IMG/VR virus record: IMGVR_UViG_3300029915_000005 | Length of the DNA: 64,000 bases | Direction: 5' to 3' (one strand) | DNA from: a virus | The notes under the pieces: model-generated | Seen by the model: the letters and a program-made list of their open reading frames with translations, nothing else | Database searches by the model: none | What the model was told of the DNA's origin: nothing | Part shown: positions 1 through 64,000 of the stretch, piece by piece | Numbering within the stretch: the stretch's first letter is position 1 | Layout: every line of letters starts with the position of its first letter | Translations under genes and position numbers: made by a program

Positions 1-98
1 AAAGAGATCGATTTATTTTGTATATGGGAACATGAGTGGAAACTAAATAAAGAAGAGATCAAGAAGCAAATTCTTGTCAAATTAGGATTGGTGTAATT

Positions 99-3000
99 AT
101 GGCCTGGAAAAAATATTTCAAAAAAGCAACGCCAAATCAAGATGGGGTTTTTAGTCCTCTTTCTCGACGCGGTGGCAGAAGCACTGGAGAAGACGCAGTT
201 GGTGTAAATAGTTATCCAAATCTTATTCAAGAGTCATATCTTGGATGCCCAAATCGTATAGAAAGATATCAGAATTTTGAAAGTATGGATCAGGATTCAG
301 AAGTGAACTCTGCCCTTGATATTTTAGCTGAATTTAGCACTCAAAGCAATGAGCAAGATAATATGTGTTTTAACGTAAAATTTAAAGAACCTCCGACAGA
401 AACTGAATCTAAAATTATCAAAAAGCAATTGCAGTCATGGTATTATTTGAATGAATTCAATAAAAGAGCATTTAGATTGTTTAGAAATGTTATTAAATAT
501 GGTGACCAAATCTTCCTTCGTGACCCAGAAACATTTAAATTATTTTATGTAGAAATGGATAATGTTATTAAAGTAATTGTAAATGAAAGCAAAGGTAAGA
601 AGCCAGAACAATATATTATTCGTAATATGGCTCCAAATTTTGAAAATTTAACAGCAACACAAGTTACAGCAAATAATCTTTATAATGTTGTTCCCAGTGG
701 GCCAGGATTTAATGCTGCTGGTTCTGGATATAATGCTCCCAATAGTCCTTACAGTTCTAGTAGTAGATTTACAAAAGGATTAAATGAACATGCTATTAAT
801 GCAGAACATATTCTTCATCTTTCATTGACTGAAGGACTTGATCCCAATTGGCCATTTGGTAATAGTATTTTGGAGTTAATTTTTAAAGTTTATAAACAGA
901 AGGAGTTACTGGAAGATAGTATTATCATTTATCGTGTTCAGAGAGCGCCAGAACGTAGAGTGTTCAAAATTGATGTTGGAGATATGCCTCAGCATTTGGC
1001 AATGGCATTCATTGAAAAAGTAAAAAATGAAATGCACCAACGTAGAATTCCAGGAAGATCAGATGGTGGAAATTTTCAAGATTCTACATATTTTAGTATG
1101 GCTCCAAATGCTGATTTTTTCTTTCCCATCACTTCCAGCGGTCGAGGATCTTCAGTTGAGCAATTGGCAGGTGGCTGCTTAAAAATGGATACTAAAGTTC
1201 CATTATTAGATGGTAGAACGCTTTCATTAATTGAATTAACTGAAGAATTCCAAGAAGGTAAAGAGAATTGGGTGTATAGTTGTAATCCAGAAACAGGAGA
1301 AGTAGTACCAGGAATTATTTCTTGGGCAGGAGTAACTCATGAGTCTGCCCAAGTAATGAAAATAACTCTTGATAATGAGGAAGAAATTATTTGTACTCTT
1401 GATCATAAATTTCCCATCCTAGAAAAAGGATTCGTTGAAGCAAAAGATTTGAGTATTGGAGAAAGATTTATTCCTTTTAATATTCAAAATAGAGAAATAT
1501 TAAAAACTAGAAAAAAACAATATACACAAGTATATCAAAATAATACTAAAAAATGGGAATTTGTTCATAGAATGATAGCTCATTGTTTAGCATTAGAAAA
1601 TTTTGTTTTTGATGAGCAATATAAAAATAGTAAAAAAGATGTAATTCACCATAAAAATTTTAACAGATTTGATAATTCTCCTTCTAATTTGGTTAGAATG
1701 GCATTTAAAGATCATACTGATTTTCATTCTTATTATGGATTTAGTAAGGATAGTCAAGTTCTTGGTACTATTGCTGCAAAAGAAAAAATGGAATTTATTA
1801 AAATTAACTATCCAGAAAAATATAAAAAGTTAATGAAAGAAAAAGGAAAGCGTCATAAAGAATTTTGGGCTTCTTTAAATATAGAAGAAAGGCAGCAATA
1901 TATTGATATTAAAAAAATCGGATTGCAGAATTATTTTAAAAATTTAACAGATAAAGAAAGAAATATTCGTATTGAAGAAATGATGCCAACTATTAATAGT
2001 TTAATTAAAGCATCTAAAGATAAGTTAGAAAAAATGAATACAGATGAAGATTATTATAACTGGGTTTGCGAGCATCAGCAAAAAGGTTGGGATAAATTTA
2101 AGAAAACACCAGAAGCAAAAATTCGTGGAAAGAAAATTGGAAATGATAATCGTTTAAGATTTTCTCGCCCTGGTTATACAGAGAATGTTTTTAAAAACCA
2201 AAGAGTAAAAGTTGATAAACAAACATTGGATTATGTTCAAAGTTTGGTTTTACAAAAAAATAAAATTAAAATAGTTGAAGCAATTAAATTATTTAATGAC
2301 ACAGATGAATATTTGAATTATTATTTAAATTTAAATAAAGAAACTTGCTGCGCAAATTGGAATAATGATAGATTGACTGGAAGCCAATTAAGAAATGCAT
2401 TGAAAATTCGTGGATATAAAAATTGGAAGCAATTCAGAGATGAAGTTAGATTATATAACCATGCCATAGTATCAATTGAATATTTGTCTGAGCCAATACA
2501 AGTTGGAACTTTAACTATTGATAAAGATGAAAAATATCATAATTATCATACTTTTGCTTTGGCTAGTGGAATTTTTACAAAAAATTCTAATTTGAATGAA
2601 ATTGATGATTTAAAATACTTTAATAATAAGATGATGCGTGGATTAAGAATTCCGAGTAGTTATCTTCCAACTGGTCAAGATGATAGCCCTTCAACAATAA
2701 ATGATGGAAGAGTTGGCACAGCATTAATTCAAGAATACAGATTTAATCAATATTGTGAAAGACTCCAAAAATTGGTTTGTGATCCTTTAGATTTGGAATT
2801 TAAAGCATATTTAAAATGGAGCGGAATTAATATTGATTCAAGTATGTTTCAATTGACTTTTAATCCACCACAAAATTTTGCTCACTATAGACAAGCAGAA
2901 TTAGATAGTTCTAAAATTAGCACATTTACTCAATTAGAAGGATATCAATATTTTAGTAAGAGATTTTTGATGGAACGATATCTTGGTATGACTTCTGAAG

Positions 3001-3260
3001 AAATCAATGAAAATCAAAAATTATGGAGAGAAGAAAATGTATCTCCTGATCAAATTGAATCAGAGCCTTCTGACTTGAGAAATCTTGGTATAACTGCTGG
3101 TGGTATTGATTCAGACTTACAAAACTTTGGTGGTGAAGAAGGTATGGGAGAAGAAATGCCAGAAGGCGGAGAAGAAGCTGCTCCTGGGGAAGGCACACCA
3201 GAAGGAGCTAATACTCCAGTTGCTGCTCAAGGCCCTGCACCAACTAGCTCAGGCGCTTAA
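99..3260 (+). CDS. gp20: Portal vertex protein (T4 gp20-like) containing an intein
   Basis: gp20 motifs DSEVNSALD, LLEDSIIIYRVQRAPERRVFKIDVG, IDDLKYFNNKMMRGLRIPSSYL; about 583 aa after removing the intein. Confidence 0.95.
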   Translation: MAWKKYFKKATPNQDGVFSPLSRRGGRSTGEDAVGVNSYPNLIQESYLGCPNRIERYQNFESMDQDSEVNSALDILAEFSTQSNEQDNMCFNVKFKEPPTETESKIIKKQLQSWYYLNEFNKRAFRLFRNVIKYGDQIFLRDPETFKLFYVEMDNVIKVIVNESKGKKPEQYIIRNMAPNFENLTATQVTANNLYNVVPSGPGFNAAGSGYNAPNSPYSSSSRFTKGLNEHAINAEHILHLSLTEGLDPNWPFGNSILELIFKVYKQKELLEDSIIIYRVQRAPERRVFKIDVGDMPQHLAMAFIEKVKNEMHQRRIPGRSDGGNFQDSTYFSMAPNADFFFPITSSGRGSSVEQLAGGCLKMDTKVPLLDGRTLSLIELTEEFQEGKENWVYSCNPETGEVVPGIISWAGVTHESAQVMKITLDNEEEIICTLDHKFPILEKGFVEAKDLSIGERFIPFNIQNREILKTRKKQYTQVYQNNTKKWEFVHRMIAHCLALENFVFDEQYKNSKKDVIHHKNFNRFDNSPSNLVRMAFKDHTDFHSYYGFSKDSQVLGTIAAKEKMEFIKINYPEKYKKLMKEKGKRHKEFWASLNIEERQQYIDIKKIGLQNYFKNLTDKERNIRIEEMMPTINSLIKASKDKLEKMNTDEDYYNWVCEHQQKGWDKFKKTPEAKIRGKKIGNDNRLRFSRPGYTENVFKNQRVKVDKQTLDYVQSLVLQKNKIKIVEAIKLFNDTDEYLNYYLNLNKETCCANWNNDRLTGSQLRNALKIRGYKNWKQFRDEVRLYNHAIVSIEYLSEPIQVGTLTIDKDEKYHNYHTFALASGIFTKNSNLNEIDDLKYFNNKMMRGLRIPSSYLPTGQDDSPSTINDGRVGTALIQEYRFNQYCERLQKLVCDPLDLEFKAYLKWSGINIDSSMFQLTFNPPQNFAHYRQAELDSSKISTFTQLEGYQYFSKRFLMERYLGMTSEEINENQKLWREENVSPDQIESEPSDLRNLGITAGGIDSDLQNFGGEEGMGEEMPEGGEEAAPGEGTPEGANTPVAAQGPAPTSSGA
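1176..2585 (+). mobile_element. Cis intein (470 aa) with internal HNH endonuclease in the portal
   Basis: Starts CLKMDTKVPLLDG, block B TLDHKF, ends HTFALASGIFTKN followed by Ser; HNH motif VHRMIA...IHHKNFNRFDNSPSNL. Confidence 0.9.
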
Positions 3261-3299
3261 TTATTTGGGATATTGAATAAATACTTTATGAGGTGAAAT

Positions 3300-3851
3300 A
3301 TGAATTTAACTGAAGAAATGACAAAATATAAAAATGTTATTAATGAGGATATCTTTGATTCTGTTAATGATTTTTTTAGTCCGATAACTAATATTATTCA
3401 ACCACAAACAGTTACGATGATTTACAAAAAAGATGGCAAGTATTATGAAAAATCTTTGCATATCAAAACTGGTATTCGCTTAGAAAGACTTAAAAATTGG
3501 TGCGACGATTATCTTGAAGGGTTTGGAGCAACTCCAGTTAGATTGACTGCTGAAAATGGAGCTTTTTTGGCCGGCAATAATAAGCTTCCTCCTCCAGAAT
3601 TAATCAATATTGAAGAAAGTTTCGAAAGTGTGCGAGATGAAAAAGATGAACATTTTTATGGAAAAGAAAATGATGATAAAAATTTAAATAATGCTTTAAA
3701 TGCCCCAATTAAGAAAAATAAATCTTATAAAGAAGGATATGAGGCTGCATTGGGTGAATTTTGGAATGAATATAGAAATATAATTGACAATTTAATCAAA
3801 AGGGATGAAGTAAAATCAATTTTATATAAATTGCTAGATAAAAACAAGTAA
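3300..3851 (+). CDS. Hypothetical, probable internal head (cargo) protein
   Basis: Late promoter and SD upstream; N-terminus MNLTEEMTKYKNVINE shared with 4437 and 7782; shares a module with 4437. Confidence 0.6.
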   Translation: MNLTEEMTKYKNVINEDIFDSVNDFFSPITNIIQPQTVTMIYKKDGKYYEKSLHIKTGIRLERLKNWCDDYLEGFGATPVRLTAENGAFLAGNNKLPPPELINIEESFESVRDEKDEHFYGKENDDKNLNNALNAPIKKNKSYKEGYEAALGEFWNEYRNIIDNLIKRDEVKSILYKLLDKNK

Positions 3852-3865
3852 TTATGAGATAAAAT

Positions 3866-4093
3866 ATGCAACTAAAAGAAATGTTTTCTGAATACGACAC
3901 TGGTTATACATCTCCAGAAGATGATAATAGTATTCCCAGACTAAGTGATCTTAGAAAAACTAAGCTAACTCTTGGTCAAATTAATCGTCTTAGAAAGATC
4001 GAAGATGTTAGAAGATTTGAGCAACAAGAAAATTTAGAAAATATTCAAAGACAATATGGCAAACCAGCAGAAAGTGCTGGTGGAATGATGTAA
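3866..4093 (+). CDS. Hypothetical head-region protein
   Basis: Intact ORF between portal and protease; MQLKEMFSE N-terminus. Confidence 0.6.
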   Translation: MQLKEMFSEYDTGYTSPEDDNSIPRLSDLRKTKLTLGQINRLRKIEDVRRFEQQENLENIQRQYGKPAESAGGMM

Positions 4094-4440
4094 TGAAGAT
4101 ATTTGAAATTGCTGCTAGATCAATTAATGATCCACTTGGCTATAAAACGCATCAATTAACTCTCCCTGATGATATTCATGGTCAAACTTTTCATTTAGAG
4201 TTTGTGGGATCCAGTAAAAAATTTCCAAATACAGTTAGAGCCAAATATGATAATGAAGAATTATATAATAAAGAATATATTGTTACAGTTTATGATCGTT
4301 TGACTAATGAAGTTGAAGTAATTCATTTGGGTCAAAATCATTTGAAAGTTACTTATGATTTCGCCAATCCTGAAGAAGCACAAGAGTATTTGGATGAATT
4401 TCATATTAAATTACTAATTGGAAAGGGGTATATAAAATGA
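4093..4440 (+). CDS. Hypothetical protein
   Basis: Translationally coupled (TAATG); MKIFEI N-terminus. Confidence 0.6.
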   Translation: MKIFEIAARSINDPLGYKTHQLTLPDDIHGQTFHLEFVGSSKKFPNTVRAKYDNEELYNKEYIVTVYDRLTNEVEVIHLGQNHLKVTYDFANPEEAQEYLDEFHIKLLIGKGYIK

Positions 4441-5171
4441 ACCTTATTGAAGAGATTTTTAAATATCGAGCAGTTATTATTAACGAAGAAAAAGAATTTT
4501 ATCTTGATGCGTTGAAAAGATTATTGAAAACTTCTGCTAAGAAAGGAGATACTGCTGCATATTTTTATTATGACCAATTATCAAATAAACCAAATGTAGT
4601 TGCATTCACAGAATTTGATAACTTTATTCATAGTTGGGCAGGAGGACTATGGAGAAGAAGATATAAGAATGAAATCCAAAATTTAGCAGATAAATTAAAT
4701 AGTGAAGATGCGAGCAGAGGTCTATCAAAAAAATGGATAGTTGAAAGTTTTGATAGTGTGAGAAATGAAAAAGATGAGCATTTTTATGCTCAAGAAAACG
4801 ACGATAAGAACTTAAAAAATGCTATTAACGATAATAACGATGAATTAAAAGAAATTGTCGATAAACATGCAAAGAATGGAATTAAAATTTCACTTTCAGT
4901 GCGACCAGATAGAATAATAGTTAACGTGATTAATGTAAAACCAGAAAATCGTAATAAAGGATTTGGCACAGCTCTTATGAAAGATTTATGCTCTTATGCT
5001 GACAAAGTTCAAAAAACGATGTTTTTAACACCCAGTAAAGATTTTGGAGCAACGTCTGTCAATAGATTAAAAAAATTTTATAGTGAATTTGGATTTAAAA
5101 GTAATAAAGGAAAAACTATAGATTTTTCTGCAAAAGAGACAATGATTAGAAAACCAACGAAACATAAGTAA
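4437..5171 (+). CDS. Modular protein with C-terminal GNAT acetyltransferase domain
   Basis: Acetyl-CoA motif A VKPENRNKGFGTALMKDL and LKKFYSEFGF. Confidence 0.75.
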   Translation: MNLIEEIFKYRAVIINEEKEFYLDALKRLLKTSAKKGDTAAYFYYDQLSNKPNVVAFTEFDNFIHSWAGGLWRRRYKNEIQNLADKLNSEDASRGLSKKWIVESFDSVRNEKDEHFYAQENDDKNLKNAINDNNDELKEIVDKHAKNGIKISLSVRPDRIIVNVINVKPENRNKGFGTALMKDLCSYADKVQKTMFLTPSKDFGATSVNRLKKFYSEFGFKSNKGKTIDFSAKETMIRKPTKHK

Positions 5172-5271
5172 TTCGTGCTTAATTAAAAGAAATGCATAAA
5201 TCATAATAAATAACTTTAAGAGTTGATTTATGCGTAATCAAACAATTTTAAAGTAACACAGGAGAATTAAG

Positions 5272-6183
5272 ATGGCATCCAACAAATTTGAGAAGTTAAT
5301 TGAATACGTGGTAGCTAATGATGAAAAGAAAGCTCGTCAGCTTTTCCACAAAATCGTAGTTGAAAAGAGTCGCAAAATTTACGAGGATTTAGATATTGAA
5401 GATAATTCTCGGGCTTTTGACGAGGTTGAATCAGATGAAACTTCATTAGATGACGCTGCTGGTCCAGTTGATGAATTTGGCGGGGACGAAGTAGACGATC
5501 TAGAGCATGATACATTTTCAGAAGAAGGCGATGAAGATTTTGGTGAAGGATTGCCAACTGATGACGAATTTGGAGCAGAAGGCGAATTGACACCAGAAGT
5601 GGATGATCGTCTTGCTGATTTGGAATCAAGTTTCGATGAATTGAAAGCTGAATTTGAAGCATTGCTTGGCGATGAAGAAAAAACAGATGAAGATATTATC
5701 GATAAAAACGAAGACGAAGAAGAAGATATCGAAATTGAAGATGAAAATCTTGAAGACGATGAAGAAGCTGAAGAAGATTTAGAATCTGACGATTTAGAAT
5801 CTGAAGATTTAGATAGTGACGAAAAAGAAGAAGACGAAGACGAAGAAGAAGAGAAAGTTGAAGAAGATGAGCCAGTTGACGAAAGCGTAATTCGTGAGTA
5901 TGTTGACAAAGTAACTAAAGGTCTTGCCAATACTACAGAAGAGCCATCAACTAATAAGAAATCAGTAGTTGCTGGAAAGAATCCTCTTGGTGCAGGCTCT
6001 GCTAGTCCAAAGAACATTGTTGCTGGCGGAACTGAAAAAGGACGCACTGCTCCAACATCTGGTAAGTTTACCACAGAACCAATTGTAAACGTTCCTGGTG
6101 GAAAAGCTAAGTTAAAACCAGTTGCAAAACCAGTTACAACTAAAGAAGCAGAAGGAACAAACAAAAAGAGTAATTTGTCATAA
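5272..6183 (+). CDS. Highly acidic prohead core protein (gp67-like by position)
   Basis: SD AGGAG; D/E-rich centre; directly upstream of the protease. Confidence 0.6.
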   Translation: MASNKFEKLIEYVVANDEKKARQLFHKIVVEKSRKIYEDLDIEDNSRAFDEVESDETSLDDAAGPVDEFGGDEVDDLEHDTFSEEGDEDFGEGLPTDDEFGAEGELTPEVDDRLADLESSFDELKAEFEALLGDEEKTDEDIIDKNEDEEEDIEIEDENLEDDEEAEEDLESDDLESEDLDSDEKEEDEDEEEEKVEEDEPVDESVIREYVDKVTKGLANTTEEPSTNKKSVVAGKNPLGAGSASPKNIVAGGTEKGRTAPTSGKFTTEPIVNVPGGKAKLKPVAKPVTTKEAEGTNKKSNLS

Positions 6184-6196
6184 TTGTTAAGCAATG

Positions 6197-6239
6197 AAAT
6201 TGTGGCGAGGTGATTTTACATCGCCTCGCCACAATTTTT
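6197..6239 (+). terminator. Intrinsic terminator-like hairpin
   Basis: aaattgtggcgaggtgat / atcgcctcgccacaattt stem followed by T run. Confidence 0.7.
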
Positions 6240-6254
6240 AAGAGGGGAAATAAA

Positions 6255-6905
6255 ATGGAAAGAATTCCACTATTTGAATATCAACATCAAAGTGCAGTAG
6301 CTACAGAATTACTAGAAGCAGTAGATCCTTTGACTGGTGCTAAGAAAAAAGATTTATATATGAAAGGAATTTTCATTCAAGGTGACATAAGAAACCAAAA
6401 TCAAAGAGTTTATCCAGTTTATGAGATTAAGAAAGCTGTTGATTCTATTACGGCATTAATAAATGAAAATATTTCAATTTTCGGCGAAGGGGACCATCCG
6501 GCTGATTTAAAGATTAATCTTGATCGAGTGTCTCATGTTATTACAGGTATGTGGATGGAGGGAGCTAATGGTTTTGGAAAATTAAAAGTATTACCTACTC
6601 CAATGGGAAATATTATTAAAGCTATTCTTGAAAGTGGATGTAAATTGGGAGTTAGTTCTCGTGGTTCAGGAAATGTAAATGAATCTACAGGACAAGTTTC
6701 GGATTTTGAGATTATAACAGTGGATTGTGTATGTCAGCCAAGTGCTCCAAATGCATACCCTGTTCCAATTTACGAATCTCTAAAAAATTACAAAAGAAAT
6801 GGAGATAATTTATTGGAAATGGCAGCAGAGGTAAATTCAGATACTAAAGTACAAAAATATTTACAAAATGAAATAATTAGATTCATTAAGGACTTAAAAT
6901 TATAA
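6255..6905 (+). CDS. gp21: Prohead core protease (T4 gp21-like)
   Basis: GIFIQGDIRNQNQRVYP, GEGDHP, LGVSSRGSG motifs; ATG at 6255 follows SD GAGGGG. Confidence 0.95.
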   Translation: MERIPLFEYQHQSAVATELLEAVDPLTGAKKKDLYMKGIFIQGDIRNQNQRVYPVYEIKKAVDSITALINENISIFGEGDHPADLKINLDRVSHVITGMWMEGANGFGKLKVLPTPMGNIIKAILESGCKLGVSSRGSGNVNESTGQVSDFEIITVDCVCQPSAPNAYPVPIYESLKNYKRNGDNLLEMAAEVNSDTKVQKYLQNEIIRFIKDLKL

Positions 6906-7756
6906 TGAGAGAAACAAAAGCATTTGTTTATAAATGGACTGAACTTTCTACAGGAAAATGGTATATAGGTTCACGAACTAAAAAAGGATGTAATCAAGAT
7001 GATGGTTATATTTGTTCTAGTAAAATTGTAAAACCATTAATATTAGAAAATAAGTTTAATTGGTTTAGAGAAATATTATTTGAAGGAGAACCAAAAGAAG
7101 TAAGAGAATATGAAACAAAATTATTAGTATCATTAAATGCAGCATATGATATTAATAGTTATAATCAGCATAATAGTGATGGCAAATGGCACACAATAGG
7201 AAAAGAACCATGGAATAAAGGAAAACATGGAGTTCAATCTCCAGTTTGGAACAAAGGATTACCAGCAGAAATGCAACCATTTTATGGAAAAGTTTTTTCA
7301 GTAGAACATAGAAAGAATTTAAGTGAATCAAGTATAGAATACTGGAAAGAACATGAAGGAAGAGAACCATGGAATAAAGGATTAATTTTGGGTTCACAAT
7401 CTGTAGAAGTAATTAAAAAGAGAACATCATGGCAAAAAGGTTGTAAACGATCAGAATTAGTAGGAAGAAAAATTAGTGAAACTAAAAATATGAAGAGAAA
7501 GGAACGAGAACTTTCTGGTATTAAATTATTTTCCTGGGAAGAAAAATATTCTCAAGAATATATTGAAAAAAGAAAATCAAAACTTGCAGAAAAATTTAAA
7601 GTTAATAATCCTAATTCTAAAAATAAAGGAAAATCATGGGACGAAATAATGGGACCAGAACGAGCAGAAGAGAGAAGAAATAAATTGAAAAATCCTAAAA
7701 GACCAAGAAAGAAAAGAAATGATATAGGACTGACAAGAAATAAAAATATTACATAA
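6905..7756 (+). CDS. GIY-YIG (Seg-like) homing endonuclease with PWNKG/NUMOD3-type repeats
   Basis: FVYKW...WYIGSR; repeated PWNKG. Confidence 0.8.
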   Translation: MRETKAFVYKWTELSTGKWYIGSRTKKGCNQDDGYICSSKIVKPLILENKFNWFREILFEGEPKEVREYETKLLVSLNAAYDINSYNQHNSDGKWHTIGKEPWNKGKHGVQSPVWNKGLPAEMQPFYGKVFSVEHRKNLSESSIEYWKEHEGREPWNKGLILGSQSVEVIKKRTSWQKGCKRSELVGRKISETKNMKRKERELSGIKLFSWEEKYSQEYIEKRKSKLAEKFKVNNPNSKNKGKSWDEIMGPERAEERRNKLKNPKRPRKKRNDIGLTRNKNIT

Positions 7757-7781
7757 ATATAAATGAAATGGGAGTTATGTC

Positions 7782-8498
7782 ATGAATTTAACAGAAGAAA
7801 TTTCTAAATATAAAAATATCGTTAAAGAAGAATGGGATTATGGCAAGGGAATTTATGATAAAGCTCCTGTAAAAACAGTGTCATCTTCAACAAATGGCCC
7901 GCTGAAGAATGTTAAAGCAGAAGATAAAGAACCAACTCCAGCCAAACTAACCCCAGTTAAGAAAGAAGAAATAGTACAACCCAAAGAATTTCGATCAGCA
8001 AGAGACAAAAAGCCAGGTCCATTTACTAAAAAAGCAAAAGTTGAAGAAGCATGGAACAAAGAAATGAAAACCCCAGAAAGCAAGAAAGGCATGTTCAAGG
8101 GAAAAACAAAAGATGAATTAAAATCTGAATTATCAGCAGCTAAAGAACGCTCCAAGAAATTACATGATGCAGATAAGTCAGAGCCAGAATCATTGAAGAC
8201 TAAAATTAAAGAACTTGAATTTGCTTTAAGAGCGAAGAATAAGTTTGGTAAAGTAAGTGAATCTGTTGATATGAAAAGATGCAAAGGGTGTGGAAAGAAA
8301 ACAAAATCGAAATATTGCTCAGATGACTGTCGTGCTGAATATCTTAAATCCTATCTTAACTCAATGACTAAAGCTCCTTCAATCGCTAATGAGCGAGAAT
8401 TTAATCAAGGTTGGTCGGCTGCTTTAGATGAAGTATGTGAATATATTATTGGTGCTGGCTATCCAAAGTTGGCCAAAGAATTAAGAGAGAATTTTTAA
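7782..8498 (+). CDS. Hypothetical modular head-associated protein with zinc finger
   Basis: MNLTEEISKYKNIVKEE N-terminus; CKGC...YCSDDC after a KVSE site. Confidence 0.6.
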   Translation: MNLTEEISKYKNIVKEEWDYGKGIYDKAPVKTVSSSTNGPLKNVKAEDKEPTPAKLTPVKKEEIVQPKEFRSARDKKPGPFTKKAKVEEAWNKEMKTPESKKGMFKGKTKDELKSELSAAKERSKKLHDADKSEPESLKTKIKELEFALRAKNKFGKVSESVDMKRCKGCGKKTKSKYCSDDCRAEYLKSYLNSMTKAPSIANEREFNQGWSAALDEVCEYIIGAGYPKLAKELRENF

Positions 8499-8575
8499 GA
8501 ATAAGTATAAGTTTTTTAAGCTTATATGTATGAAAATATGTATTAGATGTAAATATTATTAATGGGAGACATATT

Positions 8576-9661
8576 ATGTTAGAGATCCTAAAACCACTTC
8601 TTGAAAGTGGATTAGTAAATGAAGAAACTCGCACAGCCATTAATGAAGCATGGCAAAGCAAGCTCAAAGAAGTTAAGTCTCAAGTAAGGACTGAAATTCG
8701 TGAAGAGTTTGCTGGTCGTTACGAGCATGATAAAGCAACTATGATTAAAACTCTTGATAAAATGGTTTCAGAGACACTAAGCAATGAAGTCAAACAAATC
8801 AAAGAAGAGCGCAATCAAGTAGCTAAATTGAAAATTCAAACAATCAAAGAAACTAAACAAGCAGCAGCAAAATTTAATAAATTTGCAACAAGAGCATTAG
8901 CTGAAGAATTGGCTGAATTTGCTCAAGAACGCAAATTAAGTGAAGCACACAAGAATAAATTAGAAAAATTTATTATGAGTTCTCTCGCAGAAGAAATTAA
9001 TGAGTTTGCTCAAGACAAAAAGAATTTAGTTGAAACAAAAGTTAAACTTATTTCAGAAGCAAAGAATCAATTAAATCTTTTGAAACAGAAATTTGTTGCA
9101 AGAAGCAGCAAAGCCGTAAGCGAGATAGTTGCACAAACATTGAATCATGAGCTAAAGCAACTACACGAAGATATTAAGATCGCCCGCCAAAATAATTTCG
9201 GACGTAAGATTTATGAAGCGTTCGCAACTGAATTCACTGGAACTTATCTTAACGAAAACGCAGAAGTTAAGAAACTGCGTAACGAAATTGAAAGAGTTAC
9301 TAATAAATTAACAGAAGCAAAGAAAGAAGTAGTAACAAAAACTAAATTAGTTGAATCAAAAGACAAAGACTTAACAATTATTAAAAATAGAGCAGAAAGA
9401 TCAAAGATTTTATCTGAATTATTTTCTCCTCTTGAAAAAAGCAAAAAAGAAGTAATGACTCAATTGTTAGAAAATGTGCAGACAAATCAGTTAAGATCAG
9501 CATATGATAAGTATTTGCCAGCAGTTTTAAATAATAGAACTAAGCCAGTTATTGAGACTGGTAAAGATTTGTTAAATGAATCAACTGGTAATAAAAACAA
9601 AGTAGTACCCGTCGAAGCGGATTCTTTAGTAGATATTAAACGTTTGGCAGGGCTAAAGTAA
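8576..9661 (+). CDS. gp22: Prohead core scaffold protein (T4 gp22-like)
   Basis: Coiled-coil, precedes capsid gene, many L/I/V-x-E sites, C-terminal IKRLAGLK. Confidence 0.85.
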   Translation: MLEILKPLLESGLVNEETRTAINEAWQSKLKEVKSQVRTEIREEFAGRYEHDKATMIKTLDKMVSETLSNEVKQIKEERNQVAKLKIQTIKETKQAAAKFNKFATRALAEELAEFAQERKLSEAHKNKLEKFIMSSLAEEINEFAQDKKNLVETKVKLISEAKNQLNLLKQKFVARSSKAVSEIVAQTLNHELKQLHEDIKIARQNNFGRKIYEAFATEFTGTYLNENAEVKKLRNEIERVTNKLTEAKKEVVTKTKLVESKDKDLTIIKNRAERSKILSELFSPLEKSKKEVMTQLLENVQTNQLRSAYDKYLPAVLNNRTKPVIETGKDLLNESTGNKNKVVPVEADSLVDIKRLAGLK

Positions 9662-9676
9662 ATAAAGGAGAATACA

Positions 9677-10861
9677 ATGTCAACACCATTATTGGAAAAT
9701 CGTTGGGCTGATACAAAAGCTGCCCTGCTCGAAGGACTTCAAGGTAATCGTAAGTCAGTTATGAGTACAGTCCTAGAGAACACTCGCAAATATTTGTCAG
9801 AAAGTGCAACAACTGGTTCTACTACTGCTGGCAATATTGCTACACTAAATCGCGTAATTCTGCCTGTAATTCGTCGAGTTATGCCAACAGTTATTGCCAA
9901 CGAACTTGTTGGTGTTCAGCCAATGACTGGACCAGTTGGACAGATTCAGACTTTGCGTGTTCGTTATGCACAGACTGATAATGTTACTGCTCCTTATCCT
10001 TGGAATACTGGAACTACAGCAGGAGATGAAGCATTAAGCCCATTCAAGATTGCAACAGCTTACTCTGGTAGTGCATCTACTGGTATGGCTGATTATACAG
10101 CTAATCTTGAAGGACAAGCTGGTAATAAAATTAACGTTCAAATTCTACGTCAGACAGTTGAAGCCAAGAGCCGCAAGCTATCTGCCCGCTGGACATTTGA
10201 AGCAGCACAAGATGCACAAGCAATGCACGGCATCGATGTGGAAGCTGAAATTATGGCTGCTCTTGCTCAAGAAATCACTGCTGAAATCGACCAAGAAATC
10301 ATTGGTTCATTGCAAGCACTTTCTGGAACAGATCAGACTTATGATCAGTCTCTAGTTTCTGGAACTGCAACTTATGTTGGTGACGAACATGCTGCTCTAG
10401 CAGTTATGATTAATCGTGCAGCTAACTTAATTGCACAACGCACTCATCGTGGCGCTGGCAACTGGGCAGTTGTAAGTCCAACAGCATTAACAGTATTGCA
10501 AAGTGCAACAACTTCAGCTTTTGCAAGAACCACTGAAGGAACATTTGAAGCACCAACAAATACAAAATTAGTTGGCACATTAAATGGATCAATGAAAATT
10601 TATGTAAATGGATATGCTCCAGATTCTCAGCCAGTGCTTGTAGGTTATAAAGGCGCTTCTGAGTCAGATGCAGCAGCTTTCTATTGTCCATATATTCCAT
10701 TGATGAGTTCTGGAGTTGTTCTTGATCCAGTCACATTCGAGCCAGTAACTAGCTTCTTGACTCGTTATGGATACGTTGAATTAACTAACAGCGCAAGTTC
10801 TTTGGGTAATGCTGCTGACTATCTCAGCAGTATCAACGTGGCAAATCTTTCATTTAGCTAA
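9677..10861 (+). CDS. gp23: Major capsid protein (T4 gp23-like)
   Basis: GVQPMTGPVG, VEAKSRKLSARWTFEAAQD, FYCPYIPL, TRYG motifs. Confidence 0.97.
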   Translation: MSTPLLENRWADTKAALLEGLQGNRKSVMSTVLENTRKYLSESATTGSTTAGNIATLNRVILPVIRRVMPTVIANELVGVQPMTGPVGQIQTLRVRYAQTDNVTAPYPWNTGTTAGDEALSPFKIATAYSGSASTGMADYTANLEGQAGNKINVQILRQTVEAKSRKLSARWTFEAAQDAQAMHGIDVEAEIMAALAQEITAEIDQEIIGSLQALSGTDQTYDQSLVSGTATYVGDEHAALAVMINRAANLIAQRTHRGAGNWAVVSPTALTVLQSATTSAFARTTEGTFEAPTNTKLVGTLNGSMKIYVNGYAPDSQPVLVGYKGASESDAAAFYCPYIPLMSSGVVLDPVTFEPVTSFLTRYGYVELTNSASSLGNAADYLSSINVANLSFS

Positions 10862-10874
10862 TAAACAGTAATAT

Positions 10875-10912
10875 AAAATAAAAGCCTCAGGGAAATCTGA
10901 GGCTTTTATTTT
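10875..10912 (+). terminator. Intrinsic terminator after capsid gene
   Basis: aaagcctcag-ggaaat-ctgaggcttttatttt. Confidence 0.85.
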
Positions 10913-10945
10913 ATTCAGAAAAGAAATCACAGTAGCTTTAGCTCT

Positions 10946-11374
10946 GTGGATGAATTTTCTGTTGCAATTAATATAAATCGAGAAGGACTTAGAATAATAG
11001 GGATGGAATGTCCCAAATATACACTTGTGGAGATACCACCGCTGGGCAATATTGATGAAAATCAATCTTGTAAGTATGTGTCAGAGAAACAGGAAGCAAA
11101 CTGCCTTAGTATGTGTGATTCACACAGCAATACATCCAAATGAAAAATATTGTGTACTTGTGGGTCTGGGAAATTACGAAAATATATTTCTCTTTCTAAA
11201 AGATTGTCGTTTTGCGAAAAAGCCAATTTTTTCTACTCTGCTAAAGAATGTATCAGCAAAAAATGTATTGAAGCTGCAAAATTGTGAGACAAAGAACTTG
11301 CAAAAACACGACGAGCAAAAACTAATTTAATAAAATATGGGGTTAAAAATAGCAGGCAAGATGCTTGGCTATGA
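10946..11374 (+). pseudogene. Decayed homing endonuclease remnant
   Basis: Broken frames encode CTCGSGKLRKYIS and AKTNLIKYGV, similar to the N-terminal Cys region and KTxxxKYG repeats of the intact endonucleases in this window. Confidence 0.5.
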
Positions 11375-11404
11375 AATAGATAAATATATAAGAGGATTAA
11401 ATAA

Positions 11405-14185
11405 ATGAAGAAGTTACTTATTTTTTCAGCAATATTATCATTAATTACATTACCTTCAATATTTCTTGGTCAGCAAGTTCAGGCTCCTGGTGGAGTAAAT
11501 TTTGGTAATAAAAATATACTTACTGAAATATCTGGAAATGGTGTGCCAACAGGTAGTTGTTCATATAGAGCCCGATATATTCAATTGGATGCTGTAGCAG
11601 GAGCTAACTCTTGGGAATGTATTAACGGAGGATGGGTAAATCAAGGAGGAAGCAGCAGTAGTGGCGTAGCCAGTGTAACGGCTATATTACCTCTTTTAGT
11701 CAATGGTGGCGCTGGCCCAGTCACTGGAGCAGCTACTGTGTCCTGCCCTACGTGTGGTGGAGGTAGTGGGGGTGTTCCCAGTGTCAATGGAATCACCAGT
11801 GCAGTGACTATTCTGGCTGGAGCAAACATGGGCGTAGCTACAGTCGGCGACAACATCACTCTTAGTAGTACAGGCGGCGGCGCGGGTGTTCCCAGTGTCA
11901 ATGGAATCACTAATGCGGTGACTATTCTGGCTGGCGCGAACATGGGAGTAGCTACAGTTGGCGACAACATCACGCTTAGTAGTACAGGCAGCGGAGGGGG
12001 TTATATATTGCCTCCTGCAACTACATCTACTTTGGGAGGAGTAAAAGCAGATGGTGTTACAACAACTGTGGCAGTCGATGGTACTATATCTTCAACTAGT
12101 GGCTTATATACTATTCCAGTAAACACAAATGTATTGGTCGGATTTGATTCTAGAAATTTAGTGTCAACAACATGCCAAAGTACTGGGCTGTCCGTATCTG
12201 GAGATGGCTCAATTACATCAGGAAGTATTGCAGGAGGAGTGTTCACAGCCACTTCAATTAACAACGATATTCCTGGAACCATTTTAACTCTGAGCCAGTT
12301 TACAGGTGCAGCATCAGTATTGAACGGCCAAGTAATTACTCTATTACCAACTCCTACTCCTACCAGTTTTACTGCTAATGTGACTGGAATTACTACTCTC
12401 AGCAGCACAGGAAGCGGCATGTCTGTCTGTACAAATATAGTACCAACGCAACTTAGTCGGGAGCCTGTTGCATCTCATGCAAATGTAATAAACGTATCAT
12501 CAGGAAATTATACTACTACGATGTTTATTGCCAACTTTGCATCCATAGTAGGACCCTACTATCCGTCTGTCACTGGAAAGCCAGCTTTAGCAATACTACA
12601 AGGCGGCGCGTTCGATGCACTTAGTTGTGATACAGCAGCAAGTATCGAGGCAAATCTACAGACAATTTGGGGTCTTTATCATTCACAAGGAATTCCTGTT
12701 ATGCAATCAACTCTCATTCCAGTACAGATTAATGATTTCTGTCCTGTTGCTCAGATGACTATTTACCAAGTAAATAATTGGCTTAAAACTCAGGGACCCA
12801 CCCAAGTTGCCACTGGTAATTCATCTTGGGATAACTTAGTCGATCTTGGGGGATTAATATGGGATCCATATAACCCATTGTTCATGCTTCAAACAGGAAC
12901 AGTTGATCATCCTACTGATGCAGGAGCATCTAGAATTGCTGATGCTCTTAATGCTGGAATTGCTAATCCAGGAAGTATGGCTAATATTCCAGGGGGTGTT
13001 ATTATTGTAAGTGCAGTAGAACAAGGCTCGTATTATCAAGGATTCCAATTAATTGATCCTCCAAATAACGGGTCAATGATGATCTTTCCTGCTGGAGATG
13101 GTAGCACAGGGACAAGTATTGACGGCTGGGGTGAGTTGGTCAATGATTTTCTTTTTGATTTCTTAGCTATTCGACCTTCCTACACTGCTAGGGTAATGCC
13201 AAGTTCACTTGGTGCTTATGGTTTTGCAAATAGTGTAAGCGGTCGATTGGATAATTTCCCTCCTTCTTTATGCATGATGGCTGATTCCAGTATGAATGGA
13301 ATATTTAGTTTTGGCTGGTCTGGAGGATATGGAAATGACTGTGTGCCATTTGCTAAGAATGCTGGTATGGGATTTGGATACTGGTATGGTCCTGCTACTG
13401 CTCCTACTGGCGCTTGTAATACTTCAGTTACATCTCCAATAGGATCTTGGATTTCAAGCCGTGATGGAAAATTGACTTACTGTAATAGTTCCAGTGTTTA
13501 TCAAGATGAAACTCCTGGTTCAACTATATCTGGAGTATCTTCAATTATTCCATCAAGAGGAATCATTTGCAGTCCTTTGGATTTGGTATCAGGTACATGT
13601 AGTGGTGTTGTAACTTTAAGCAGCTCATCTCCTTCTATCAGTTATGGCGTGGGTGCTCCTACAGCTTTTATTGGAACTCACTCATATTGGCGTGTAACTG
13701 TGGACGCAGTACGTGGTTCTTTTGCTGTGATTGGAGAGTTACAATTTAGAGAAGTTTCAGGAGTAAACGAAATTCCAGTAGGTGGCTCTCCTATCGAAAG
13801 CAGTGAATATAGCAGTGGTTGGAGTGATGTTTTGGCTTACGATGGTGACTTTACAACAGGTTGGGCGCCTACAACCACAATAAGTGAGTGGATTGGATAC
13901 CATTTTGGAACAGCTAGGAGCGTTTCTCAACTAGCCATCGCTCCAATGACTGGGCGCGAGTCTGATGTTCCTTCTGGATTTACTGTATCTTTTTCAGATG
14001 ACAATGTGGCGTATACCAATGTTTTGTCAGAAACCAGCGTGCCAATTGGAATCACTGGAGTATTTAATACATATACAATTCCAGGAGGAACTCCCAACAA
14101 TGAAAATGATATATATTACGATACAAGTGGCGCATCTTATATTATGTATGTATTTCATTTAGGAGCATGGCATCAAATAAACTAA
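11405..14185 (+). CDS. Fibre/adhesin-like protein with signal-peptide-like N-terminus, SGNH hydrolase-like domain and C-terminal discoidin-like domain
   Basis: MKKLLIFSAILSLITLP; G/S/T-rich repeats; YILPPATTSTLGGVK fibre motif; GFDS...DHPTDAG; YWRV...AYDGDFTTGW...EWIGYHF. Confidence 0.6.
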   Translation: MKKLLIFSAILSLITLPSIFLGQQVQAPGGVNFGNKNILTEISGNGVPTGSCSYRARYIQLDAVAGANSWECINGGWVNQGGSSSSGVASVTAILPLLVNGGAGPVTGAATVSCPTCGGGSGGVPSVNGITSAVTILAGANMGVATVGDNITLSSTGGGAGVPSVNGITNAVTILAGANMGVATVGDNITLSSTGSGGGYILPPATTSTLGGVKADGVTTTVAVDGTISSTSGLYTIPVNTNVLVGFDSRNLVSTTCQSTGLSVSGDGSITSGSIAGGVFTATSINNDIPGTILTLSQFTGAASVLNGQVITLLPTPTPTSFTANVTGITTLSSTGSGMSVCTNIVPTQLSREPVASHANVINVSSGNYTTTMFIANFASIVGPYYPSVTGKPALAILQGGAFDALSCDTAASIEANLQTIWGLYHSQGIPVMQSTLIPVQINDFCPVAQMTIYQVNNWLKTQGPTQVATGNSSWDNLVDLGGLIWDPYNPLFMLQTGTVDHPTDAGASRIADALNAGIANPGSMANIPGGVIIVSAVEQGSYYQGFQLIDPPNNGSMMIFPAGDGSTGTSIDGWGELVNDFLFDFLAIRPSYTARVMPSSLGAYGFANSVSGRLDNFPPSLCMMADSSMNGIFSFGWSGGYGNDCVPFAKNAGMGFGYWYGPATAPTGACNTSVTSPIGSWISSRDGKLTYCNSSSVYQDETPGSTISGVSSIIPSRGIICSPLDLVSGTCSGVVTLSSSSPSISYGVGAPTAFIGTHSYWRVTVDAVRGSFAVIGELQFREVSGVNEIPVGGSPIESSEYSSGWSDVLAYDGDFTTGWAPTTTISEWIGYHFGTARSVSQLAIAPMTGRESDVPSGFTVSFSDDNVAYTNVLSETSVPIGITGVFNTYTIPGGTPNNENDIYYDTSGASYIMYVFHLGAWHQIN
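11771..11992 (+). repeat. Two tandem 114-bp (38-aa) repeats
   Basis: GVPSVNGIT(S/N)AVTILAGANMGVATVGDNITLSSTG starting at 11771 and 11885. Confidence 0.9.
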
Positions 14186-14392
14186 CTTAGTATGCATCAG
14201 TAACTATAACTGATCTAGTTACTGATGCGTAACTGGCGCACTATCCAATTTATAATGTAACAGTGTTTTAGATAGAATTATTTACTTTACAACCAAAAAT
14301 TATATAAATTGATAAATACTAATGACTAATAAATATTAGTTTTATGAAGTAAGTAATCTTCGTAGGGAGTAGAACTCCAAAGAGGTAATATA

Positions 14393-15277
14393 ATGGGTCG
14401 CCCGTTAAAAAGACAAAAATATTTTGATCACGTTGATGCAAATAAAACCAATGTAGTTCATCAAATTCAATCAACAACTTGGGGACCAGCAGATTCATCT
14501 GCGCTTCCTGGTTATTTAACAAAGCAAAATAGCACAAATAGATTCCGTGCTCATACAGTCAATGGAAATAGTTTAACCACTCTTTCTAATGGGACACCCA
14601 CTTCTGCTGGTTATTCAGCAGTTAAAGTTTTTCCAGTTGGGTCAGATCCTGTTGTTTATGCAAATGCTACTGCAAAGTTAAAAATTATTAATGCTACAGT
14701 GGTAAATGGTGGAAATAATTATCATGCTAATGATGTTCTAAGTGTTTCTGGTGGAACATTTGGTAATTCAGCAACAATAACAGTCAATTCAGTGTTTGGT
14801 AATAGTGCTGTAAATGCAATCACTCTAAATGCTGTGGCAAATCAAGGATATTCTGCTTTGCCAGCAAATATTGCTGGAGTTGCAACTGTTGATACAACCA
14901 ATGCAAATGGAATTGGAGCAATATTCAGCGTTAATTTTGGTCTTGAAAGCGTGAATGTTGTTTCTGGTGGAAACAATTATTCCAGCGCAACTCTAGTATT
15001 TCCAGGATCCCAAACAGCCCCAACAGTTACTTCATTTGTTGTTGCTGGATCACTTGTTAACAACGTAGCTGTGAATACACCTGGAGTTATCAATGTTAAC
15101 CCAACTGTTACTGTTGAAGGAACATCAGGAACAACTGAATATGTTAAACAGATTCAATCTGAACACCAAGTTCTTACGTTCGGAGGAAATGTATATAATT
15201 GGTTGCCAAAAGGAGTAACTCCTCCTGCTGATTATGCAAATCTTAACATTAAATTGGCTTACTTAGACACTTTGTAA
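14393..15277 (+). CDS. Probable virion structural protein
   Basis: Late promoter and SD GAGG upstream; beta-rich with repeated V-x-x-GGNNY. Confidence 0.6.
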   Translation: MGRPLKRQKYFDHVDANKTNVVHQIQSTTWGPADSSALPGYLTKQNSTNRFRAHTVNGNSLTTLSNGTPTSAGYSAVKVFPVGSDPVVYANATAKLKIINATVVNGGNNYHANDVLSVSGGTFGNSATITVNSVFGNSAVNAITLNAVANQGYSALPANIAGVATVDTTNANGIGAIFSVNFGLESVNVVSGGNNYSSATLVFPGSQTAPTVTSFVVAGSLVNNVAVNTPGVINVNPTVTVEGTSGTTEYVKQIQSEHQVLTFGGNVYNWLPKGVTPPADYANLNIKLAYLDTL

Positions 15278-15291
15278 ATAATTGTGATAAT

Positions 15292-15326
15292 TTTATAGGC
15301 ATGAATAAATTATTCATGCCTATAAA
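15292..15326 (+). terminator. Intrinsic terminator hairpin
   Basis: tttataggcatgaat / attcatgcctataaa. Confidence 0.75.
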
Positions 15327-15362
15327 TTTGTTTTTATATAAATAACATTAGAGGGTATAATA

Positions 15363-15734
15363 ATGTCAGACTCTAATGTTACGGTAACCACATCTGCAAC
15401 ACTATCAGAAACAACTTCAACAGCAAATATAGCTGAAACAGATGATAATGGCGTTGAAGTTTATAATCCATCTATAAACAATTGGGATAAAAGATTCTGG
15501 CGTTCAGTAGTTTCAGTCCCAAATGGCACTGGAAGCACTTCAAAAGTAGCTACATTATCTATAGTATGGATAACATTAGGGATTTTGATTTATCTTATTG
15601 CAATAACTCATGGTATACCAGATCATATAATGCTATTGAGTTATTTTAGTAGTTTGCTTATCTGTGTAATTTATAGCCCAGCAAAAATTATTGAATTATT
15701 ACAACTACGATTTGGTAATGGAAGTAAAAAATAA
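15363..15734 (+). CDS. Small membrane protein with two TM helices (holin-like candidate)
   Basis: Two hydrophobic segments, basic C-terminus, TATAAATA upstream. Confidence 0.45.
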   Translation: MSDSNVTVTTSATLSETTSTANIAETDDNGVEVYNPSINNWDKRFWRSVVSVPNGTGSTSKVATLSIVWITLGILIYLIAITHGIPDHIMLLSYFSSLLICVIYSPAKIIELLQLRFGNGSKK

Positions 15735-16154
15735 TTATTTGGAAAATAAGCTTTCAGCTAATTGAATTTTTTCTTTGATGGTAGCAATTGATAACGAATT
15801 AAAAAGTCCAGGATGCAAAGGTTTCGGGAATTTTTCTAATGCAGTCCAACAATAACCATCATGCTCACTATTTAAAGTAGGAATAAATTCCCTTTCAATA
15901 ATAAAAATGAATGAATGATATCTAAATTCTTCATCAAAACTAGTAAATGTTTCTAGAGGAATATATTTTTCTATTTCTGGAATACTTCCCAATTCTTCAA
16001 GCAATTCTCGATTTAATCCAACAATAGTATTTTCATCTAGATTTAATTTTCCACCAGGCAACCCCCAAGTCCCTCTTGTTTTCGTATTATTGCGAAGAAG
16101 GAATAAAAATCGTTTTGTTGATTTTGAATAGAAGAGTGCTCCAGCAGCAATCAT
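15735..16154 (-). CDS. NUDIX hydrolase
   Basis: Nudix box GGKLNLDENTIVGLNRELLEELG. Confidence 0.9.
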   Translation of the reverse strand: MIAAGALFYSKSTKRFLFLLRNNTKTRGTWGLPGGKLNLDENTIVGLNRELLEELGSIPEIEKYIPLETFTSFDEEFRYHSFIFIIEREFIPTLNSEHDGYCWTALEKFPKPLHPGLFNSLSIATIKEKIQLAESLFSK

Positions 16155-17497
16155 TAGATTATTAATCTCCAGTTTTCAGCAGTATAGGGACCGTTCCATC
16201 CATTCACCCATGCATTTCCATTCCATTGAATTTGAGAACTGGTATTATTGTCGTATACAAACTGAATATTTCCAATATTGTTATTGGCAGAAAAGGTAGT
16301 GATCCATGAATTTCCATTATAACTTATAATATCATTGACTTTTGCAGATGCGTTACTATTTACAGTATTATATGGCCAATTTGTCCCAATATCACTAGTT
16401 AGTAAATAACTTTGGCCAATGTTAGCATTGGGCAATCCAATATTTGGTGCTTCACTTTCAGGATTTATAATTGCAGTAATTGCTGGCAAAGTGTTTATTG
16501 GCAAAGTTGCTATATTGGCGTTGAAAAGAACAATTGTAGAATCAGAAGGATTAACAGTTATGGTTCCAATAATTTCATTTGTGTCTCCAGCATAAGTTAA
16601 CCCAATTTCTGATACCCCTTGTCTAATATTTCCATAAACTCCAAGAATTCCATTCCAATCCAACGGCTGTCCGTAGACTCCAGCCACATTGGATGAATTG
16701 ACTCCTTGATTAAGAATTCTTATTTGATTATTATTTACAAACAGTCCATAATTATTGTATGTTACTACTTGTCTAGTTCCATATACAATATCATTAATTC
16801 CTGCCAATTCGCCAATATTGGAAATAACTTTGAATATAACTCCCATTTTACTAACATGAGCAGGGAGAGTTAACCAAATAGGAGATTCAAATTGTAACGT
16901 ACTTATATCATAAGAAGTGTCATTTCCTTGACCAACTGGAATAGTTCTATTTGACCAAGTGGTATCGTTTAATTCCAAATAACTTAAACTTTCCCAATCT
17001 TCATAATTGTCAGTTTTTTGAATTTCTATTGATGGGTTAAATAATGGCAATATTTGTTCTAAAATTTGTAATTTTTGTTGTGTATTGCTAGTAACAATGT
17101 CGAGACGCACTTCTAATTTATATGGAACAGGCATGAATTTTTTAACTGTGTAAGCATTTCCTTGAGCAGGAAGATAAGTTCCGCAAGCAGGAGAAAATAC
17201 TCTAGTTCTCACTGTAGATGAATCTACATATGTTGGGGTTTGAGTTCTTGGTCTGTCAAATTTTAGATTATTAATGTATATGGAAATCATCGGGATACTA
17301 GGTAAAATATTCTCGCTGTTTAATCTTTGAATTGTCGCTGCTTGTATAGAGCCATCTCCCCATATAACAGGAACAGATGAATATAATTGATTTCCAGATG
17401 CATCCAATCCATATTGCACTTGGAATTCGCTGAATACTCGCATAATCTGCAAAATCCATTTTCTTATTTGGGCTGAATATTGAAAAGTTTGTGCCAT
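16154..17497 (-). CDS. Tail sheath stabiliser / tail completion protein (gp15-like)
   Basis: MPVPYKL, QKLQILEQILPLFNP motifs; follows the neck gene. Confidence 0.8.
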   Translation of the reverse strand: MAQTFQYSAQIRKWILQIMRVFSEFQVQYGLDASGNQLYSSVPVIWGDGSIQAATIQRLNSENILPSIPMISIYINNLKFDRPRTQTPTYVDSSTVRTRVFSPACGTYLPAQGNAYTVKKFMPVPYKLEVRLDIVTSNTQQKLQILEQILPLFNPSIEIQKTDNYEDWESLSYLELNDTTWSNRTIPVGQGNDTSYDISTLQFESPIWLTLPAHVSKMGVIFKVISNIGELAGINDIVYGTRQVVTYNNYGLFVNNNQIRILNQGVNSSNVAGVYGQPLDWNGILGVYGNIRQGVSEIGLTYAGDTNEIIGTITVNPSDSTIVLFNANIATLPINTLPAITAIINPESEAPNIGLPNANIGQSYLLTSDIGTNWPYNTVNSNASAKVNDIISYNGNSWITTFSANNNIGNIQFVYDNNTSSQIQWNGNAWVNGWNGPYTAENWRLII

Positions 17498-17509
17498 TAT
17501 TCCTCAAAT

Positions 17510-18982
17510 TTATATAGATATATCATTTGTCATGGTAGTTGAAGCTAAAAATTGATTAAGTATTGGTTGATAAACAAAAGATTGGCTGCTAAATGTATTG
17601 GGATTTGCGGTAGCTGCATTGGAAGAAATTTCCCCTGCTCCAATAAAATTTGTCGGCCAATTAAATGAATGTTGACCTATACTATCTTGAATAATTATAA
17701 ATGTAAATTCTCTTGGGCATGGATTAATGATTATTGCGTTTGCATCTCCAGTTAGTGTTATGACTTGTATCGATCCAAGAGTTAAGTCAAAAATTGGATT
17801 GGGATAGTAGGGTACAATATTTTCCATTGAAATGTCTCCGTCTTCTGGATAATTTTTCCCAATATTGAAAAGACTGTCCAAAGATTGTAAGATTGGTTCT
17901 GATATATTAGAGTTATTAACAAAAGTATTTGAATTATTTATAAATGTATCTTTTTGAGTTTTTCCTTTTCCTGGAGTTAATTGAGTCCTAACATCTTTAT
18001 TTACAAATTGCCACATACTTCCATTCCATCTAAATAGTCTCGCTGGAAAATAATCTTGGCGAAGAATATATTGTCCAACAGTTGGCGACGGAGGAAATTC
18101 AGTAGCTGGGTAAACTGAATAACCATCAATTGCTTCTCCATTTCCCACCAAATAACCAGTAAATTTTTGTTCAGGACTTGACCCTAATGGCGCTGGACCA
18201 TTTTTGGGATTTCCGCCAATATATAATGGTGCCCATAATGGATTGGTATCATAACCTGACTCAGGAACTTCGTGCTCTGCTTGTTTTATAATGGCAACAT
18301 CCATAGTTTCATATGTATTTATTGAACTACTAATATTACCATAAGTAGTAGTATTTCCATTTATTAACACTGGACTTCCATTCACTCCAATAACTGTTTG
18401 GTTTAAAATATCTGCATATTCTTGAGAATCTACCATTGGAATACATTTAACTCTCCAAAGATGAGGCCACCAATCCCAGCCGTACCCCAATGCACTTTTG
18501 GTAGCATCTTGAATTACATAATATCTTTTTAATGCTACTGGTACAGTTTCGTCGAGGCTATAAAATTCTTTAAGATTGGGAAGTTCCAAAACATCCCCAG
18601 ACATTAACTTTCTTCCAATAGTATTAACCATTTCATTGAGATGAAAAGTAATAAATAATGTTCCAGAAGAAATCATCAATCCCCATTGGCTCAAATCTAA
18701 ATCCAATTCAGAGATAGAATAATGGCATCTCAAACGAAATATATCTTGTCTATATTTTCTATCTCTATTTTCAAGAAACAGCACATCTTGAATATTCTGA
18801 GCACTCAAATTTGGATAGTTAGGTTGAGTTGCATCGTTTGTAACATTGGGATTTTCTGCACCAAGGTATAAATGAATATAAGAATCCACTCCACCAACAG
18901 TGAATTGTTCATTAATTTGTCTATCTAGCCACTTTGAATCAGTGCCATATTTTTCATTTTTCCAACCACTGATTCTTGACAT
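17510..18982 (-). CDS. Neck / head-closure protein (gp14-like) with C-terminal extension
   Basis: IQDVLFLENRDRKY, LSQWGL, GRKLMSGDVLELP; adjacent to gp15-like gene. Confidence 0.7.
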   Translation of the reverse strand: MSRISGWKNEKYGTDSKWLDRQINEQFTVGGVDSYIHLYLGAENPNVTNDATQPNYPNLSAQNIQDVLFLENRDRKYRQDIFRLRCHYSISELDLDLSQWGLMISSGTLFITFHLNEMVNTIGRKLMSGDVLELPNLKEFYSLDETVPVALKRYYVIQDATKSALGYGWDWWPHLWRVKCIPMVDSQEYADILNQTVIGVNGSPVLINGNTTTYGNISSSINTYETMDVAIIKQAEHEVPESGYDTNPLWAPLYIGGNPKNGPAPLGSSPEQKFTGYLVGNGEAIDGYSVYPATEFPPSPTVGQYILRQDYFPARLFRWNGSMWQFVNKDVRTQLTPGKGKTQKDTFINNSNTFVNNSNISEPILQSLDSLFNIGKNYPEDGDISMENIVPYYPNPIFDLTLGSIQVITLTGDANAIIINPCPREFTFIIIQDSIGQHSFNWPTNFIGAGEISSNAATANPNTFSSQSFVYQPILNQFLASTTMTNDISI

Positions 18983-18983
18983 A

Positions 18984-20141
18984 TTATATTACCTCTATCG
19001 TATTTATGGATTTATTTGAAATATATTGTAGTATATCATTTTTGATTTCTTCTTTTTTAGAATTCCAGTCCAATTCCCATATGATCATTAAATCAATTTC
19101 TTTTTCTTTGCACAATTTTGATTTTCGCGCATCTCTTTCCCATATTTTTTGAGCACTTCCCTTGCATTTATTAATATCGTGTTCATTATATTTTCTAGGG
19201 TCCATGTGCCAATAAGTTCCTTGAAATTCAATAGCGAAATTTATATTGGGACAGTAAAAATCAAGTTCAAATTTTTTTAAGGGTTTCCAAGTATTTGATA
19301 CAAATTGTATATTATTTTCATTTAAAAAATTGGAAAGCTCAAGCTCATAACTTGAAGTCCCAGTATCTGTTATAATATTTAAATTATATCGTTTATGATA
19401 ATTGTAAATAGTTACTGGAGTACATCCTAATATTTTTGATAATTTAATAACTCCATATTTTATTAGCATTTTAGTAAAAACATCTTTATTTTCAAGTATT
19501 TTAATAGTTTCTTGAGAGAAATGTTTTTGAGCATAAAAAGAAACTCCATTATTTTCTATACAAGTATCAATTTTTTGTTGTTTAACTTTTGGATTTTTAG
19601 ATGGATTATCATAACCAGAATTTTTCATACAGGTATTTTTGATAATTTTTTGAACTTTTTCTTCTCTCATGGGATGGCCACTAACATAGTTTTTTATAAA
19701 TGTTTCTTTTATTCGAGTTTTGATAATAGAAGATTTTGATGGATTATTGACTCCCCAATTTTTAATAAACTTTTGTTTATTTTCTTCTTTAATTTTTTCT
19801 GATTTTCCAGGATTATCTGTTCCATATTTTTCTAAACAGGTTTCTTTAGTTCTATATTGAATACATTTACAGCCACGTTTACAGCTAAATTTATGTGTCG
19901 ATGGCCTGTATTTTTGTTTATTTCCATATGAACAAATTAATTCAAAATTAGGATTTAAAATTAAAAAAATTTTTGATCCCAAAGAATCATTAAAATTAGA
20001 ATATAAATTATTAATTTCGTCATTTATCCATTTTAATAAATCTTTATGATCATTGTTTCTAATTAAATTAATAAAATATGGAGATTCCTTTTTTAATTTT
20101 AAAATTTCTCCAACAGCATTTTCACGAGTATAAATATTCAT
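18984..20141 (-). CDS. Free-standing homing endonuclease with Vsr/DUF559-like C-terminal nuclease
   Basis: KTCxEKYG repeats; ELDFY...AIEFQGTYWH...IIWE; likely start MNIYT at 20141. Confidence 0.8.
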   Translation of the reverse strand: MNIYTRENAVGEILKLKKESPYFINLIRNNDHKDLLKWINDEINNLYSNFNDSLGSKIFLILNPNFELICSYGNKQKYRPSTHKFSCKRGCKCIQYRTKETCLEKYGTDNPGKSEKIKEENKQKFIKNWGVNNPSKSSIIKTRIKETFIKNYVSGHPMREEKVQKIIKNTCMKNSGYDNPSKNPKVKQQKIDTCIENNGVSFYAQKHFSQETIKILENKDVFTKMLIKYGVIKLSKILGCTPVTIYNYHKRYNLNIITDTGTSSYELELSNFLNENNIQFVSNTWKPLKKFELDFYCPNINFAIEFQGTYWHMDPRKYNEHDINKCKGSAQKIWERDARKSKLCKEKEIDLMIIWELDWNSKKEEIKNDILQYISNKSINTIEVI

Positions 20142-20223
20142 AAGCTGATACTTCTCCATACACAGTATTAGAGTAGTCGAGGACCCCTATTCCTGTGGTC
20201 TGCATTAGTATTTATGGATTTTA

Positions 20224-20231
20224 AATAAATA
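20224..20231 (+). promoter_or_regulatory. T4-type late promoter (example; consensus N-A/C-TAAATA)
   Basis: Same motif precedes many structural genes, e.g. near 3277, 7752, 11378, 14311, 15337, 26526, 30877, 33103, 36261, 41134, 42473, 44291 and on minus at 19001, 61701, 63712. Confidence 0.75.
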
Positions 20232-20236
20232 CTTAT

Positions 20237-20865
20237 ATGATTATTAATGAGATAATAAAACATGGATTAATAAATCCTGGTGATATTTCGAGAATACACG
20301 AATCTAAAAGATTTGTGGGAGTTTCTAAATATATTCAAAATCATTGCTCTGATATTCTAAAAATATATAGAGAAACAGACAATTATTTATTTCGTGGATG
20401 GGCAGGTGATAAGCCATCAATTTTTATGGGCAATCCAAGAATAGATAGACAGCCAAAAGATGTAGCTTATAACATTCAAGTAGGAGTCGATGAAAAATTA
20501 AAAGATGCAGGATTTACTGCATTAAGAAGCAATAGTATTTTTTGTACTTGTGAAAGAAATCACGCTGGAAAGTATGGAGCTGTATATGTGATTTTTCCAA
20601 TTAATGGATTTAATTATACATGGGCTCTTGGATTATATGATTTATATATGAAGAAATATATTGTCAAAGGGACTCTTGACTTTACTCCAAAACAGTTTGT
20701 TAAACAGTGGAATTTTAAAAAACGGGAATAGAAACATTATTAAAAAATCATATTGGAATTGAAATTTATATCAATGGGCCATATATTGCAGTTGAAAGAG
20801 ATTTTCTCTATGGAAAGCCAGATACCACGAAACCATTATTTGATATTTTAGGATTGAAAATATGA
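20237..20865 (+). pseudogene. RSNSIFCT-family (ART-like) paralogue 1, frameshifted
   Basis: ORF stops at 20731, but the -1 frame after the A6 run continues KTGIETLLKNHIGIEIYINGPYIAV, matching the paralogues, to TGA 20865. Confidence 0.7.
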
Positions 20866-21539
20866 TAATATCAGAAGTTATAAATCATGAAAAATTAACA
20901 CCTGGTCAAGAGCAATGGATGTTAAGCACGCAGCGAAAAGAACTCGCAGAGTTTATGAAGAAGAATTGCTCAAATATTATTGAAACATATAATTATGAAA
21001 ATAGATATTTGTATCACGGTATGCGGAGCACACATTCACATATTTTTATGGCTCAAACCAGAGAAGATAGGCTCCCAAGGGATACTCCAGAATATGTGCA
21101 AATTAAACTAGATAAAATACTGGCTTCTCAAGGATTTACTGCATTAAGAAGCAATAGTATTTTTTGTACTTCTGATTTTAAGTTTGTGCATGATTACGGT
21201 TCTCCTTTTATGATTTTTCCAATCAATGGTTTCACTTATACTTGGAATACTACTGCCAAAGACTTGTTTCAAAGATATGAATTACGATATGATTCTTCAT
21301 TGTTGACTACAGAGATGAATAAACCAGATTTAGATCCCAAAAAATTTATCAGCGATTTCAATTTTAAAAATAATGAAGGATTATTAACAGCGTTAAGAAA
21401 AGAAAATGAAGTTTGTATTCATGGATCATATATAGGTATAGAGTGTGAATCAAATATAATTCAGATAATGTTACCTATATTGGGATTAAACCATCCTAAT
21501 TTGGAAGACTATTATGGTCATTATGAAAGAAAGAGATAA
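20862..21539 (+). CDS. RSNSIFCT-family (ART-like) paralogue 2
   Basis: LYHG, RLPRDT, ALRSNSIFCT, IFPINGF, EVCIHG. Confidence 0.7.
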   Translation: MIISEVINHEKLTPGQEQWMLSTQRKELAEFMKKNCSNIIETYNYENRYLYHGMRSTHSHIFMAQTREDRLPRDTPEYVQIKLDKILASQGFTALRSNSIFCTSDFKFVHDYGSPFMIFPINGFTYTWNTTAKDLFQRYELRYDSSLLTTEMNKPDLDPKKFISDFNFKNNEGLLTALRKENEVCIHGSYIGIECESNIIQIMLPILGLNHPNLEDYYGHYERKR

Positions 21540-21560
21540 AAACTTTTTAAGGAATGAGTA

Positions 21561-22271
21561 ATGAAACTTTTTGAAATCATAAATTACGAAGAATTAAAAT
21601 CAGGTCAGATTCAGCGCATACTTGGTCAAAAGAGTAAATCTATTTCCAACTTTATTGAGAATCATTGTTCTCAAATTTTAGATATATATTGGAAAGAACA
21701 AAAATATTTATATCGTGGTGTAAACTTAATTAGCACGTCACAATTTATGCTGGGAAATTCAAGAGATAACAGATCACCGAAAGATACACCAAAAGAAGTC
21801 CAATTATTAATTGATAAAAGATTGCAAGAAGCAGGATTTGAGGCCCGAAGATCAAACAGTATTTTTTGCACTTCAAATTTATATACAGCAGAGGCATATG
21901 CAATACCATTGAGAAATGTTTTTATAATTTTTCCAATTAATGGATTTTCATTTACATATAATTCAATGGCTAGGGATTTGTATACATATTATGGTTTAAA
22001 AAGACAATTAGATAGAACTGATTCAGTGTCTTCTTTTATGAGAGAACTAAACGATGATTCTATTTCTTCAGATATTTTTTGCAGTAAATATGGATTTGAA
22101 AAAACTAACTTGGGATATGGTATTAGTAACTTGAGAGAAATATATATTAATGGAAAATATGTTGCTATTAAAATTAAAACAAAATTATTAGATCATGTTT
22201 TGGAAGATTTAAATCTATCAGAAAAAACAAAAGTTAACATAGATCAAGATGGTGTAGTAGCAGGAGAATAA
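21561..22271 (+). CDS. RSNSIFCT-family (ART-like) paralogue 3
   Basis: LYRG, RSPKDT, RSNSIFCT, IFPINGF, EIYING. Confidence 0.7.
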   Translation: MKLFEIINYEELKSGQIQRILGQKSKSISNFIENHCSQILDIYWKEQKYLYRGVNLISTSQFMLGNSRDNRSPKDTPKEVQLLIDKRLQEAGFEARRSNSIFCTSNLYTAEAYAIPLRNVFIIFPINGFSFTYNSMARDLYTYYGLKRQLDRTDSVSSFMRELNDDSISSDIFCSKYGFEKTNLGYGISNLREIYINGKYVAIKIKTKLLDHVLEDLNLSEKTKVNIDQDGVVAGE

Positions 22272-22272
22272 A

Positions 22273-23043
22273 ATGTCTGAAGAAATAGAAGTAGTAGATA
22301 TAAAAAAATTACGAGATAAAGTATTTGATTATGTATTGAATAGATTAGGTCAAGGTATGATTGACGTTGAACTTGATCCTGTCCATTTACAAAATGCTTT
22401 AGATCGAGCCATCGAAGTTTTTCGTACTCGAAGCAGTGCTGCTGTTGAAGAATCTTTTGCATTTTTAACAACTCAAAGAAATGTGCAAATTTATACTCTC
22501 CCAGAAGAAACAGAAACAGTGTTAAAAATATGGCGCAGGTCTTTGGGAGATTTGGGAAATGGCGGAAGTCAATTTGATCCATTTTCTCAAGGGTATCTGA
22601 ATGTATACATTCTAAATGCTGGCAGAAGCGGGGGATTATTGTCGTATGAATTATTTTCAGATTTCCAATTTCAAGTTGATCGTATGTTTGGTGGACAGAT
22701 AGATTTCAATTTTAACTCAGTAACTAAAAAGTTAACATTAGTTAGAAGACCAGAAGGAAGTGGCGAGCATCTATTACTTCAGATTTATGTAAAAAAACCA
22801 GAATGCCAGTTACTTTCTGATTATAAGTCATTAACTTTTCTTAAAGATTATGTTCTTGCTCTTTCTAAGATAACTCTCGGTGAAGCAAGAGAGAAATTTG
22901 GAACAATTCCAGGTCCATCTGGAGGGACAAATTTAAATGGCGCTGCATTAAAGACAGAAGGTCAAGCTATGATCGATAAACTTCACGAAAATATTCAAAA
23001 TTATCAATATGGCGAAATTCCACTCGGACTTCTTATAGGTTAA
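22273..23043 (+). CDS. gp13: Neck protein (T4 gp13-like)
   Basis: RLGQGMIDVEL, LGEAREKFGTIPGPSGGTNLNG. Confidence 0.85.
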   Translation: MSEEIEVVDIKKLRDKVFDYVLNRLGQGMIDVELDPVHLQNALDRAIEVFRTRSSAAVEESFAFLTTQRNVQIYTLPEETETVLKIWRRSLGDLGNGGSQFDPFSQGYLNVYILNAGRSGGLLSYELFSDFQFQVDRMFGGQIDFNFNSVTKKLTLVRRPEGSGEHLLLQIYVKKPECQLLSDYKSLTFLKDYVLALSKITLGEAREKFGTIPGPSGGTNLNGAALKTEGQAMIDKLHENIQNYQYGEIPLGLLIG

Positions 23044-23045
23044 TT

Positions 23046-23080
23046 AAATAAAAGCTTGCTAATTAGTAAGCTTTTATTTT
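23046..23080 (+). terminator. Terminator hairpin overlapping a sigma70-like promoter
   Basis: aaataaaagcttgct / agtaagcttttattt; TTGCTA-18-TATAAT. Confidence 0.6.
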
Positions 23081-23093
23081 ATAATATTGATAT

Positions 23094-24371
23094 ATGAAAT
23101 TAAAAGAAATATTAAAACAACTGGAAGAATTAAAATTAGAGTCCCCATATTATATCACTTTGATTAATCAAATGCCAAAATATTTGAAATTAAAAAATAG
23201 CATTAATAATGAATTCAAAAAGTTGTATCCAAATATAAAAGAAAAATCTCTTGTAGCTAAAATTTTCGCCATTAGAAATCCAGAGATAAGTATAATTTGC
23301 CCATACACGCAAAAGAAAAAGAAATATAATTATTCCCAAAAAAGATATGTTTGTCCAAATACTTGCCAATGTACCAAAGATTATACTATAGAAAGATGTA
23401 TGACAAAACACGGAGTTACTTCAACTAATAAATTGGCTGTAACAAAAGAAAATAAAAAGAATGCGTATATTAGATTATGGGGTGTTGATAATCCATCTAA
23501 AGTTCCAGAAATTCAAGAACAGAAAAAGATAACAAGTATTAAAAATTGGGGTTGTGAATTTCCATTACAATCAGAAGAAATAAAAGAGAAAGGAAGAAAA
23601 ACTAATTTATCAATTCGTGGTGTGGAATATGGTATGCAGGACTCAGTAATTAGAGAGAAAGCCAGAAAAACTAATTTAAAAATTAGAGGAGTGGAATATC
23701 CTTCCCAAGATAAATCAGTAAAAGATAAGATTAAACAAACAAATTTAAAAAATTGGAATTACGAAAATACTTCTAAATCTCCTCCAATAAAACAAAAGAA
23801 AATAGAAACATCATTGCGTAATTTTAATAGAGAATATGGAACACAACGTCATTTAACTTTGGAAGCTATTGATATTATCAATGATAAAGAAAAATTTGCG
23901 AAAGTTTTATTAAAATATGGGTCAAGTGGGGCAGTTGGTATATTGGGAATTAATCAATCATCCATTAGTAGAATACATTCAAAATATGGTTTAGCTATAT
24001 TAAAAAATCGATATAGTTCTTATGAAAATGAAATTGAAACTTGGTTAAATGATAATAATATTGATTACCTAAGAAATGATAGAATTCAAATTGGACCAAA
24101 AGAATTAGATTTTTATTTTCCTAGACATAATGTAGCAGTAGAATTTCAAGGAGATTATTGGCATATGAATCCTTCTTTATATGAAGCTGATGATTTAAAT
24201 GCTCAAACAAATAAACAAGCAAAAGATATATGGAAATATGATCAAGATAAATTTAATAAATGTAAATCTAATGGTATTAAATTAATAATTATATGGGAAT
24301 CTCAATGGGAAGATAATAAAGAGCAAATAAAAGAAAATATTCTTGCTATTCTCAAAGAAAAGGAGTTATAA
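23094..24371 (+). CDS. Free-standing homing endonuclease, Vsr/DUF559-like
   Basis: KTNLxxxG repeats; ELDFY...VEFQGDYWH...IIWE. Confidence 0.8.
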   Translation: MKLKEILKQLEELKLESPYYITLINQMPKYLKLKNSINNEFKKLYPNIKEKSLVAKIFAIRNPEISIICPYTQKKKKYNYSQKRYVCPNTCQCTKDYTIERCMTKHGVTSTNKLAVTKENKKNAYIRLWGVDNPSKVPEIQEQKKITSIKNWGCEFPLQSEEIKEKGRKTNLSIRGVEYGMQDSVIREKARKTNLKIRGVEYPSQDKSVKDKIKQTNLKNWNYENTSKSPPIKQKKIETSLRNFNREYGTQRHLTLEAIDIINDKEKFAKVLLKYGSSGAVGILGINQSSISRIHSKYGLAILKNRYSSYENEIETWLNDNNIDYLRNDRIQIGPKELDFYFPRHNVAVEFQGDYWHMNPSLYEADDLNAQTNKQAKDIWKYDQDKFNKCKSNGIKLIIIWESQWEDNKEQIKENILAILKEKEL

Positions 24372-24377
24372 TAAAGT

Positions 24378-24641
24378 ATGATTAACAAAATTGAAGTAAC
24401 CAGCGAACTAATAGATGAATTGCGAGCTAAAACAAAATTGGCAACCCCTGGATTTTGGTCTTGGGAAGACTCACCGCCAACTTTATACTCAAATAGAAAT
24501 TATAATATGCATGGCATGAATCTTCTTGGTAGATTGGATTTGGATTGGAATGGAAAAAATAACTTGGATTTTATAGCAGCAACAGGACCAGAAATTATTA
24601 ATGCTTTATTGGATAAAATTGAGGAACTGGAAAATAAATGA
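24378..24641 (+). CDS. Ead/Ea22-like hypothetical protein
   Basis: ATPGFW...FIAATGPEIINALLDKIEELE pattern. Confidence 0.55.
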   Translation: MINKIEVTSELIDELRAKTKLATPGFWSWEDSPPTLYSNRNYNMHGMNLLGRLDLDWNGKNNLDFIAATGPEIINALLDKIEELENK

Positions 24642-25270
24642 AATCAACAGAAATAACAGATTATTCTAAAACAGATCGATCATTATTCAATGAGTCATTT
24701 TTATTGGAGATGCCACAACTTCATGATCCAGCAGAATATTTTGATAATTTAAATATGGAAGTTCAAGAATATATAGCTGATAATATAACTCCAATAAATT
24801 TAGGTAATAATCTATATAAAATAGAATTGGAAACAATTGTTTTTTATTGGTTTGAAAAAAATGGCTCTCCTTCAATAATTATCGAATTAGAAAAGACACC
24901 AAGAACTTTAGTCGTGAGATTATTGGGTAAAAAAGATAAAAAAAGTCCTTATGCAGTTGATTTATATTTGGGAATTCTAAAAGATGTTGGAAAAAATATA
25001 ACAATAATGAGTGATAATCAAATAACAGAAAAAGGATTTAATGTTTGGGAGAGACTATTTGCTGCTGGTCATAAGATTACAATTTATGACAAAAATTCTC
25101 CTGGTTCTACTTGGAAAACTGTAAAGTCATTGAAAGAATTTGGTGAGGAATATAAATATAGAACATACAGATATGTTTTAAGTGAATCTAAATTTGTAAA
25201 TGAAACTCGCTCATATTTTAGATTGAGACAGATTAGAGAAGAAAACAAATCTGCATTGGAGGACTACTGA
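24638..25270 (+). CDS. Hypothetical, possible GNAT-like fold
   Basis: SDNQITEKGFNVWERL; N-terminal FNE and LLE sites. Confidence 0.45.
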   Translation: MKSTEITDYSKTDRSLFNESFLLEMPQLHDPAEYFDNLNMEVQEYIADNITPINLGNNLYKIELETIVFYWFEKNGSPSIIIELEKTPRTLVVRLLGKKDKKSPYAVDLYLGILKDVGKNITIMSDNQITEKGFNVWERLFAAGHKITIYDKNSPGSTWKTVKSLKEFGEEYKYRTYRYVLSESKFVNETRSYFRLRQIREENKSALEDY

Positions 25271-25848
25271 TGAAAAGCAAAGAATTATTTGAATCTAAAT
25301 CTACAAATGTTGTAGTCTGCGATGTTCAGCCAGAATATGATAAATGGTGTAATAGAATAGTTGCCCCTCTATGCAATTTTCTTAACAATCAAACTGGAAA
25401 AATATATGTATGGTTCAATGGACAAGGAATGTCCAGCGATGAGATGGGAGATGTAAAGAACTATTATGAAGAGAATGGTTTGGACACTGAAGTAAATGAT
25501 AGAATAATTTTTATTGAAAAAGAATATGGATTTTTAAGAAACTGGATTGATGGTGGAGTTCCAGATAGAATAATTATCAAAGTTATTAGAGCAATGGTCC
25601 AAAATAAAGTTGATTACAGTAGATTGCTTAATTTAAATAGTGTTTTAAATGATATAGAGCAAGAAGAATTAAATAATTGGGAAGATGACGGAATTTATTT
25701 CCCTTATTGGTTTGAAGTAAATGAAATCAGAAATATGTCTCCGTTTTATATTTGCGGCGGCGGAAAAGATGAATGTCTTAAAGAAATTGAATTAATATGC
25801 AATGCATTAAATATTAAATATAAACGAATTAATAATTTAGTTTATTGA
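25270..25848 (+). CDS. Cysteine hydrolase (isochorismatase/nicotinamidase fold) candidate
   Basis: VVVCDVQPEY, IEK, CGGGKDECL fit the D-K-C triad layout. Confidence 0.55.
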   Translation: MKSKELFESKSTNVVVCDVQPEYDKWCNRIVAPLCNFLNNQTGKIYVWFNGQGMSSDEMGDVKNYYEENGLDTEVNDRIIFIEKEYGFLRNWIDGGVPDRIIIKVIRAMVQNKVDYSRLLNLNSVLNDIEQEELNNWEDDGIYFPYWFEVNEIRNMSPFYICGGGKDECLKEIELICNALNIKYKRINNLVY

Positions 25849-25857
25849 AGGATTAAA

Positions 25858-26487
25858 ATGATCATTGGTGTTTTGGGGTTAATAAATAGTGGCAAAACTA
25901 CAATAAGTAGCATTTTGGAAAAGAATCATAACTTTAAACAATTATCATTTGCTGACTCGTTAAAAGAAGCAGTTTCGTCTATTTTTGGCTGGCCGTTAGA
26001 AATGATTCAAGGCAATACACCAGAAAGTAGATTATGGAGAGATGATGTTGATGAATGGTGGGCGAATAGACTACAGATTCCAGAATTAACTCCAAGATGG
26101 ATTTTGCAGCAATGGGGTACTACAATAGGAAGAAATAGTTTTCATAATGATATATGGATTGCTTCGCTTCAGAGAAAATTGATTAATAATAAAGATAATA
26201 TAGTTATCAATGATTGCAGATTTGCAAATGAAATAGAAGCAATACGAGAAAGCGGAAGTAAATTCATTAAAGTCATTCGAGGTGATTCACCTGAATGGTT
26301 GAATACAGCAGTTGATGTTCTCAATAATCCAAAGACAAGCACTAATAATATGTCATTGTTATATCCAACAGTTCATATTTCTGAATGGGGTTGGGCTAAT
26401 CAAGAAGTGGATTTTATTATTGAAAATAATTCTGATTTTAAAGATTTGGAAATAAAAATAAATGATTTGATTAATAGTTTGCAATGA
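25858..26487 (+). CDS. Deoxynucleoside monophosphate kinase (T4 gp1-like)
   Basis: GLINSGKTT P-loop, SFADSLK, TPRWILQQWGT, DCRFANE. Confidence 0.9.
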   Translation: MIIGVLGLINSGKTTISSILEKNHNFKQLSFADSLKEAVSSIFGWPLEMIQGNTPESRLWRDDVDEWWANRLQIPELTPRWILQQWGTTIGRNSFHNDIWIASLQRKLINNKDNIVINDCRFANEIEAIRESGSKFIKVIRGDSPEWLNTAVDVLNNPKTSTNNMSLLYPTVHISEWGWANQEVDFIIENNSDFKDLEIKINDLINSLQ

Positions 26488-26592
26488 AATATGTTCTTCT
26501 AAAACAGGTATTTTAAAAGAAATAAGCTAAATATCTTCAGTGAGTATCATATGTTATCGATATTAATCAAGCTTAACAAGTGAGGAAATCAA

Positions 26593-29500
26593 ATGAGTAC
26601 AAATTTAATATCTCCTGGAGTGAAAACTTCTATAGTAGATCAAAGTCAGTATTTGACTGCTCCAGCAGGATCAATTCCTTTTATTTTAATTGCAACTGAA
26701 GAAAATAAAATTAATCCAAGCGGAGTAGTTGCTCAATATACTACTTCAAATACTGCTGGTCAAGTATTTTTGGAAACTAGTCAACGCAGTTTAATAAATG
26801 ACTTCGGCGCACCAGTATTTCAAACTATTCAAGGATCGCCAGTAAATGCAGATGAACAAAATGAATATGGATTGCTCGCAGCATATTCTACTTTAGGAGT
26901 TTCAGATGCTGCATATATTATGAGAGCACCAATTGATTTAAATTCTCTATCTGGTTCTTTGGTTCCCCCTTCTTCTTCTCCTGCCAATGGAACTCTTTGG
27001 TTAGATACTACTGAAACTAATTGGGGAATTTTACAATACAATGCTGCATTACAAACATTTATCCCAATTGCTACAACTAATGTATCAGGAAATGGAAAAC
27101 TTTGGGTAATTACAAATACTGCTCAAACCAGTGATTTTGCTTTTAGTGTTCCATTGTCATCAATCGGAAAACCTGGTGATTATGCAGTAGTAACAACCAA
27201 TGTTAATAATCCAGTTTGGTATAACAATTATGCTGGAGTTTGGGTAGAAGTTGGAACCGTTACTTGGCAAGCAAGTATTCCAACAGCAATAGGAACAGTT
27301 GTTAATCCAACTGTCACTGGAAATCTTGTATTGAATAACACAAATGTTGTTATATCTTCAGCCAATGTTACTGTTGCTGCCGCAGATGTAAATTCAGCAT
27401 TGATCACTGGGGTTGGCGCAATTGTAGTTGGTAATAGGCTTGGATTAACTGCCACTAGTTCGGCTGCTAATGGAGCAGTATTAGTGTCAGGCACAGCAGC
27501 AACACAAGTTGGAATAACTTCTGGAACATATTATGCTCCTGCGTTTCAAGCAAGTCCATACACACAAGTTCCACAATGGAATATCACTGATGCCACCCCA
27601 GAACCAACTGGAAGCGTATGGCTTAATACTACACCACAACAAAATGGAGCAAATATTTCACTTCAACTTTACAACGCAACTAGTAATGTTTGGATAGTTG
27701 AACCAGTTTCCATCGGAGCAAATGATGCAGTAATAAATTATCAACTTGATCCTCTTGGTGGAGGAATTAATATTCCAGCAGGAACTTTTTACGCAGAAAC
27801 TGGAATAAATTTTACAACAGTATTATTAGAAAGAAAGTCAGGAGTTACAGAAGTAACAGGAACTAACGCAAACATTTCAGCATTGGCTTCTGGAGTTAAT
27901 ACAATTAATATTAGCACTAGTACACCAGGAAGTTCATTATTTTCTGGAAATGTTGCTATTTCATTTTCTGGACCAAGTACAGCTAATTTAGTATCTGCTA
28001 TTAATAGCGCAGCAATTACTGGAATATCAGCAAGTTTAACTAACAATTTAGTTGAAATTCAAAATTCCAATGGAGGCACGTTCTTCTTATATGATGGTTC
28101 AAATGCTCCATTGGCAGCAGTCGGAATAGCATCAGGAAAAGTTAGCAATTGGTTTGCTCCATCCTATGTTGTAAATCCTTTTGCACCAACTGCTGATCCT
28201 ATAAATGGTACATTATGGTATTATGATGATCCAACGCAAGTTGATATTATGATTAATACTGGTGCTGCATGGGTTGGTTATCATACTCTTACTAATGATT
28301 CTCGCGGCGCAAATTTAGCATTAACAGATACAAATGGACCAATCATCAGTGCTTCTGTTCCAACAACTCAGAGTACAGGAAATGCAGTAGTAAATGGTGA
28401 TTTATGGATTAACACTTCAAATCTAGATAATTTGCCAAGTATTTATAGATTGCAAGGAGCAACTGGGCCAGGTGCAAATATTGGCGGAACTTGGACACAA
28501 ATCAACAATACTGATCATACAAGCAGCAATGGTATAGTATTTGCAGATGCAAGATGGTCTACAACAGGATTGGTTGATCCAGCATCAGAACCTTTTCCAG
28601 CAATCAGTACATTAGTAAATAGTAATTATCTGGATTCAGATGCACCTTCATTCTCATTATATCCACGAGGAACATTATTATTCAATACTCGCAGAAGCGG
28701 AATGAATGTAAAATCATTCGCAACAAATTACTTAACTGGTTCGCCAGTAACTTCAACTTGGGTTACTGCAAGCGGAAATAATGAATTAGGAGTAGCATTT
28801 CAAGGAAGTTCAGCACAAAGAAATATGGTGGTTGAATCTCTTATTTCAGCAATTAGAAATAGTAATCAATTAATGGAAGAATTTTATAACTTCTCATTAA
28901 TTTCTTGTCCAGGATATATAGAATTATTGTCAGTATTAGCAGAACTAAATGTGGATCGTGGGGAAACAGCATTTATCGTAAGTGATAGTCCATTAACATT
29001 ACAAGCAAATGCAAATGTGTTAAACACATGGGCAAATAACTTGAATGGTGCTACAACAGATGGTGTTGATGGATTGGTAACCTTCTATGATTATGCTGCA
29101 ACATATTATTCTGCTGGATTAACTACTGATTTGAGCGGGAACAGCGTTGTTGTTCCAGCAAGTCATATGGCCATTCCAGCAATTATTCAAAGTGATGCAG
29201 TTTCATTTCCATGGTTTGCTCCTGCTGGCTCTAGAAGAGGATTAATTAATAATGCAACATCAGTTGGTTATGTTGATGGGACAACTGGTAACTTTATTGT
29301 TAACAGTGTTGGCAAAGCATTACGAGATGTTCTCTATCCTGCCGCAGTAAATCCAATTAGCAATATTCCAGGTTCTGGCATTGAACTTTATGGTCAAAAA
29401 ACTCGTGCTGCATTAGTGGGAGGAGAACTAACTGAATTAAGCAGAATTAATGTTGCTAGATTGGCAATTTATGTTCGCAGTCAACTAGCAATTATTGCAA

Positions 29501-29772
29501 ATTCATTCTTATTTGAGCAAAATGATAGCATAACTCGCAAAACTATTGCTTTCCAGATAGGAGAATTCTTGACTAGCATTCAAGCAAATCGCGGAATTTC
29601 TGATTGGGCAGTTGTTTGCAATTCAACAAACAATACTCCTGCAACAATTGATGCGAATGAACTACATGTTGATGTCGCAATCTCGCCTATTACAAGCGTG
29701 GAATTCATCTACATTCCAATAACTATCGTTGGTAGTGGAGTTATTACATCCAGTGGTGTATCTGCTGCTTAA
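26593..29772 (+). CDS. gp18: Tail sheath protein (T4 gp18-like) with large insertion domains
   Basis: LISPGV, PWFAPAGSRRG, RINVARL, EFIYIPI. Confidence 0.95.
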   Translation: MSTNLISPGVKTSIVDQSQYLTAPAGSIPFILIATEENKINPSGVVAQYTTSNTAGQVFLETSQRSLINDFGAPVFQTIQGSPVNADEQNEYGLLAAYSTLGVSDAAYIMRAPIDLNSLSGSLVPPSSSPANGTLWLDTTETNWGILQYNAALQTFIPIATTNVSGNGKLWVITNTAQTSDFAFSVPLSSIGKPGDYAVVTTNVNNPVWYNNYAGVWVEVGTVTWQASIPTAIGTVVNPTVTGNLVLNNTNVVISSANVTVAAADVNSALITGVGAIVVGNRLGLTATSSAANGAVLVSGTAATQVGITSGTYYAPAFQASPYTQVPQWNITDATPEPTGSVWLNTTPQQNGANISLQLYNATSNVWIVEPVSIGANDAVINYQLDPLGGGINIPAGTFYAETGINFTTVLLERKSGVTEVTGTNANISALASGVNTINISTSTPGSSLFSGNVAISFSGPSTANLVSAINSAAITGISASLTNNLVEIQNSNGGTFFLYDGSNAPLAAVGIASGKVSNWFAPSYVVNPFAPTADPINGTLWYYDDPTQVDIMINTGAAWVGYHTLTNDSRGANLALTDTNGPIISASVPTTQSTGNAVVNGDLWINTSNLDNLPSIYRLQGATGPGANIGGTWTQINNTDHTSSNGIVFADARWSTTGLVDPASEPFPAISTLVNSNYLDSDAPSFSLYPRGTLLFNTRRSGMNVKSFATNYLTGSPVTSTWVTASGNNELGVAFQGSSAQRNMVVESLISAIRNSNQLMEEFYNFSLISCPGYIELLSVLAELNVDRGETAFIVSDSPLTLQANANVLNTWANNLNGATTDGVDGLVTFYDYAATYYSAGLTTDLSGNSVVVPASHMAIPAIIQSDAVSFPWFAPAGSRRGLINNATSVGYVDGTTGNFIVNSVGKALRDVLYPAAVNPISNIPGSGIELYGQKTRAALVGGELTELSRINVARLAIYVRSQLAIIANSFLFEQNDSITRKTIAFQIGEFLTSIQANRGISDWAVVCNSTNNTPATIDANELHVDVAISPITSVEFIYIPITIVGSGVITSSGVSAA

Positions 29773-29785
29773 TTTAAAATAAAAC

Positions 29786-29819
29786 AAAAAATGAGCCAGA
29801 TTTATTCTGGCTCATTTTT
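29786..29819 (+). terminator. Intrinsic terminator
   Basis: aaaaatgagccaga / tctggctcattttt. Confidence 0.85.
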
Positions 29820-29868
29820 ATGCTTATATGGTATAATTAAAGTTAATAGAGAGGTTGTTAACATAAAT

Positions 29869-30898
29869 ATGGTGTATACAAAAGAATTAGCAATAAAAGA
29901 AATTAACAGACTTAAAAAAATTTTTACTAAACCAAGTGTTGAAGCAAAAAAAGACAAAGATTTAGTTAATTGGATCAATAAAGAAATAGAGAAAAATTAT
30001 CCCAATTTAAATGAATCATTATCTGCAAAAATGTGGTTGGTTCTGCATGAAGGATATAAATTAATATGTCCTTATGGAAATAAAAGAAAATTTTGTAGAC
30101 GAAGTAGAAATGAGCCACAATTTAATTGTGTTACTTCATGCCAATGTACTATTGAAAATAGGAACAAAACAATTATAGAAAAATATGGCGTATTGGGTTT
30201 ATTATCAATTCCAGAAAATCAAAATAAATTAGTAAAAACTTGTTTGGAGAAATATGGCTCAAAAAGCGCAAATGGAAACAAGGATATAATGAAGAAACAA
30301 ATTAATACTAGAAAAAATAAATGTATGATTAAATATGGAGTCTCTCACGAAAAGCAAATACATTTTTCAGAATATGCAAAAGAAATATTGAATAATAAAG
30401 AAAAATTTAGTGAAATGATTTTAAAATTGGGATCACGAGAAATGGCAAAGCAACTTAATGTTAGTCAAAGTACTATTGTAGTATATCATAAAAATTAGAA
30501 TTGAATGTAATTTCCAGAACCAGATCATGTTATGAAATAGAATTAGAAAATTGGCTAATTGACCAAAAATAAAGTTTATATCTAATGATATGAAAATAAT
30601 AAAACCAAAAGAATTGGATTTTTATTTACAAGATTATAATATTGGTATAGAAATTCAAGGAAATTATTGGCATGGGAATCCAAAGAAATATAAATCAACT
30701 AATATGATTCGATCTAATCGTGGTTTGATTTCTGTGGCTGAAATATGGAAGAAAGATGAATACAAAAAGAAATTATGTCAAAATAAAGGAATTAAATTGT
30801 TAGTGTTTTGGGAAGATGAATGGTTAGAAAATAATGATAAAATTAAAAAGACAATTTTAGAAAATTTGCCTTGTGGGATAAATACTTACAAGAAGTAA
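29869..30898 (+). pseudogene. Vsr/DUF559-like homing endonuclease with two frameshifts
   Basis: MVYTKELAIKEI start; frame restored by adding one A at about 30490 and one at about 30565; C-terminal ELDFY...IEIQGNYWH. Confidence 0.75.
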
Positions 30899-30914
30899 TA
30901 TGGAGAATAATTAG

Positions 30915-31526
30915 ATGGCTACCAGCTCATTATTGAATTTTACAGTCCCTCTATCAGATATTGGTATTCCTGCATCAGGCCAAGGTCTTTTGATGCCAAA
31001 AATCAAATACAGATTTCGCATTCTTTTTATTGGTTTTGGTGTGTCTGCTCCAACAACCGAATTAACTAAACAAGTTGTCGATTTCAAGCGACCATCTATT
31101 TCATTTGATGAGCAAGAAATTGACGTATACAACAGCAAAATTCACTATGCTGGAAAACCAAAATGGTCTGATACCACCATCACTCTGCGTGATGATATGC
31201 AAGGAGAAGTATCAACATTGGTGGGGCAACAAATTCAGAAACAATTTGATTTTTTAAATCAATCGAGCGCAAGTTCAGCTTCAGATTACAAATTCCAAAC
31301 TATTTGTGAAATGTTGGATGGTGGTAATGGAGCGAACGAGCCAACAGTATTGGAAACTTGGAATTTGATCGGCTGTTACATCAAGAGTTCAGATTATGAT
31401 TCGCTTGATTATAAGACTTCTGATCCAGTTATGATAAAATTAGACATTGTGTTTGATAACGCTTTACAGACACCAGCAGGAATCGGCGCTGCTGTAACTA
31501 GAACACTTGGAACTATAGCAATTTAA
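30915..31526 (+). CDS. gp19: Tail tube protein (T4 gp19-like)
   Basis: LLMPKIKYRFR, YAGKPKW, LETWNLIGCY; follows sheath. Confidence 0.9.
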   Translation: MATSSLLNFTVPLSDIGIPASGQGLLMPKIKYRFRILFIGFGVSAPTTELTKQVVDFKRPSISFDEQEIDVYNSKIHYAGKPKWSDTTITLRDDMQGEVSTLVGQQIQKQFDFLNQSSASSASDYKFQTICEMLDGGNGANEPTVLETWNLIGCYIKSSDYDSLDYKTSDPVMIKLDIVFDNALQTPAGIGAAVTRTLGTIAI

Positions 31527-31534
31527 TGCTATAA

Positions 31535-31566
31535 AAAAGAGCCAGATATTAATATCTGGCTCTTTT
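31535..31566 (+). terminator. Intrinsic terminator
   Basis: aaaagagccagatatt / aatatctggctctttt. Confidence 0.8.
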
Positions 31567-31630
31567 AACTTGCCATTCACGACTCTGACAAGTCCAATGG
31601 CTCTATCATAACTTGGAGAAATGACAGCCT

Positions 31631-33107
31631 ATGTCTATTTATACATACGAATCAGCACTCGCAGAAATTATCAGATTGAAATCAAAAACTCCGTATTATG
31701 TTAACTTAATTAGAAAAATTGAATATAAATCATTGCTTGAGTGGATTAATATCCAAATTCCTGATGAAAAATACACAATAGGAGCAAAAATTTTTCTTTT
31801 GCTTAACTCAGATTTAGAATTAATATGCCCATATGGAAAAGAAAAGAAATACAGAGCAGATTTATCTAAATTTGTTTGTATTAAATCGTGTCAATGTACA
31901 AAAGATAATAGATCCAAAACAAATGTTGATGTTTATGGATCAAGCTGTCCTTTGAAAAGCATAGAAGTGCAAGAAAAGAGAAAAAATACTTGTATAGAAT
32001 TGTATGGAGTTGATCATCCATCTAAATCAGAAGAAATTAAGAATAAAAAGAAACAAACCTGCATTAAAAATTTTGGTTATGATAATAATTTAAAATCCCC
32101 AAAATGCAGAGAGAAGCGAAAGAAAACAATGTTAGAAAAATATGGATACGAAAATCCAGGAAATTGCCCAGAAATAATAGAAAAACAGCAAAACACTTGT
32201 ATGGAAAATAATGGAGTTTCCTTCCCCTTTCAAGCAAAAGAAATTCAAGATAGAGTTAAGAAAACAATGTTAGAAAAATATGGATACGAAAATCCAGGAA
32301 ATTGCCCAGAAATAATAGAAAAACAGCAAACCACTTGTATGGAAAGATATGGAGTTAATACTCCTTTTGACTCAAAAGAAATTCAAGAAAAAAGCAAAAA
32401 TACACGAGAAAAAAATTATAAATTAAATTCTGTAATCAAAAAATCTAATGAAAAATTAAAAAATATAAGTATTTATGGAAAAGAAGATCCTACTAGTAAA
32501 GAAAAAGCAATAAAATATAAGAAAAACTAATATACAAAAATATGGAACTGAATGGTCAGTTCAAAAACATATTACTTCAAAATCTTTAGAAATTCTAAAT
32601 TCTAAAAAATTATTAAATGAGATGTTAGAAAAAAATTCATTTGATGAAATATCAAAATTATTAGGAGTTACTTATTCTACAATTAATAGAAGATACAGAA
32701 AACACAATCCAGAAAAACCCTTGATTAAAAGGTCAAGTTCATTTCAAAATGAAATTGCTTGTTGGTTAATACAAGAAAATATAAAATTTACTGAAAAAAA
32801 TCGCACAATTTTAAAAAATAAAATTAAAATTAAAAATTTAAAAACAAAAGAATTAGATTTTTATCTTCCAGATTATAAAATTGGAATTGAATTCAATGGA
32901 ACATATTGGCATATGGACCCAAGAAAATATAAATCAATTGATTATAATGAAATTGCTAAAAAGACAGCTCAAGAAATTTGGGATAAAGACAAATATAAAG
33001 AAGATTTATGCAAATCATTGGATATAAAATTAATAGTTATTTGGGAGCAAGACTGGAAATCCAACAAAGAACAAATCAAAACAAATATACTATCCCAACT
33101 TAGCTAA
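31631..33107 (+). pseudogene. Vsr/DUF559-like homing endonuclease with one frameshift
   Basis: 23-aa KTxxEKYG repeats; +1 shift near the A run at 32522-32526 joins to ELDFYLPDYKIGIEFNGTYWH. Confidence 0.75.
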
Positions 33108-33115
33108 ATATTAAT

Positions 33116-34267
33116 ATGGGAACTCTTAATAGTGTTTTATCATCGATTAAATATGCAGCGCAACCATCTATAACTCTGCGTAACTATCAACACGCGACTA
33201 AAATTTTTGGACCAAATAATAATAGTCTAGCGCCGAAAACAAAAAACTGGTTCCATATATATTTCCAAGTAAATCCTTCTGTAGTAACACAAGTAACCAA
33301 CCAGTTGAGCGCGGCTGTAACTAATGATAGGATAAACTGGAATCCCGCAAATCTTCCTGTTCTTGGAGTGTTAGCTAAAACAGTTGCCCTTCCAAAAATT
33401 AAAATAAATACTGAAAAAAATAATCAATATAATAGATGGTCATTGACTCCAACAAAAATTAATTATGACCCAATTTCAATAAGTTTTTGGGATGATACTA
33501 TTAATGTTATTCAGCATTTTTGGTATGGTTATTACCAATATATGAATCAGGATCCAAATTTTGTTAATTGGGCTGCTAGTCAATCGCAGGGAATAAATAT
33601 CCCGCCTCAATGGTCACAATCCAGTGGAAATGTCAGTTCATTGTATAATAGTTCATTTTTTAACTATGGACTTGATACAATTCCTACAACAAGCAATGGG
33701 AGTCCACTTGCATTTGCTCCTGGAGTAAATTTTAGTAGGAGCAATAATTTTTTGGAGAGTATTAGAATATATCAGTTCAATAGAGCTGTTAATCCCAAAG
33801 GAGTAGAATATACTGAATTCACGTTAGTAAATCCAATTATAACTGGATTCAGTCATGATGATTTGGAATCATCTTCATCTGACTTTATGATCAATAAAAT
33901 GGATGTAGAATATGAAACTGTATTTTATAATAATGGTTATCTAAATAATGATGAAATTGCATCATGGGATGCAGTAACTTCTACATTATTTGATAATACT
34001 CCAAGTCCATTGGGATCAATAAATCCATTACTCAATACTATTTCGCAAAGTATATCAACTACTCAAAGTGCTGTTGCAACAGGTCAAGAAATTTCTCGCA
34101 ATACTGGCGGAGTTACCAGCGTTGCAACTATTCTAAGTGAAGCTGGCCAAGTTTCATCATTAACTAATGCTGCGGGACAATTAATCAATAATGGTTCATT
34201 AACTGTGCCAACACCAGCCAATAGTTTTGGAGATTCTGGCTTACCGCCATTATCTGTTGGAGTTTAA
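33116..34267 (+). CDS. Tail tube initiator / baseplate-tube junction protein (gp48/gp54-like)
   Basis: Tube-fold motifs NQYNR, YDPISISFWDD, LVNPIIT; tail module position. Confidence 0.65.
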   Translation: MGTLNSVLSSIKYAAQPSITLRNYQHATKIFGPNNNSLAPKTKNWFHIYFQVNPSVVTQVTNQLSAAVTNDRINWNPANLPVLGVLAKTVALPKIKINTEKNNQYNRWSLTPTKINYDPISISFWDDTINVIQHFWYGYYQYMNQDPNFVNWAASQSQGINIPPQWSQSSGNVSSLYNSSFFNYGLDTIPTTSNGSPLAFAPGVNFSRSNNFLESIRIYQFNRAVNPKGVEYTEFTLVNPIITGFSHDDLESSSSDFMINKMDVEYETVFYNNGYLNNDEIASWDAVTSTLFDNTPSPLGSINPLLNTISQSISTTQSAVATGQEISRNTGGVTSVATILSEAGQVSSLTNAAGQLINNGSLTVPTPANSFGDSGLPPLSVGV

Positions 34268-34269
34268 TT

Positions 34270-35022
34270 ATGAAAATTGATGAAATACTTTGTGAATATA
34301 CTCAATTACAAGGAATAATACCTCCATATGGAAAGGGGCATATTGACTTCGATGAATTTTTAAAAAAGAAATGGCCAATAGCGTATAACTCTTCATTTAC
34401 AATTTATCGTGGTGTCGAAATTAAATCAGAAGGTTATTTATTATATGGCGATAGCAGGTTAACAGAAAGAGTGTCTGCAAATACTGACAATTATTATACA
34501 CAAATAATAGACAATATTCTTCCAGAATGGGAAAAATTTCCAAAAAGATCGAGAAGTTTTATTTGCACAAATGAGCATTTTGATGCAATGGCAATGGGAA
34601 GACCATATAGAGTATATCCAGTTGGAGATCCTTTAATTGGAATTTGTCCATATTCTGATTTGTGGATTTCATTTAAACATATTCACCTTGGTAAATTTGC
34701 TCGCATGTTTGAAGAAATAGAAAAAGAATTAGGAATAGTTGTCAATGACAAAGATTTAGGATCAATCAAAAATTTTATTAAATATGCTAATGAAAATTTT
34801 GATAAAATAATAAAAATTATTAAAAAATATGTGCAAGAAACTTACCCAAATACAATAGAAGATAAAAAATCATTTATGGAAGTTTTAGAATGGATATTAG
34901 ATCCTATTAGCAATAGTTTCAGATTAGCCAGATTATCTCAAATTCCTGCTCTATATAATGGATTAAATGATCATGAACACGAATTTTGGTTCTCTGGGCC
35001 AGCGTATTTTGTATCATCTTAA
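34270..35022 (+). CDS. Divergent RSNSIFCT-family (ART-like) paralogue
   Basis: IYRG, RVSANT, KRSRSFICT, EFWFSG; MKIDEILCE N-terminus. Confidence 0.55.
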   Translation: MKIDEILCEYTQLQGIIPPYGKGHIDFDEFLKKKWPIAYNSSFTIYRGVEIKSEGYLLYGDSRLTERVSANTDNYYTQIIDNILPEWEKFPKRSRSFICTNEHFDAMAMGRPYRVYPVGDPLIGICPYSDLWISFKHIHLGKFARMFEEIEKELGIVVNDKDLGSIKNFIKYANENFDKIIKIIKKYVQETYPNTIEDKKSFMEVLEWILDPISNSFRLARLSQIPALYNGLNDHEHEFWFSGPAYFVSS

Positions 35023-35031
35023 AGGAGTTAT

Positions 35032-35343
35032 ATGGCAACGTTAAAAATAAAATCGACTAATGTAGAAAGAAATAATTATGATTATGTACGAGCATACGCA
35101 GAAACTCAAAGCTCAAATTCGACAATTGTTGACGAATTAATACAGGCCTATGTATTAGTTGCACAAAATTTAAATATAACTCCTTTACAATTTATTCAAT
35201 TAGTTGAAAGTAAAGGTAATACTGTTGAGCAAGCACAATATTTGGCACAGCAATTAAATAGTGTTAGAGTAAGATCGGCGTATTTGGGTGTTAGATTGAA
35301 CCAAAATACTCCAGTATTTATTGCTAGAGAGATTGCGGCCTAA
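35032..35343 (+). CDS. Hypothetical protein
   Basis: SD AGGAG, intact ORF in operon. Confidence 0.65.
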   Translation: MATLKIKSTNVERNNYDYVRAYAETQSSNSTIVDELIQAYVLVAQNLNITPLQFIQLVESKGNTVEQAQYLAQQLNSVRVRSAYLGVRLNQNTPVFIAREIAA

Positions 35344-35352
35344 CGAGGAAAT

Positions 35353-35787
35353 ATGCCAAAATACCATAAAGGATTTTATACTATTAAGAATAAAGAAAAG
35401 TATATAGGAAAAAGAGCGCCCATTTACAGAAGCGGCTGGGAAGCGACTTTTATGCAATTTTGTGATTTCAATCCCAATGTTTTGCAATGGGCCTCAGAAT
35501 CAATAGCAATTTTATATCAAGACCCATTAACTGGAAAGAAGAAAAATTATTATCCAGATTTCCTTGTTATATACAATGATAAAGATAATATTCGGAAAGC
35601 AGAAATTGTAGAAATTAAGCCCAGCACACAGACTGGACAAACAAAAACTAAAAGTAAAATAAATAATGCAGCAATTATTCGCAATCATGCTAAGTGGGCT
35701 GCTGCATTACAATACGCAGAAATGAATGGGCTTAATTTTCGTCTAATCACAGAGAATGAGTTGTTTGGTATTAAAGGAAAAATATGA
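35353..35787 (+). CDS. gp4: Head completion nuclease (T4 gp4-like, TnsA-type PD-(D/E)xK)
   Basis: YRSGWE, WASE, YYPDF, VEIKP, AKWAAA. Confidence 0.9.
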   Translation: MPKYHKGFYTIKNKEKYIGKRAPIYRSGWEATFMQFCDFNPNVLQWASESIAILYQDPLTGKKKNYYPDFLVIYNDKDNIRKAEIVEIKPSTQTGQTKTKSKINNAAIIRNHAKWAAALQYAEMNGLNFRLITENELFGIKGKI

Positions 35788-36257
35788 AAACAAATACTAA
35801 ATTAGAAGAAGTATTTAATATGTCTCCAGCTACTTCTCTTGAAATTGTTCCAGTTCAAAAAGAAGAAACTTCTTTAGTTATGGAAACAAAATATAAAGAG
35901 CTTGATATTATTGAACGAGCATTACAAGAAGTTGCTGGATTAACTTCTGATGATAATGAACTTGATAAATTGGCAGAACTTGCTATAACTTCTCATAATG
36001 ATATGATCGAACTTTCTCTTAATGTGGAACAACGCTTTTGCGGTGAGATTGCAGGTGTCGCCTCCAATTTTTTAAGTGCAGCAATTACTGCCAAAACAAA
36101 TAAAATCAAATCAAAATTAGACAGAATTGAGCTTCAACTTAAAAAGAAACTCATTGATTTCAAGACAAAAGAAAGTCAAGATAAAATACCATTAGACGGC
36201 GAGAGTATGGTAATGGATCGCAACCAATTACTAGCTGAATTACTTAAAAAGCCATAA
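35784..36257 (+). CDS. Helical protein, possible terminase small subunit
   Basis: Size, helical character and C-terminal MDRNQLL; inference only. Confidence 0.4.
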   Translation: MKTNTKLEEVFNMSPATSLEIVPVQKEETSLVMETKYKELDIIERALQEVAGLTSDDNELDKLAELAITSHNDMIELSLNVEQRFCGEIAGVASNFLSAAITAKTNKIKSKLDRIELQLKKKLIDFKTKESQDKIPLDGESMVMDRNQLLAELLKKP

Positions 36258-36285
36258 AGTGATAAATAATACTAGAGGATTAAAT

Positions 36286-36891
36286 ATGAAATTATTCAGC
36301 CAACTTTTGAAAGAAAGCGTGAGAACTTATAATTATAGCATTAAACTCAACTTTAACCCAACAGATGATGTGATGGATAAAATTGAGCAAGCATTGGCAA
36401 AATATCAATTGGTGGATATAAGCAAACCGAAAAGTAGACCAATTTCTCGTGTTGATAAGGATTTTCCTGGTTTGAATCCAGAAGTTTATACTATTGATGT
36501 TAGTTTGGCATATCCAGGATCATCTAATATGGTTCGCCACACAGTTGCATCTATTGGGTTAGAATTGCAGAATGTTGCAGTTGTTAGCACAGATCATGAA
36601 GCTTCTGTGGATGCTGAAGAAAATCTTATTGATACTAATGACGCAGAAGGTATTGCATTATTGGACAAAGCAGAACCAAAGCAAGATAATAAGAAAATTA
36701 GTGAAGAGAATTTTGGAGACGCTTACAATGAGCGTTTAATAAAAAATTCAATTGGCTCCACAGATCAAATTATTCCCAAAGAACTGAAGAAAATTAAAGC
36801 AGAAACAACTAATGATCTTCCAATTGGAAAGAAATCAGCTATGGGAAGCGTAAAACCAAAAATTCCAACAGTTAAGAGTTTTGCTCGTTAA
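36286..36891 (+). CDS. Hypothetical head-associated protein
   Basis: Late promoter and SD GAGG before ATG 36286; N-terminus MKLFSQLLKES. Confidence 0.6.
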   Translation: MKLFSQLLKESVRTYNYSIKLNFNPTDDVMDKIEQALAKYQLVDISKPKSRPISRVDKDFPGLNPEVYTIDVSLAYPGSSNMVRHTVASIGLELQNVAVVSTDHEASVDAEENLIDTNDAEGIALLDKAEPKQDNKKISEENFGDAYNERLIKNSIGSTDQIIPKELKKIKAETTNDLPIGKKSAMGSVKPKIPTVKSFAR

Positions 36892-36902
36892 GGATTAATA
36901 AA

Positions 36903-39900
36903 ATGGAAATGGAAAGAATATTAGCAGTATTTAATGCGATGCAGAATAATAATTTGACTGCCACACCTCCAACTTCATTAGTTTCTGAAGAAAATTCTTC
37001 ATATAAATGCGATCAATGTTATGATACTGGCGATAAAGATTGCAGTATTTGTAATGGCAAAGGTTATATAGATGAAGATTGGATGGAAAGTAGAAATTGC
37101 GCTCATTGCGATGCAAGTGGCAAAATTCCTTGTAGATGCAAAACTGATAGAGTAAATGAAGAACAAGAATGTTGGAAATGTAATGGTTCTGGAGTTAATT
37201 GCCCAGATTGCCAAGGTGCTGGAAGAGTTGAAAAAGTGAAAAATAAAAAAATTAACGAAGATTGGGGCAGCAGTGATACTTCTATTGCAATGCAGCAGAT
37301 GAAGCAGGATATGGAAGATTATCCTTCTGAAACATTAGAAGATGCTGCTTATGCGACTGCTGAAAGATTTTGGGATCAAATGGGATATTCCAATGTAGAA
37401 ATGGCAAAAGATAGACTGCTTCAACTATGGGAACTTAGAAAGAATAGAGGAAGATTTTTTGAATCTGCTGAACCTATTTCTAAAAATAATATTGAAGATT
37501 TGTATACAGAAGCAATGACACAATGTAATTTTATAACTCAACAATTTAAATTAATTAATCCAACTCGTAAATCAATAATTCAACAAAATTTAACTAATTT
37601 GGGAATTGAGTTTTTAGAAATTGGAAAAATGGCAAAAAATGCCATGAAATTTCTAATAGATGGCGATAAAGATCAAGCTATAGTTACATATCAATATGCT
37701 ATAAATAAACTGGATGATGCTTCAAATAAATGGGGAACATTGGTGGTTGAAAATAAATTAAATAAATTAAATAAAAATCACAAATGTTCATTTTGTGATG
37801 GGAATAAATATGTCCCAGAGCCTTTACCGACAAAAGATTTAGGAAATGGCAGTTTTACAACTGGTTCTAGAGCAGTGCCATGTAAATATTGCAATAAGAA
37901 TGGAAAACAAATTTCAGAATCTAAAGAAGTAATTTGTAAAAATTGCAGCGCGGATGGTGTAATCCCGTGCCAAGCTTGTAAGGGAAAAGATGGAAATTTT
38001 GAATGTAAAGAATGTTTTGGAGAAGGCGAAATAACTTGCAATAAATGTAAAGGGAAGGGATATGTTGAAATGAAAAAAGTTAATGAATGCGATACTATTG
38101 GCATTGAGCAAACAACTCCAAGCAATTTAACAATTAATACAAGCTATGATAGTTTAACTAATAAAAAGACGATTAATATTAGCGCAGATAATGAAAGAGC
38201 AGAAGAGTTGGATCGCATTCTTAAATTAAGTGGAATAATTCCTGATCGAACTCAAGTTGAAGAACCCATTGAAAAAGATAATTTTTATGGTCTAAGAGAA
38301 GATTTTAACTCTGATCCTGAAGATGAAATTGATTTTAGGGATAGTGATGAAAGTGTAGAACCAGGATTGTGTTGCAGATGTTCTTGGCCAATTGAAAATG
38401 ATGGTTTTGATTTTAGTGGTCTGTGTTATGATTGCTACAATAAAGTATCTGAAAAGTTAGAAGATAATTATTTGGAGAATGATAGATTTAATGAATCATT
38501 TCTTAGAGAATCAAGTGAATATATTGTTCGTGGAGAATTACCTGGGCTTAACTTATCTAACATGCGAACAGTTTATTTACATGTTATTAATGGAACTCCG
38601 ACATACTATGATTTTTGTGATAGAAATATGGCAACTAAGTTTTCTGATTTAGAAGAAGCTAAACAAAAAGCTGCTCATTTTAAAAGAGATTGGGATTACA
38701 TTCACATTCAAAATGTTAAAGTTGTTCCACTTGGGATTAATGAAAGTTCAATTGATGTAAAAGCTATAAAGAATTTTGATTGTCCAAGATGCAAAGCTAA
38801 AAAAGGCGATGAATGCCATACATCTGAGGGAGAACGCATTGTTTTCCCACATGAAGAGCGTGTTAAAAAAGCTGAAAAAGTAAATGAAAGTAAATATTCA
38901 ACATTAGTAGATACTTGTAAAGTTTGTGGCGATAAATTATATTTTAACAATTCATCCCATATATGGATTCATGATGATCCAACGATTACAAATAAACATA
39001 ATCATAAAGCTGTTCCAAAACAACATAAAGAAAACGGAATGCCATTAGAAGAATCTTCAGAACCAAAGAGAATTAAACATCCAGGCGTTCAATGTGCTGG
39101 GAAAGATTGCAAGAAAGCTGCTCGATGGAGAATGACTGATGGAAAATTAATGTGTGATGGCTGCAAATCTAAAGGAAAAATAAATGAATGGGTGGGTAGT
39201 ATTGAACCATCTGTTGGGCCAATTTCAAGATTTCTTAAAGAGAAAGGTTTTAAATTAGGAGCATCTAATAATTCTTATTCTCATTGGACTTATGGTAATT
39301 TTACCGTAACTTTATATCCAGGAAAATTTGATGGTAAACGTACTCCAAGAACAACTTGGGCAATTTATAGTGGAAATACTCGCGTACCATCAATGCATGG
39401 TGCTGGTCTTACAGAATTAGAAAGAGCAATAAATGCTTCCATTATTCCTATGAATGAATCATGGCAAGATAAGCGTGATAATGAACTACGTGTTAAAGGA
39501 AATTTTGGAAAATGCGTTAGTTGTGGGGAAGATGTTGGAAAACACAATGAAGAAGAATCTAAAAAATGTATGGATAAAAAGAAGGATAAAAATATGAATG
39601 AAGCATTGACACCAAAGAGAGAAAATTCAGGATTAAATGGCGCATCAAGAGGTTGGGCAAACAGTCCCAATGAGCAAATCGCTGGTTGGAGAGCATTGGT
39701 TGATGATGCTGATGGTCCAAATAAACCAAAAGAAATGTTGAATAAAATCAAAGGTAATGATAACACAATGACTGTTGTTGCCAATGAAAAAGATAAACCT
39801 TTGCATGAAAATAAACAAATTAATGTCATTGCTGAAAAACTAAGCAAGAAATTTACTTCTTTAAATGAAAACGAAGCAAGATATGCAGCAAACCAGCTTA

Positions 39901-40394
39901 ATTTTAATCATGTTGAAAGAAAATTAAAAGAAGCTGGCTTCAAACACAATCCTGAAAAGGAAGCTGAAATTAATCGTTCTGCTCATATTTTTACTGGAAA
40001 TAATGGAAGTTTTGTTTCAGTATCCAAAGATGGAAAATGGGACTGGGCATATCATCATGACGAAACATTGGATGAAGGTTCAGGAAAAGCTTCTTTATTA
40101 GATTTAATTTATCAGTTTCTTATGGATGAATATAATTCTGGAGAATGGGAATCAGAACCATCATTAGAAGATGAATTAGAAGCAAATGCAGCTTTTGATG
40201 AAGAACCAATGATGGAAGATTCAAAATCAGAACATGATAAGGCTGTGGATGCAGCATTTGATCAAAATGAAAAATATGGAAAGATGCTTTCAGCATTAGA
40301 CAAACAGCCAAATATATTTTCAAAAGCAGCGAAAAGAATGGGAAAAGTTTCCAAAGATTATAAACCAGCAGGAGTTCCAGTTAGGGAGAAATAA
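36903..40394 (+). CDS. Modular zinc-finger-rich protein, putative protease-processed polyprotein
   Basis: About 10 Cys/His clusters and other small domains separated by recurring [VILM]-N/S/E-E sites. Confidence 0.7.
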   Translation: MEMERILAVFNAMQNNNLTATPPTSLVSEENSSYKCDQCYDTGDKDCSICNGKGYIDEDWMESRNCAHCDASGKIPCRCKTDRVNEEQECWKCNGSGVNCPDCQGAGRVEKVKNKKINEDWGSSDTSIAMQQMKQDMEDYPSETLEDAAYATAERFWDQMGYSNVEMAKDRLLQLWELRKNRGRFFESAEPISKNNIEDLYTEAMTQCNFITQQFKLINPTRKSIIQQNLTNLGIEFLEIGKMAKNAMKFLIDGDKDQAIVTYQYAINKLDDASNKWGTLVVENKLNKLNKNHKCSFCDGNKYVPEPLPTKDLGNGSFTTGSRAVPCKYCNKNGKQISESKEVICKNCSADGVIPCQACKGKDGNFECKECFGEGEITCNKCKGKGYVEMKKVNECDTIGIEQTTPSNLTINTSYDSLTNKKTINISADNERAEELDRILKLSGIIPDRTQVEEPIEKDNFYGLREDFNSDPEDEIDFRDSDESVEPGLCCRCSWPIENDGFDFSGLCYDCYNKVSEKLEDNYLENDRFNESFLRESSEYIVRGELPGLNLSNMRTVYLHVINGTPTYYDFCDRNMATKFSDLEEAKQKAAHFKRDWDYIHIQNVKVVPLGINESSIDVKAIKNFDCPRCKAKKGDECHTSEGERIVFPHEERVKKAEKVNESKYSTLVDTCKVCGDKLYFNNSSHIWIHDDPTITNKHNHKAVPKQHKENGMPLEESSEPKRIKHPGVQCAGKDCKKAARWRMTDGKLMCDGCKSKGKINEWVGSIEPSVGPISRFLKEKGFKLGASNNSYSHWTYGNFTVTLYPGKFDGKRTPRTTWAIYSGNTRVPSMHGAGLTELERAINASIIPMNESWQDKRDNELRVKGNFGKCVSCGEDVGKHNEEESKKCMDKKKDKNMNEALTPKRENSGLNGASRGWANSPNEQIAGWRALVDDADGPNKPKEMLNKIKGNDNTMTVVANEKDKPLHENKQINVIAEKLSKKFTSLNENEARYAANQLNFNHVERKLKEAGFKHNPEKEAEINRSAHIFTGNNGSFVSVSKDGKWDWAYHHDETLDEGSGKASLLDLIYQFLMDEYNSGEWESEPSLEDELEANAAFDEEPMMEDSKSEHDKAVDAAFDQNEKYGKMLSALDKQPNIFSKAAKRMGKVSKDYKPAGVPVREK

Positions 40395-40395
40395 C

Positions 40396-40716
40396 GTGAA
40401 AACAAGTGCAGAATTATTAAGAGAATATTCCTCTATGATTAAAGAAGACGAAGATGATTTTGATGCTTCAGATTTTAATGAAAATGAACCAGACGATTTT
40501 GAAGAAATGAATCGCAACGAAGCTGATGATTATAGAAATGAAAGTTCTTCAGATATGGACAACGACGACAATCCAGTTAGTAAATTAGTAGATTATTTAG
40601 ATGCTGAAACAAATAATGAGTTTGATTTTACTACACTTATCAGTCAATTTATGAAGGAAAATAATTATGAATTAGTTCCTACTAATAGTTTGGAGAATTC
40701 TACTGGGAATGTATAA
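40396..40716 (+). CDS. Acidic hypothetical protein
   Basis: GTG start after GGAG; MKTSAELLRE N-terminus. Confidence 0.6.
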   Translation: MKTSAELLREYSSMIKEDEDDFDASDFNENEPDDFEEMNRNEADDYRNESSSDMDNDDNPVSKLVDYLDAETNNEFDFTTLISQFMKENNYELVPTNSLENSTGNV

Positions 40717-41090
40717 TGGAAATAATAATTAGTGAATTGAGATCGAGACGAGCGCCTATGTTTGAGTCTGATGCTGCTGGCAGCATGGATTCAAACACAA
40801 CTTCTGCTATGCCTAATACTCGATACTATGATGGTGGAGATGCTTATTTTCATTATAGATCGATGGTAATGGTCAGCAGTTTTCCAGACAAACCAAAAAT
40901 TGATCCTTATGGACCAACTGCTGATTATCCATTTTCAAGTGCTTATACTCCAGAGGAAGATTCTATGATAGCAGCCGCTGCAAAGTTGTGTGGTTATCCA
41001 GGTAAAAGGTTGGGAAATTCCAAAAGCATAGAAAATGATGATATTCATCGTGTTTCACCTAATAATCACAATAGCGGGAAAAATAAATAA
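40716..41090 (+). CDS. Hypothetical protein
   Basis: Coupled ORF; MEIIISEL N-terminus. Confidence 0.6.
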   Translation: MEIIISELRSRRAPMFESDAAGSMDSNTTSAMPNTRYYDGGDAYFHYRSMVMVSSFPDKPKIDPYGPTADYPFSSAYTPEEDSMIAAAAKLCGYPGKRLGNSKSIENDDIHRVSPNNHNSGKNK

Positions 41091-41146
41091 AGGAAATTTA
41101 AGTCAGCACATAAAATCAAAACATCTAAATAAGCATAAATACTAAT

Positions 41147-42481
41147 ATGAAAATAGATGAAGTTCTTAAAATTGGAAAAATAAAGCCAGGAGGTTTTCGC
41201 AAAATTTCTCCTAAGAGAGTCAATGATGTAATTGGATTTATTCAAAACAATTGTACGGATATTTTATCTACATACAAACAAACAAACAAATTACTTTATC
41301 GTGGTACAAAAGAATTTAACTTTTTAAGAAGTCCAGAATTTTTTTTAAAAAAATCCTATGATAAAAGAATACCAAAAGATACTATCAAAAAATATCAAGA
41401 TCAGTTAGATAGAAAATTAAAAGAAGCTGGATTTGAAGCATTAAGAAGTAACAGTATTTTTACAACTGGACAAGAAAGTACAGCAGATTCTTATGGAGAT
41501 AAGTATGCTATATTTCCAATTGATGGATTTTCATATACTTGGGCGGAAGGAGTAGAAGATTTAACTACTAAATATGGGTTGACTGATGAACATGAGCACG
41601 GAGATTTTAAACACGATTTGGAATTTTCTAAAGCAAAAGATTTTATAAAAGATTATCATTTTAGAAATGATGATTTAAAACAGGCGATAAAAAATAAAGT
41701 AGAAGTTTATATTCATGGAACATTTGTTGCAGTAAAAGCAGAACATGGATTATTTGAAATTATAATGTATGCATTGTTTGAAAATAAAATTGCTGAATTG
41801 TTTATAAAAGAAAGATTAAAAGTTGATGGAACTTTATTACAATACATAAAAAATCCAACCAAAACAATGATTTTTACAGCATTAAAAAAATCAGGAAATG
41901 CTATTAAATTTGTAAATAATCCGACGTATGCAATGCAACTGGCTGCTGTTAATAGTTTTGGATGCTCTATACAATACATAGAAAATCCAAGCGAAGAATT
42001 AAAACTGGCTGCGGTTTCTGAGAATCCATATGCTTTAAAATATATAAAAGATCCAAGTTATCAACTTCAAAAAATGGCAATAGAAAACGATGGTACTATA
42101 ATTTATTATATAGAAAGACCAACTGAAGAATTACTAGTAATGGCTGTATCTGACTATCCTTCAATATTTGGAAGTATAGTTAATAAATTACCCAAAAATA
42201 AAATGTCATTAAAAGTATTACTAGCTGCTGTTAAAGATGTATCAAATCTTAGATTTATAAAAGAAATATTTGGAAGTATACCATTACAAGTTCAGATGGC
42301 AGCAGTAAAACACGATGCTTTTGCAATGCAATGGTTACGCGATGCGTCTAAAGAAGTACAGATAGCAGCAATAAAACAAAATAATACTGTTGTTCGTAAT
42401 CTTTCTAATTTTCCATGGTGTACAGAAGCAAGAGATTTGGCATATAAACTATCAGGAATGAAGAAAGTTAACGATAAATAG
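41147..42481 (+). CDS. RSNSIFCT-family (ART-like) domain fused to 22-aa helical repeats (DUF4116-like)
   Basis: LYRG, RIPKDT, ALRSNSIFTT, EVYIHG, then IQYIENPSEELKLAAV-type repeats. Confidence 0.7.
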   Translation: MKIDEVLKIGKIKPGGFRKISPKRVNDVIGFIQNNCTDILSTYKQTNKLLYRGTKEFNFLRSPEFFLKKSYDKRIPKDTIKKYQDQLDRKLKEAGFEALRSNSIFTTGQESTADSYGDKYAIFPIDGFSYTWAEGVEDLTTKYGLTDEHEHGDFKHDLEFSKAKDFIKDYHFRNDDLKQAIKNKVEVYIHGTFVAVKAEHGLFEIIMYALFENKIAELFIKERLKVDGTLLQYIKNPTKTMIFTALKKSGNAIKFVNNPTYAMQLAAVNSFGCSIQYIENPSEELKLAAVSENPYALKYIKDPSYQLQKMAIENDGTIIYYIERPTEELLVMAVSDYPSIFGSIVNKLPKNKMSLKVLLAAVKDVSNLRFIKEIFGSIPLQVQMAAVKHDAFAMQWLRDASKEVQIAAIKQNNTVVRNLSNFPWCTEARDLAYKLSGMKKVNDK

Positions 42482-42485
42482 ATAT

Positions 42486-42710
42486 ATGCCGTCAAAACTT
42501 ACAACTGAACAATTTATAAAAAAAGCTAAAATAAAGCATTCTAATATTTTTGACTATTCAAAATCAGTATATATTGATTCTAGAACAAAGATAGAAATTA
42601 TTTGCCCAATGCATGGTTCATTTTGGCAAGTAGCTCGCGCTCATTTATTTGGAAAAGGTTGTTATAAATGTAATGGAAAAGAATTATTGAATTCACAAGC
42701 AAAATATTAA
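42486..42710 (+). pseudogene. Truncated homing endonuclease (single DUF723-like zinc repeat)
   Basis: TTEQFIKKA...DYSKSVY...IICPMHGSFWQ...GCYKC with no nuclease domain. Confidence 0.6.
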
Positions 42711-42714
42711 TATA

Positions 42715-44286
42715 ATGAAAAATCAAGCGGATTACTCATTAATTAAAAAACCACACAGACCAATGGCTTTTACAACGGATCAGTTGAAGGAGTTCGCAAA
42801 ATGTGCTGACCCAATAACTGGTCCTGCTTATTTTTTAAATAATTATTTTTGGACGCAACATCCAACAAAAGGAAAGTTACAATATCATCCATATGATTAT
42901 CAAGAAAATATGCTTAATGTTATGCATAATAATAGAAAAAGTGTTTTATTATGCGGCAGACAATTAGGAAAAACTATTACTGCTGCTGGATATTTATTAT
43001 GGTGTGCATCTTTCACTTCAGATTTAACGGTTATGATAGCAGCCCACAAATTTTCATTTGCTACTGAAGTTATGGTTAGAATTAAATATGCTTATGAATC
43101 AATACCAGATTTTTTACGAGCAGGAGTAGTAGAATATAATAAACAGTCAATAACATTCGATAATGGTTCAAGAATAATATCTCAAACTACTACACCCACT
43201 ACTGGTAGAGGATTCTCAGTTGGATTATTCTTTGTTGATGAATTTTCTTATGTAGCTCCGTCTATTCAAGAAGCATTTTATACATCAATTTCTCCAACAT
43301 TGTCAACTGGTGGTAAAATTATTATTTCTTCGACGCCGCAAAGTAATGAGGACAAATTTGCTAATATATGGAATGAAGCTAATAAAACTGTTGATGCAAA
43401 TGGAGATACTATTGCTGGAGAAGTTGGAATTAATGGATTTAAAGCATTTAAAGCGTTATGGTATGAACACCCAGAAAGAGATGAAAAGTGGGAAGCAGAA
43501 GCAAGAGCTGACTTAGGCCCTGAAAAATTTTTGAGAGAGCATCTTTGTGAATTTATTATTGATGAAGAAACATTGATTAATCCTTTCAAATTAAATCAAC
43601 TACAAGGGATAGAACCAATAGAAAAACAAGGCCAAATAAGATGGTATGGAAGACCTATAAAAGATAATACTTATTTAGTAGCTCTTGATCCTAGTTTTGG
43701 AACTGGGGGAGACCCAGCAGCCATTCAAGTTATAGAATGTGAAACATTGAAACAAATTGCTGAATGGACACATAATAAAACAGTTATTGAAAAGCAAGTA
43801 GATTTATTAAAAGAAATAACTACTCAATTGGTCAATGTTACGCCAAACGATAAAGTTTTTTGGAGTGTAGAAAATAATAATTTAGGAGAAGCAGTTCTTG
43901 TAACTATTAGAAATATTGGGGAAGAAAATATTCCAGGAATATTTTTATCAGAGCCAGTAAAACTTGGTCAATCAAGAAAATTTAGAAAAGGATTTTGCAC
44001 AACTAACTCTAGTAAATTAACTGCTTGCGCAAAATTAAAGAAATTAATTGAAAGTGATAAATTAAAAATATATAGTAAAAAATTAATAAGTGAATTAAAA
44101 ACGTTTATCGCTGTTGAAAATACATACAAAGCAAAAACTGGCGAAACTGATGATTTGGTTACATCAATGTTAACTAATATAAGAATGCTAACTTTAATTC
44201 AAACCTATATTCCTAATTTAGATGAAGAAAAAGAAGAATCGGATGAAGATATTCCATTGCCATTTTTTGTTGAGCACTATTGGTAA
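42715..44286 (+). CDS. gp17: Terminase large subunit (T4 gp17-like)
   Basis: Walker A GRQLGKT, Walker B FFVDE, nuclease ALDPS and TDDLV. Confidence 0.95.
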   Translation: MKNQADYSLIKKPHRPMAFTTDQLKEFAKCADPITGPAYFLNNYFWTQHPTKGKLQYHPYDYQENMLNVMHNNRKSVLLCGRQLGKTITAAGYLLWCASFTSDLTVMIAAHKFSFATEVMVRIKYAYESIPDFLRAGVVEYNKQSITFDNGSRIISQTTTPTTGRGFSVGLFFVDEFSYVAPSIQEAFYTSISPTLSTGGKIIISSTPQSNEDKFANIWNEANKTVDANGDTIAGEVGINGFKAFKALWYEHPERDEKWEAEARADLGPEKFLREHLCEFIIDEETLINPFKLNQLQGIEPIEKQGQIRWYGRPIKDNTYLVALDPSFGTGGDPAAIQVIECETLKQIAEWTHNKTVIEKQVDLLKEITTQLVNVTPNDKVFWSVENNNLGEAVLVTIRNIGEENIPGIFLSEPVKLGQSRKFRKGFCTTNSSKLTACAKLKKLIESDKLKIYSKKLISELKTFIAVENTYKAKTGETDDLVTSMLTNIRMLTLIQTYIPNLDEEKEESDEDIPLPFFVEHYW

Positions 44287-44316
44287 AAAGAATAAATACA
44301 ATAGAGGAATTATAAT

Positions 44317-45897
44317 ATGCTAAAAGAAAATACCAGTTCATATGTATTTGAATTTTTAAAATCCCGCTTTGAATTGGGAGAAGCAGTCGATGAAAATGGC
44401 AATTCTACTACAACTCCAGAAGATATGCGAGTTTTTTCTTTTGATTTTAAGAATAAAAAAGGAGAAGACCTTGGTTGTGTAGTTTGTAGTCTGGTTGATG
44501 ATAGCGAGTCCTCAAATTCTTTAAAAATTTATTTTGGAGATGAATTAGCAAATGTTGATGCTGAATATCAAAAAGAGTGGTTGGATTTTCTTAAAAGCAT
44601 TAGACAATTTGCCAAAATACATATGCTTGGTTTTGATATAAGAAATATTAATAAATCAACTATTACTAGAAGAGATGTTGACCCAATGTTTGAAAGTTCT
44701 TTTGGACCGATTGATGGCACAGTGAGAACTAGCCGCCAGCCATTGGAAAATATGCAAATAATTATTAAACATACTGCAAATGTTGATCCTAAAATTAAAA
44801 ATTCAAGAAGTAGAAAAATTCAAAAGATATATCTTGCTAATAATCAAGGAGAAAAGTTTTTACTTCCATTCAAGAGTTTAATGGCTGCAAGAGCAATGGC
44901 TCGTCATATATATGCTGGTGGGACCCCATATGATGCAGTTGGTTCTGATATTTGTAGTTTAGTTGAAGAAATGGTTTCTCTAAGCAAATTCGTTAGAAAA
45001 ATGAAATCAAATACTTATGAAAATCCAGAAGCCATTAATGCAATTAATTCATCTATAGAAAGAATTCATGATATTAAACGCCAATTATCTAGTTTAAGTT
45101 CTCAAGGTGGTTATGATAAAAATAAACCATCTTTGACTGGAAATATGGGAAAATTAGAAGAAGATGAAGATATGCCTGATTTGTTTAATAATGAATCTCT
45201 AGATGACGAAAATAAAATGGCACTTCCTCATGTTATGAGAGCATATAGAAATAGAAAAACTCCAACAGAGACTGGTGAGTTTGAACAATGGGCAAATTCA
45301 GTTTCAACTGGCGAACCAGAACCAGGTGAAGAAATTTTGACAGATGAAGAGCAGAAAATATGTGGCACTTGCCCAAACACTATAGAAGGTAATGGTTTTG
45401 ATGATTCAGGATTGTGTCAAGATTGTTACAAATACAGTAGAAATCAAGAAGAATCTGATAGATATTGGGAACATAATAATTCATTGGATGAATCAGAAAC
45501 ATGGCAAGATAAATTGACTCAATGGGTAAATAGCAGTTTGGTTGATCCAAAATTAGAAGCAATTATAAAAGAAAGAGTCCCAACATTATATGCTCGTCTG
45601 GAAGATTTGAGACATGGCCGGGCAGCAGAAAAAATAACTAATAATGAAAAAATAAGAATAGAAAAAGCATTGAGAGCCATGTCTAAATTGACAGAAGCTG
45701 ATATGCCATCGTCTGCTGGTTCTGGCTCTCCTTTATCATATCCAAATTTAAAACCAATGGACGATTTTCACTCACCCAAAGAAATTAAAAAATTGAAAAA
45801 TACAATCGGTAAAGAAAGTCCACTTTCACTTATTTCAAGCAAAGAGAAATTAGAAGAAAGTGAATTAAATGATATTATTCGATTAAGCGGAAGATAA
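44317..45897 (+). CDS. Hypothetical head-associated protein with zinc-finger module and scaffold-like C-terminus
   Basis: CGTC...GLCQDCY module; ends ELNDIIRLSGR. Confidence 0.6.
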   Translation: MLKENTSSYVFEFLKSRFELGEAVDENGNSTTTPEDMRVFSFDFKNKKGEDLGCVVCSLVDDSESSNSLKIYFGDELANVDAEYQKEWLDFLKSIRQFAKIHMLGFDIRNINKSTITRRDVDPMFESSFGPIDGTVRTSRQPLENMQIIIKHTANVDPKIKNSRSRKIQKIYLANNQGEKFLLPFKSLMAARAMARHIYAGGTPYDAVGSDICSLVEEMVSLSKFVRKMKSNTYENPEAINAINSSIERIHDIKRQLSSLSSQGGYDKNKPSLTGNMGKLEEDEDMPDLFNNESLDDENKMALPHVMRAYRNRKTPTETGEFEQWANSVSTGEPEPGEEILTDEEQKICGTCPNTIEGNGFDDSGLCQDCYKYSRNQEESDRYWEHNNSLDESETWQDKLTQWVNSSLVDPKLEAIIKERVPTLYARLEDLRHGRAAEKITNNEKIRIEKALRAMSKLTEADMPSSAGSGSPLSYPNLKPMDDFHSPKEIKKLKNTIGKESPLSLISSKEKLEESELNDIIRLSGR

Positions 45898-45991
45898 AAT
45901 AAAATTAAAAGAAGGTCGGACAAAGTACAAATAGTATCTATTAAATATTACTGAATATCCAAAATAATTTCATAATTACTGTAGAAAAAAC

Positions 45992-46028
45992 TTGACATGA
46001 GGATAAATACAATGTTACTATATAAATA
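45992..46028 (+). promoter_or_regulatory. Stacked sigma70-like and late promoters for gp32
   Basis: TTGACA-18-TACTAT with TG extension; GATAAATA 46002-46009 and TATAAATA 46021-46028. Confidence 0.65.
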
Positions 46029-46085
46029 GTAACAAACATGGTTGATACAAAATATAAATTAAATTATGGTATATGGAGAAATGAC

Positions 46086-47063
46086 ATGGGAAACACATTA
46101 GCAGATATTCGCAAACGTCTTGCAGAAGCAGAAAAAAATAACAATCAACAATTTGATAATTCAAACTATGCTTTTTGGAATGCTCCAAATGGTTCAACAG
46201 CAGAAGTTCGTTTTGTCCCAGATGGCGATCCAACTAACACTTTCTTTTGGGTTGAAAAACTTCAGATTAAACTTCCATTTAATGGAATTAAAAATGGCGA
46301 ATCAAAGCCAATTTATGTAAATGTTCCTTGTGTTGAAATGTTCGGGCGCACTGAATATCCACAAGGTTGCCCAATTTTAAGTGAAGTTCGTGCATGGTAT
46401 AAAGAAAAAGACCCTGCTTCAACTGAATTGGCAAACAAGTATTGGAAGAAACCAACATTCATTATGCACGGATTTGTTCGTGTAAATCCAGTAGCAGATG
46501 ATAAAGCACCTGAAAATCCAATTCGCAAATTTTCGTTCAATAAACAGTTGTTCAATATTATTAAAGCTGGTCTGATGGATAAAGATATGGAAAATATTCC
46601 ATCTGATTATTCAACTGGGACTGATTTTAAAATCCTAAAGACAGCAAAAGGTCAATATGCAGATTATGGAACAAGTTCATATTCTCGCAGAGAATCAGCA
46701 TTGACTCCTGTAGAATTGGCTGCAATTGAAACTTATAAACTAAACAACTTATCTGATTATTTGGGTAAGAAGCCAACAGCAGAGGACTTGGAAGTTATCA
46801 AAGAAATGTTTGAAGCTTCAGTTAATGGCGAGGCTTATGATGAAGAAAAGTGGGGCAAATTTTATCGTCCTGTTAATTTCAAAGTCAATGAAACTTCAAC
46901 TTCTGCGGAAACTAGTGAACCAGTTGAAGCTAACTCAGTTGTTAGTGAGAAATCAACTCCAGTAGAAGATGCTCCTCCAGCAGTTCCAGCAACCACTGGA
47001 AAAAATAATGCTGCTGATATTTTGGCTGCAATTAGACGCAAAAAATCAGAAACACCCAAGTAA
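46086..47063 (+). CDS. gp32: Single-stranded DNA-binding protein (T4 gp32-like)
   Basis: VRFVPDGD, FFWVEK, CPIL, GTDFKILKT, ADYGTSS; ATG after GGAG. Confidence 0.9.
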   Translation: MGNTLADIRKRLAEAEKNNNQQFDNSNYAFWNAPNGSTAEVRFVPDGDPTNTFFWVEKLQIKLPFNGIKNGESKPIYVNVPCVEMFGRTEYPQGCPILSEVRAWYKEKDPASTELANKYWKKPTFIMHGFVRVNPVADDKAPENPIRKFSFNKQLFNIIKAGLMDKDMENIPSDYSTGTDFKILKTAKGQYADYGTSSYSRRESALTPVELAAIETYKLNNLSDYLGKKPTAEDLEVIKEMFEASVNGEAYDEEKWGKFYRPVNFKVNETSTSAETSEPVEANSVVSEKSTPVEDAPPAVPATTGKNNAADILAAIRRKKSETPK

Positions 47064-47076
47064 ATTGGAGAATAAT

Positions 47077-47118
47077 ACGAAAGCCAGTGTATAAAATCAT
47101 TGGCTTTCGTTCTGTTTT
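47077..47118 (+). terminator. Intrinsic terminator
   Basis: acgaaagccagtg / cattggctttcgt then T-rich. Confidence 0.7.
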
Positions 47119-47150
47119 ATAATAAATTACAATTTTTATAGGAGTTCATC

Positions 47151-48083
47151 ATGGCAAAGCCTTTTGATGTAAGTCGTTTTAGGAAAAGCATAACCAAATC
47201 AATAGAAGGCATGAGCATTGGTTTTCGTGATCCAAAGATTTGGATTTCAACTGGAAACTATTGTCTTAATTATTTAATTAGTGGAAGATTTGATACAGGC
47301 ATCCCGTTGGGAAAAATTACAGTATTTGCAGGCGCTCCAGGAGCAGGAAAATCATTAATTGTATCTGGAAATATTATAAAAGATGCACAAGAACAGGGAA
47401 TTTATGTAATTTTAATTGATAGTGAAAATGCTCTTGATGAAGATTGGTTGAAAGCATTGGGAGTTGATACAAGCGAAGATAAGTTACTGAAATTAAATAT
47501 GGCAATGATTAATGATGTTGCTAAAATGATCAGTGATTTTGTTAAGCAATATAAATTGATTCCAGTTGATGAACGACAAAAAGTATTATTTGTGGTTGAT
47601 TCTTTGGGTATGCTTTTAACTCCTACTATGGTAAATCAAATGGAAGCAGGATCTATGAAAGGAGATATGGGAATTAAAGCCAAACAGCTAAAAGCAATGA
47701 TTATTAATTGCGTTAATATGTTTGGTGATCTCGATATAGGAATGGTGGCAACAAATCATATCTATTCTTCTCAAGATCAATATTCAGATGATATAATTTC
47801 AGGCGGGTGTTTAACAAATGATCATAAAATACAGTTAGTTAACGATGAGTTAAAATTAATTGGAGATATTAAAGTTGGTGATATTGTTAAAACTTTGGAT
47901 GGCGATAAAGAAGTTACAGAAACTTATAATTATCTTGATAAAGAAGTGTTTGAATTACAACTAGAGGATGGGCAAATTATTAAAGCTACTTCGGAACATA
48001 AATTTTTAGTAGAATCTGATGATGGTTATATTTGGAAAAAAGTAGCAGATTTAAATGAAGAAGATGAAATCTTATCCCTTTAA
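47151..48083 (+). CDS. uvsX: UvsX/RecA recombinase N-extein (219 aa) plus split-intein N-half (91 aa, 47808-48080)
   Basis: GAPGAGKS, VVDSLG, ATNH; then CLTNDHKI...ATSEHKF...LNEEDEI. Confidence 0.9.
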   Translation: MAKPFDVSRFRKSITKSIEGMSIGFRDPKIWISTGNYCLNYLISGRFDTGIPLGKITVFAGAPGAGKSLIVSGNIIKDAQEQGIYVILIDSENALDEDWLKALGVDTSEDKLLKLNMAMINDVAKMISDFVKQYKLIPVDERQKVLFVVDSLGMLLTPTMVNQMEAGSMKGDMGIKAKQLKAMIINCVNMFGDLDIGMVATNHIYSSQDQYSDDIISGGCLTNDHKIQLVNDELKLIGDIKVGDIVKTLDGDKEVTETYNYLDKEVFELQLEDGQIIKATSEHKFLVESDDGYIWKKVADLNEEDEILSL

Positions 48084-48267
48084 TCCTGATCCTCCACTAA
48101 TATTATCATAAATAAGAGCAAAAAATATATGGAATGAAGATAATGAGAGAATAGAAGCAATAAAACGTCTTAGAAATTTTAAAGTATTCATTGTTTGGGA
48201 AAGTGAAGCGAAATTAATGATAACTAAAATTAAAGAGGAAATTAAAAATGAAATCAATAAAAATTAA
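48064..48267 (+). pseudogene. Internally deleted Vsr-like endonuclease remnant between the split-intein halves
   Basis: One frame: MKSYPFNPDPPLILS* then IRAKNIWNEDNERIEAIKRLRNFKVFIVWESE. Confidence 0.65.
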
Positions 48268-48778
48268 ATCAAAGCAATGTATTGGAATTAAGCCAGTTTA
48301 CGATATTCAAGTAAAAGATGCTCATCATTATATATTAGAAAATGGAGTAATAAGTCATAATAGTGGTTTTCTCTTTGCCAGCAGTATTATTGTATCAATG
48401 GATGTTTTTAAGTTAAAACAAGATGAAGAAGGAAACAAAACTAAAGAAGTTGCTGGAATTAGATCAAAATGTAAAGTGGTAAAATCCCGTTATAATAAAC
48501 CGTTTGAATCAGTGGAAATTCACATCCCGTATGCTTCAGGAATGGACCCATATTCAGGATTGTTCGATTTATTTTTTGAAAAACAGCATTTACTTACTAA
48601 AGCTGGCAATAGATATGTTTATACTGACTTAACTGGAGTAGAGCATTCACATTGGAAGAAAGATTATCTAACAAATAAAGATCAAATTCTTGATTTGATA
48701 ATGAAAGAATTTGATCCAGAAAAAGTAAATATGACTAGTACTGTGGAAGATATTTCAGAAGAAACAGAAGAAGAATAA
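48248..48778 (+). CDS. uvsX: Split-intein C-half (38 aa, 48248-48361) plus UvsX C-extein
   Basis: MKSIKIKS...VYDIQV...NGVISHN followed by SGFLFASSIIV, KSRYNKPF, GMDPYSGL. Confidence 0.9.
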   Translation: MKSIKIKSKQCIGIKPVYDIQVKDAHHYILENGVISHNSGFLFASSIIVSMDVFKLKQDEEGNKTKEVAGIRSKCKVVKSRYNKPFESVEIHIPYASGMDPYSGLFDLFFEKQHLLTKAGNRYVYTDLTGVEHSHWKKDYLTNKDQILDLIMKEFDPEKVNMTSTVEDISEETEEE

Positions 48779-48827
48779 TTCTACTTTGAATAAATAACGG
48801 GTGAAGGAAACTTCACCCTATTAAATA

Positions 48828-49094
48828 ATGTGCAAAAGGAAAGAAAAAATGACCAAAGAAACTCCTGAACTTATCGCTGAATGCTGGTTGCTTTTAGTGG
48901 AATACATCCCACGCAGAGATCATATTCCAGCCGCTGAACAATTATTGACATATTTAGAGTCTGTGTTGGACAAAGAAGAATTGGCAGAAATTGCAGATTT
49001 GGATGCTGATTTATCTAAAGCATACGATGTTATTTCAGAAGAAAATTCAGATGAATATGATGATGATTTTGATGATACTGAAGAGGATGAGTAA
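48828..49094 (+). CDS. Hypothetical acidic protein
   Basis: Intact ORF between uvsX and uvsY. Confidence 0.6.
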   Translation: MCKRKEKMTKETPELIAECWLLLVEYIPRRDHIPAAEQLLTYLESVLDKEELAEIADLDADLSKAYDVISEENSDEYDDDFDDTEEDE

Positions 49095-49552
49095 TGTGGT
49101 ATAACAAAATAGTTTCCAATATTTCACTAATTCCTGATATGATATCATATTATGAAGGTGAATTATTGGAAGCTAAAAAAGAAGTTAGTATATATGGAAA
49201 CTTAGAAAAGAATTTGGCTTGTCTTCCTGGTCAAACTGAATTTAGATTTTATCAACTTCAGGAAATTGAAGCTATCCTAAATTATCTCAACATAGAATTA
49301 AGAAAGATTCAACAAAAATATTTCAAACAATATTCAGAATCATACAATAAAGCATTGACAAGTAGGGAATCTGAGAAGTATGCATCAGGAGAACAGGATG
49401 TTTGTGATTTTGAAATGATCATTAATGATGTTGCATTGGTAAGAAATAAATATTTGGGAATCCTTAAAGGCCTTGAATCTAAAGGATTTCAATTGAGTAG
49501 TATTACAAAGATTAGATGCGCTGGAATGGAAGATGTAACAATATCAAAATAA
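49094..49552 (+). CDS. uvsY: Recombination mediator UvsY
   Basis: YNKALTSRESEKY, RNKYLGILKGLESK; position after uvsX. Confidence 0.8.
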   Translation: MWYNKIVSNISLIPDMISYYEGELLEAKKEVSIYGNLEKNLACLPGQTEFRFYQLQEIEAILNYLNIELRKIQQKYFKQYSESYNKALTSRESEKYASGEQDVCDFEMIINDVALVRNKYLGILKGLESKGFQLSSITKIRCAGMEDVTISK

Positions 49553-49582
49553 AAGCCACTCAAATTGAGTGGCTTTTATTTT
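49546..49582. terminator. Bidirectional terminator between convergent units
   Basis: aaaataaaagccactcaa / ttgagtggcttttatttt. Confidence 0.85.
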
Positions 49583-49890
49583 GTTAATCTAAATTGAATC
49601 CATTTAATATATAATTTTTTCAGTGTTCGATTGATAGCATATATTTCTTTACGATCTGGCAAAACATTAAATGGTTCCCAAAAATGTGTTGTATATAACT
49701 CTCTTAAAATTTCCTTAGTATGATATAAATCATCACCTAAATTTATTAAATTTTGTGTATAACTATTTGGCTTTTCGCCAAAATAACAAGTTCCGACTAA
49801 GATGGTAGTATACTCATAGATTTTTGAAGAACATAAATCTAGTTCATTCATTACTTTGATTGTATCTTTTTTACTTAATATTCTCCACAC
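49576..49890 (-). CDS. Small hypothetical early protein
   Basis: Operon member; ends IQFRLTK. Confidence 0.6.
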   Translation of the reverse strand: MWRILSKKDTIKVMNELDLCSSKIYEYTTILVGTCYFGEKPNSYTQNLINLGDDLYHTKEILRELYTTHFWEPFNVLPDRKEIYAINRTLKKLYIKWIQFRLTK

Positions 49891-49891
49891 A

Positions 49892-50185
49892 TCAACTCTC
49901 CAGTTTGATAATTAACGCTAGATTATAGTTAGCTCTCAATAATTCATTTATTTCATAAAGTTTATTGCTACTTACATTGGAATCCGCTGGTATAAGTTTT
50001 TCAATTTCATCTATACGCGCATCGAACACTCTAATGTTTTCATTTTCTTCTATATCCATAGAATCCATGTCAAATCTTGAAATATAATTAAGAAATATAT
50101 CAATCATTTCGTTACGAATTGGATCATAATCTTTGGCTTTTTTAATCTTCCACATATTTTCTTGCGATGCAATGATCTGGTTCAT
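49892..50185 (-). CDS. Small hypothetical early protein
   Basis: Ends LIIKLES. Confidence 0.6.
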   Translation of the reverse strand: MNQIIASQENMWKIKKAKDYDPIRNEMIDIFLNYISRFDMDSMDIEENENIRVFDARIDEIEKLIPADSNVSSNKLYEINELLRANYNLALIIKLES

Positions 50186-50451
50186 TGAGATAATTTCTCC
50201 GCGACCCTATTTTGTACAACTGTCCATCCAAGCTTCCAAGCATGTTTTTCATTTTTGTGGCTGGCAGAAATTTCTTGATTATTAATAGAAACTACCCAAA
50301 GAATAATACTCTGTCCAATATTATCGTATGTATATCCTCTTTGCTGCTTATATTTTTTTTCAGGTCTGAAGTAAAAACGAATAGGCAAAGATATTGCACG
50401 AATGTATGCATCAGGATAAATGTTTAATATTTTTTGTTTATATGATTTCAT
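50182..50451 (-). CDS. Small hypothetical early protein
   Basis: Ends VAEKLSQ. Confidence 0.6.
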   Translation of the reverse strand: MKSYKQKILNIYPDAYIRAISLPIRFYFRPEKKYKQQRGYTYDNIGQSIILWVVSINNQEISASHKNEKHAWKLGWTVVQNRVAEKLSQ

Positions 50452-50527
50452 TCGCTCATCTTTCTAAGTATTTGTTAAATTCTTTTCCAAGCATTCTTCC
50501 ATGCTGAACTGTAAAATATAGATGGCA

Positions 50528-50755
50528 TTAGCTTGCCAACTTTCTAATAAGTAGTTCGTTTTTCAATACTTGTAGTTCTGCCATCACTTTGCTTTCATTA
50601 TTGCGAATAAAAGAATCTCTAATACAATAAAAATGGAAGTTGGTAAATATAGTAAACTTTTTATCTTCTGGTGAAAATGGATACGATAATTTTTTTACTA
50701 TGTCTTTATATATTCTTTCAATATCATTGATTTCTTTCATTAATTCATTTTTCAT
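50528..50755 (-). CDS. Small hypothetical early protein
   Basis: Ends LLIRKLAS. Confidence 0.6.
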   Translation of the reverse strand: MKNELMKEINDIERIYKDIVKKLSYPFSPEDKKFTIFTNFHFYCIRDSFIRNNESKVMAELQVLKNELLIRKLAS

Positions 50756-50997
50756 TATCTGGCCAACTTTATCATAAGCAATATATATTGAATTGTCATT
50801 TTTGGGTAACGCATTTCTAACATTGCTTCATTTATAAGCAATGTTAGAAATGCTTTAGTACATTCTGGATGTGCTAGAATTAGTTCTCTGCAAATTTTGA
50901 TATTTTCAATAAGTGTGGCATCTGAAAAAGAACCTGGTAAGATTAGTGGAAGAAACTCTTTCAAAACTGTCTTCTTCGTTTTGTCTGATATTTTCAT
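50755..50997 (-). CDS. Small hypothetical early protein
   Basis: Ends LLMIKLAR. Confidence 0.6.
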   Translation of the reverse strand: MKISDKTKKTVLKEFLPLILPGSFSDATLIENIKICRELILAHPECTKAFLTLLINEAMLEMRYPKMTIQYILLMIKLAR

Positions 50998-51200
50998 TAT
51001 GACTCCAATTTTATTATTAGTCGAATATCTTCTGGTGACATATCTGGGTATCTCTCAAATAAAATTTGAGCAAGCATGAACATATTTCGCCCAAAGATAT
51101 AGGAACCAACGTCTGAATGTTCACGTTCAGACGCAAATTCGCTAAGTAATCTGTCAATTAGGTCCAAGCACCAATAACTTTCATAATTCTCAGTATTCAT
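50997..51200 (-). CDS. Small hypothetical early protein
   Basis: Ends LIIKLES. Confidence 0.6.
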   Translation of the reverse strand: MNTENYESYWCLDLIDRLLSEFASEREHSDVGSYIFGRNMFMLAQILFERYPDMSPEDIRLIIKLES

Positions 51201-51208
51201 TAAACCAG

Positions 51209-51547
51209 CTATTTCTTAGTAGATGCCAGATTCAATTCAGGATCAAACGTTTTGATAAGTTCAACTTCAAGAGCATGAGCAGCAGCCCTATCGCGAACAG
51301 TTTCAAGAATGAAAATTTTAGCACATTCAATTCCATGCTGTCTTAATGCAATATACAACGGCCAAGACTTGTTTTCGTTTCTGGCACGTTCAGAGTGCTT
51401 TTGAAAACGAATTTTTACGCTTTTCAGCATAGTGCTTTGCGTCTTTGCAGTGATTCCAATGTATGATTGACCAGCGATAACGATTTCATAAATCGCATGA
51501 AGTCGATCACAGCGTTTCTTTCTCGATTTGGTCTTGTTTTCCATCAC
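51209..51547 (-). CDS. Small GIY-YIG domain protein
   Basis: AIYEI...SYIGIT...R...E...LN. Confidence 0.65.
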   Translation of the reverse strand: MMENKTKSRKKRCDRLHAIYEIVIAGQSYIGITAKTQSTMLKSVKIRFQKHSERARNENKSWPLYIALRQHGIECAKIFILETVRDRAAAHALEVELIKTFDPELNLASTKK

Positions 51548-51554
51548 TATTAAG

Positions 51555-51583
51555 ATGATAGCAAACTTTTGAGTCTATGTCAA
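51555..51583 (-). promoter_or_regulatory. Sigma70-like early promoter
   Basis: TTGACA-17-TATCAT. Confidence 0.75.
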
Positions 51584-51831
51584 CCTAAATTAATCATTTC
51601 AAGCTTTATTGGCTGAATTTTTAGATGATATGCAGTTGGAAAGCTTAAAATTGAATTTTTAAGTTGTTGATTCTAAAGAGCAAAAATTGTATAAATTGCC
51701 CTATAAACCGCTCTAAGCCTTTTGGTTATGTCCAAGTGCTAGAAAGCAAAGAGAATCGCTGTATAGAGCATTTTAAGTGCTTTGTTTTGATATATTTATA
51801 AAATACTCATTCTAAAGAACTTATTTTCTTA

Positions 51832-51860
51832 TTGACAAATAAATTTATTTAGGATATTCT
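51832..51860 (+). promoter_or_regulatory. Sigma70-like early promoter
   Basis: TTGACA-17-TATTCT. Confidence 0.75.
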
Positions 51861-51866
51861 TTATAT

Positions 51867-52568
51867 ATGAATGAAAAAGCACAACTGGCTGCTGTTCAAC
51901 AAAATGGTCGTGCAATTGAATACATCGACAATCCAAGCGAAGCTGTGCAACTGGCTGCTGTTCAACAAAATGGTTGTGCAATTTACCACATCAGCAAGCC
52001 AAGCGAAGCTGTGCAACTGGCTGCTGTTCAAGAAGATGGTTGTGCAATTGAATACATCAGCAAGCCAAGCGAAGCTGTGCAACTGGCTGCTGTTCAAGAA
52101 GATGGTTATGCAATTCAATTCATCAGCAATCCAAGCGAAGCTATGCAAATGGCTGCTGTTCAACAAAATGGTTATGCAATTCAATTCATCAGCAATCCAA
52201 GCGAAGCTGTGCAACTGGCTGCTGTTCAAGAAGATGGTTGTGCAATTCAATTCATCAGCAATCCAAGCGAAGCTGTGCAAATGGCTGCTGTTCAAGAAAA
52301 TGGTTATGCAATTCAATTCATCAGCAATCCAAGCGAAGCTGTGCAACTGGCTGCTGTTCAAGAAGATGGTTGTGCAATTCAATTCATCAGCAATCCAAGC
52401 GAAGCTGTGCAAATGGCTGCTGTTCAAGAAAATGGTTATGCAATTCAATTCATCAGCAATCCAAGCGAAGCTGTGCAACTGGCTGCTGTTCAACAAAATG
52501 GTTGTGCAATTAAATTCATAAAAAATCCAACAATTAATGTCAAATTAGTGGCTAAATTGCTGTCTTAA
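51867..52568 (+). CDS. Tandem 22-aa helical repeat protein (DUF4116-like)
   Basis: Ten copies of AVQ(L/M)AAVQ(Q/E)(N/D)G(C/Y)AIxxIxxPSE. Confidence 0.8.
   Translation: MNEKAQLAAVQQNGRAIEYIDNPSEAVQLAAVQQNGCAIYHISKPSEAVQLAAVQEDGCAIEYISKPSEAVQLAAVQEDGYAIQFISNPSEAMQMAAVQQNGYAIQFISNPSEAVQLAAVQEDGCAIQFISNPSEAVQMAAVQENGYAIQFISNPSEAVQLAAVQEDGCAIQFISNPSEAVQMAAVQENGYAIQFISNPSEAVQLAAVQQNGCAIKFIKNPTINVKLVAKLLS
51880..52530 (+). repeat. 66-bp coding tandem repeat, about 10 units
   Basis: Near-identical contiguous units with no spacers. Confidence 0.9.
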
Positions 52569-52598
52569 AATATTCAAAACAAAGCATTTATTTTCTTA

Positions 52599-52627
52599 TT
52601 GACAATCAACCCAAAGTTTGATAATAT
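52599..52627 (+). promoter_or_regulatory. Sigma70-like early promoter
   Basis: TTGACA-17-TAATAT. Confidence 0.75.
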
Positions 52628-52633
52628 CTTTAT

Positions 52634-52864
52634 ATGACGAAAACTGAGACTGAAATTCTGAATGAGATAAAAGATCGTGGATATTCTATTATCGAGCATG
52701 GTCATGGATTTTTGCGTCATTCTACATATGGAACTCGACGCATTAATGCTCGTAACAAACTCATTCATAAAGGGTTAGTAAAGATCGATATTAGAGGAAC
52801 TGAAAAAGATTCTGAACATGGCCGATCATCCATTTCATATTGGTCAAGAATAATTTCAATTTAA
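52634..52864 (+). CDS. Hypothetical early protein
   Basis: ORF directly after promoter. Confidence 0.6.
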   Translation: MTKTETEILNEIKDRGYSIIEHGHGFLRHSTYGTRRINARNKLIHKGLVKIDIRGTEKDSEHGRSSISYWSRIISI

Positions 52865-52865
52865 C

Positions 52866-52894
52866 TTGACATTTAATCCAAAGTTTGGTATTCT
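52866..52894 (+). promoter_or_regulatory. Sigma70-like early promoter
   Basis: TTGACA-17-TATTCT. Confidence 0.75.
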
Positions 52895-52921
52895 ATCTTT
52901 GTTGGACAAGAAAGAGAGCAA

Positions 52922-53356
52922 ATGAACTCATTCACTCGCACGAATCTGGCTGTTCTTCGCAACGATCTGAATACAGCCATTGCGACTGTTGCTGCAAAGC
53001 ATGGTCTGATTATCTCGCTCGGTAATTGTCGCTTTACCAATACTGAAGCGCATTTCACAAAGCTGTCAATGATTACGAAGACTCTCCCAAATTCTGCTGT
53101 TGTAAATCCGTCTGCTGGATTTGGCAATGGTAGTGATCCATACAATACAGTTGAAAGCCGCGAGTATTTGCATTTGGCTTATATGTTTAATCTTCCAAAA
53201 AATGGACTTGGCTGCAAGTTTCGCGCTGGCACCACTACATATACTGTGATTGGTCTAAAGGCATCTCGCCGCAAGTATCCGGTGCTCGGTGTTGGTCCTG
53301 CTGGTGGCCGCTACAAGTTTGCTGCTGATACTGTTCGGCGCGGATTGGTGGTTTAA
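52922..53356 (+). CDS. Hypothetical early protein
   Basis: Follows promoter; GLKASRRKYPV motif. Confidence 0.65.
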   Translation: MNSFTRTNLAVLRNDLNTAIATVAAKHGLIISLGNCRFTNTEAHFTKLSMITKTLPNSAVVNPSAGFGNGSDPYNTVESREYLHLAYMFNLPKNGLGCKFRAGTTTYTVIGLKASRRKYPVLGVGPAGGRYKFAADTVRRGLVV

Positions 53357-53358
53357 TT

Positions 53359-53589
53359 ATGATCAATAATCTTGGACATATTAACATCGATCAATTCATT
53401 ACTGATCTCACTGTTATTGATATTAAGGGAAATGCCGAAGTGCGCGACCTTCTTAAAGATGCCGTTCGTGATATTTTTGGAATCGCTGCTATTTTGGCTA
53501 CTGATAACAGAAAGAGCAATCGTCAGTTGATTAATTTGGAAGCAACCAGCGTGATTTTCAAGATGAATACTATCAAAGAGTTGATTTAA
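53359..53589 (+). CDS. Hypothetical protein
   Basis: Coupled ORF. Confidence 0.5.
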   Translation: MINNLGHINIDQFITDLTVIDIKGNAEVRDLLKDAVRDIFGIAAILATDNRKSNRQLINLEATSVIFKMNTIKELI

Positions 53590-53677
53590 TCATGAAAATG
53601 ATTGACGTTTAAAAGAATTTGTTGATCATAATTGTGATCTAACGGCTAAAGAAGTTGAAATTGAGAAAGGCAAATCA

Positions 53678-53779
53678 ATGATTGAGTATTGTTTGGTAGC
53701 TTATACATTTTTGTTTATGACATTTCTTACAGTTGCCCAGATTCGTTTTCGTCGTGCAATGGCAAGAATTGCAAAGTAA
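53678..53779 (+). CDS. 33-aa membrane peptide (not in ORF track)
   Basis: MIEYCLVAYTFLFMTFLTVAQIRFRRAMARIAK after GAAAGG and a TTGACG...CATAAT promoter-like site. Confidence 0.4.
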   Translation: MIEYCLVAYTFLFMTFLTVAQIRFRRAMARIAK

Positions 53780-53849
53780 TGTAAAATGAATTGCATCGTC
53801 GTTGCTCAGAGTGTAAGTTTTAGATAATCTGAATTGAAGGAGTAATAAA

Positions 53850-54140
53850 ATGCTATGGGTTATTAAACAAAGAAGTGATTATCTTACTCTTCGTAGTGAT
53901 TTAATAACAATACATCGAAAAGAATCTCATCGCTCTTGCGGAGATGAAGTAGCAAATGCATTTAATTCAATGGTTTGTAAAACTGTTAATCAGTTGGATT
54001 CCATTTTTGGAGTTGGATATATACAAAAATATTGCACAGAACCAGAGTCAATGTATATATCAGAAAAAAATATTTCCAGAGCGAATAGAATTTTGAAGAG
54101 ATTGGAGCACGAATACTTGATTAAAAAATTAGCAGAATAA
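53850..54140 (+). CDS. Small hypothetical protein
   Basis: SD AGGAG; ends YLIKKLAE. Confidence 0.65.
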   Translation: MLWVIKQRSDYLTLRSDLITIHRKESHRSCGDEVANAFNSMVCKTVNQLDSIFGVGYIQKYCTEPESMYISEKNISRANRILKRLEHEYLIKKLAE

Positions 54141-54148
54141 AGGAAATT

Positions 54149-54334
54149 ATGACACTTGACGCAGTAATTGAAAATTTAAACCATACTATTGATGGAAAAT
54201 TGAAATTGCATAAAGAATTGGTTTCAGCAAATAGTGCTATTTCTAATGTTGTTGCAAAGTTTTTGGAAATCAATATTTGGGAACTAAAAACAATTCTTGG
54301 AGATTTAAATACTTTAAAAGAGGAGAAGCAATGA
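54149..54334 (+). CDS. Small hypothetical protein
   Basis: SD AAGGA, coupled to next ORF. Confidence 0.55.
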   Translation: MTLDAVIENLNHTIDGKLKLHKELVSANSAISNVVAKFLEINIWELKTILGDLNTLKEEKQ

Positions 54335-54705
54335 GTACAAGATCAGCAATCATTCGTCAAACAGAAGATGGCACATATGAAGGAATCTACTGTCACTTTG
54401 ACGGTTATTTGGAAGGAGTTGGTGCGACTCTGAAAGAGTATTATATTAATCCCAAGAAAGTTGCATTTCTAATGGCACTTGGAGATTTATCATCTCTTGC
54501 AGAGAATGTTATGCCAACAAGATTCCATTCACTTGATAATCCAGAAAAAGGAGTTACTGTTGCGTATATGCGTGATCTCGGAGAAACTGATTGTGAGAAG
54601 AAAATTGGAAAGACGATCAAATCAGTTGCAAAACAAATTGAAAATAATGGTTATGTTTATGTATTCAAAGATGGAATTTGGAAGTGCAATGGAAAGAAAT
54701 TTTAA
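54331..54705 (+). CDS. Phage hypothetical protein of the MSTRS...YCHxDGY type
   Basis: ATG after GAGGAG; IYCHFDGY motif. Confidence 0.7.
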   Translation: MSTRSAIIRQTEDGTYEGIYCHFDGYLEGVGATLKEYYINPKKVAFLMALGDLSSLAENVMPTRFHSLDNPEKGVTVAYMRDLGETDCEKKIGKTIKSVAKQIENNGYVYVFKDGIWKCNGKKF

Positions 54706-54784
54706 CGTTGACTGATTAAAATGGCCAGAAATTCTCTGACCATTTTTTGAATTAGCCTGAACCCAATATTGAAAGAGAAGGAAT

Positions 54785-55255
54785 ATGAGCACGTACAGAG
54801 AACTCATCGCACAGCGCTTGAACATCGAGAACGAGTGCTTCAAACTTTCCAAGGAAGCATTCAACAAGCTTCAGGACGCTCGTGTTATCCATGACGAAAA
54901 CTGGAGACCGGATTTTGACTGGAGGTTTCCAGATGAAGACACTGAGGATCGGCTCAACCCGGCTCAAGGGTACAAGTTTCACGAGGACGAGGTTACAACC
55001 AATGGAATCTGCCTCAATGGGTATAAGTACGTTGGTGGTGGGGAGAACTACTATGTCAGTATCGTCGTCCCTTTCGACTGTATCGACAACCTTGATTTAT
55101 TCATTGAAGAGCGGCGTGTCTTTTACGCAGCCAAAGCGAAGAAACACAGGGAAGCCCGTCAGGCGTATCTCGCTGCACAGAAGATTGAACAAGCAGAGCA
55201 TGACCGCTTGATGTATGAACGTCTGAAAACTCAGTTTGAAGGAGCTGCACAATGA
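54785..55255 (+). CDS. Hypothetical protein in GC-richer cassette
   Basis: SD AAGGA; ends YERLKTQFEGAAQ. Confidence 0.65.
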   Translation: MSTYRELIAQRLNIENECFKLSKEAFNKLQDARVIHDENWRPDFDWRFPDEDTEDRLNPAQGYKFHEDEVTTNGICLNGYKYVGGGENYYVSIVVPFDCIDNLDLFIEERRVFYAAKAKKHREARQAYLAAQKIEQAEHDRLMYERLKTQFEGAAQ

Positions 55256-55707
55256 ACTACACAATTCTTGCATACAAACCAGACTCTGACGACTACTGCA
55301 TGGGGTGTGTCAGGGCCAGATACTCTGCTGACTTTGAATATCGCTGCACTGAAAGTCGAGAAGAGGCTGTCAAATTCATCATTGAAAAGTTGAAGGCTAA
55401 TAAGAAAATGGAGTTCAATGAATCAGGATACGAAATAACCATCCTCATCAATGGCAAGGAAGTCGATTCAGGCACATGGCTTGATGAAACTGAAACGTGG
55501 GATTATTCAGATAAGGAGACCGCCCAATCGATGATGCAGGAGGCTGAAGCGATGCTTGGGAGTGAAGAAGCAGATGCTAAGGCAAAAGCTGAGGCCGCTG
55601 AGGAGGCTCAGAAGGCCGCTGACAAGGTTCGTAAGGCGCAGGAGAAGGAAGAGAACGACGCGAAAGAGTACGAACGTCTCAAAGCAAAATTTGAAATGAA
55701 AGGATAA
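55252..55707 (+). CDS. Hypothetical protein in GC-richer cassette
   Basis: ATGA coupling; ends YERLKAKFEMKG. Confidence 0.65.
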   Translation: MNYTILAYKPDSDDYCMGCVRARYSADFEYRCTESREEAVKFIIEKLKANKKMEFNESGYEITILINGKEVDSGTWLDETETWDYSDKETAQSMMQEAEAMLGSEEADAKAKAEAAEEAQKAADKVRKAQEKEENDAKEYERLKAKFEMKG

Positions 55708-55907
55708 CTATGTTGATTGCTATCGCATTCGTTGTGTTATTCGTGACTTGTTTGAGAGAAGAGGCACACAGTAATAAAAAACAAAGAACTGATTCGACTG
55801 TTGCTTGAAGAATACCCTAGTGGGAAGACTGGGAAACCGTGCCATCTTCTGGGATGATTAAATTAAAATAGCCAGATAATTTCTGGCCATTTTTGCATTG
55901 GAGAAAT

Positions 55908-56225
55908 ATGATTGAATTGCCATATATGAAAAGCAGAGAATGGCTGAAAAGACAATGTGAAAATTTTTCGTCATTAGTTACAACAGATTTGTATGCTGGT
56001 ATGCCAGCATACAAACTTCACAGATACATATTAATTAGAGGAATTCTCTTTAATATAGAAACTGACATTAATCAGTGGCAACGATTGGATCGTTGTCGTC
56101 GGAACCAAACAACTGGAATTTTTTTAAAAGGAAAAGCAGCGGTCCATCGTCGTCATACTAACAAACTAAATAAACGTATTAATAAATTATATAATATTCT
56201 GTTGATTGATAAATTATCGATATGA
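55908..56225 (+). CDS. Small hypothetical protein
   Basis: ATG after GGAG; ends LLIDKLSI. Confidence 0.6.
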   Translation: MIELPYMKSREWLKRQCENFSSLVTTDLYAGMPAYKLHRYILIRGILFNIETDINQWQRLDRCRRNQTTGIFLKGKAAVHRRHTNKLNKRINKLYNILLIDKLSI

Positions 56226-56473
56226 CAAAAAATGAATTACATATATACGAGTTGAGCGAATGGCCAAAAAAATATAAAGTCATTATTAATTTAATATGTC
56301 CAATTATTGGATATTGGCTGCACCTAAATAACGAAATTAATTTAAAATTAAATGAAATTACTATAGATGTTGATAATGCTGTGCAAATTGGAAGAATATT
56401 TGCATCAAATGAAATTAATGAAAAGATAGATAATCTTTTTACTCTAATTATGATAGCAAAGTTTATAGAATGA
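56222..56473 (+). CDS. Small hypothetical protein
   Basis: Coupled; ends IMIAKFIE. Confidence 0.6.
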   Translation: MTKNELHIYELSEWPKKYKVIINLICPIIGYWLHLNNEINLKLNEITIDVDNAVQIGRIFASNEINEKIDNLFTLIMIAKFIE

Positions 56474-56748
56474 AAAATTCATATCAAGAATTAGAAAAAC
56501 GATATAAATTATTGATGGGTTATATTCACGAATATTATATAAAATGTGATTATACTTATCCTTACATTATTTCTCTAGAAGAAGATGCATTTCTTAATAA
56601 TGAATATAAATTATATAATTATTATTATTTCTTTATAAAAACAGTTAACGATATGCACTCTCACACCCGAAAAATTAAATATAAACAGATAGTTAACTTA
56701 ATGACTGAAATAGAAAATTATTTGTTAGAATGGAGATTATCATCATGA
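56470..56748 (+). CDS. Small hypothetical protein
   Basis: Coupled; ends LLEWRLSS. Confidence 0.6.
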   Translation: MKNSYQELEKRYKLLMGYIHEYYIKCDYTYPYIISLEEDAFLNNEYKLYNYYYFFIKTVNDMHSHTRKIKYKQIVNLMTEIENYLLEWRLSS

Positions 56749-57002
56749 CTATTTCTCAAAGATATAAATTTTTATATACACAAATTAGAAAAATAAGTAA
56801 TGCATATAATTTTCTTATTAAAGATGTAGAATTTCAAGAAATTTTAGATATATTGTCTGACTTGAAAAGAAGCATTTATAATTAGGACAACGGATATTAT
56901 CACTATTTAAGCGCAAAAGAACAATATGATTATCAGGAAGTATTAATTAATAAATTGGATGATTTAGAAAATAAAATTCTACTTTTTAAGTTGGCTCGAT
57001 GA
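56745..57002 (+). pseudogene. Small ORF interrupted by in-frame TAG
   Basis: MTISQRYKFLY...SIYN*DNGYY...KILLFKLAR; TAG at 56883-56885. Confidence 0.6.
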
Positions 57003-57071
57003 GAGATTTATTTGAACGATATAAATATAACGAAAGAGACTATTATCTCTCTTTCGTTATATAAGGAAAAA

Positions 57072-57974
57072 ATGAAGATATATGTGTTGGGCTGTGCTGG
57101 AATGCTTGGGAATGCTTTATATAAATATTTTACAAACAAACAGAATTATGTTTTTGCAACAGATATTAATTTAATTGATAAATGGCTTTATTATAGAGAT
57201 GTCAAAGATTATGAAGGAATGCTCCGAGATGTAACTATATTTAAGCCTAATGTGATTATTAATCTTGCTGCAATGACTGACTTAGAAGAATGCGAACTTA
57301 ATGCTAGAGAATCTATGGAAGTAAATGCTATTGGCTCTGCTAATTGTGCAGCTTTAGCAAGACTTCAAAATGTTCCATATGTTTACATAAGTACTGCTGG
57401 AATATTTGATGGTTCACAAGAAGAGTATTCAGAAGAAGATATTCCCAACCCTCTTAGTTGGTATGCAAAGTCTAAATATCAAGGTGAACTTTTTGCTGAA
57501 ACTGCTCCAAAGCATATTATATTACGTTGCGGTTGGCAAATGGGAGGATGTAATGCAGACAAAAAATTTATTTATAAAATTATGAAGCAATTAAAATCTG
57601 GAGTTACAGAATTAAATGTAGTGCAAGATAAATTAGGAAGCCCAACATATACCATAGATTTTACAAAACAAATTGAAAAAATGCTCCAAACAAAATCATA
57701 TGGAATATGGAATGCTGTTTGCCAAGGAAATGCAAGTAGATACGATGTTGCTATTGAATTAATAAAATTACTTAATTTAGAAAATACCATTAAAGTAAAC
57801 ATAGTTGCATCTGATTTTTTTTCTGAGACATTTTTTGCTCCCAGACCAGCGAGTGAAAAATTAATAACAAATAAAATTAAAAATTCAGGATTATATGTAA
57901 TGAGACACTGGAAAGAATGTCTTAAAGATTATATTACAAATAATCCAGATTACTTTACATTGGATGAAAAATAA
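57072..57974 (+). CDS. rmlD: dTDP-4-dehydrorhamnose reductase-like SDR
   Basis: GCAGMLG, INLAAMT, YISTAGIFDG, YAKSK, GSPTY. Confidence 0.85.
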   Translation: MKIYVLGCAGMLGNALYKYFTNKQNYVFATDINLIDKWLYYRDVKDYEGMLRDVTIFKPNVIINLAAMTDLEECELNARESMEVNAIGSANCAALARLQNVPYVYISTAGIFDGSQEEYSEEDIPNPLSWYAKSKYQGELFAETAPKHIILRCGWQMGGCNADKKFIYKIMKQLKSGVTELNVVQDKLGSPTYTIDFTKQIEKMLQTKSYGIWNAVCQGNASRYDVAIELIKLLNLENTIKVNIVASDFFSETFFAPRPASEKLITNKIKNSGLYVMRHWKECLKDYITNNPDYFTLDEK

Positions 57975-60163
57975 TGAATTCAACACAAGATTGCATATTG
58001 GGAGTATTGTCAGGGACAAAATATGTTTTGAAGTATGAAGGTATTGAAGCATATTTAGTGTCTATAAAAAAGAGTGGGTTTAAAGGTAGAAAAGTGATGA
58101 TCGTGTGGAACATCCATCCCATTGCACGAAAATTATTACAAGAATATGGTTTTGAATTAATTGATGTAAAGTCAAAATCTCATAATGAATCATTCTTTCA
58201 TGCTAGAATAAGAGTAGCCCAAGAGTATCTTGGAAATCATTATAAAGAATTTCGTTACATTTTCTGGTTGGATATCAAAGATGTAGTTCTGCAATCTGAT
58301 CCAAGTATTTGGATGGAAGAAAATATTGGAAATTATAAATTAGTTGGGTCCACAGAATGTGTAACTATTGAGCAAGAAGAAACTAATCAGTTATGGGCCA
58401 GAGACGTGCTTGGAAAAGATCGTTACGAAGAAATAAAAAATGAAGAAGTAATTAATGGTGGAACTTTTGCTGGAGAGGCAAAATTAATTGCAGAATTGTT
58501 TCATCAGACTTATTTAATTACAAAAGAATATTCTGGACCTCATCCTCCGTGCCAACCAGCAATAAATTATGTTTTTAGACAGCACCCATTTTCAGATCAT
58601 TTGTATATTCCTAGATGGTCTAAAAGTTTTGCAACATGTTTACATCCAGTTTGGTCATGGAGCGCCAGAGAAAAATTAAGATTCTATTTAAGAGATAAAC
58701 CCCCAGTGCTTAATATGGAAACTGGTATTTTATATCCTGGAACAATCAGTGATCCAAAAAATGATATGATTGCTTTTAATCGTTATTCATTGGAGATAAT
58801 TTCTGCTGAAGCAGGACCAATGATTGGCTGCGAATGCGTAAAATCGACAAACACTAAACCATTTGCCATAGTTCATGGATATGATAGAGATTGGCAGATA
58901 AGGGAATTAATGGAATCAAAATATACAATGGAGTATAAAGTGAATAATAAAGTTTCTATTTTTACACCAACACATAATTCTGAATTTTTACCAGAAATTT
59001 ATAAAAGTTTGCAAGCACAAACAGACCCAGATTGGGAATGGATTATCATTTATAATCATGACGGGAAACCATTAACTTTTAATGATGACAGAGTAAAAGG
59101 ATATGTAGTTTACAATGTTCCAGAATGGGTTGGTCCTCTAAAAGCAATGGCATGTGAAAAAGCTACAGGAGATATTCTTTTAGAACTCGATCATGATGAT
59201 TTACTTATGCCAACAGCTATTGAAGAAGTAAAAAAAGCATTTGAAGATCCTGAAGTTGGATTTGCATATTCAAATACTATTCATTGCACTGGAGATTATC
59301 AAAAAATTGATAGATTTAGCACTTATTATGGATGGAAATATAGAGAAGTAGAATTTCAAGGACATATTTTAGATGAGCATATTTCATTTGAACCTACTCC
59401 TGAGTCTATATCTAGAATTTGGTTTGCTCCAAACCATTTAAGAGCATTTCGACGTTCAGCTTATGATAGTGTAGGCGGATATAATATGGAAATGAGAATT
59501 TTAGATGATTTGGATTTAATGTGTAAGTTGTATAGAGTTACAAAATTTAAGCATATAGACAAAGGGTTATATATCTATCGAGTACATGGAAACAACACTT
59601 GGATAAAATATAATGCAGAAATTCAAAACAACGTTTATAGAATTTATGATCAATATATAGAAAGTTTGGCAGAAACTTGGGCTGAAAATTCTGGTCTTAA
59701 AAAAATAGAAGTTGGCGGAAGAATGGCTGCTAAATTTGGTTATGAAACTGTAGATTTAAAAGACGCAGATATTATGTGTGATTTAAATGGAAGATGGCCA
59801 TATGCAGATAGTTCTGTTGGAGTAATTAGATCATTTGATGTTTTTGAGCATTTGCTTGATCCAATTCATACTATGAAAGAACTTCAAAGAGTATTAGCGC
59901 CAGGAGGTTGGGCATTTATACAGGTTCCCAGCACAGACGGAAGAGGAGCTTTCCAAGATCCTACGCATAAATCTTTCTGGAATATTAATTCTTTTAAATA
60001 TTATACTGAAGCTAATATGGCAAAATATATTGATAATCCAGTTAGATTTCAAGCACCTAGATTATATGACACAGATAGAAATCCAGACGGAGTAATTTGG
60101 ACTAGAGCGCATTTAATTTGTTGTAAAGATGGGTATCGTCCTTGTGGAGCATTAGATATTTAA
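57974..60163 (+). CDS. Multidomain glycosyltransferase (GT-A-like + GT2) with C-terminal SAM methyltransferase
   Basis: DIKDVVLQSDP...INGGTFAG; VSIFTPTHN...LDHDDLL; DVFEHL...RVLAPGG. Confidence 0.8.
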   Translation: MNSTQDCILGVLSGTKYVLKYEGIEAYLVSIKKSGFKGRKVMIVWNIHPIARKLLQEYGFELIDVKSKSHNESFFHARIRVAQEYLGNHYKEFRYIFWLDIKDVVLQSDPSIWMEENIGNYKLVGSTECVTIEQEETNQLWARDVLGKDRYEEIKNEEVINGGTFAGEAKLIAELFHQTYLITKEYSGPHPPCQPAINYVFRQHPFSDHLYIPRWSKSFATCLHPVWSWSAREKLRFYLRDKPPVLNMETGILYPGTISDPKNDMIAFNRYSLEIISAEAGPMIGCECVKSTNTKPFAIVHGYDRDWQIRELMESKYTMEYKVNNKVSIFTPTHNSEFLPEIYKSLQAQTDPDWEWIIIYNHDGKPLTFNDDRVKGYVVYNVPEWVGPLKAMACEKATGDILLELDHDDLLMPTAIEEVKKAFEDPEVGFAYSNTIHCTGDYQKIDRFSTYYGWKYREVEFQGHILDEHISFEPTPESISRIWFAPNHLRAFRRSAYDSVGGYNMEMRILDDLDLMCKLYRVTKFKHIDKGLYIYRVHGNNTWIKYNAEIQNNVYRIYDQYIESLAETWAENSGLKKIEVGGRMAAKFGYETVDLKDADIMCDLNGRWPYADSSVGVIRSFDVFEHLLDPIHTMKELQRVLAPGGWAFIQVPSTDGRGAFQDPTHKSFWNINSFKYYTEANMAKYIDNPVRFQAPRLYDTDRNPDGVIWTRAHLICCKDGYRPCGALDI

Positions 60164-60178
60164 ATACAAAAACAAATA

Positions 60179-60209
60179 AAAAATGGCCAGATAAAATCTG
60201 GCCATTTTT
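60179..60209. terminator. Bidirectional terminator
   Basis: aaaaatggccagat / atctggccattttt between convergent genes. Confidence 0.85.
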
Positions 60210-60221
60210 ATTGAATTTAAA

Positions 60222-61682
60222 TTATTCAAATAATCCATTAATCATTACTGTTCCTTGAAATTGTTCTGAACCAGTCGCTGTTCCTACTGGAACACAAAGA
60301 ATAATGTGAACATAGTTTCCAGCTTCACACATCAATGGATAAGGAAATTGAATATCCAAATCAGTTGTAGTTTGTCCAATTACAGCACCCACTGGAAAAT
60401 ATTGTTGTCCAAGATCAACAACGCGAGGAGCTTTTGCAGCAGCACCTTCAGCGCCAGTTAAAACGTTTGTTGAACTTCCTACTCCAATAGCCCATTGCAG
60501 TACTGTTGGAGTAGTTGCTACAACCGCACCAAAGTTCATTGTTGAAATGTGTATTCCTCGAATATATAATGTTTTTCCAGGAACGTTTGCTGAAGCAACT
60601 GGCACTTGAAAAGCAAATAATGGAAAGTCAGTTACAGCAGCACCAACCGCAGTAAAGTTAAATCTTCCACCTAACTTGGTATAGTTTGGTGTAGCTATGT
60701 TTAATGCTGTGTTTACTGCTCCAGTGCTGTTAGTGTGGTTTGCAGTAGAACCAAAAGCACCAGTTCCAGATTGGCCTTGAATTGAACTTGCGCCAAGACC
60801 AGCAAGTGTCATTTCATATGCACGGTTGGTATTTAAGTCAGGTTGCCAACATGAGCATGAGAAGATACCCAATTGGACAGCTAATGCTGGAGCAATAGAA
60901 GTACTATTATATACTCGAAATGATATTGGCAAATCTTGTGTGATAACTGGCAAACCTGCTCCAGAAGGTGTTGCGACAATAGCTTGAAGAATGTTGTTAA
61001 TCCAAAATTCAACAAATGCACGACCTATAATAATTCTGAATTTATATGTAGTATTAGCTATTGGAGGAGTAAGAGAGACAGTGTTGTATGTTTCAGTTCC
61101 GTTGAAGTTTACAACACAAACAAAATTTCCTGCTGCATTCCAACGAAAGAACACACCATCAGTTGGAGCGGCTGTTGTTGCAGCATAACCTAAACCAATT
61201 TCTACAGTAGAGTTCGGAACAATGTTGGATGCTGCTTGATATGCAGCCACAGTTTCAAATATTGTGCAAAAACCAGAATAAATTGGAAATGTTCTCCAAG
61301 TTTTTAATACAGCAGTTGCGCTTGTAGCTGTAGATGATCCAGAATTTAAAGTCTGTTTTCCATTAGCCTGTGATTGGGTAAAAGTAGTTAAGGCAGTATT
61401 CCATAAAGCAGTATTAGTTGCAGAACCATTGAATACTTCGTTAAATAATAAGTTATCCATTCCTACTTGAAGTCGGCGGAATTCGTGAGCATTTAAAGCG
61501 CGATTAAGTGGAGTTCCAGTAATAAGACCAGCATCAGCTTCAGCGACAAGTCTCTCTCCTCCACCAATGTTAGTAGGAACGCTGCTTGCATCCTGTGTTT
61601 TTGGTGTAACAGTTAGCTGACGATTTAAAGTATCAACTTCTGCGCCGTTTCCTGATGAAAATCCTTGTAATGCTAGTGCCAT
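60222..61682 (-). CDS. Probable virion fibre/receptor-binding protein, paralogue A
   Basis: Beta-rich, lectin-like core (GVFFRW, VEFWINN); CATAAATA and GGAG upstream. Confidence 0.55.
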   Translation of the reverse strand: MALALQGFSSGNGAEVDTLNRQLTVTPKTQDASSVPTNIGGGERLVAEADAGLITGTPLNRALNAHEFRRLQVGMDNLLFNEVFNGSATNTALWNTALTTFTQSQANGKQTLNSGSSTATSATAVLKTWRTFPIYSGFCTIFETVAAYQAASNIVPNSTVEIGLGYAATTAAPTDGVFFRWNAAGNFVCVVNFNGTETYNTVSLTPPIANTTYKFRIIIGRAFVEFWINNILQAIVATPSGAGLPVITQDLPISFRVYNSTSIAPALAVQLGIFSCSCWQPDLNTNRAYEMTLAGLGASSIQGQSGTGAFGSTANHTNSTGAVNTALNIATPNYTKLGGRFNFTAVGAAVTDFPLFAFQVPVASANVPGKTLYIRGIHISTMNFGAVVATTPTVLQWAIGVGSSTNVLTGAEGAAAKAPRVVDLGQQYFPVGAVIGQTTTDLDIQFPYPLMCEAGNYVHIILCVPVGTATGSEQFQGTVMINGLFE

Positions 61683-61712
61683 AATAGTCTCCCACAATAT
61701 TATTTATGATTT

Positions 61713-63185
61713 TTATTCATAAACTCCATCAATAATTACTGTTCCTTGAAAATCTTGGTTTGCTGTAGTTGCTCCAACTGGTATGCATACACCGACATGA
61801 ACAAAACATAAAGCTTCGCACATTAATGGATAATAAAATTGAATATCTAGATCAGGTGGAGCAAATCCGATGGGGGAACTTGTAGGGAAATATTGCATTC
61901 CCAAATCAAGAATTCTTGGAGCCTTTGTCGCAGTTCCTTCTGCTTGCGCCAAAGTTGCTGATGAACTTCCAACACCAATAAACCATTGAAGAGTTGATGG
62001 GGTTGTTGCACTAACAGCTACAGCAGACGCTTGGTTTCCAACCATTGTTGAAATGTGTATTCCTCGAATATATAATGTTTTTCCAGGAACGTTTGCAGCA
62101 GCAGTTGCTCCTGCTTGCAAACCAAATACAATATAATCTGTGACTGCTCCAGCAATCGATGCAAATAAAAATCTACCACCTAATTTTACATATTCAGCAG
62201 TTGTATTGGCCAAAGCTACCGCAGTTGCAGCAGTACTAATAGTGTGATTTGCTGTTGATCCAAATGCTCCTGATCCAGATTGACCTTGTGCTGAACTTCC
62301 CCCAAGACCAACAAGAGACATTTCATAAACTCGTTCTTCATAAAAATCAGATACATAAACACTAGTGGAAATAACTGATAATTGAACGGCTGATGTTGGT
62401 GAAATAGAAGTACTATTATATACTCGAAATGATATTGGTAAATTTTGTGTTATTATGGGAAGTCCTTGTGTACCAGGAGGAGAAATAATAGCTTGCAAAA
62501 TATTATCAATCCAAAATTCAACTTGGTCAATTCCTGAAACAATACGATATAGATGAACAGAATTTGCAGTTGGGGGAGTTAAATTATTTGAAAAAGTTTC
62601 TGATCCTCCACTATTTTGGACACAGAAGAAATTACCACCAGACCATCTAAAAAATAATCCGTCAGTTGGTGTTGCTACGTTCGTTGCAACATATCCAAGA
62701 CCAAGTTCAACTACTGTATTGTTTATGTTTCCTGATGCTTGATATGATGCAACCATCTCAAAAGAAGTTGTAAAACCAGAATATATAGGGAAAGTTCTAT
62801 AGCTTTTTACAACAGCATAAGTGCTTGTAGCAACAGATAATCCAGCATTTAAGGTCATCTTGCCGCCAGCTTCAGTTTGAGTCATTGTTGATAATACAGA
62901 ATTCCAAATTGCAGTATTTACAGCAGCACCATTAAATACTTCATTAAATAATAATGTATCTGCACCAGACTGTAATTTGCGAAATTCTAAAGAATTTAAA
63001 GCTTTAGTGGTTGCAGAGCCAGATACTAAACCAGCATCAGTCTCCACTACTAACCTTTCTCCTCCAGCTATATTAGTCGGTACGCTCGATGAATCTTGAG
63101 TTTTTGGGGTTATATTAAACTTACGATTCAAAGAGTCATTTTCTGCTCGATTTTGTGTTGTAGAGCCAATAAGATTAAATGCCAT
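61713..63185 (-). CDS. Probable virion fibre/receptor-binding protein, paralogue B
   Basis: Colinear paralogue of 60222-61682. Confidence 0.55.
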   Translation of the reverse strand: MAFNLIGSTTQNRAENDSLNRKFNITPKTQDSSSVPTNIAGGERLVVETDAGLVSGSATTKALNSLEFRKLQSGADTLLFNEVFNGAAVNTAIWNSVLSTMTQTEAGGKMTLNAGLSVATSTYAVVKSYRTFPIYSGFTTSFEMVASYQASGNINNTVVELGLGYVATNVATPTDGLFFRWSGGNFFCVQNSGGSETFSNNLTPPTANSVHLYRIVSGIDQVEFWIDNILQAIISPPGTQGLPIITQNLPISFRVYNSTSISPTSAVQLSVISTSVYVSDFYEERVYEMSLVGLGGSSAQGQSGSGAFGSTANHTISTAATAVALANTTAEYVKLGGRFLFASIAGAVTDYIVFGLQAGATAAANVPGKTLYIRGIHISTMVGNQASAVAVSATTPSTLQWFIGVGSSSATLAQAEGTATKAPRILDLGMQYFPTSSPIGFAPPDLDIQFYYPLMCEALCFVHVGVCIPVGATTANQDFQGTVIIDGVYE

Positions 63186-63187
63186 AA

Positions 63188-63670
63188 TTAATACCACCAC
63201 CAATTAGCATAAAAATTTCCAGTTACATATGTATCAGTTGAAGCAGTTATAGTAAAACCTATGCCAGGAGTTATATTTCCACCAATTAGGGACATATCAG
63301 ATAAAGTATATTCATCTTGAGAATGGCCACTCGCTGGAGGATTGGTGGAATCCAGCCATACTAAAAGATTTGAAGTTGCTAGTATATTTGCTTGTCCTGT
63401 AATATTTTTTGTTGTATAATTACTTCCTGGGGCTGACCCAAAATTTATCGCTACATTATTTCCAGTAGCACCTATTGTTCCAATTGGTCCTTGTGTCCCT
63501 TGTGGACCAGCAGCCACATAAGGAAGGGAAGCCCACAAAGAAATACCATTTCCAAGTTTAAAATTGTTTGTATCACTTTCTAGTCCCAATTCTCCTGCAA
63601 GCAATAAAGGATTATTGGCAGTCCAGTTGGCTGCTGTGTCGTACCTAAATTGGAATCTGGCAGAAATCAT
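63188..63670 (-). CDS. Short tail-fibre-like protein (Mtd/hyaluronidase N-terminal-type domain plus collagen triplets)
   Basis: FQFRYDTAANWTANNPLLLAGELGLESDT...KLGNG; GPQGTQGPIG. Confidence 0.7.
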   Translation of the reverse strand: MISARFQFRYDTAANWTANNPLLLAGELGLESDTNNFKLGNGISLWASLPYVAAGPQGTQGPIGTIGATGNNVAINFGSAPGSNYTTKNITGQANILATSNLLVWLDSTNPPASGHSQDEYTLSDMSLIGGNITPGIGFTITASTDTYVTGNFYANWWWY

Positions 63671-63719
63671 AGTGATTTATTTCTCCTTGCTTTATATAAT
63701 TTTCTTAATTGTATTTATC

Positions 63720-64000
63720 TTAGACAGACGCTCCCATAACTAATTGTAATACATAAGCGGATGGTAGAGTATTGGCATATCCTCCAAAATATGATGTTAA
63801 GTTCCCGCCAGGAGTTCCTTGATTGCCTTGATTGCCCTGCGCACCAGTTACACTAGCTCCTTGATTGCCTTGATTGCCTTGATTGCCTTGATTGCCCTGC
63901 GCACCAGTTACACTAGCACCTTGATTTCCTTGATTGCCCTGCGCACCAGTTACACTAGCACCTTGATTTCCTTGATTGCCCTGCGCACCAGTTACACTAG
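63720..64000 (-). CDS. Collagen-like fibre protein, 3' end (partial)
   Basis: Reverse strand encodes (GASVTGAQGNQGNQ)n ending LQLVMGASV*. Confidence 0.8.
   Translation of the reverse strand, partial: SVTGAQGNQGNQGASVTGAQGNQGNQGASVTGAQGNQGNQGNQGNQGASVTGAQGNQGNQGTPGGNLTSYFGGYANTLPSAYVLQLVMGASV

Follow-up and report, generated by a model that had tools for sequence, protein, structure and literature searches.

A mosaic gene between the neck and terminase genes of an uncultured T4-related phage may encode a polyprotein cut by the prohead protease

The closest described systems come from phages whose head maturation protease processes proteins inside the prohead. [quoted passage not shown] Prohead proteases also cut T4 gp22, gp67 and gp68 and the propeptides of phiKZ and SPN3US multiply after Glu, with a preference for Ser at P1' in SPN3US (PMC9026906, PMC10052503); these substrates are helical or acidic spacers or propeptides whose fragments are mostly discarded, and the small fragments of the T4 core proteins mostly exit the prohead (PMC9026906). 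Another relevant group comprises the polyvalent proteins of phages and conjugative elements described by Iyer, Burroughs, Anand, de Souza and Aravind in 2017, which join many distinct domains in one polypeptide encoded beside virion genes and, in the authors' view, travel with the DNA and are split into units; the authors made the analogy to RNA-virus polyproteins explicit (PMC5512222). The idea of a polyprotein in a dsDNA phage thus already has a precedent. Polyvalent proteins have their own embedded peptidase (MPTase and others) and consist mostly of large enzymatic domains (PMC5512222). Apart from the polyvalent-protein paper, our search for literature on phage polyproteins cut by a prohead protease turned up only the processing papers on T4, SPN3US and phiKZ.

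We analysed a 64,000-nucleotide stretch of DNA (henceforth the window) from IMG/VR record IMGVR_UViG_3300029915_000005, which belongs to an uncultured T4-related phage. A preliminary description had proposed that one long ORF of the window encodes a virion-packaged polyprotein of unrelated mini-domains separated by prohead-protease-type cleavage sites. The ORF (36903-40394, + strand) is indeed open throughout, and the translation was confirmed as a protein of 1163 aa, 131.7 kDa and pI 5.6. This mosaic ORF lies within a tight same-strand block with neck and terminase genes, and in relatives the gene keeps its position, with the neck/gp15 genes on one side and terminase on the other. Counts of the T4 late promoter TATAAATA across the window (13 versus 10.9 expected) show no enrichment, and no copy occurs just upstream of the ORF, so that the case for late expression rests on gene order only. 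The head genes and neighbouring ORFs compared with it are the following (arrows mark presumed cuts).

6210-6905, + strand: head maturation protease of the T4 gp21 family (Peptidase_S77, PHROG 207), the presumed cutter
8576-9661, + strand: scaffold protein with 26 h-x-E motifs versus 12.8 expected, ending D-I-K-R-L-A-G-L-K
9677-9802, + strand: capsid protein propeptide, ending Y-L-S-E↓S
40396-40716, + strand: 106-aa ORF directly downstream of the 1163-aa ORF, with the acidic segment D-D-F-E-E-M-N-R-N-E-A-D-D-Y-R
44317-45897, + strand: second candidate cargo protein, sharing the module 9 zinc ribbon and ending N-D-I-I-R-L-S-G-R

The protease matches Pfam PF03420 (Peptidase_S77) with 87 bits against a cut-off of 27 and shares 33% identity with T4 gp21 over 163 aa (E 1e-21), bearing out the proposal of a T4-type phage protease. 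In T4, the scaffold and the protease are both gp21 substrates. The scaffold of the window, a conserved coiled-coil protein, has a gene of its own, and homologues of it occur in PA5oct and Rak2-like phages. All five forms of the motif reported for it (LVNE, AINE, YLNE, KLTE and LLNE) are present, as is YLSE↓S in the capsid leader, which on visual inspection aligns with F-L-T-E↓A, the annotated cleavage region of T4 gp23. The acidic segment of the 106-aa ORF also occurs inside the relatives P0002, P0006 and P0012.

The 1163-aa product reads as a chain of about 19 small, independently movable modules of 20-116 residues, joined by short linkers that contain a conserved, Lys-rich, hydrophobic-(Asn/x)-Glu↓Ser motif. 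The modules, all on the + strand, are as follows.

36903-36989, + strand: module 1, conserved N-terminal leader, with a helix at aa 3-17, then ATPPTS, and ending V-S-E↓E at aa 29
36990-37259, + strand: modules 2-3, a pair of Cys-rich zinc modules of DnaJ-like type, with 8 and 4 Cys and with VNE↓E and INE↓D at their ends
37260-37751, + strand: modules 4-5, two helical modules, module 4 starting D-W-G-S-S-D (pLDDT ~90)
37752-37919, + strand: module 6, zinc module, ending ISE↓S
37920-38087, + strand: module 7, putative double zinc finger of BSD2/DnaJ-CR-like type, its 8 Cys invariant, ending VNE↓C
38088-38300, + strand: module 8, beta-beta-alpha module found throughout the family
38301-38744, + strand: modules 9-10, acidic zinc ribbon and alpha/beta module, with junctions FNE↓S, LRE↓S and INE↓S
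38745-38888, + strand: module 11, Phage_zn_bind_8 zinc finger (Pfam), bounded by INE↓S and VNE↓S
38889-39602, + strand: modules 12-15 (in order, Cys/His module, zinc ribbon S-S-E-P-K-R-I-K..., alpha/beta module and small zinc module), with junctions LEE↓S, INE↓W, MNE↓S and MNE↓A
39603-39869, + strand: modules 16-17, beginning with the best-conserved part of the family, followed by L-H-E↓N, a helix of 20 aa and L-N-E↓N
39870-40217, + strand: module 18, alpha/beta domain without a clear known fold, modelled on its own at pLDDT 83
40218-40391, + strand: module 19, basic C-terminal helical module with a homologue that is a separate gene elsewhere

The motif coordinates of the preliminary description were all reproduced (VNE↓E 37152-37160, ISE↓S 37911-37919, INE↓S 38736-38744, MNE↓A 39594-39602 and LNE↓N 39861-39869). 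Its estimate of about 10 Cys/His zinc modules fits our count of nine with at least three Cys or a Cys/His cluster, several of them CxxCxGxG, whereas its view that the modules are unrelated fails for the DnaJ-like zinc modules at aa 30-119 and aa 340-395, which match each other. Module 7 (eight invariant Cys, CxxC..G) is found in nearly all relatives and matches 6ekb in a Foldseek search (E 0.011, TM 0.66 by target); its Pfam BSD2_CRD score of 11.8 bits is under the cut-off of 27. BSD2_CRD (E 1.6e-8) and DnaJ_CXXCXGXG (E 3.6e-8) were each matched by one member of the alignment, the matched region being unassigned to a module. BSD2/DnaJ was also the only match in a fold search with the whole model. 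The zinc ribbon of modules 9-10 has the form C..C..E-x-D-G-F-D-x-S-G-L-C-x-D-C-Y and recurs in ORF 44317-45897, and the conserved stretch of modules 16-17, W-A-N-x-P-N-E-Q-I-A-G-W...D-D-A-D-G-P-N, is predicted to be disordered.

Most modules belong to no known family. Family searches with the 1163-aa protein and 36 relatives returned zinc-finger families only, with no DNA methylase, ParB nuclease, ART or helicase, and no peptidase family at E 1e-3; a very divergent peptidase may be present in the protein or its relatives. No internal-head-protein family of Pfam or PHROG matched the 1163-aa protein, which has no sequence similarity to the T4 internal proteins or Alt. The rows from a fold search with the domain at aa 963-1082, namely the C-domain of T4 MotA (Z 5.6), PsiB (Z 5.0) and a SUKH-like row (TM 0.43), fell below noise, and no function was drawn from them; an ESM Atlas feature search gave nothing usable. 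Outside the family, tblastn against 50,697 records of cultured phages found no match to the whole protein or to its conserved core (aa 890-1075), and megablast with 15 kb around the ORF found none either.

Does the junction motif stand out from background? The plain form, [VILMF]-x-E, occurs 35 times in the 1163-aa ORF versus 22 expected from its own composition (z 3.3), yet its density (3.0 per 100 aa) is not above that of terminase (3.4). Thus, the h-x-E motif alone proves little, and a frequency no higher than in terminase, which the preliminary description would count against its proposal, is what the plain form shows. The narrower forms are clearly in excess. Computed against the composition of each ORF, the excess of h-x-E-[S/A] is larger in the 1163-aa ORF (12 versus 3.1 expected, z 5.3) than in any other ORF of the window; the scaffold (z 4.7) and the protease (z 4.2) rank second and third, and the remaining ORFs pooled give 55 versus 40.5 expected. 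Likewise, [VILMF]-N-E occurs 10 times versus 1.8 expected in the 1163-aa ORF and five times versus 0.9 in the scaffold. Over the family, h-x-E-[S/A] was counted 172 times versus 56 expected, while unrelated proteins having only a zinc or helical module in common show no such excess. A k-mer enrichment over the family was set aside because it is inflated by shared descent. The discriminating features are the extended motif, its position and its conservation only.

The motif had been expected to lie in linkers, and in the AlphaFold model it is concentrated in low-pLDDT segments: the P3 residue is hydrophobic at 21 of 51 Glu there, against a hydrophobic frequency of 19.7% (p 4e-4), compared with 17 of 56 Glu in confident domains against 26.6% (not significant), in a model whose alignment is shallow (36 rows) and in which low pLDDT is not equal to linker. 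Asn occupies P2 at nine of the 21 linker sites and Ser occupies P1' at seven. The N-terminal zinc modules are absent from the confident model, being simply not modelled. About nine of the 38 h-x-E sites fall inside confident helices, strands or domains and would probably be left uncut; L-N-E 989 sits within a region modelled with confidence, in one of its loops.

Conservation singles out the junction Glu. Its mean identity over the relatives is 0.66, compared with 0.30 for other linker Glu (p 2e-4) and 0.38 for the remaining linker residues (p 5e-4), and in the first five proteins, at 28-48% identity, eight of the junction Glu do not vary. The Ser codons at the junctions vary (TCT, TCA or AGT), indicating that conservation acts at the protein level. 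We compared 21 metagenomic relatives all against all by BLAST and found that HSP starts and ends peak at the junction motif: 286 starts lie within 6 aa of a site versus 180 +/- 15, and 279 ends versus 192 +/- 15, the HSPs counted being related and not independent events.

The preliminary description had suggested examining orthologues for modules gained or lost exactly at these sites, and in the relatives modules are gained, lost and moved there. Inserted or moved modules are whole units, from the residue after one Glu through the next Glu. Module 11, for example, lies between modules 17 and 18 in P0002 and P0007, bounded by L-N-E or L-T-E, and is flanked on both sides by x-N-E at either position. 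P0003-5 and P0014 are without modules 14-15, module 13 abutting the core there, and we read modules 14-15 as an insertion between two junctions. In P0007, module 6 immediately precedes the core module, and module 4 comes after a hydrophobic-x-Glu in other proteins too. A homologue of module 19 (P0028) is a free-standing 68-aa gene among small genes, inside its contig and in other DNA, which suggests a function of its own. The 66-aa P0036 also resembles module 19, a similarity seen from sequence alone.

Two elements of the protein might direct it to the prohead. The leader has the form M-D-M-x-x-I-L-x-V-F-N-x-L-Q-N-N-N-x-S-A-T-P in most full-length relatives, ends in V-D-E↓A or V-K-E↓A in relatives, and is a candidate capsid-targeting propeptide; it shows no likeness to the T4 capsid-targeting sequence or to a leader common to ORFs 3300, 4437 and 7782 of the same phage. 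Module 8 contains E-L-D-R-I-L-K-L-S-G-I (38205-38237), which resembles the scaffold C-terminus, and this seven-residue tail motif is all that the 1163-aa protein and the scaffold have in common. The motif, [D/E]-[I/L]-x-[K/R]-L-[S/A]-G, forms the C-terminus of the scaffold here and in phage Cassandra and that of the post-terminase ORF in three genomes; the positional counterparts of ORF 44317-45897 in L001 and L002 have the same ending. It is also found in PA5oct gp281 and gp278, both annotated as virion-found by ESI-MS/MS. An uncontrolled complex prediction for the capsid protein with module 8 scored 0.00, a value that weighs neither for nor against binding.

PA5oct gp281 (YP_010678933.1, 'structural protein, ESI-MS/MS') is a positional analogue of the 1163-aa ORF, lying, as here, between terminase and a small structural gene that follows the head-closure gene. 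It contains two strict copies of the I-L-R-L-A-G type and one looser copy, then h-x-E↓S, and many h-x-E sites. It differs in its length (498 aa), its few cysteines and the absence of BLASTP similarity to the 1163-aa protein; gp281 and gp279 also show no BLASTP similarity to the neighbouring ORFs of the window. The accessible parts of the main text of the PA5oct paper contain no discussion of gp281 processing.

We favour, at a probability of roughly 55%, the reading that the 1163-aa protein is a prohead-loaded polyprotein cut by the Peptidase_S77 protease. It would resemble the T4 internal proteins and Alt in the type of phage and protease, in a predicted N-terminal leader ending in hydrophobic-x-Glu and in a small, fast-evolving cargo that is presumed to be loaded with the core, freed by the protease and injected. 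By contrast with them, a single gene and a single leader would serve about 19 modules, with a predicted cut signal at every joint, and a second possible targeting motif copies the scaffold tail, all of this known from sequence alone. Compared with polyvalent proteins, the 1163-aa protein is without a peptidase domain and would rely on the capsid maturation protease in trans. Its junctions share with SPN3US the preference for Ser at P1', while the segments between its sites, unlike those of the T4 core proteins and the phiKZ and SPN3US propeptides, are folded, Cys-rich and mobile modules.

The same junctions could be cut merely for clearance. As an auxiliary core or scaffold protein, the product would be loaded into the prohead and processed like T4 gp22, gp67 and gp68, its pieces leaving before or during DNA packaging without a role in the host. 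The motif pattern is that of the scaffold, whose C-terminal motif the protein also contains; the predicted pieces are mostly small (2-10 kDa), T4 core fragments mostly leave the head (PMC9026906), and the universal DnaJ/BSD2-like finger could serve as an assembly chaperone. Yet the true scaffold is a separate, conserved coiled-coil protein, and it is not obvious why a protein made for clearance should contain some nine folded zinc modules and a DNA-binding-type zinc finger or show rapid module swapping among relatives; the free-standing homologue of module 19 likewise suggests a function beyond clearance. We consider this account unlikely.

Similarly improbable, in our judgement, is an uncut beads-on-a-string multi-zinc-finger protein that works whole, be it as a late assembly chaperone or holdase of the DnaJ/BSD2 kind, as a nucleic-acid-binding protein or as a full-length internal head protein, with the hydrophobic-N-E-S motif kept for linker structure or for binding a common partner. 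Whole-acting multi-zinc-finger proteins are common, and the sole recognisable folds are DnaJ/BSD2-type zinc fingers, which elsewhere work as chaperone modules; the plain motif occurs at an unremarkable density, and there is no direct sign of cleavage. Such a protein leaves unexplained why the extended motif is otherwise concentrated in scaffold and protease, why modules change places freely and also occur as genes in their own right, and why the junction Glu is better conserved than other linker residues; the conserved leader ending in h-x-E fits a propeptide too. The junction motif might instead be a signal in the DNA, a microhomology that promotes module shuffling: modules move as cassettes that include one junction, and A-A-T-G-A-A recurs at many junctions. 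Codon comparison led us to reject this, and we rate it as highly improbable, since the shared DNA is at most these six bases, AATGAA, which are the dominant Asn (86/96) and Glu (97/107) codons of an AT-rich gene, while the codons for P3 and P1' vary from site to site and the motif is also enriched in the non-mosaic scaffold and protease.

Under the polyprotein reading, the gene would be expressed together with the adjacent neck and terminase genes, and the assembling prohead core would draw in the product through the N-terminal leader, the internal I-L-K-L-S-G that copies the C-terminal tail of the scaffold, or both. Once activated, the gp21-type protease (6210-6905) would cut after the junction Glu, as expected for the scaffold and the capsid propeptide, and free about 15-19 pieces of 2-13 kDa. 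At least the folded, basic or DNA-binding pieces would be retained in the head and, as with T4 IPI-III, pass into the host together with the DNA; a single late gene would in that case supply mini-proteins as an exchangeable set. Small T4 fragments mostly leave the prohead, and pieces of 2-8 kDa might therefore be lost and not injected; we hold only tentatively that the pieces reach the host by injection and act there. More doubtful still is the broader proposal of a polyprotein strategy in a widespread, uncultured T4-related (PA5oct/Rak2-like) lineage, in which a reshuffled library is diced in trans and injected for takeover or anti-defence. The 15-19 or so zinc-finger and other mini-proteins could then, just as speculatively, be host-takeover or anti-defence factors of the first minute of infection, and a joint of this kind, beginning just past one Glu and closing with the next, would offer phage cargo a natural 'plug-in' format.

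If the protein is cut as predicted, a dsDNA phage would use its capsid protease as RNA viruses use their polyprotein proteases, to obtain many small proteins per gene, and the first proteins to enter the host could be a swappable kit. The leader and the hydrophobic-x-Glu↓Ser joints would then provide a portable format for loading foreign proteins into T4-type capsids, and dozens of unnamed mini-domain families would become candidates for early roles in host takeover or anti-defence. The motif I-L-K-L-S-G, shared by scaffold and cargo, may also reveal how the two dock inside PA5oct/Rak2-like heads.

The open reading frame (ORF) at 36903-40394 (+), our focal ORF, is open and encodes a product of 1163 residues, which the preliminary description had proposed to be a polyprotein cut by the phage head protease after Glu in hydrophobic-x-Glu motifs. 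Every motif coordinate it had listed in this ORF was checked and is correct. Cuts at the 18 best sites would yield 19 pieces of 20-116 residues (modules 1-19, from N- to C-terminus), nine of which carry a Cys or Cys/His cluster. The putative cut positions include Glu 29, 86, 119, 187, 283, 339, 395, 536, 614, 662, 717, 762, 852, 900, 969 and 989. The sole above-threshold Pfam match is Phage_zn_bind_8 at residues 625-658, and a PHROG search gave no meaningful match. Residues 963-1082 (39789-40148) are modeled as an alpha/beta domain with a confident fold (pLDDT 83); in a structure search, the domain of T4 MotA at its C-terminus (Z 5.6), PsiB (Z 5.0) and SUKH-like models (TM 0.43) were its best matches, all below noise level.

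Measured against the protein's own composition, the plain motif [VILMF]-x-Glu is in excess (35 versus 22 expected, z 3.3). The preliminary description had held that a frequency no higher than in the terminase would speak against its reading, and for the plain three-residue motif this is the result obtained, the density in the focal ORF lying at or below that of the terminase. Thus, the three-residue motif alone fails to discriminate the focal ORF, whereas its extended forms do. [VILMF]-Asn-Glu occurs 10 times in the focal ORF (1.8 expected) and five times in the scaffold (0.9 expected). When the window's ORFs are ranked by excess of the motif followed by Ser or Ala, the focal ORF leads (z 5.3), ahead of the scaffold (z 4.7) and the protease (z 4.2), while the other ORFs of the window (15,815 residues) hold 55 against 40.5 expected. 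In T4, the prohead protease gp21 cuts the scaffold many times and also cuts itself (PMC9026906).

The placement of the motif was compared with an AlphaFold2 model built from a 36-row alignment, in which confident mini-domains alternate with low-confidence stretches (mean pLDDT 60, due in part to the shallow alignment; the N-terminal zinc modules are absent from the model). Within low-confidence segments, a hydrophobic residue precedes 41% of the Glu by three positions, against a hydrophobic content of 19.7% in these segments (p 4e-4); no such excess was seen in the confident parts. Linker sites favor Asn before the junction Glu (P2) and Ser after it (P1'). Most of the 18 sites first proposed lie in these segments or no more than a few residues from the edge of a domain. 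L-H-E 969 and L-N-E 989 border a 20-residue helix adjoining a confident domain and are less certain as cut sites, and about nine further hydrophobic-x-Glu sites fall within modeled helices or strands and probably go unused.

Two large searches for relatives returned 22 proteins with E <1e-10 and 93 with E <1e-3, metagenomic without exception, and no homologue was found in any cultured phage among those searched. The relatives are mosaics, in which differing modules lie between four common elements:

Elements common to the focal family
Element 1: N-terminal leader
Element 2: DnaJ/BSD2-like double zinc finger
Element 3: beta-beta-alpha module ending A-E-E-L-x-x-I-L-K-L-S-G
Element 4: highly conserved, apparently disordered core, W-A-N-x-P-N-E-Q-I-A-G-W...

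Homology blocks start at hydrophobic-x-Glu sites 286 times and end there 279 times, against 180 +/- 15 and 192 +/- 15 for a shifted-motif null. The junction Glu is more conserved across relatives (0.66) than other linker residues (0.30 and 0.38), and the form followed by Ser or Ala occurs 172 times in the family (56 expected), with no excess in otherwise unrelated proteins that have only a zinc finger or the D-W-G-S-S-D module in common with the focal protein. The preliminary description had proposed to look for module gain or loss at the junctions, and modules do shift or drop out there as units. Module 11 (S-S-I-D...K-V-N-E) follows module 10 in the focal protein but separates module 17 from module 18 in the metagenomic relatives P0002 and P0007, flanked on either side by x-N-E or x-T-E in all contexts; modules 14-15 are absent from relatives P0003-5 and P0014, in which module 13 directly abuts the core junction. 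A homologue of module 19, P0028, is a free-standing gene of 68 residues within a contig of other DNA, and one segment of the ORF just 3' of the focal ORF (40396-40716) is internal to three relatives. Helical module 4 (37260-37463, starting D-W-G-S-S-D-W) also recurs, internally or terminally but always immediately after hydrophobic-x-Glu, in the unrelated long proteins P0032, P0046 and P0071, the last of which also carries a zinc ribbon of the Lar-like restriction-alleviation type, slightly below the Pfam cut-off. DUF4116-type repeats (P-S-E-A-V-Q-L-A-A-V-Q...) are found in ORFs 41147-42481 and 51867-52568 and form one module of the family member P0013.

The DNA of the window (G+C ~31%) is a T4-type myophage's structural region, with the following landmarks:

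Structural genes of the window
99-3260: portal
6210-6905: Peptidase_S77 protease, conserved Ser in G-V-S-S-R-G
8576-9661: scaffold
9677-10861: capsid protein
35353-35787: head-closure gene
42715-44286: large terminase

Its nearest cultured relatives are the Pseudomonas phage PA5oct and Rak2/GAP32-like jumbo phages, with identities to cultured relatives of up to 71% for the capsid protein, 50% for the terminase and 37% for the scaffold. Members of the capsid protein family are very numerous in metagenomes (at least 8000 candidates with E <1e-20; 79-100% identity among the 120 matches listed, on contigs of up to 289 kb), and the lineage is widespread and mostly uncultured. Within the head module, ORFs 3300-3851, 4437-5171 and 7782-8498 are otherwise dissimilar and have in common a 17-residue N-terminal leader, M-N-L-T/I-E-E..K-Y-K/R..I/V-x-N/K-E, with the presumed cut after its last Glu, that looks like a T4 internal protein (IP)-type capsid-targeting sequence; the C-terminus of ORF 4437-5171 is acetyltransferase-like. 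Between leader-bearing ORFs and the protease sits ORF 5272-6183 (303 residues, 20% Glu, long acidic runs), which has an acidic protein at the equivalent position in phage Cassandra and may correspond to the T4 core proteins gp67/gp68. The portal ORF (1053 residues) matches portal proteins best at residues 39-359 and an HNH endonuclease at 462-569, and appears to carry an inserted HNH or intein-like element.

Several observations connect the focal gene with the head. Its position between the neck/gp15 genes and the terminase is kept in two relatives with long contigs. A seven-residue motif, [D/E]-[I/L]-x-[K/R]-L-[S/A]-G, forms the C-terminal tail of the scaffold in the window's phage and in phage Cassandra, and the ORF after the terminase ends in D-I-I/V-R-L-S-G both in the window and at the loci L001 and L002 of two relatives (window 44317-45897; L001 18497-19918; L002 14707-16107). 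Across the six frames of the window, a strict search for all seven residues recovers only the tails of the scaffold and of ORF 44317-45897; in the focal family, module 8 also contains a motif of this type, the focal protein's copy (Arg at the first position) having been found by eye and with a looser search. In PA5oct, gp281, which occupies the same genomic position as the focal gene, has two strict copies and one looser, gp278 has one, and RefSeq annotates both as virion proteins detected by ESI-MS/MS. We infer from this distribution that the motif may dock proteins to the prohead interior. ORF 44317-45897 has a zinc ribbon in common with focal module 9 and is likewise a candidate cargo protein of the head. 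Since the end of the capsid propeptide (Y-L-S-E, then S) aligns with that of T4 gp23 (F-L-T-E, then A) and its L-x-E is invariant in 20 relatives, the window's protease very probably retains T4 specificity.

How the protein works may be read in several ways. Junction codons vary between sites of the focal gene, so the junction signal is carried by the protein rather than the DNA; this comparison speaks against a DNA-level recombination signal, which we regard as very improbable. It is unlikely that the focal product is an auxiliary core protein, cut and then discarded. We likewise doubt that it is a multi-zinc-finger protein working uncut, perhaps as a DnaJ/BSD2-like assembly chaperone. Its proposed working resembles both the T4 IP/Alt system of internal head proteins and polyvalent proteins, but it belongs to neither: it has no homology to the IPs or their targeting sequence, and it lacks the embedded peptidase and signature enzymes of polyvalent proteins (PMC5512222). 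In SPN3US, head-protein propeptides are cut several times after Glu with Ser at P1' (PMC10052503), but the pieces there are propeptide debris and not folded modules. Searches of literature outside subscription journals yielded no description of a phage polyprotein that consists of mini-domains and is cut by the prohead protease.

The polyprotein interpretation is thus partly supported: its sequence-level predictions hold for the extended motif, the linker position and the movement of modules, and it falls short on plain motif density. The most likely account, at slightly better than even odds (about 0.55), is that the focal protein would be loaded into the prohead core and that the maturation protease would then cut it at its module joints. 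That some or all of the pieces are injected is less certain than loading and cutting, and we propose it tentatively.
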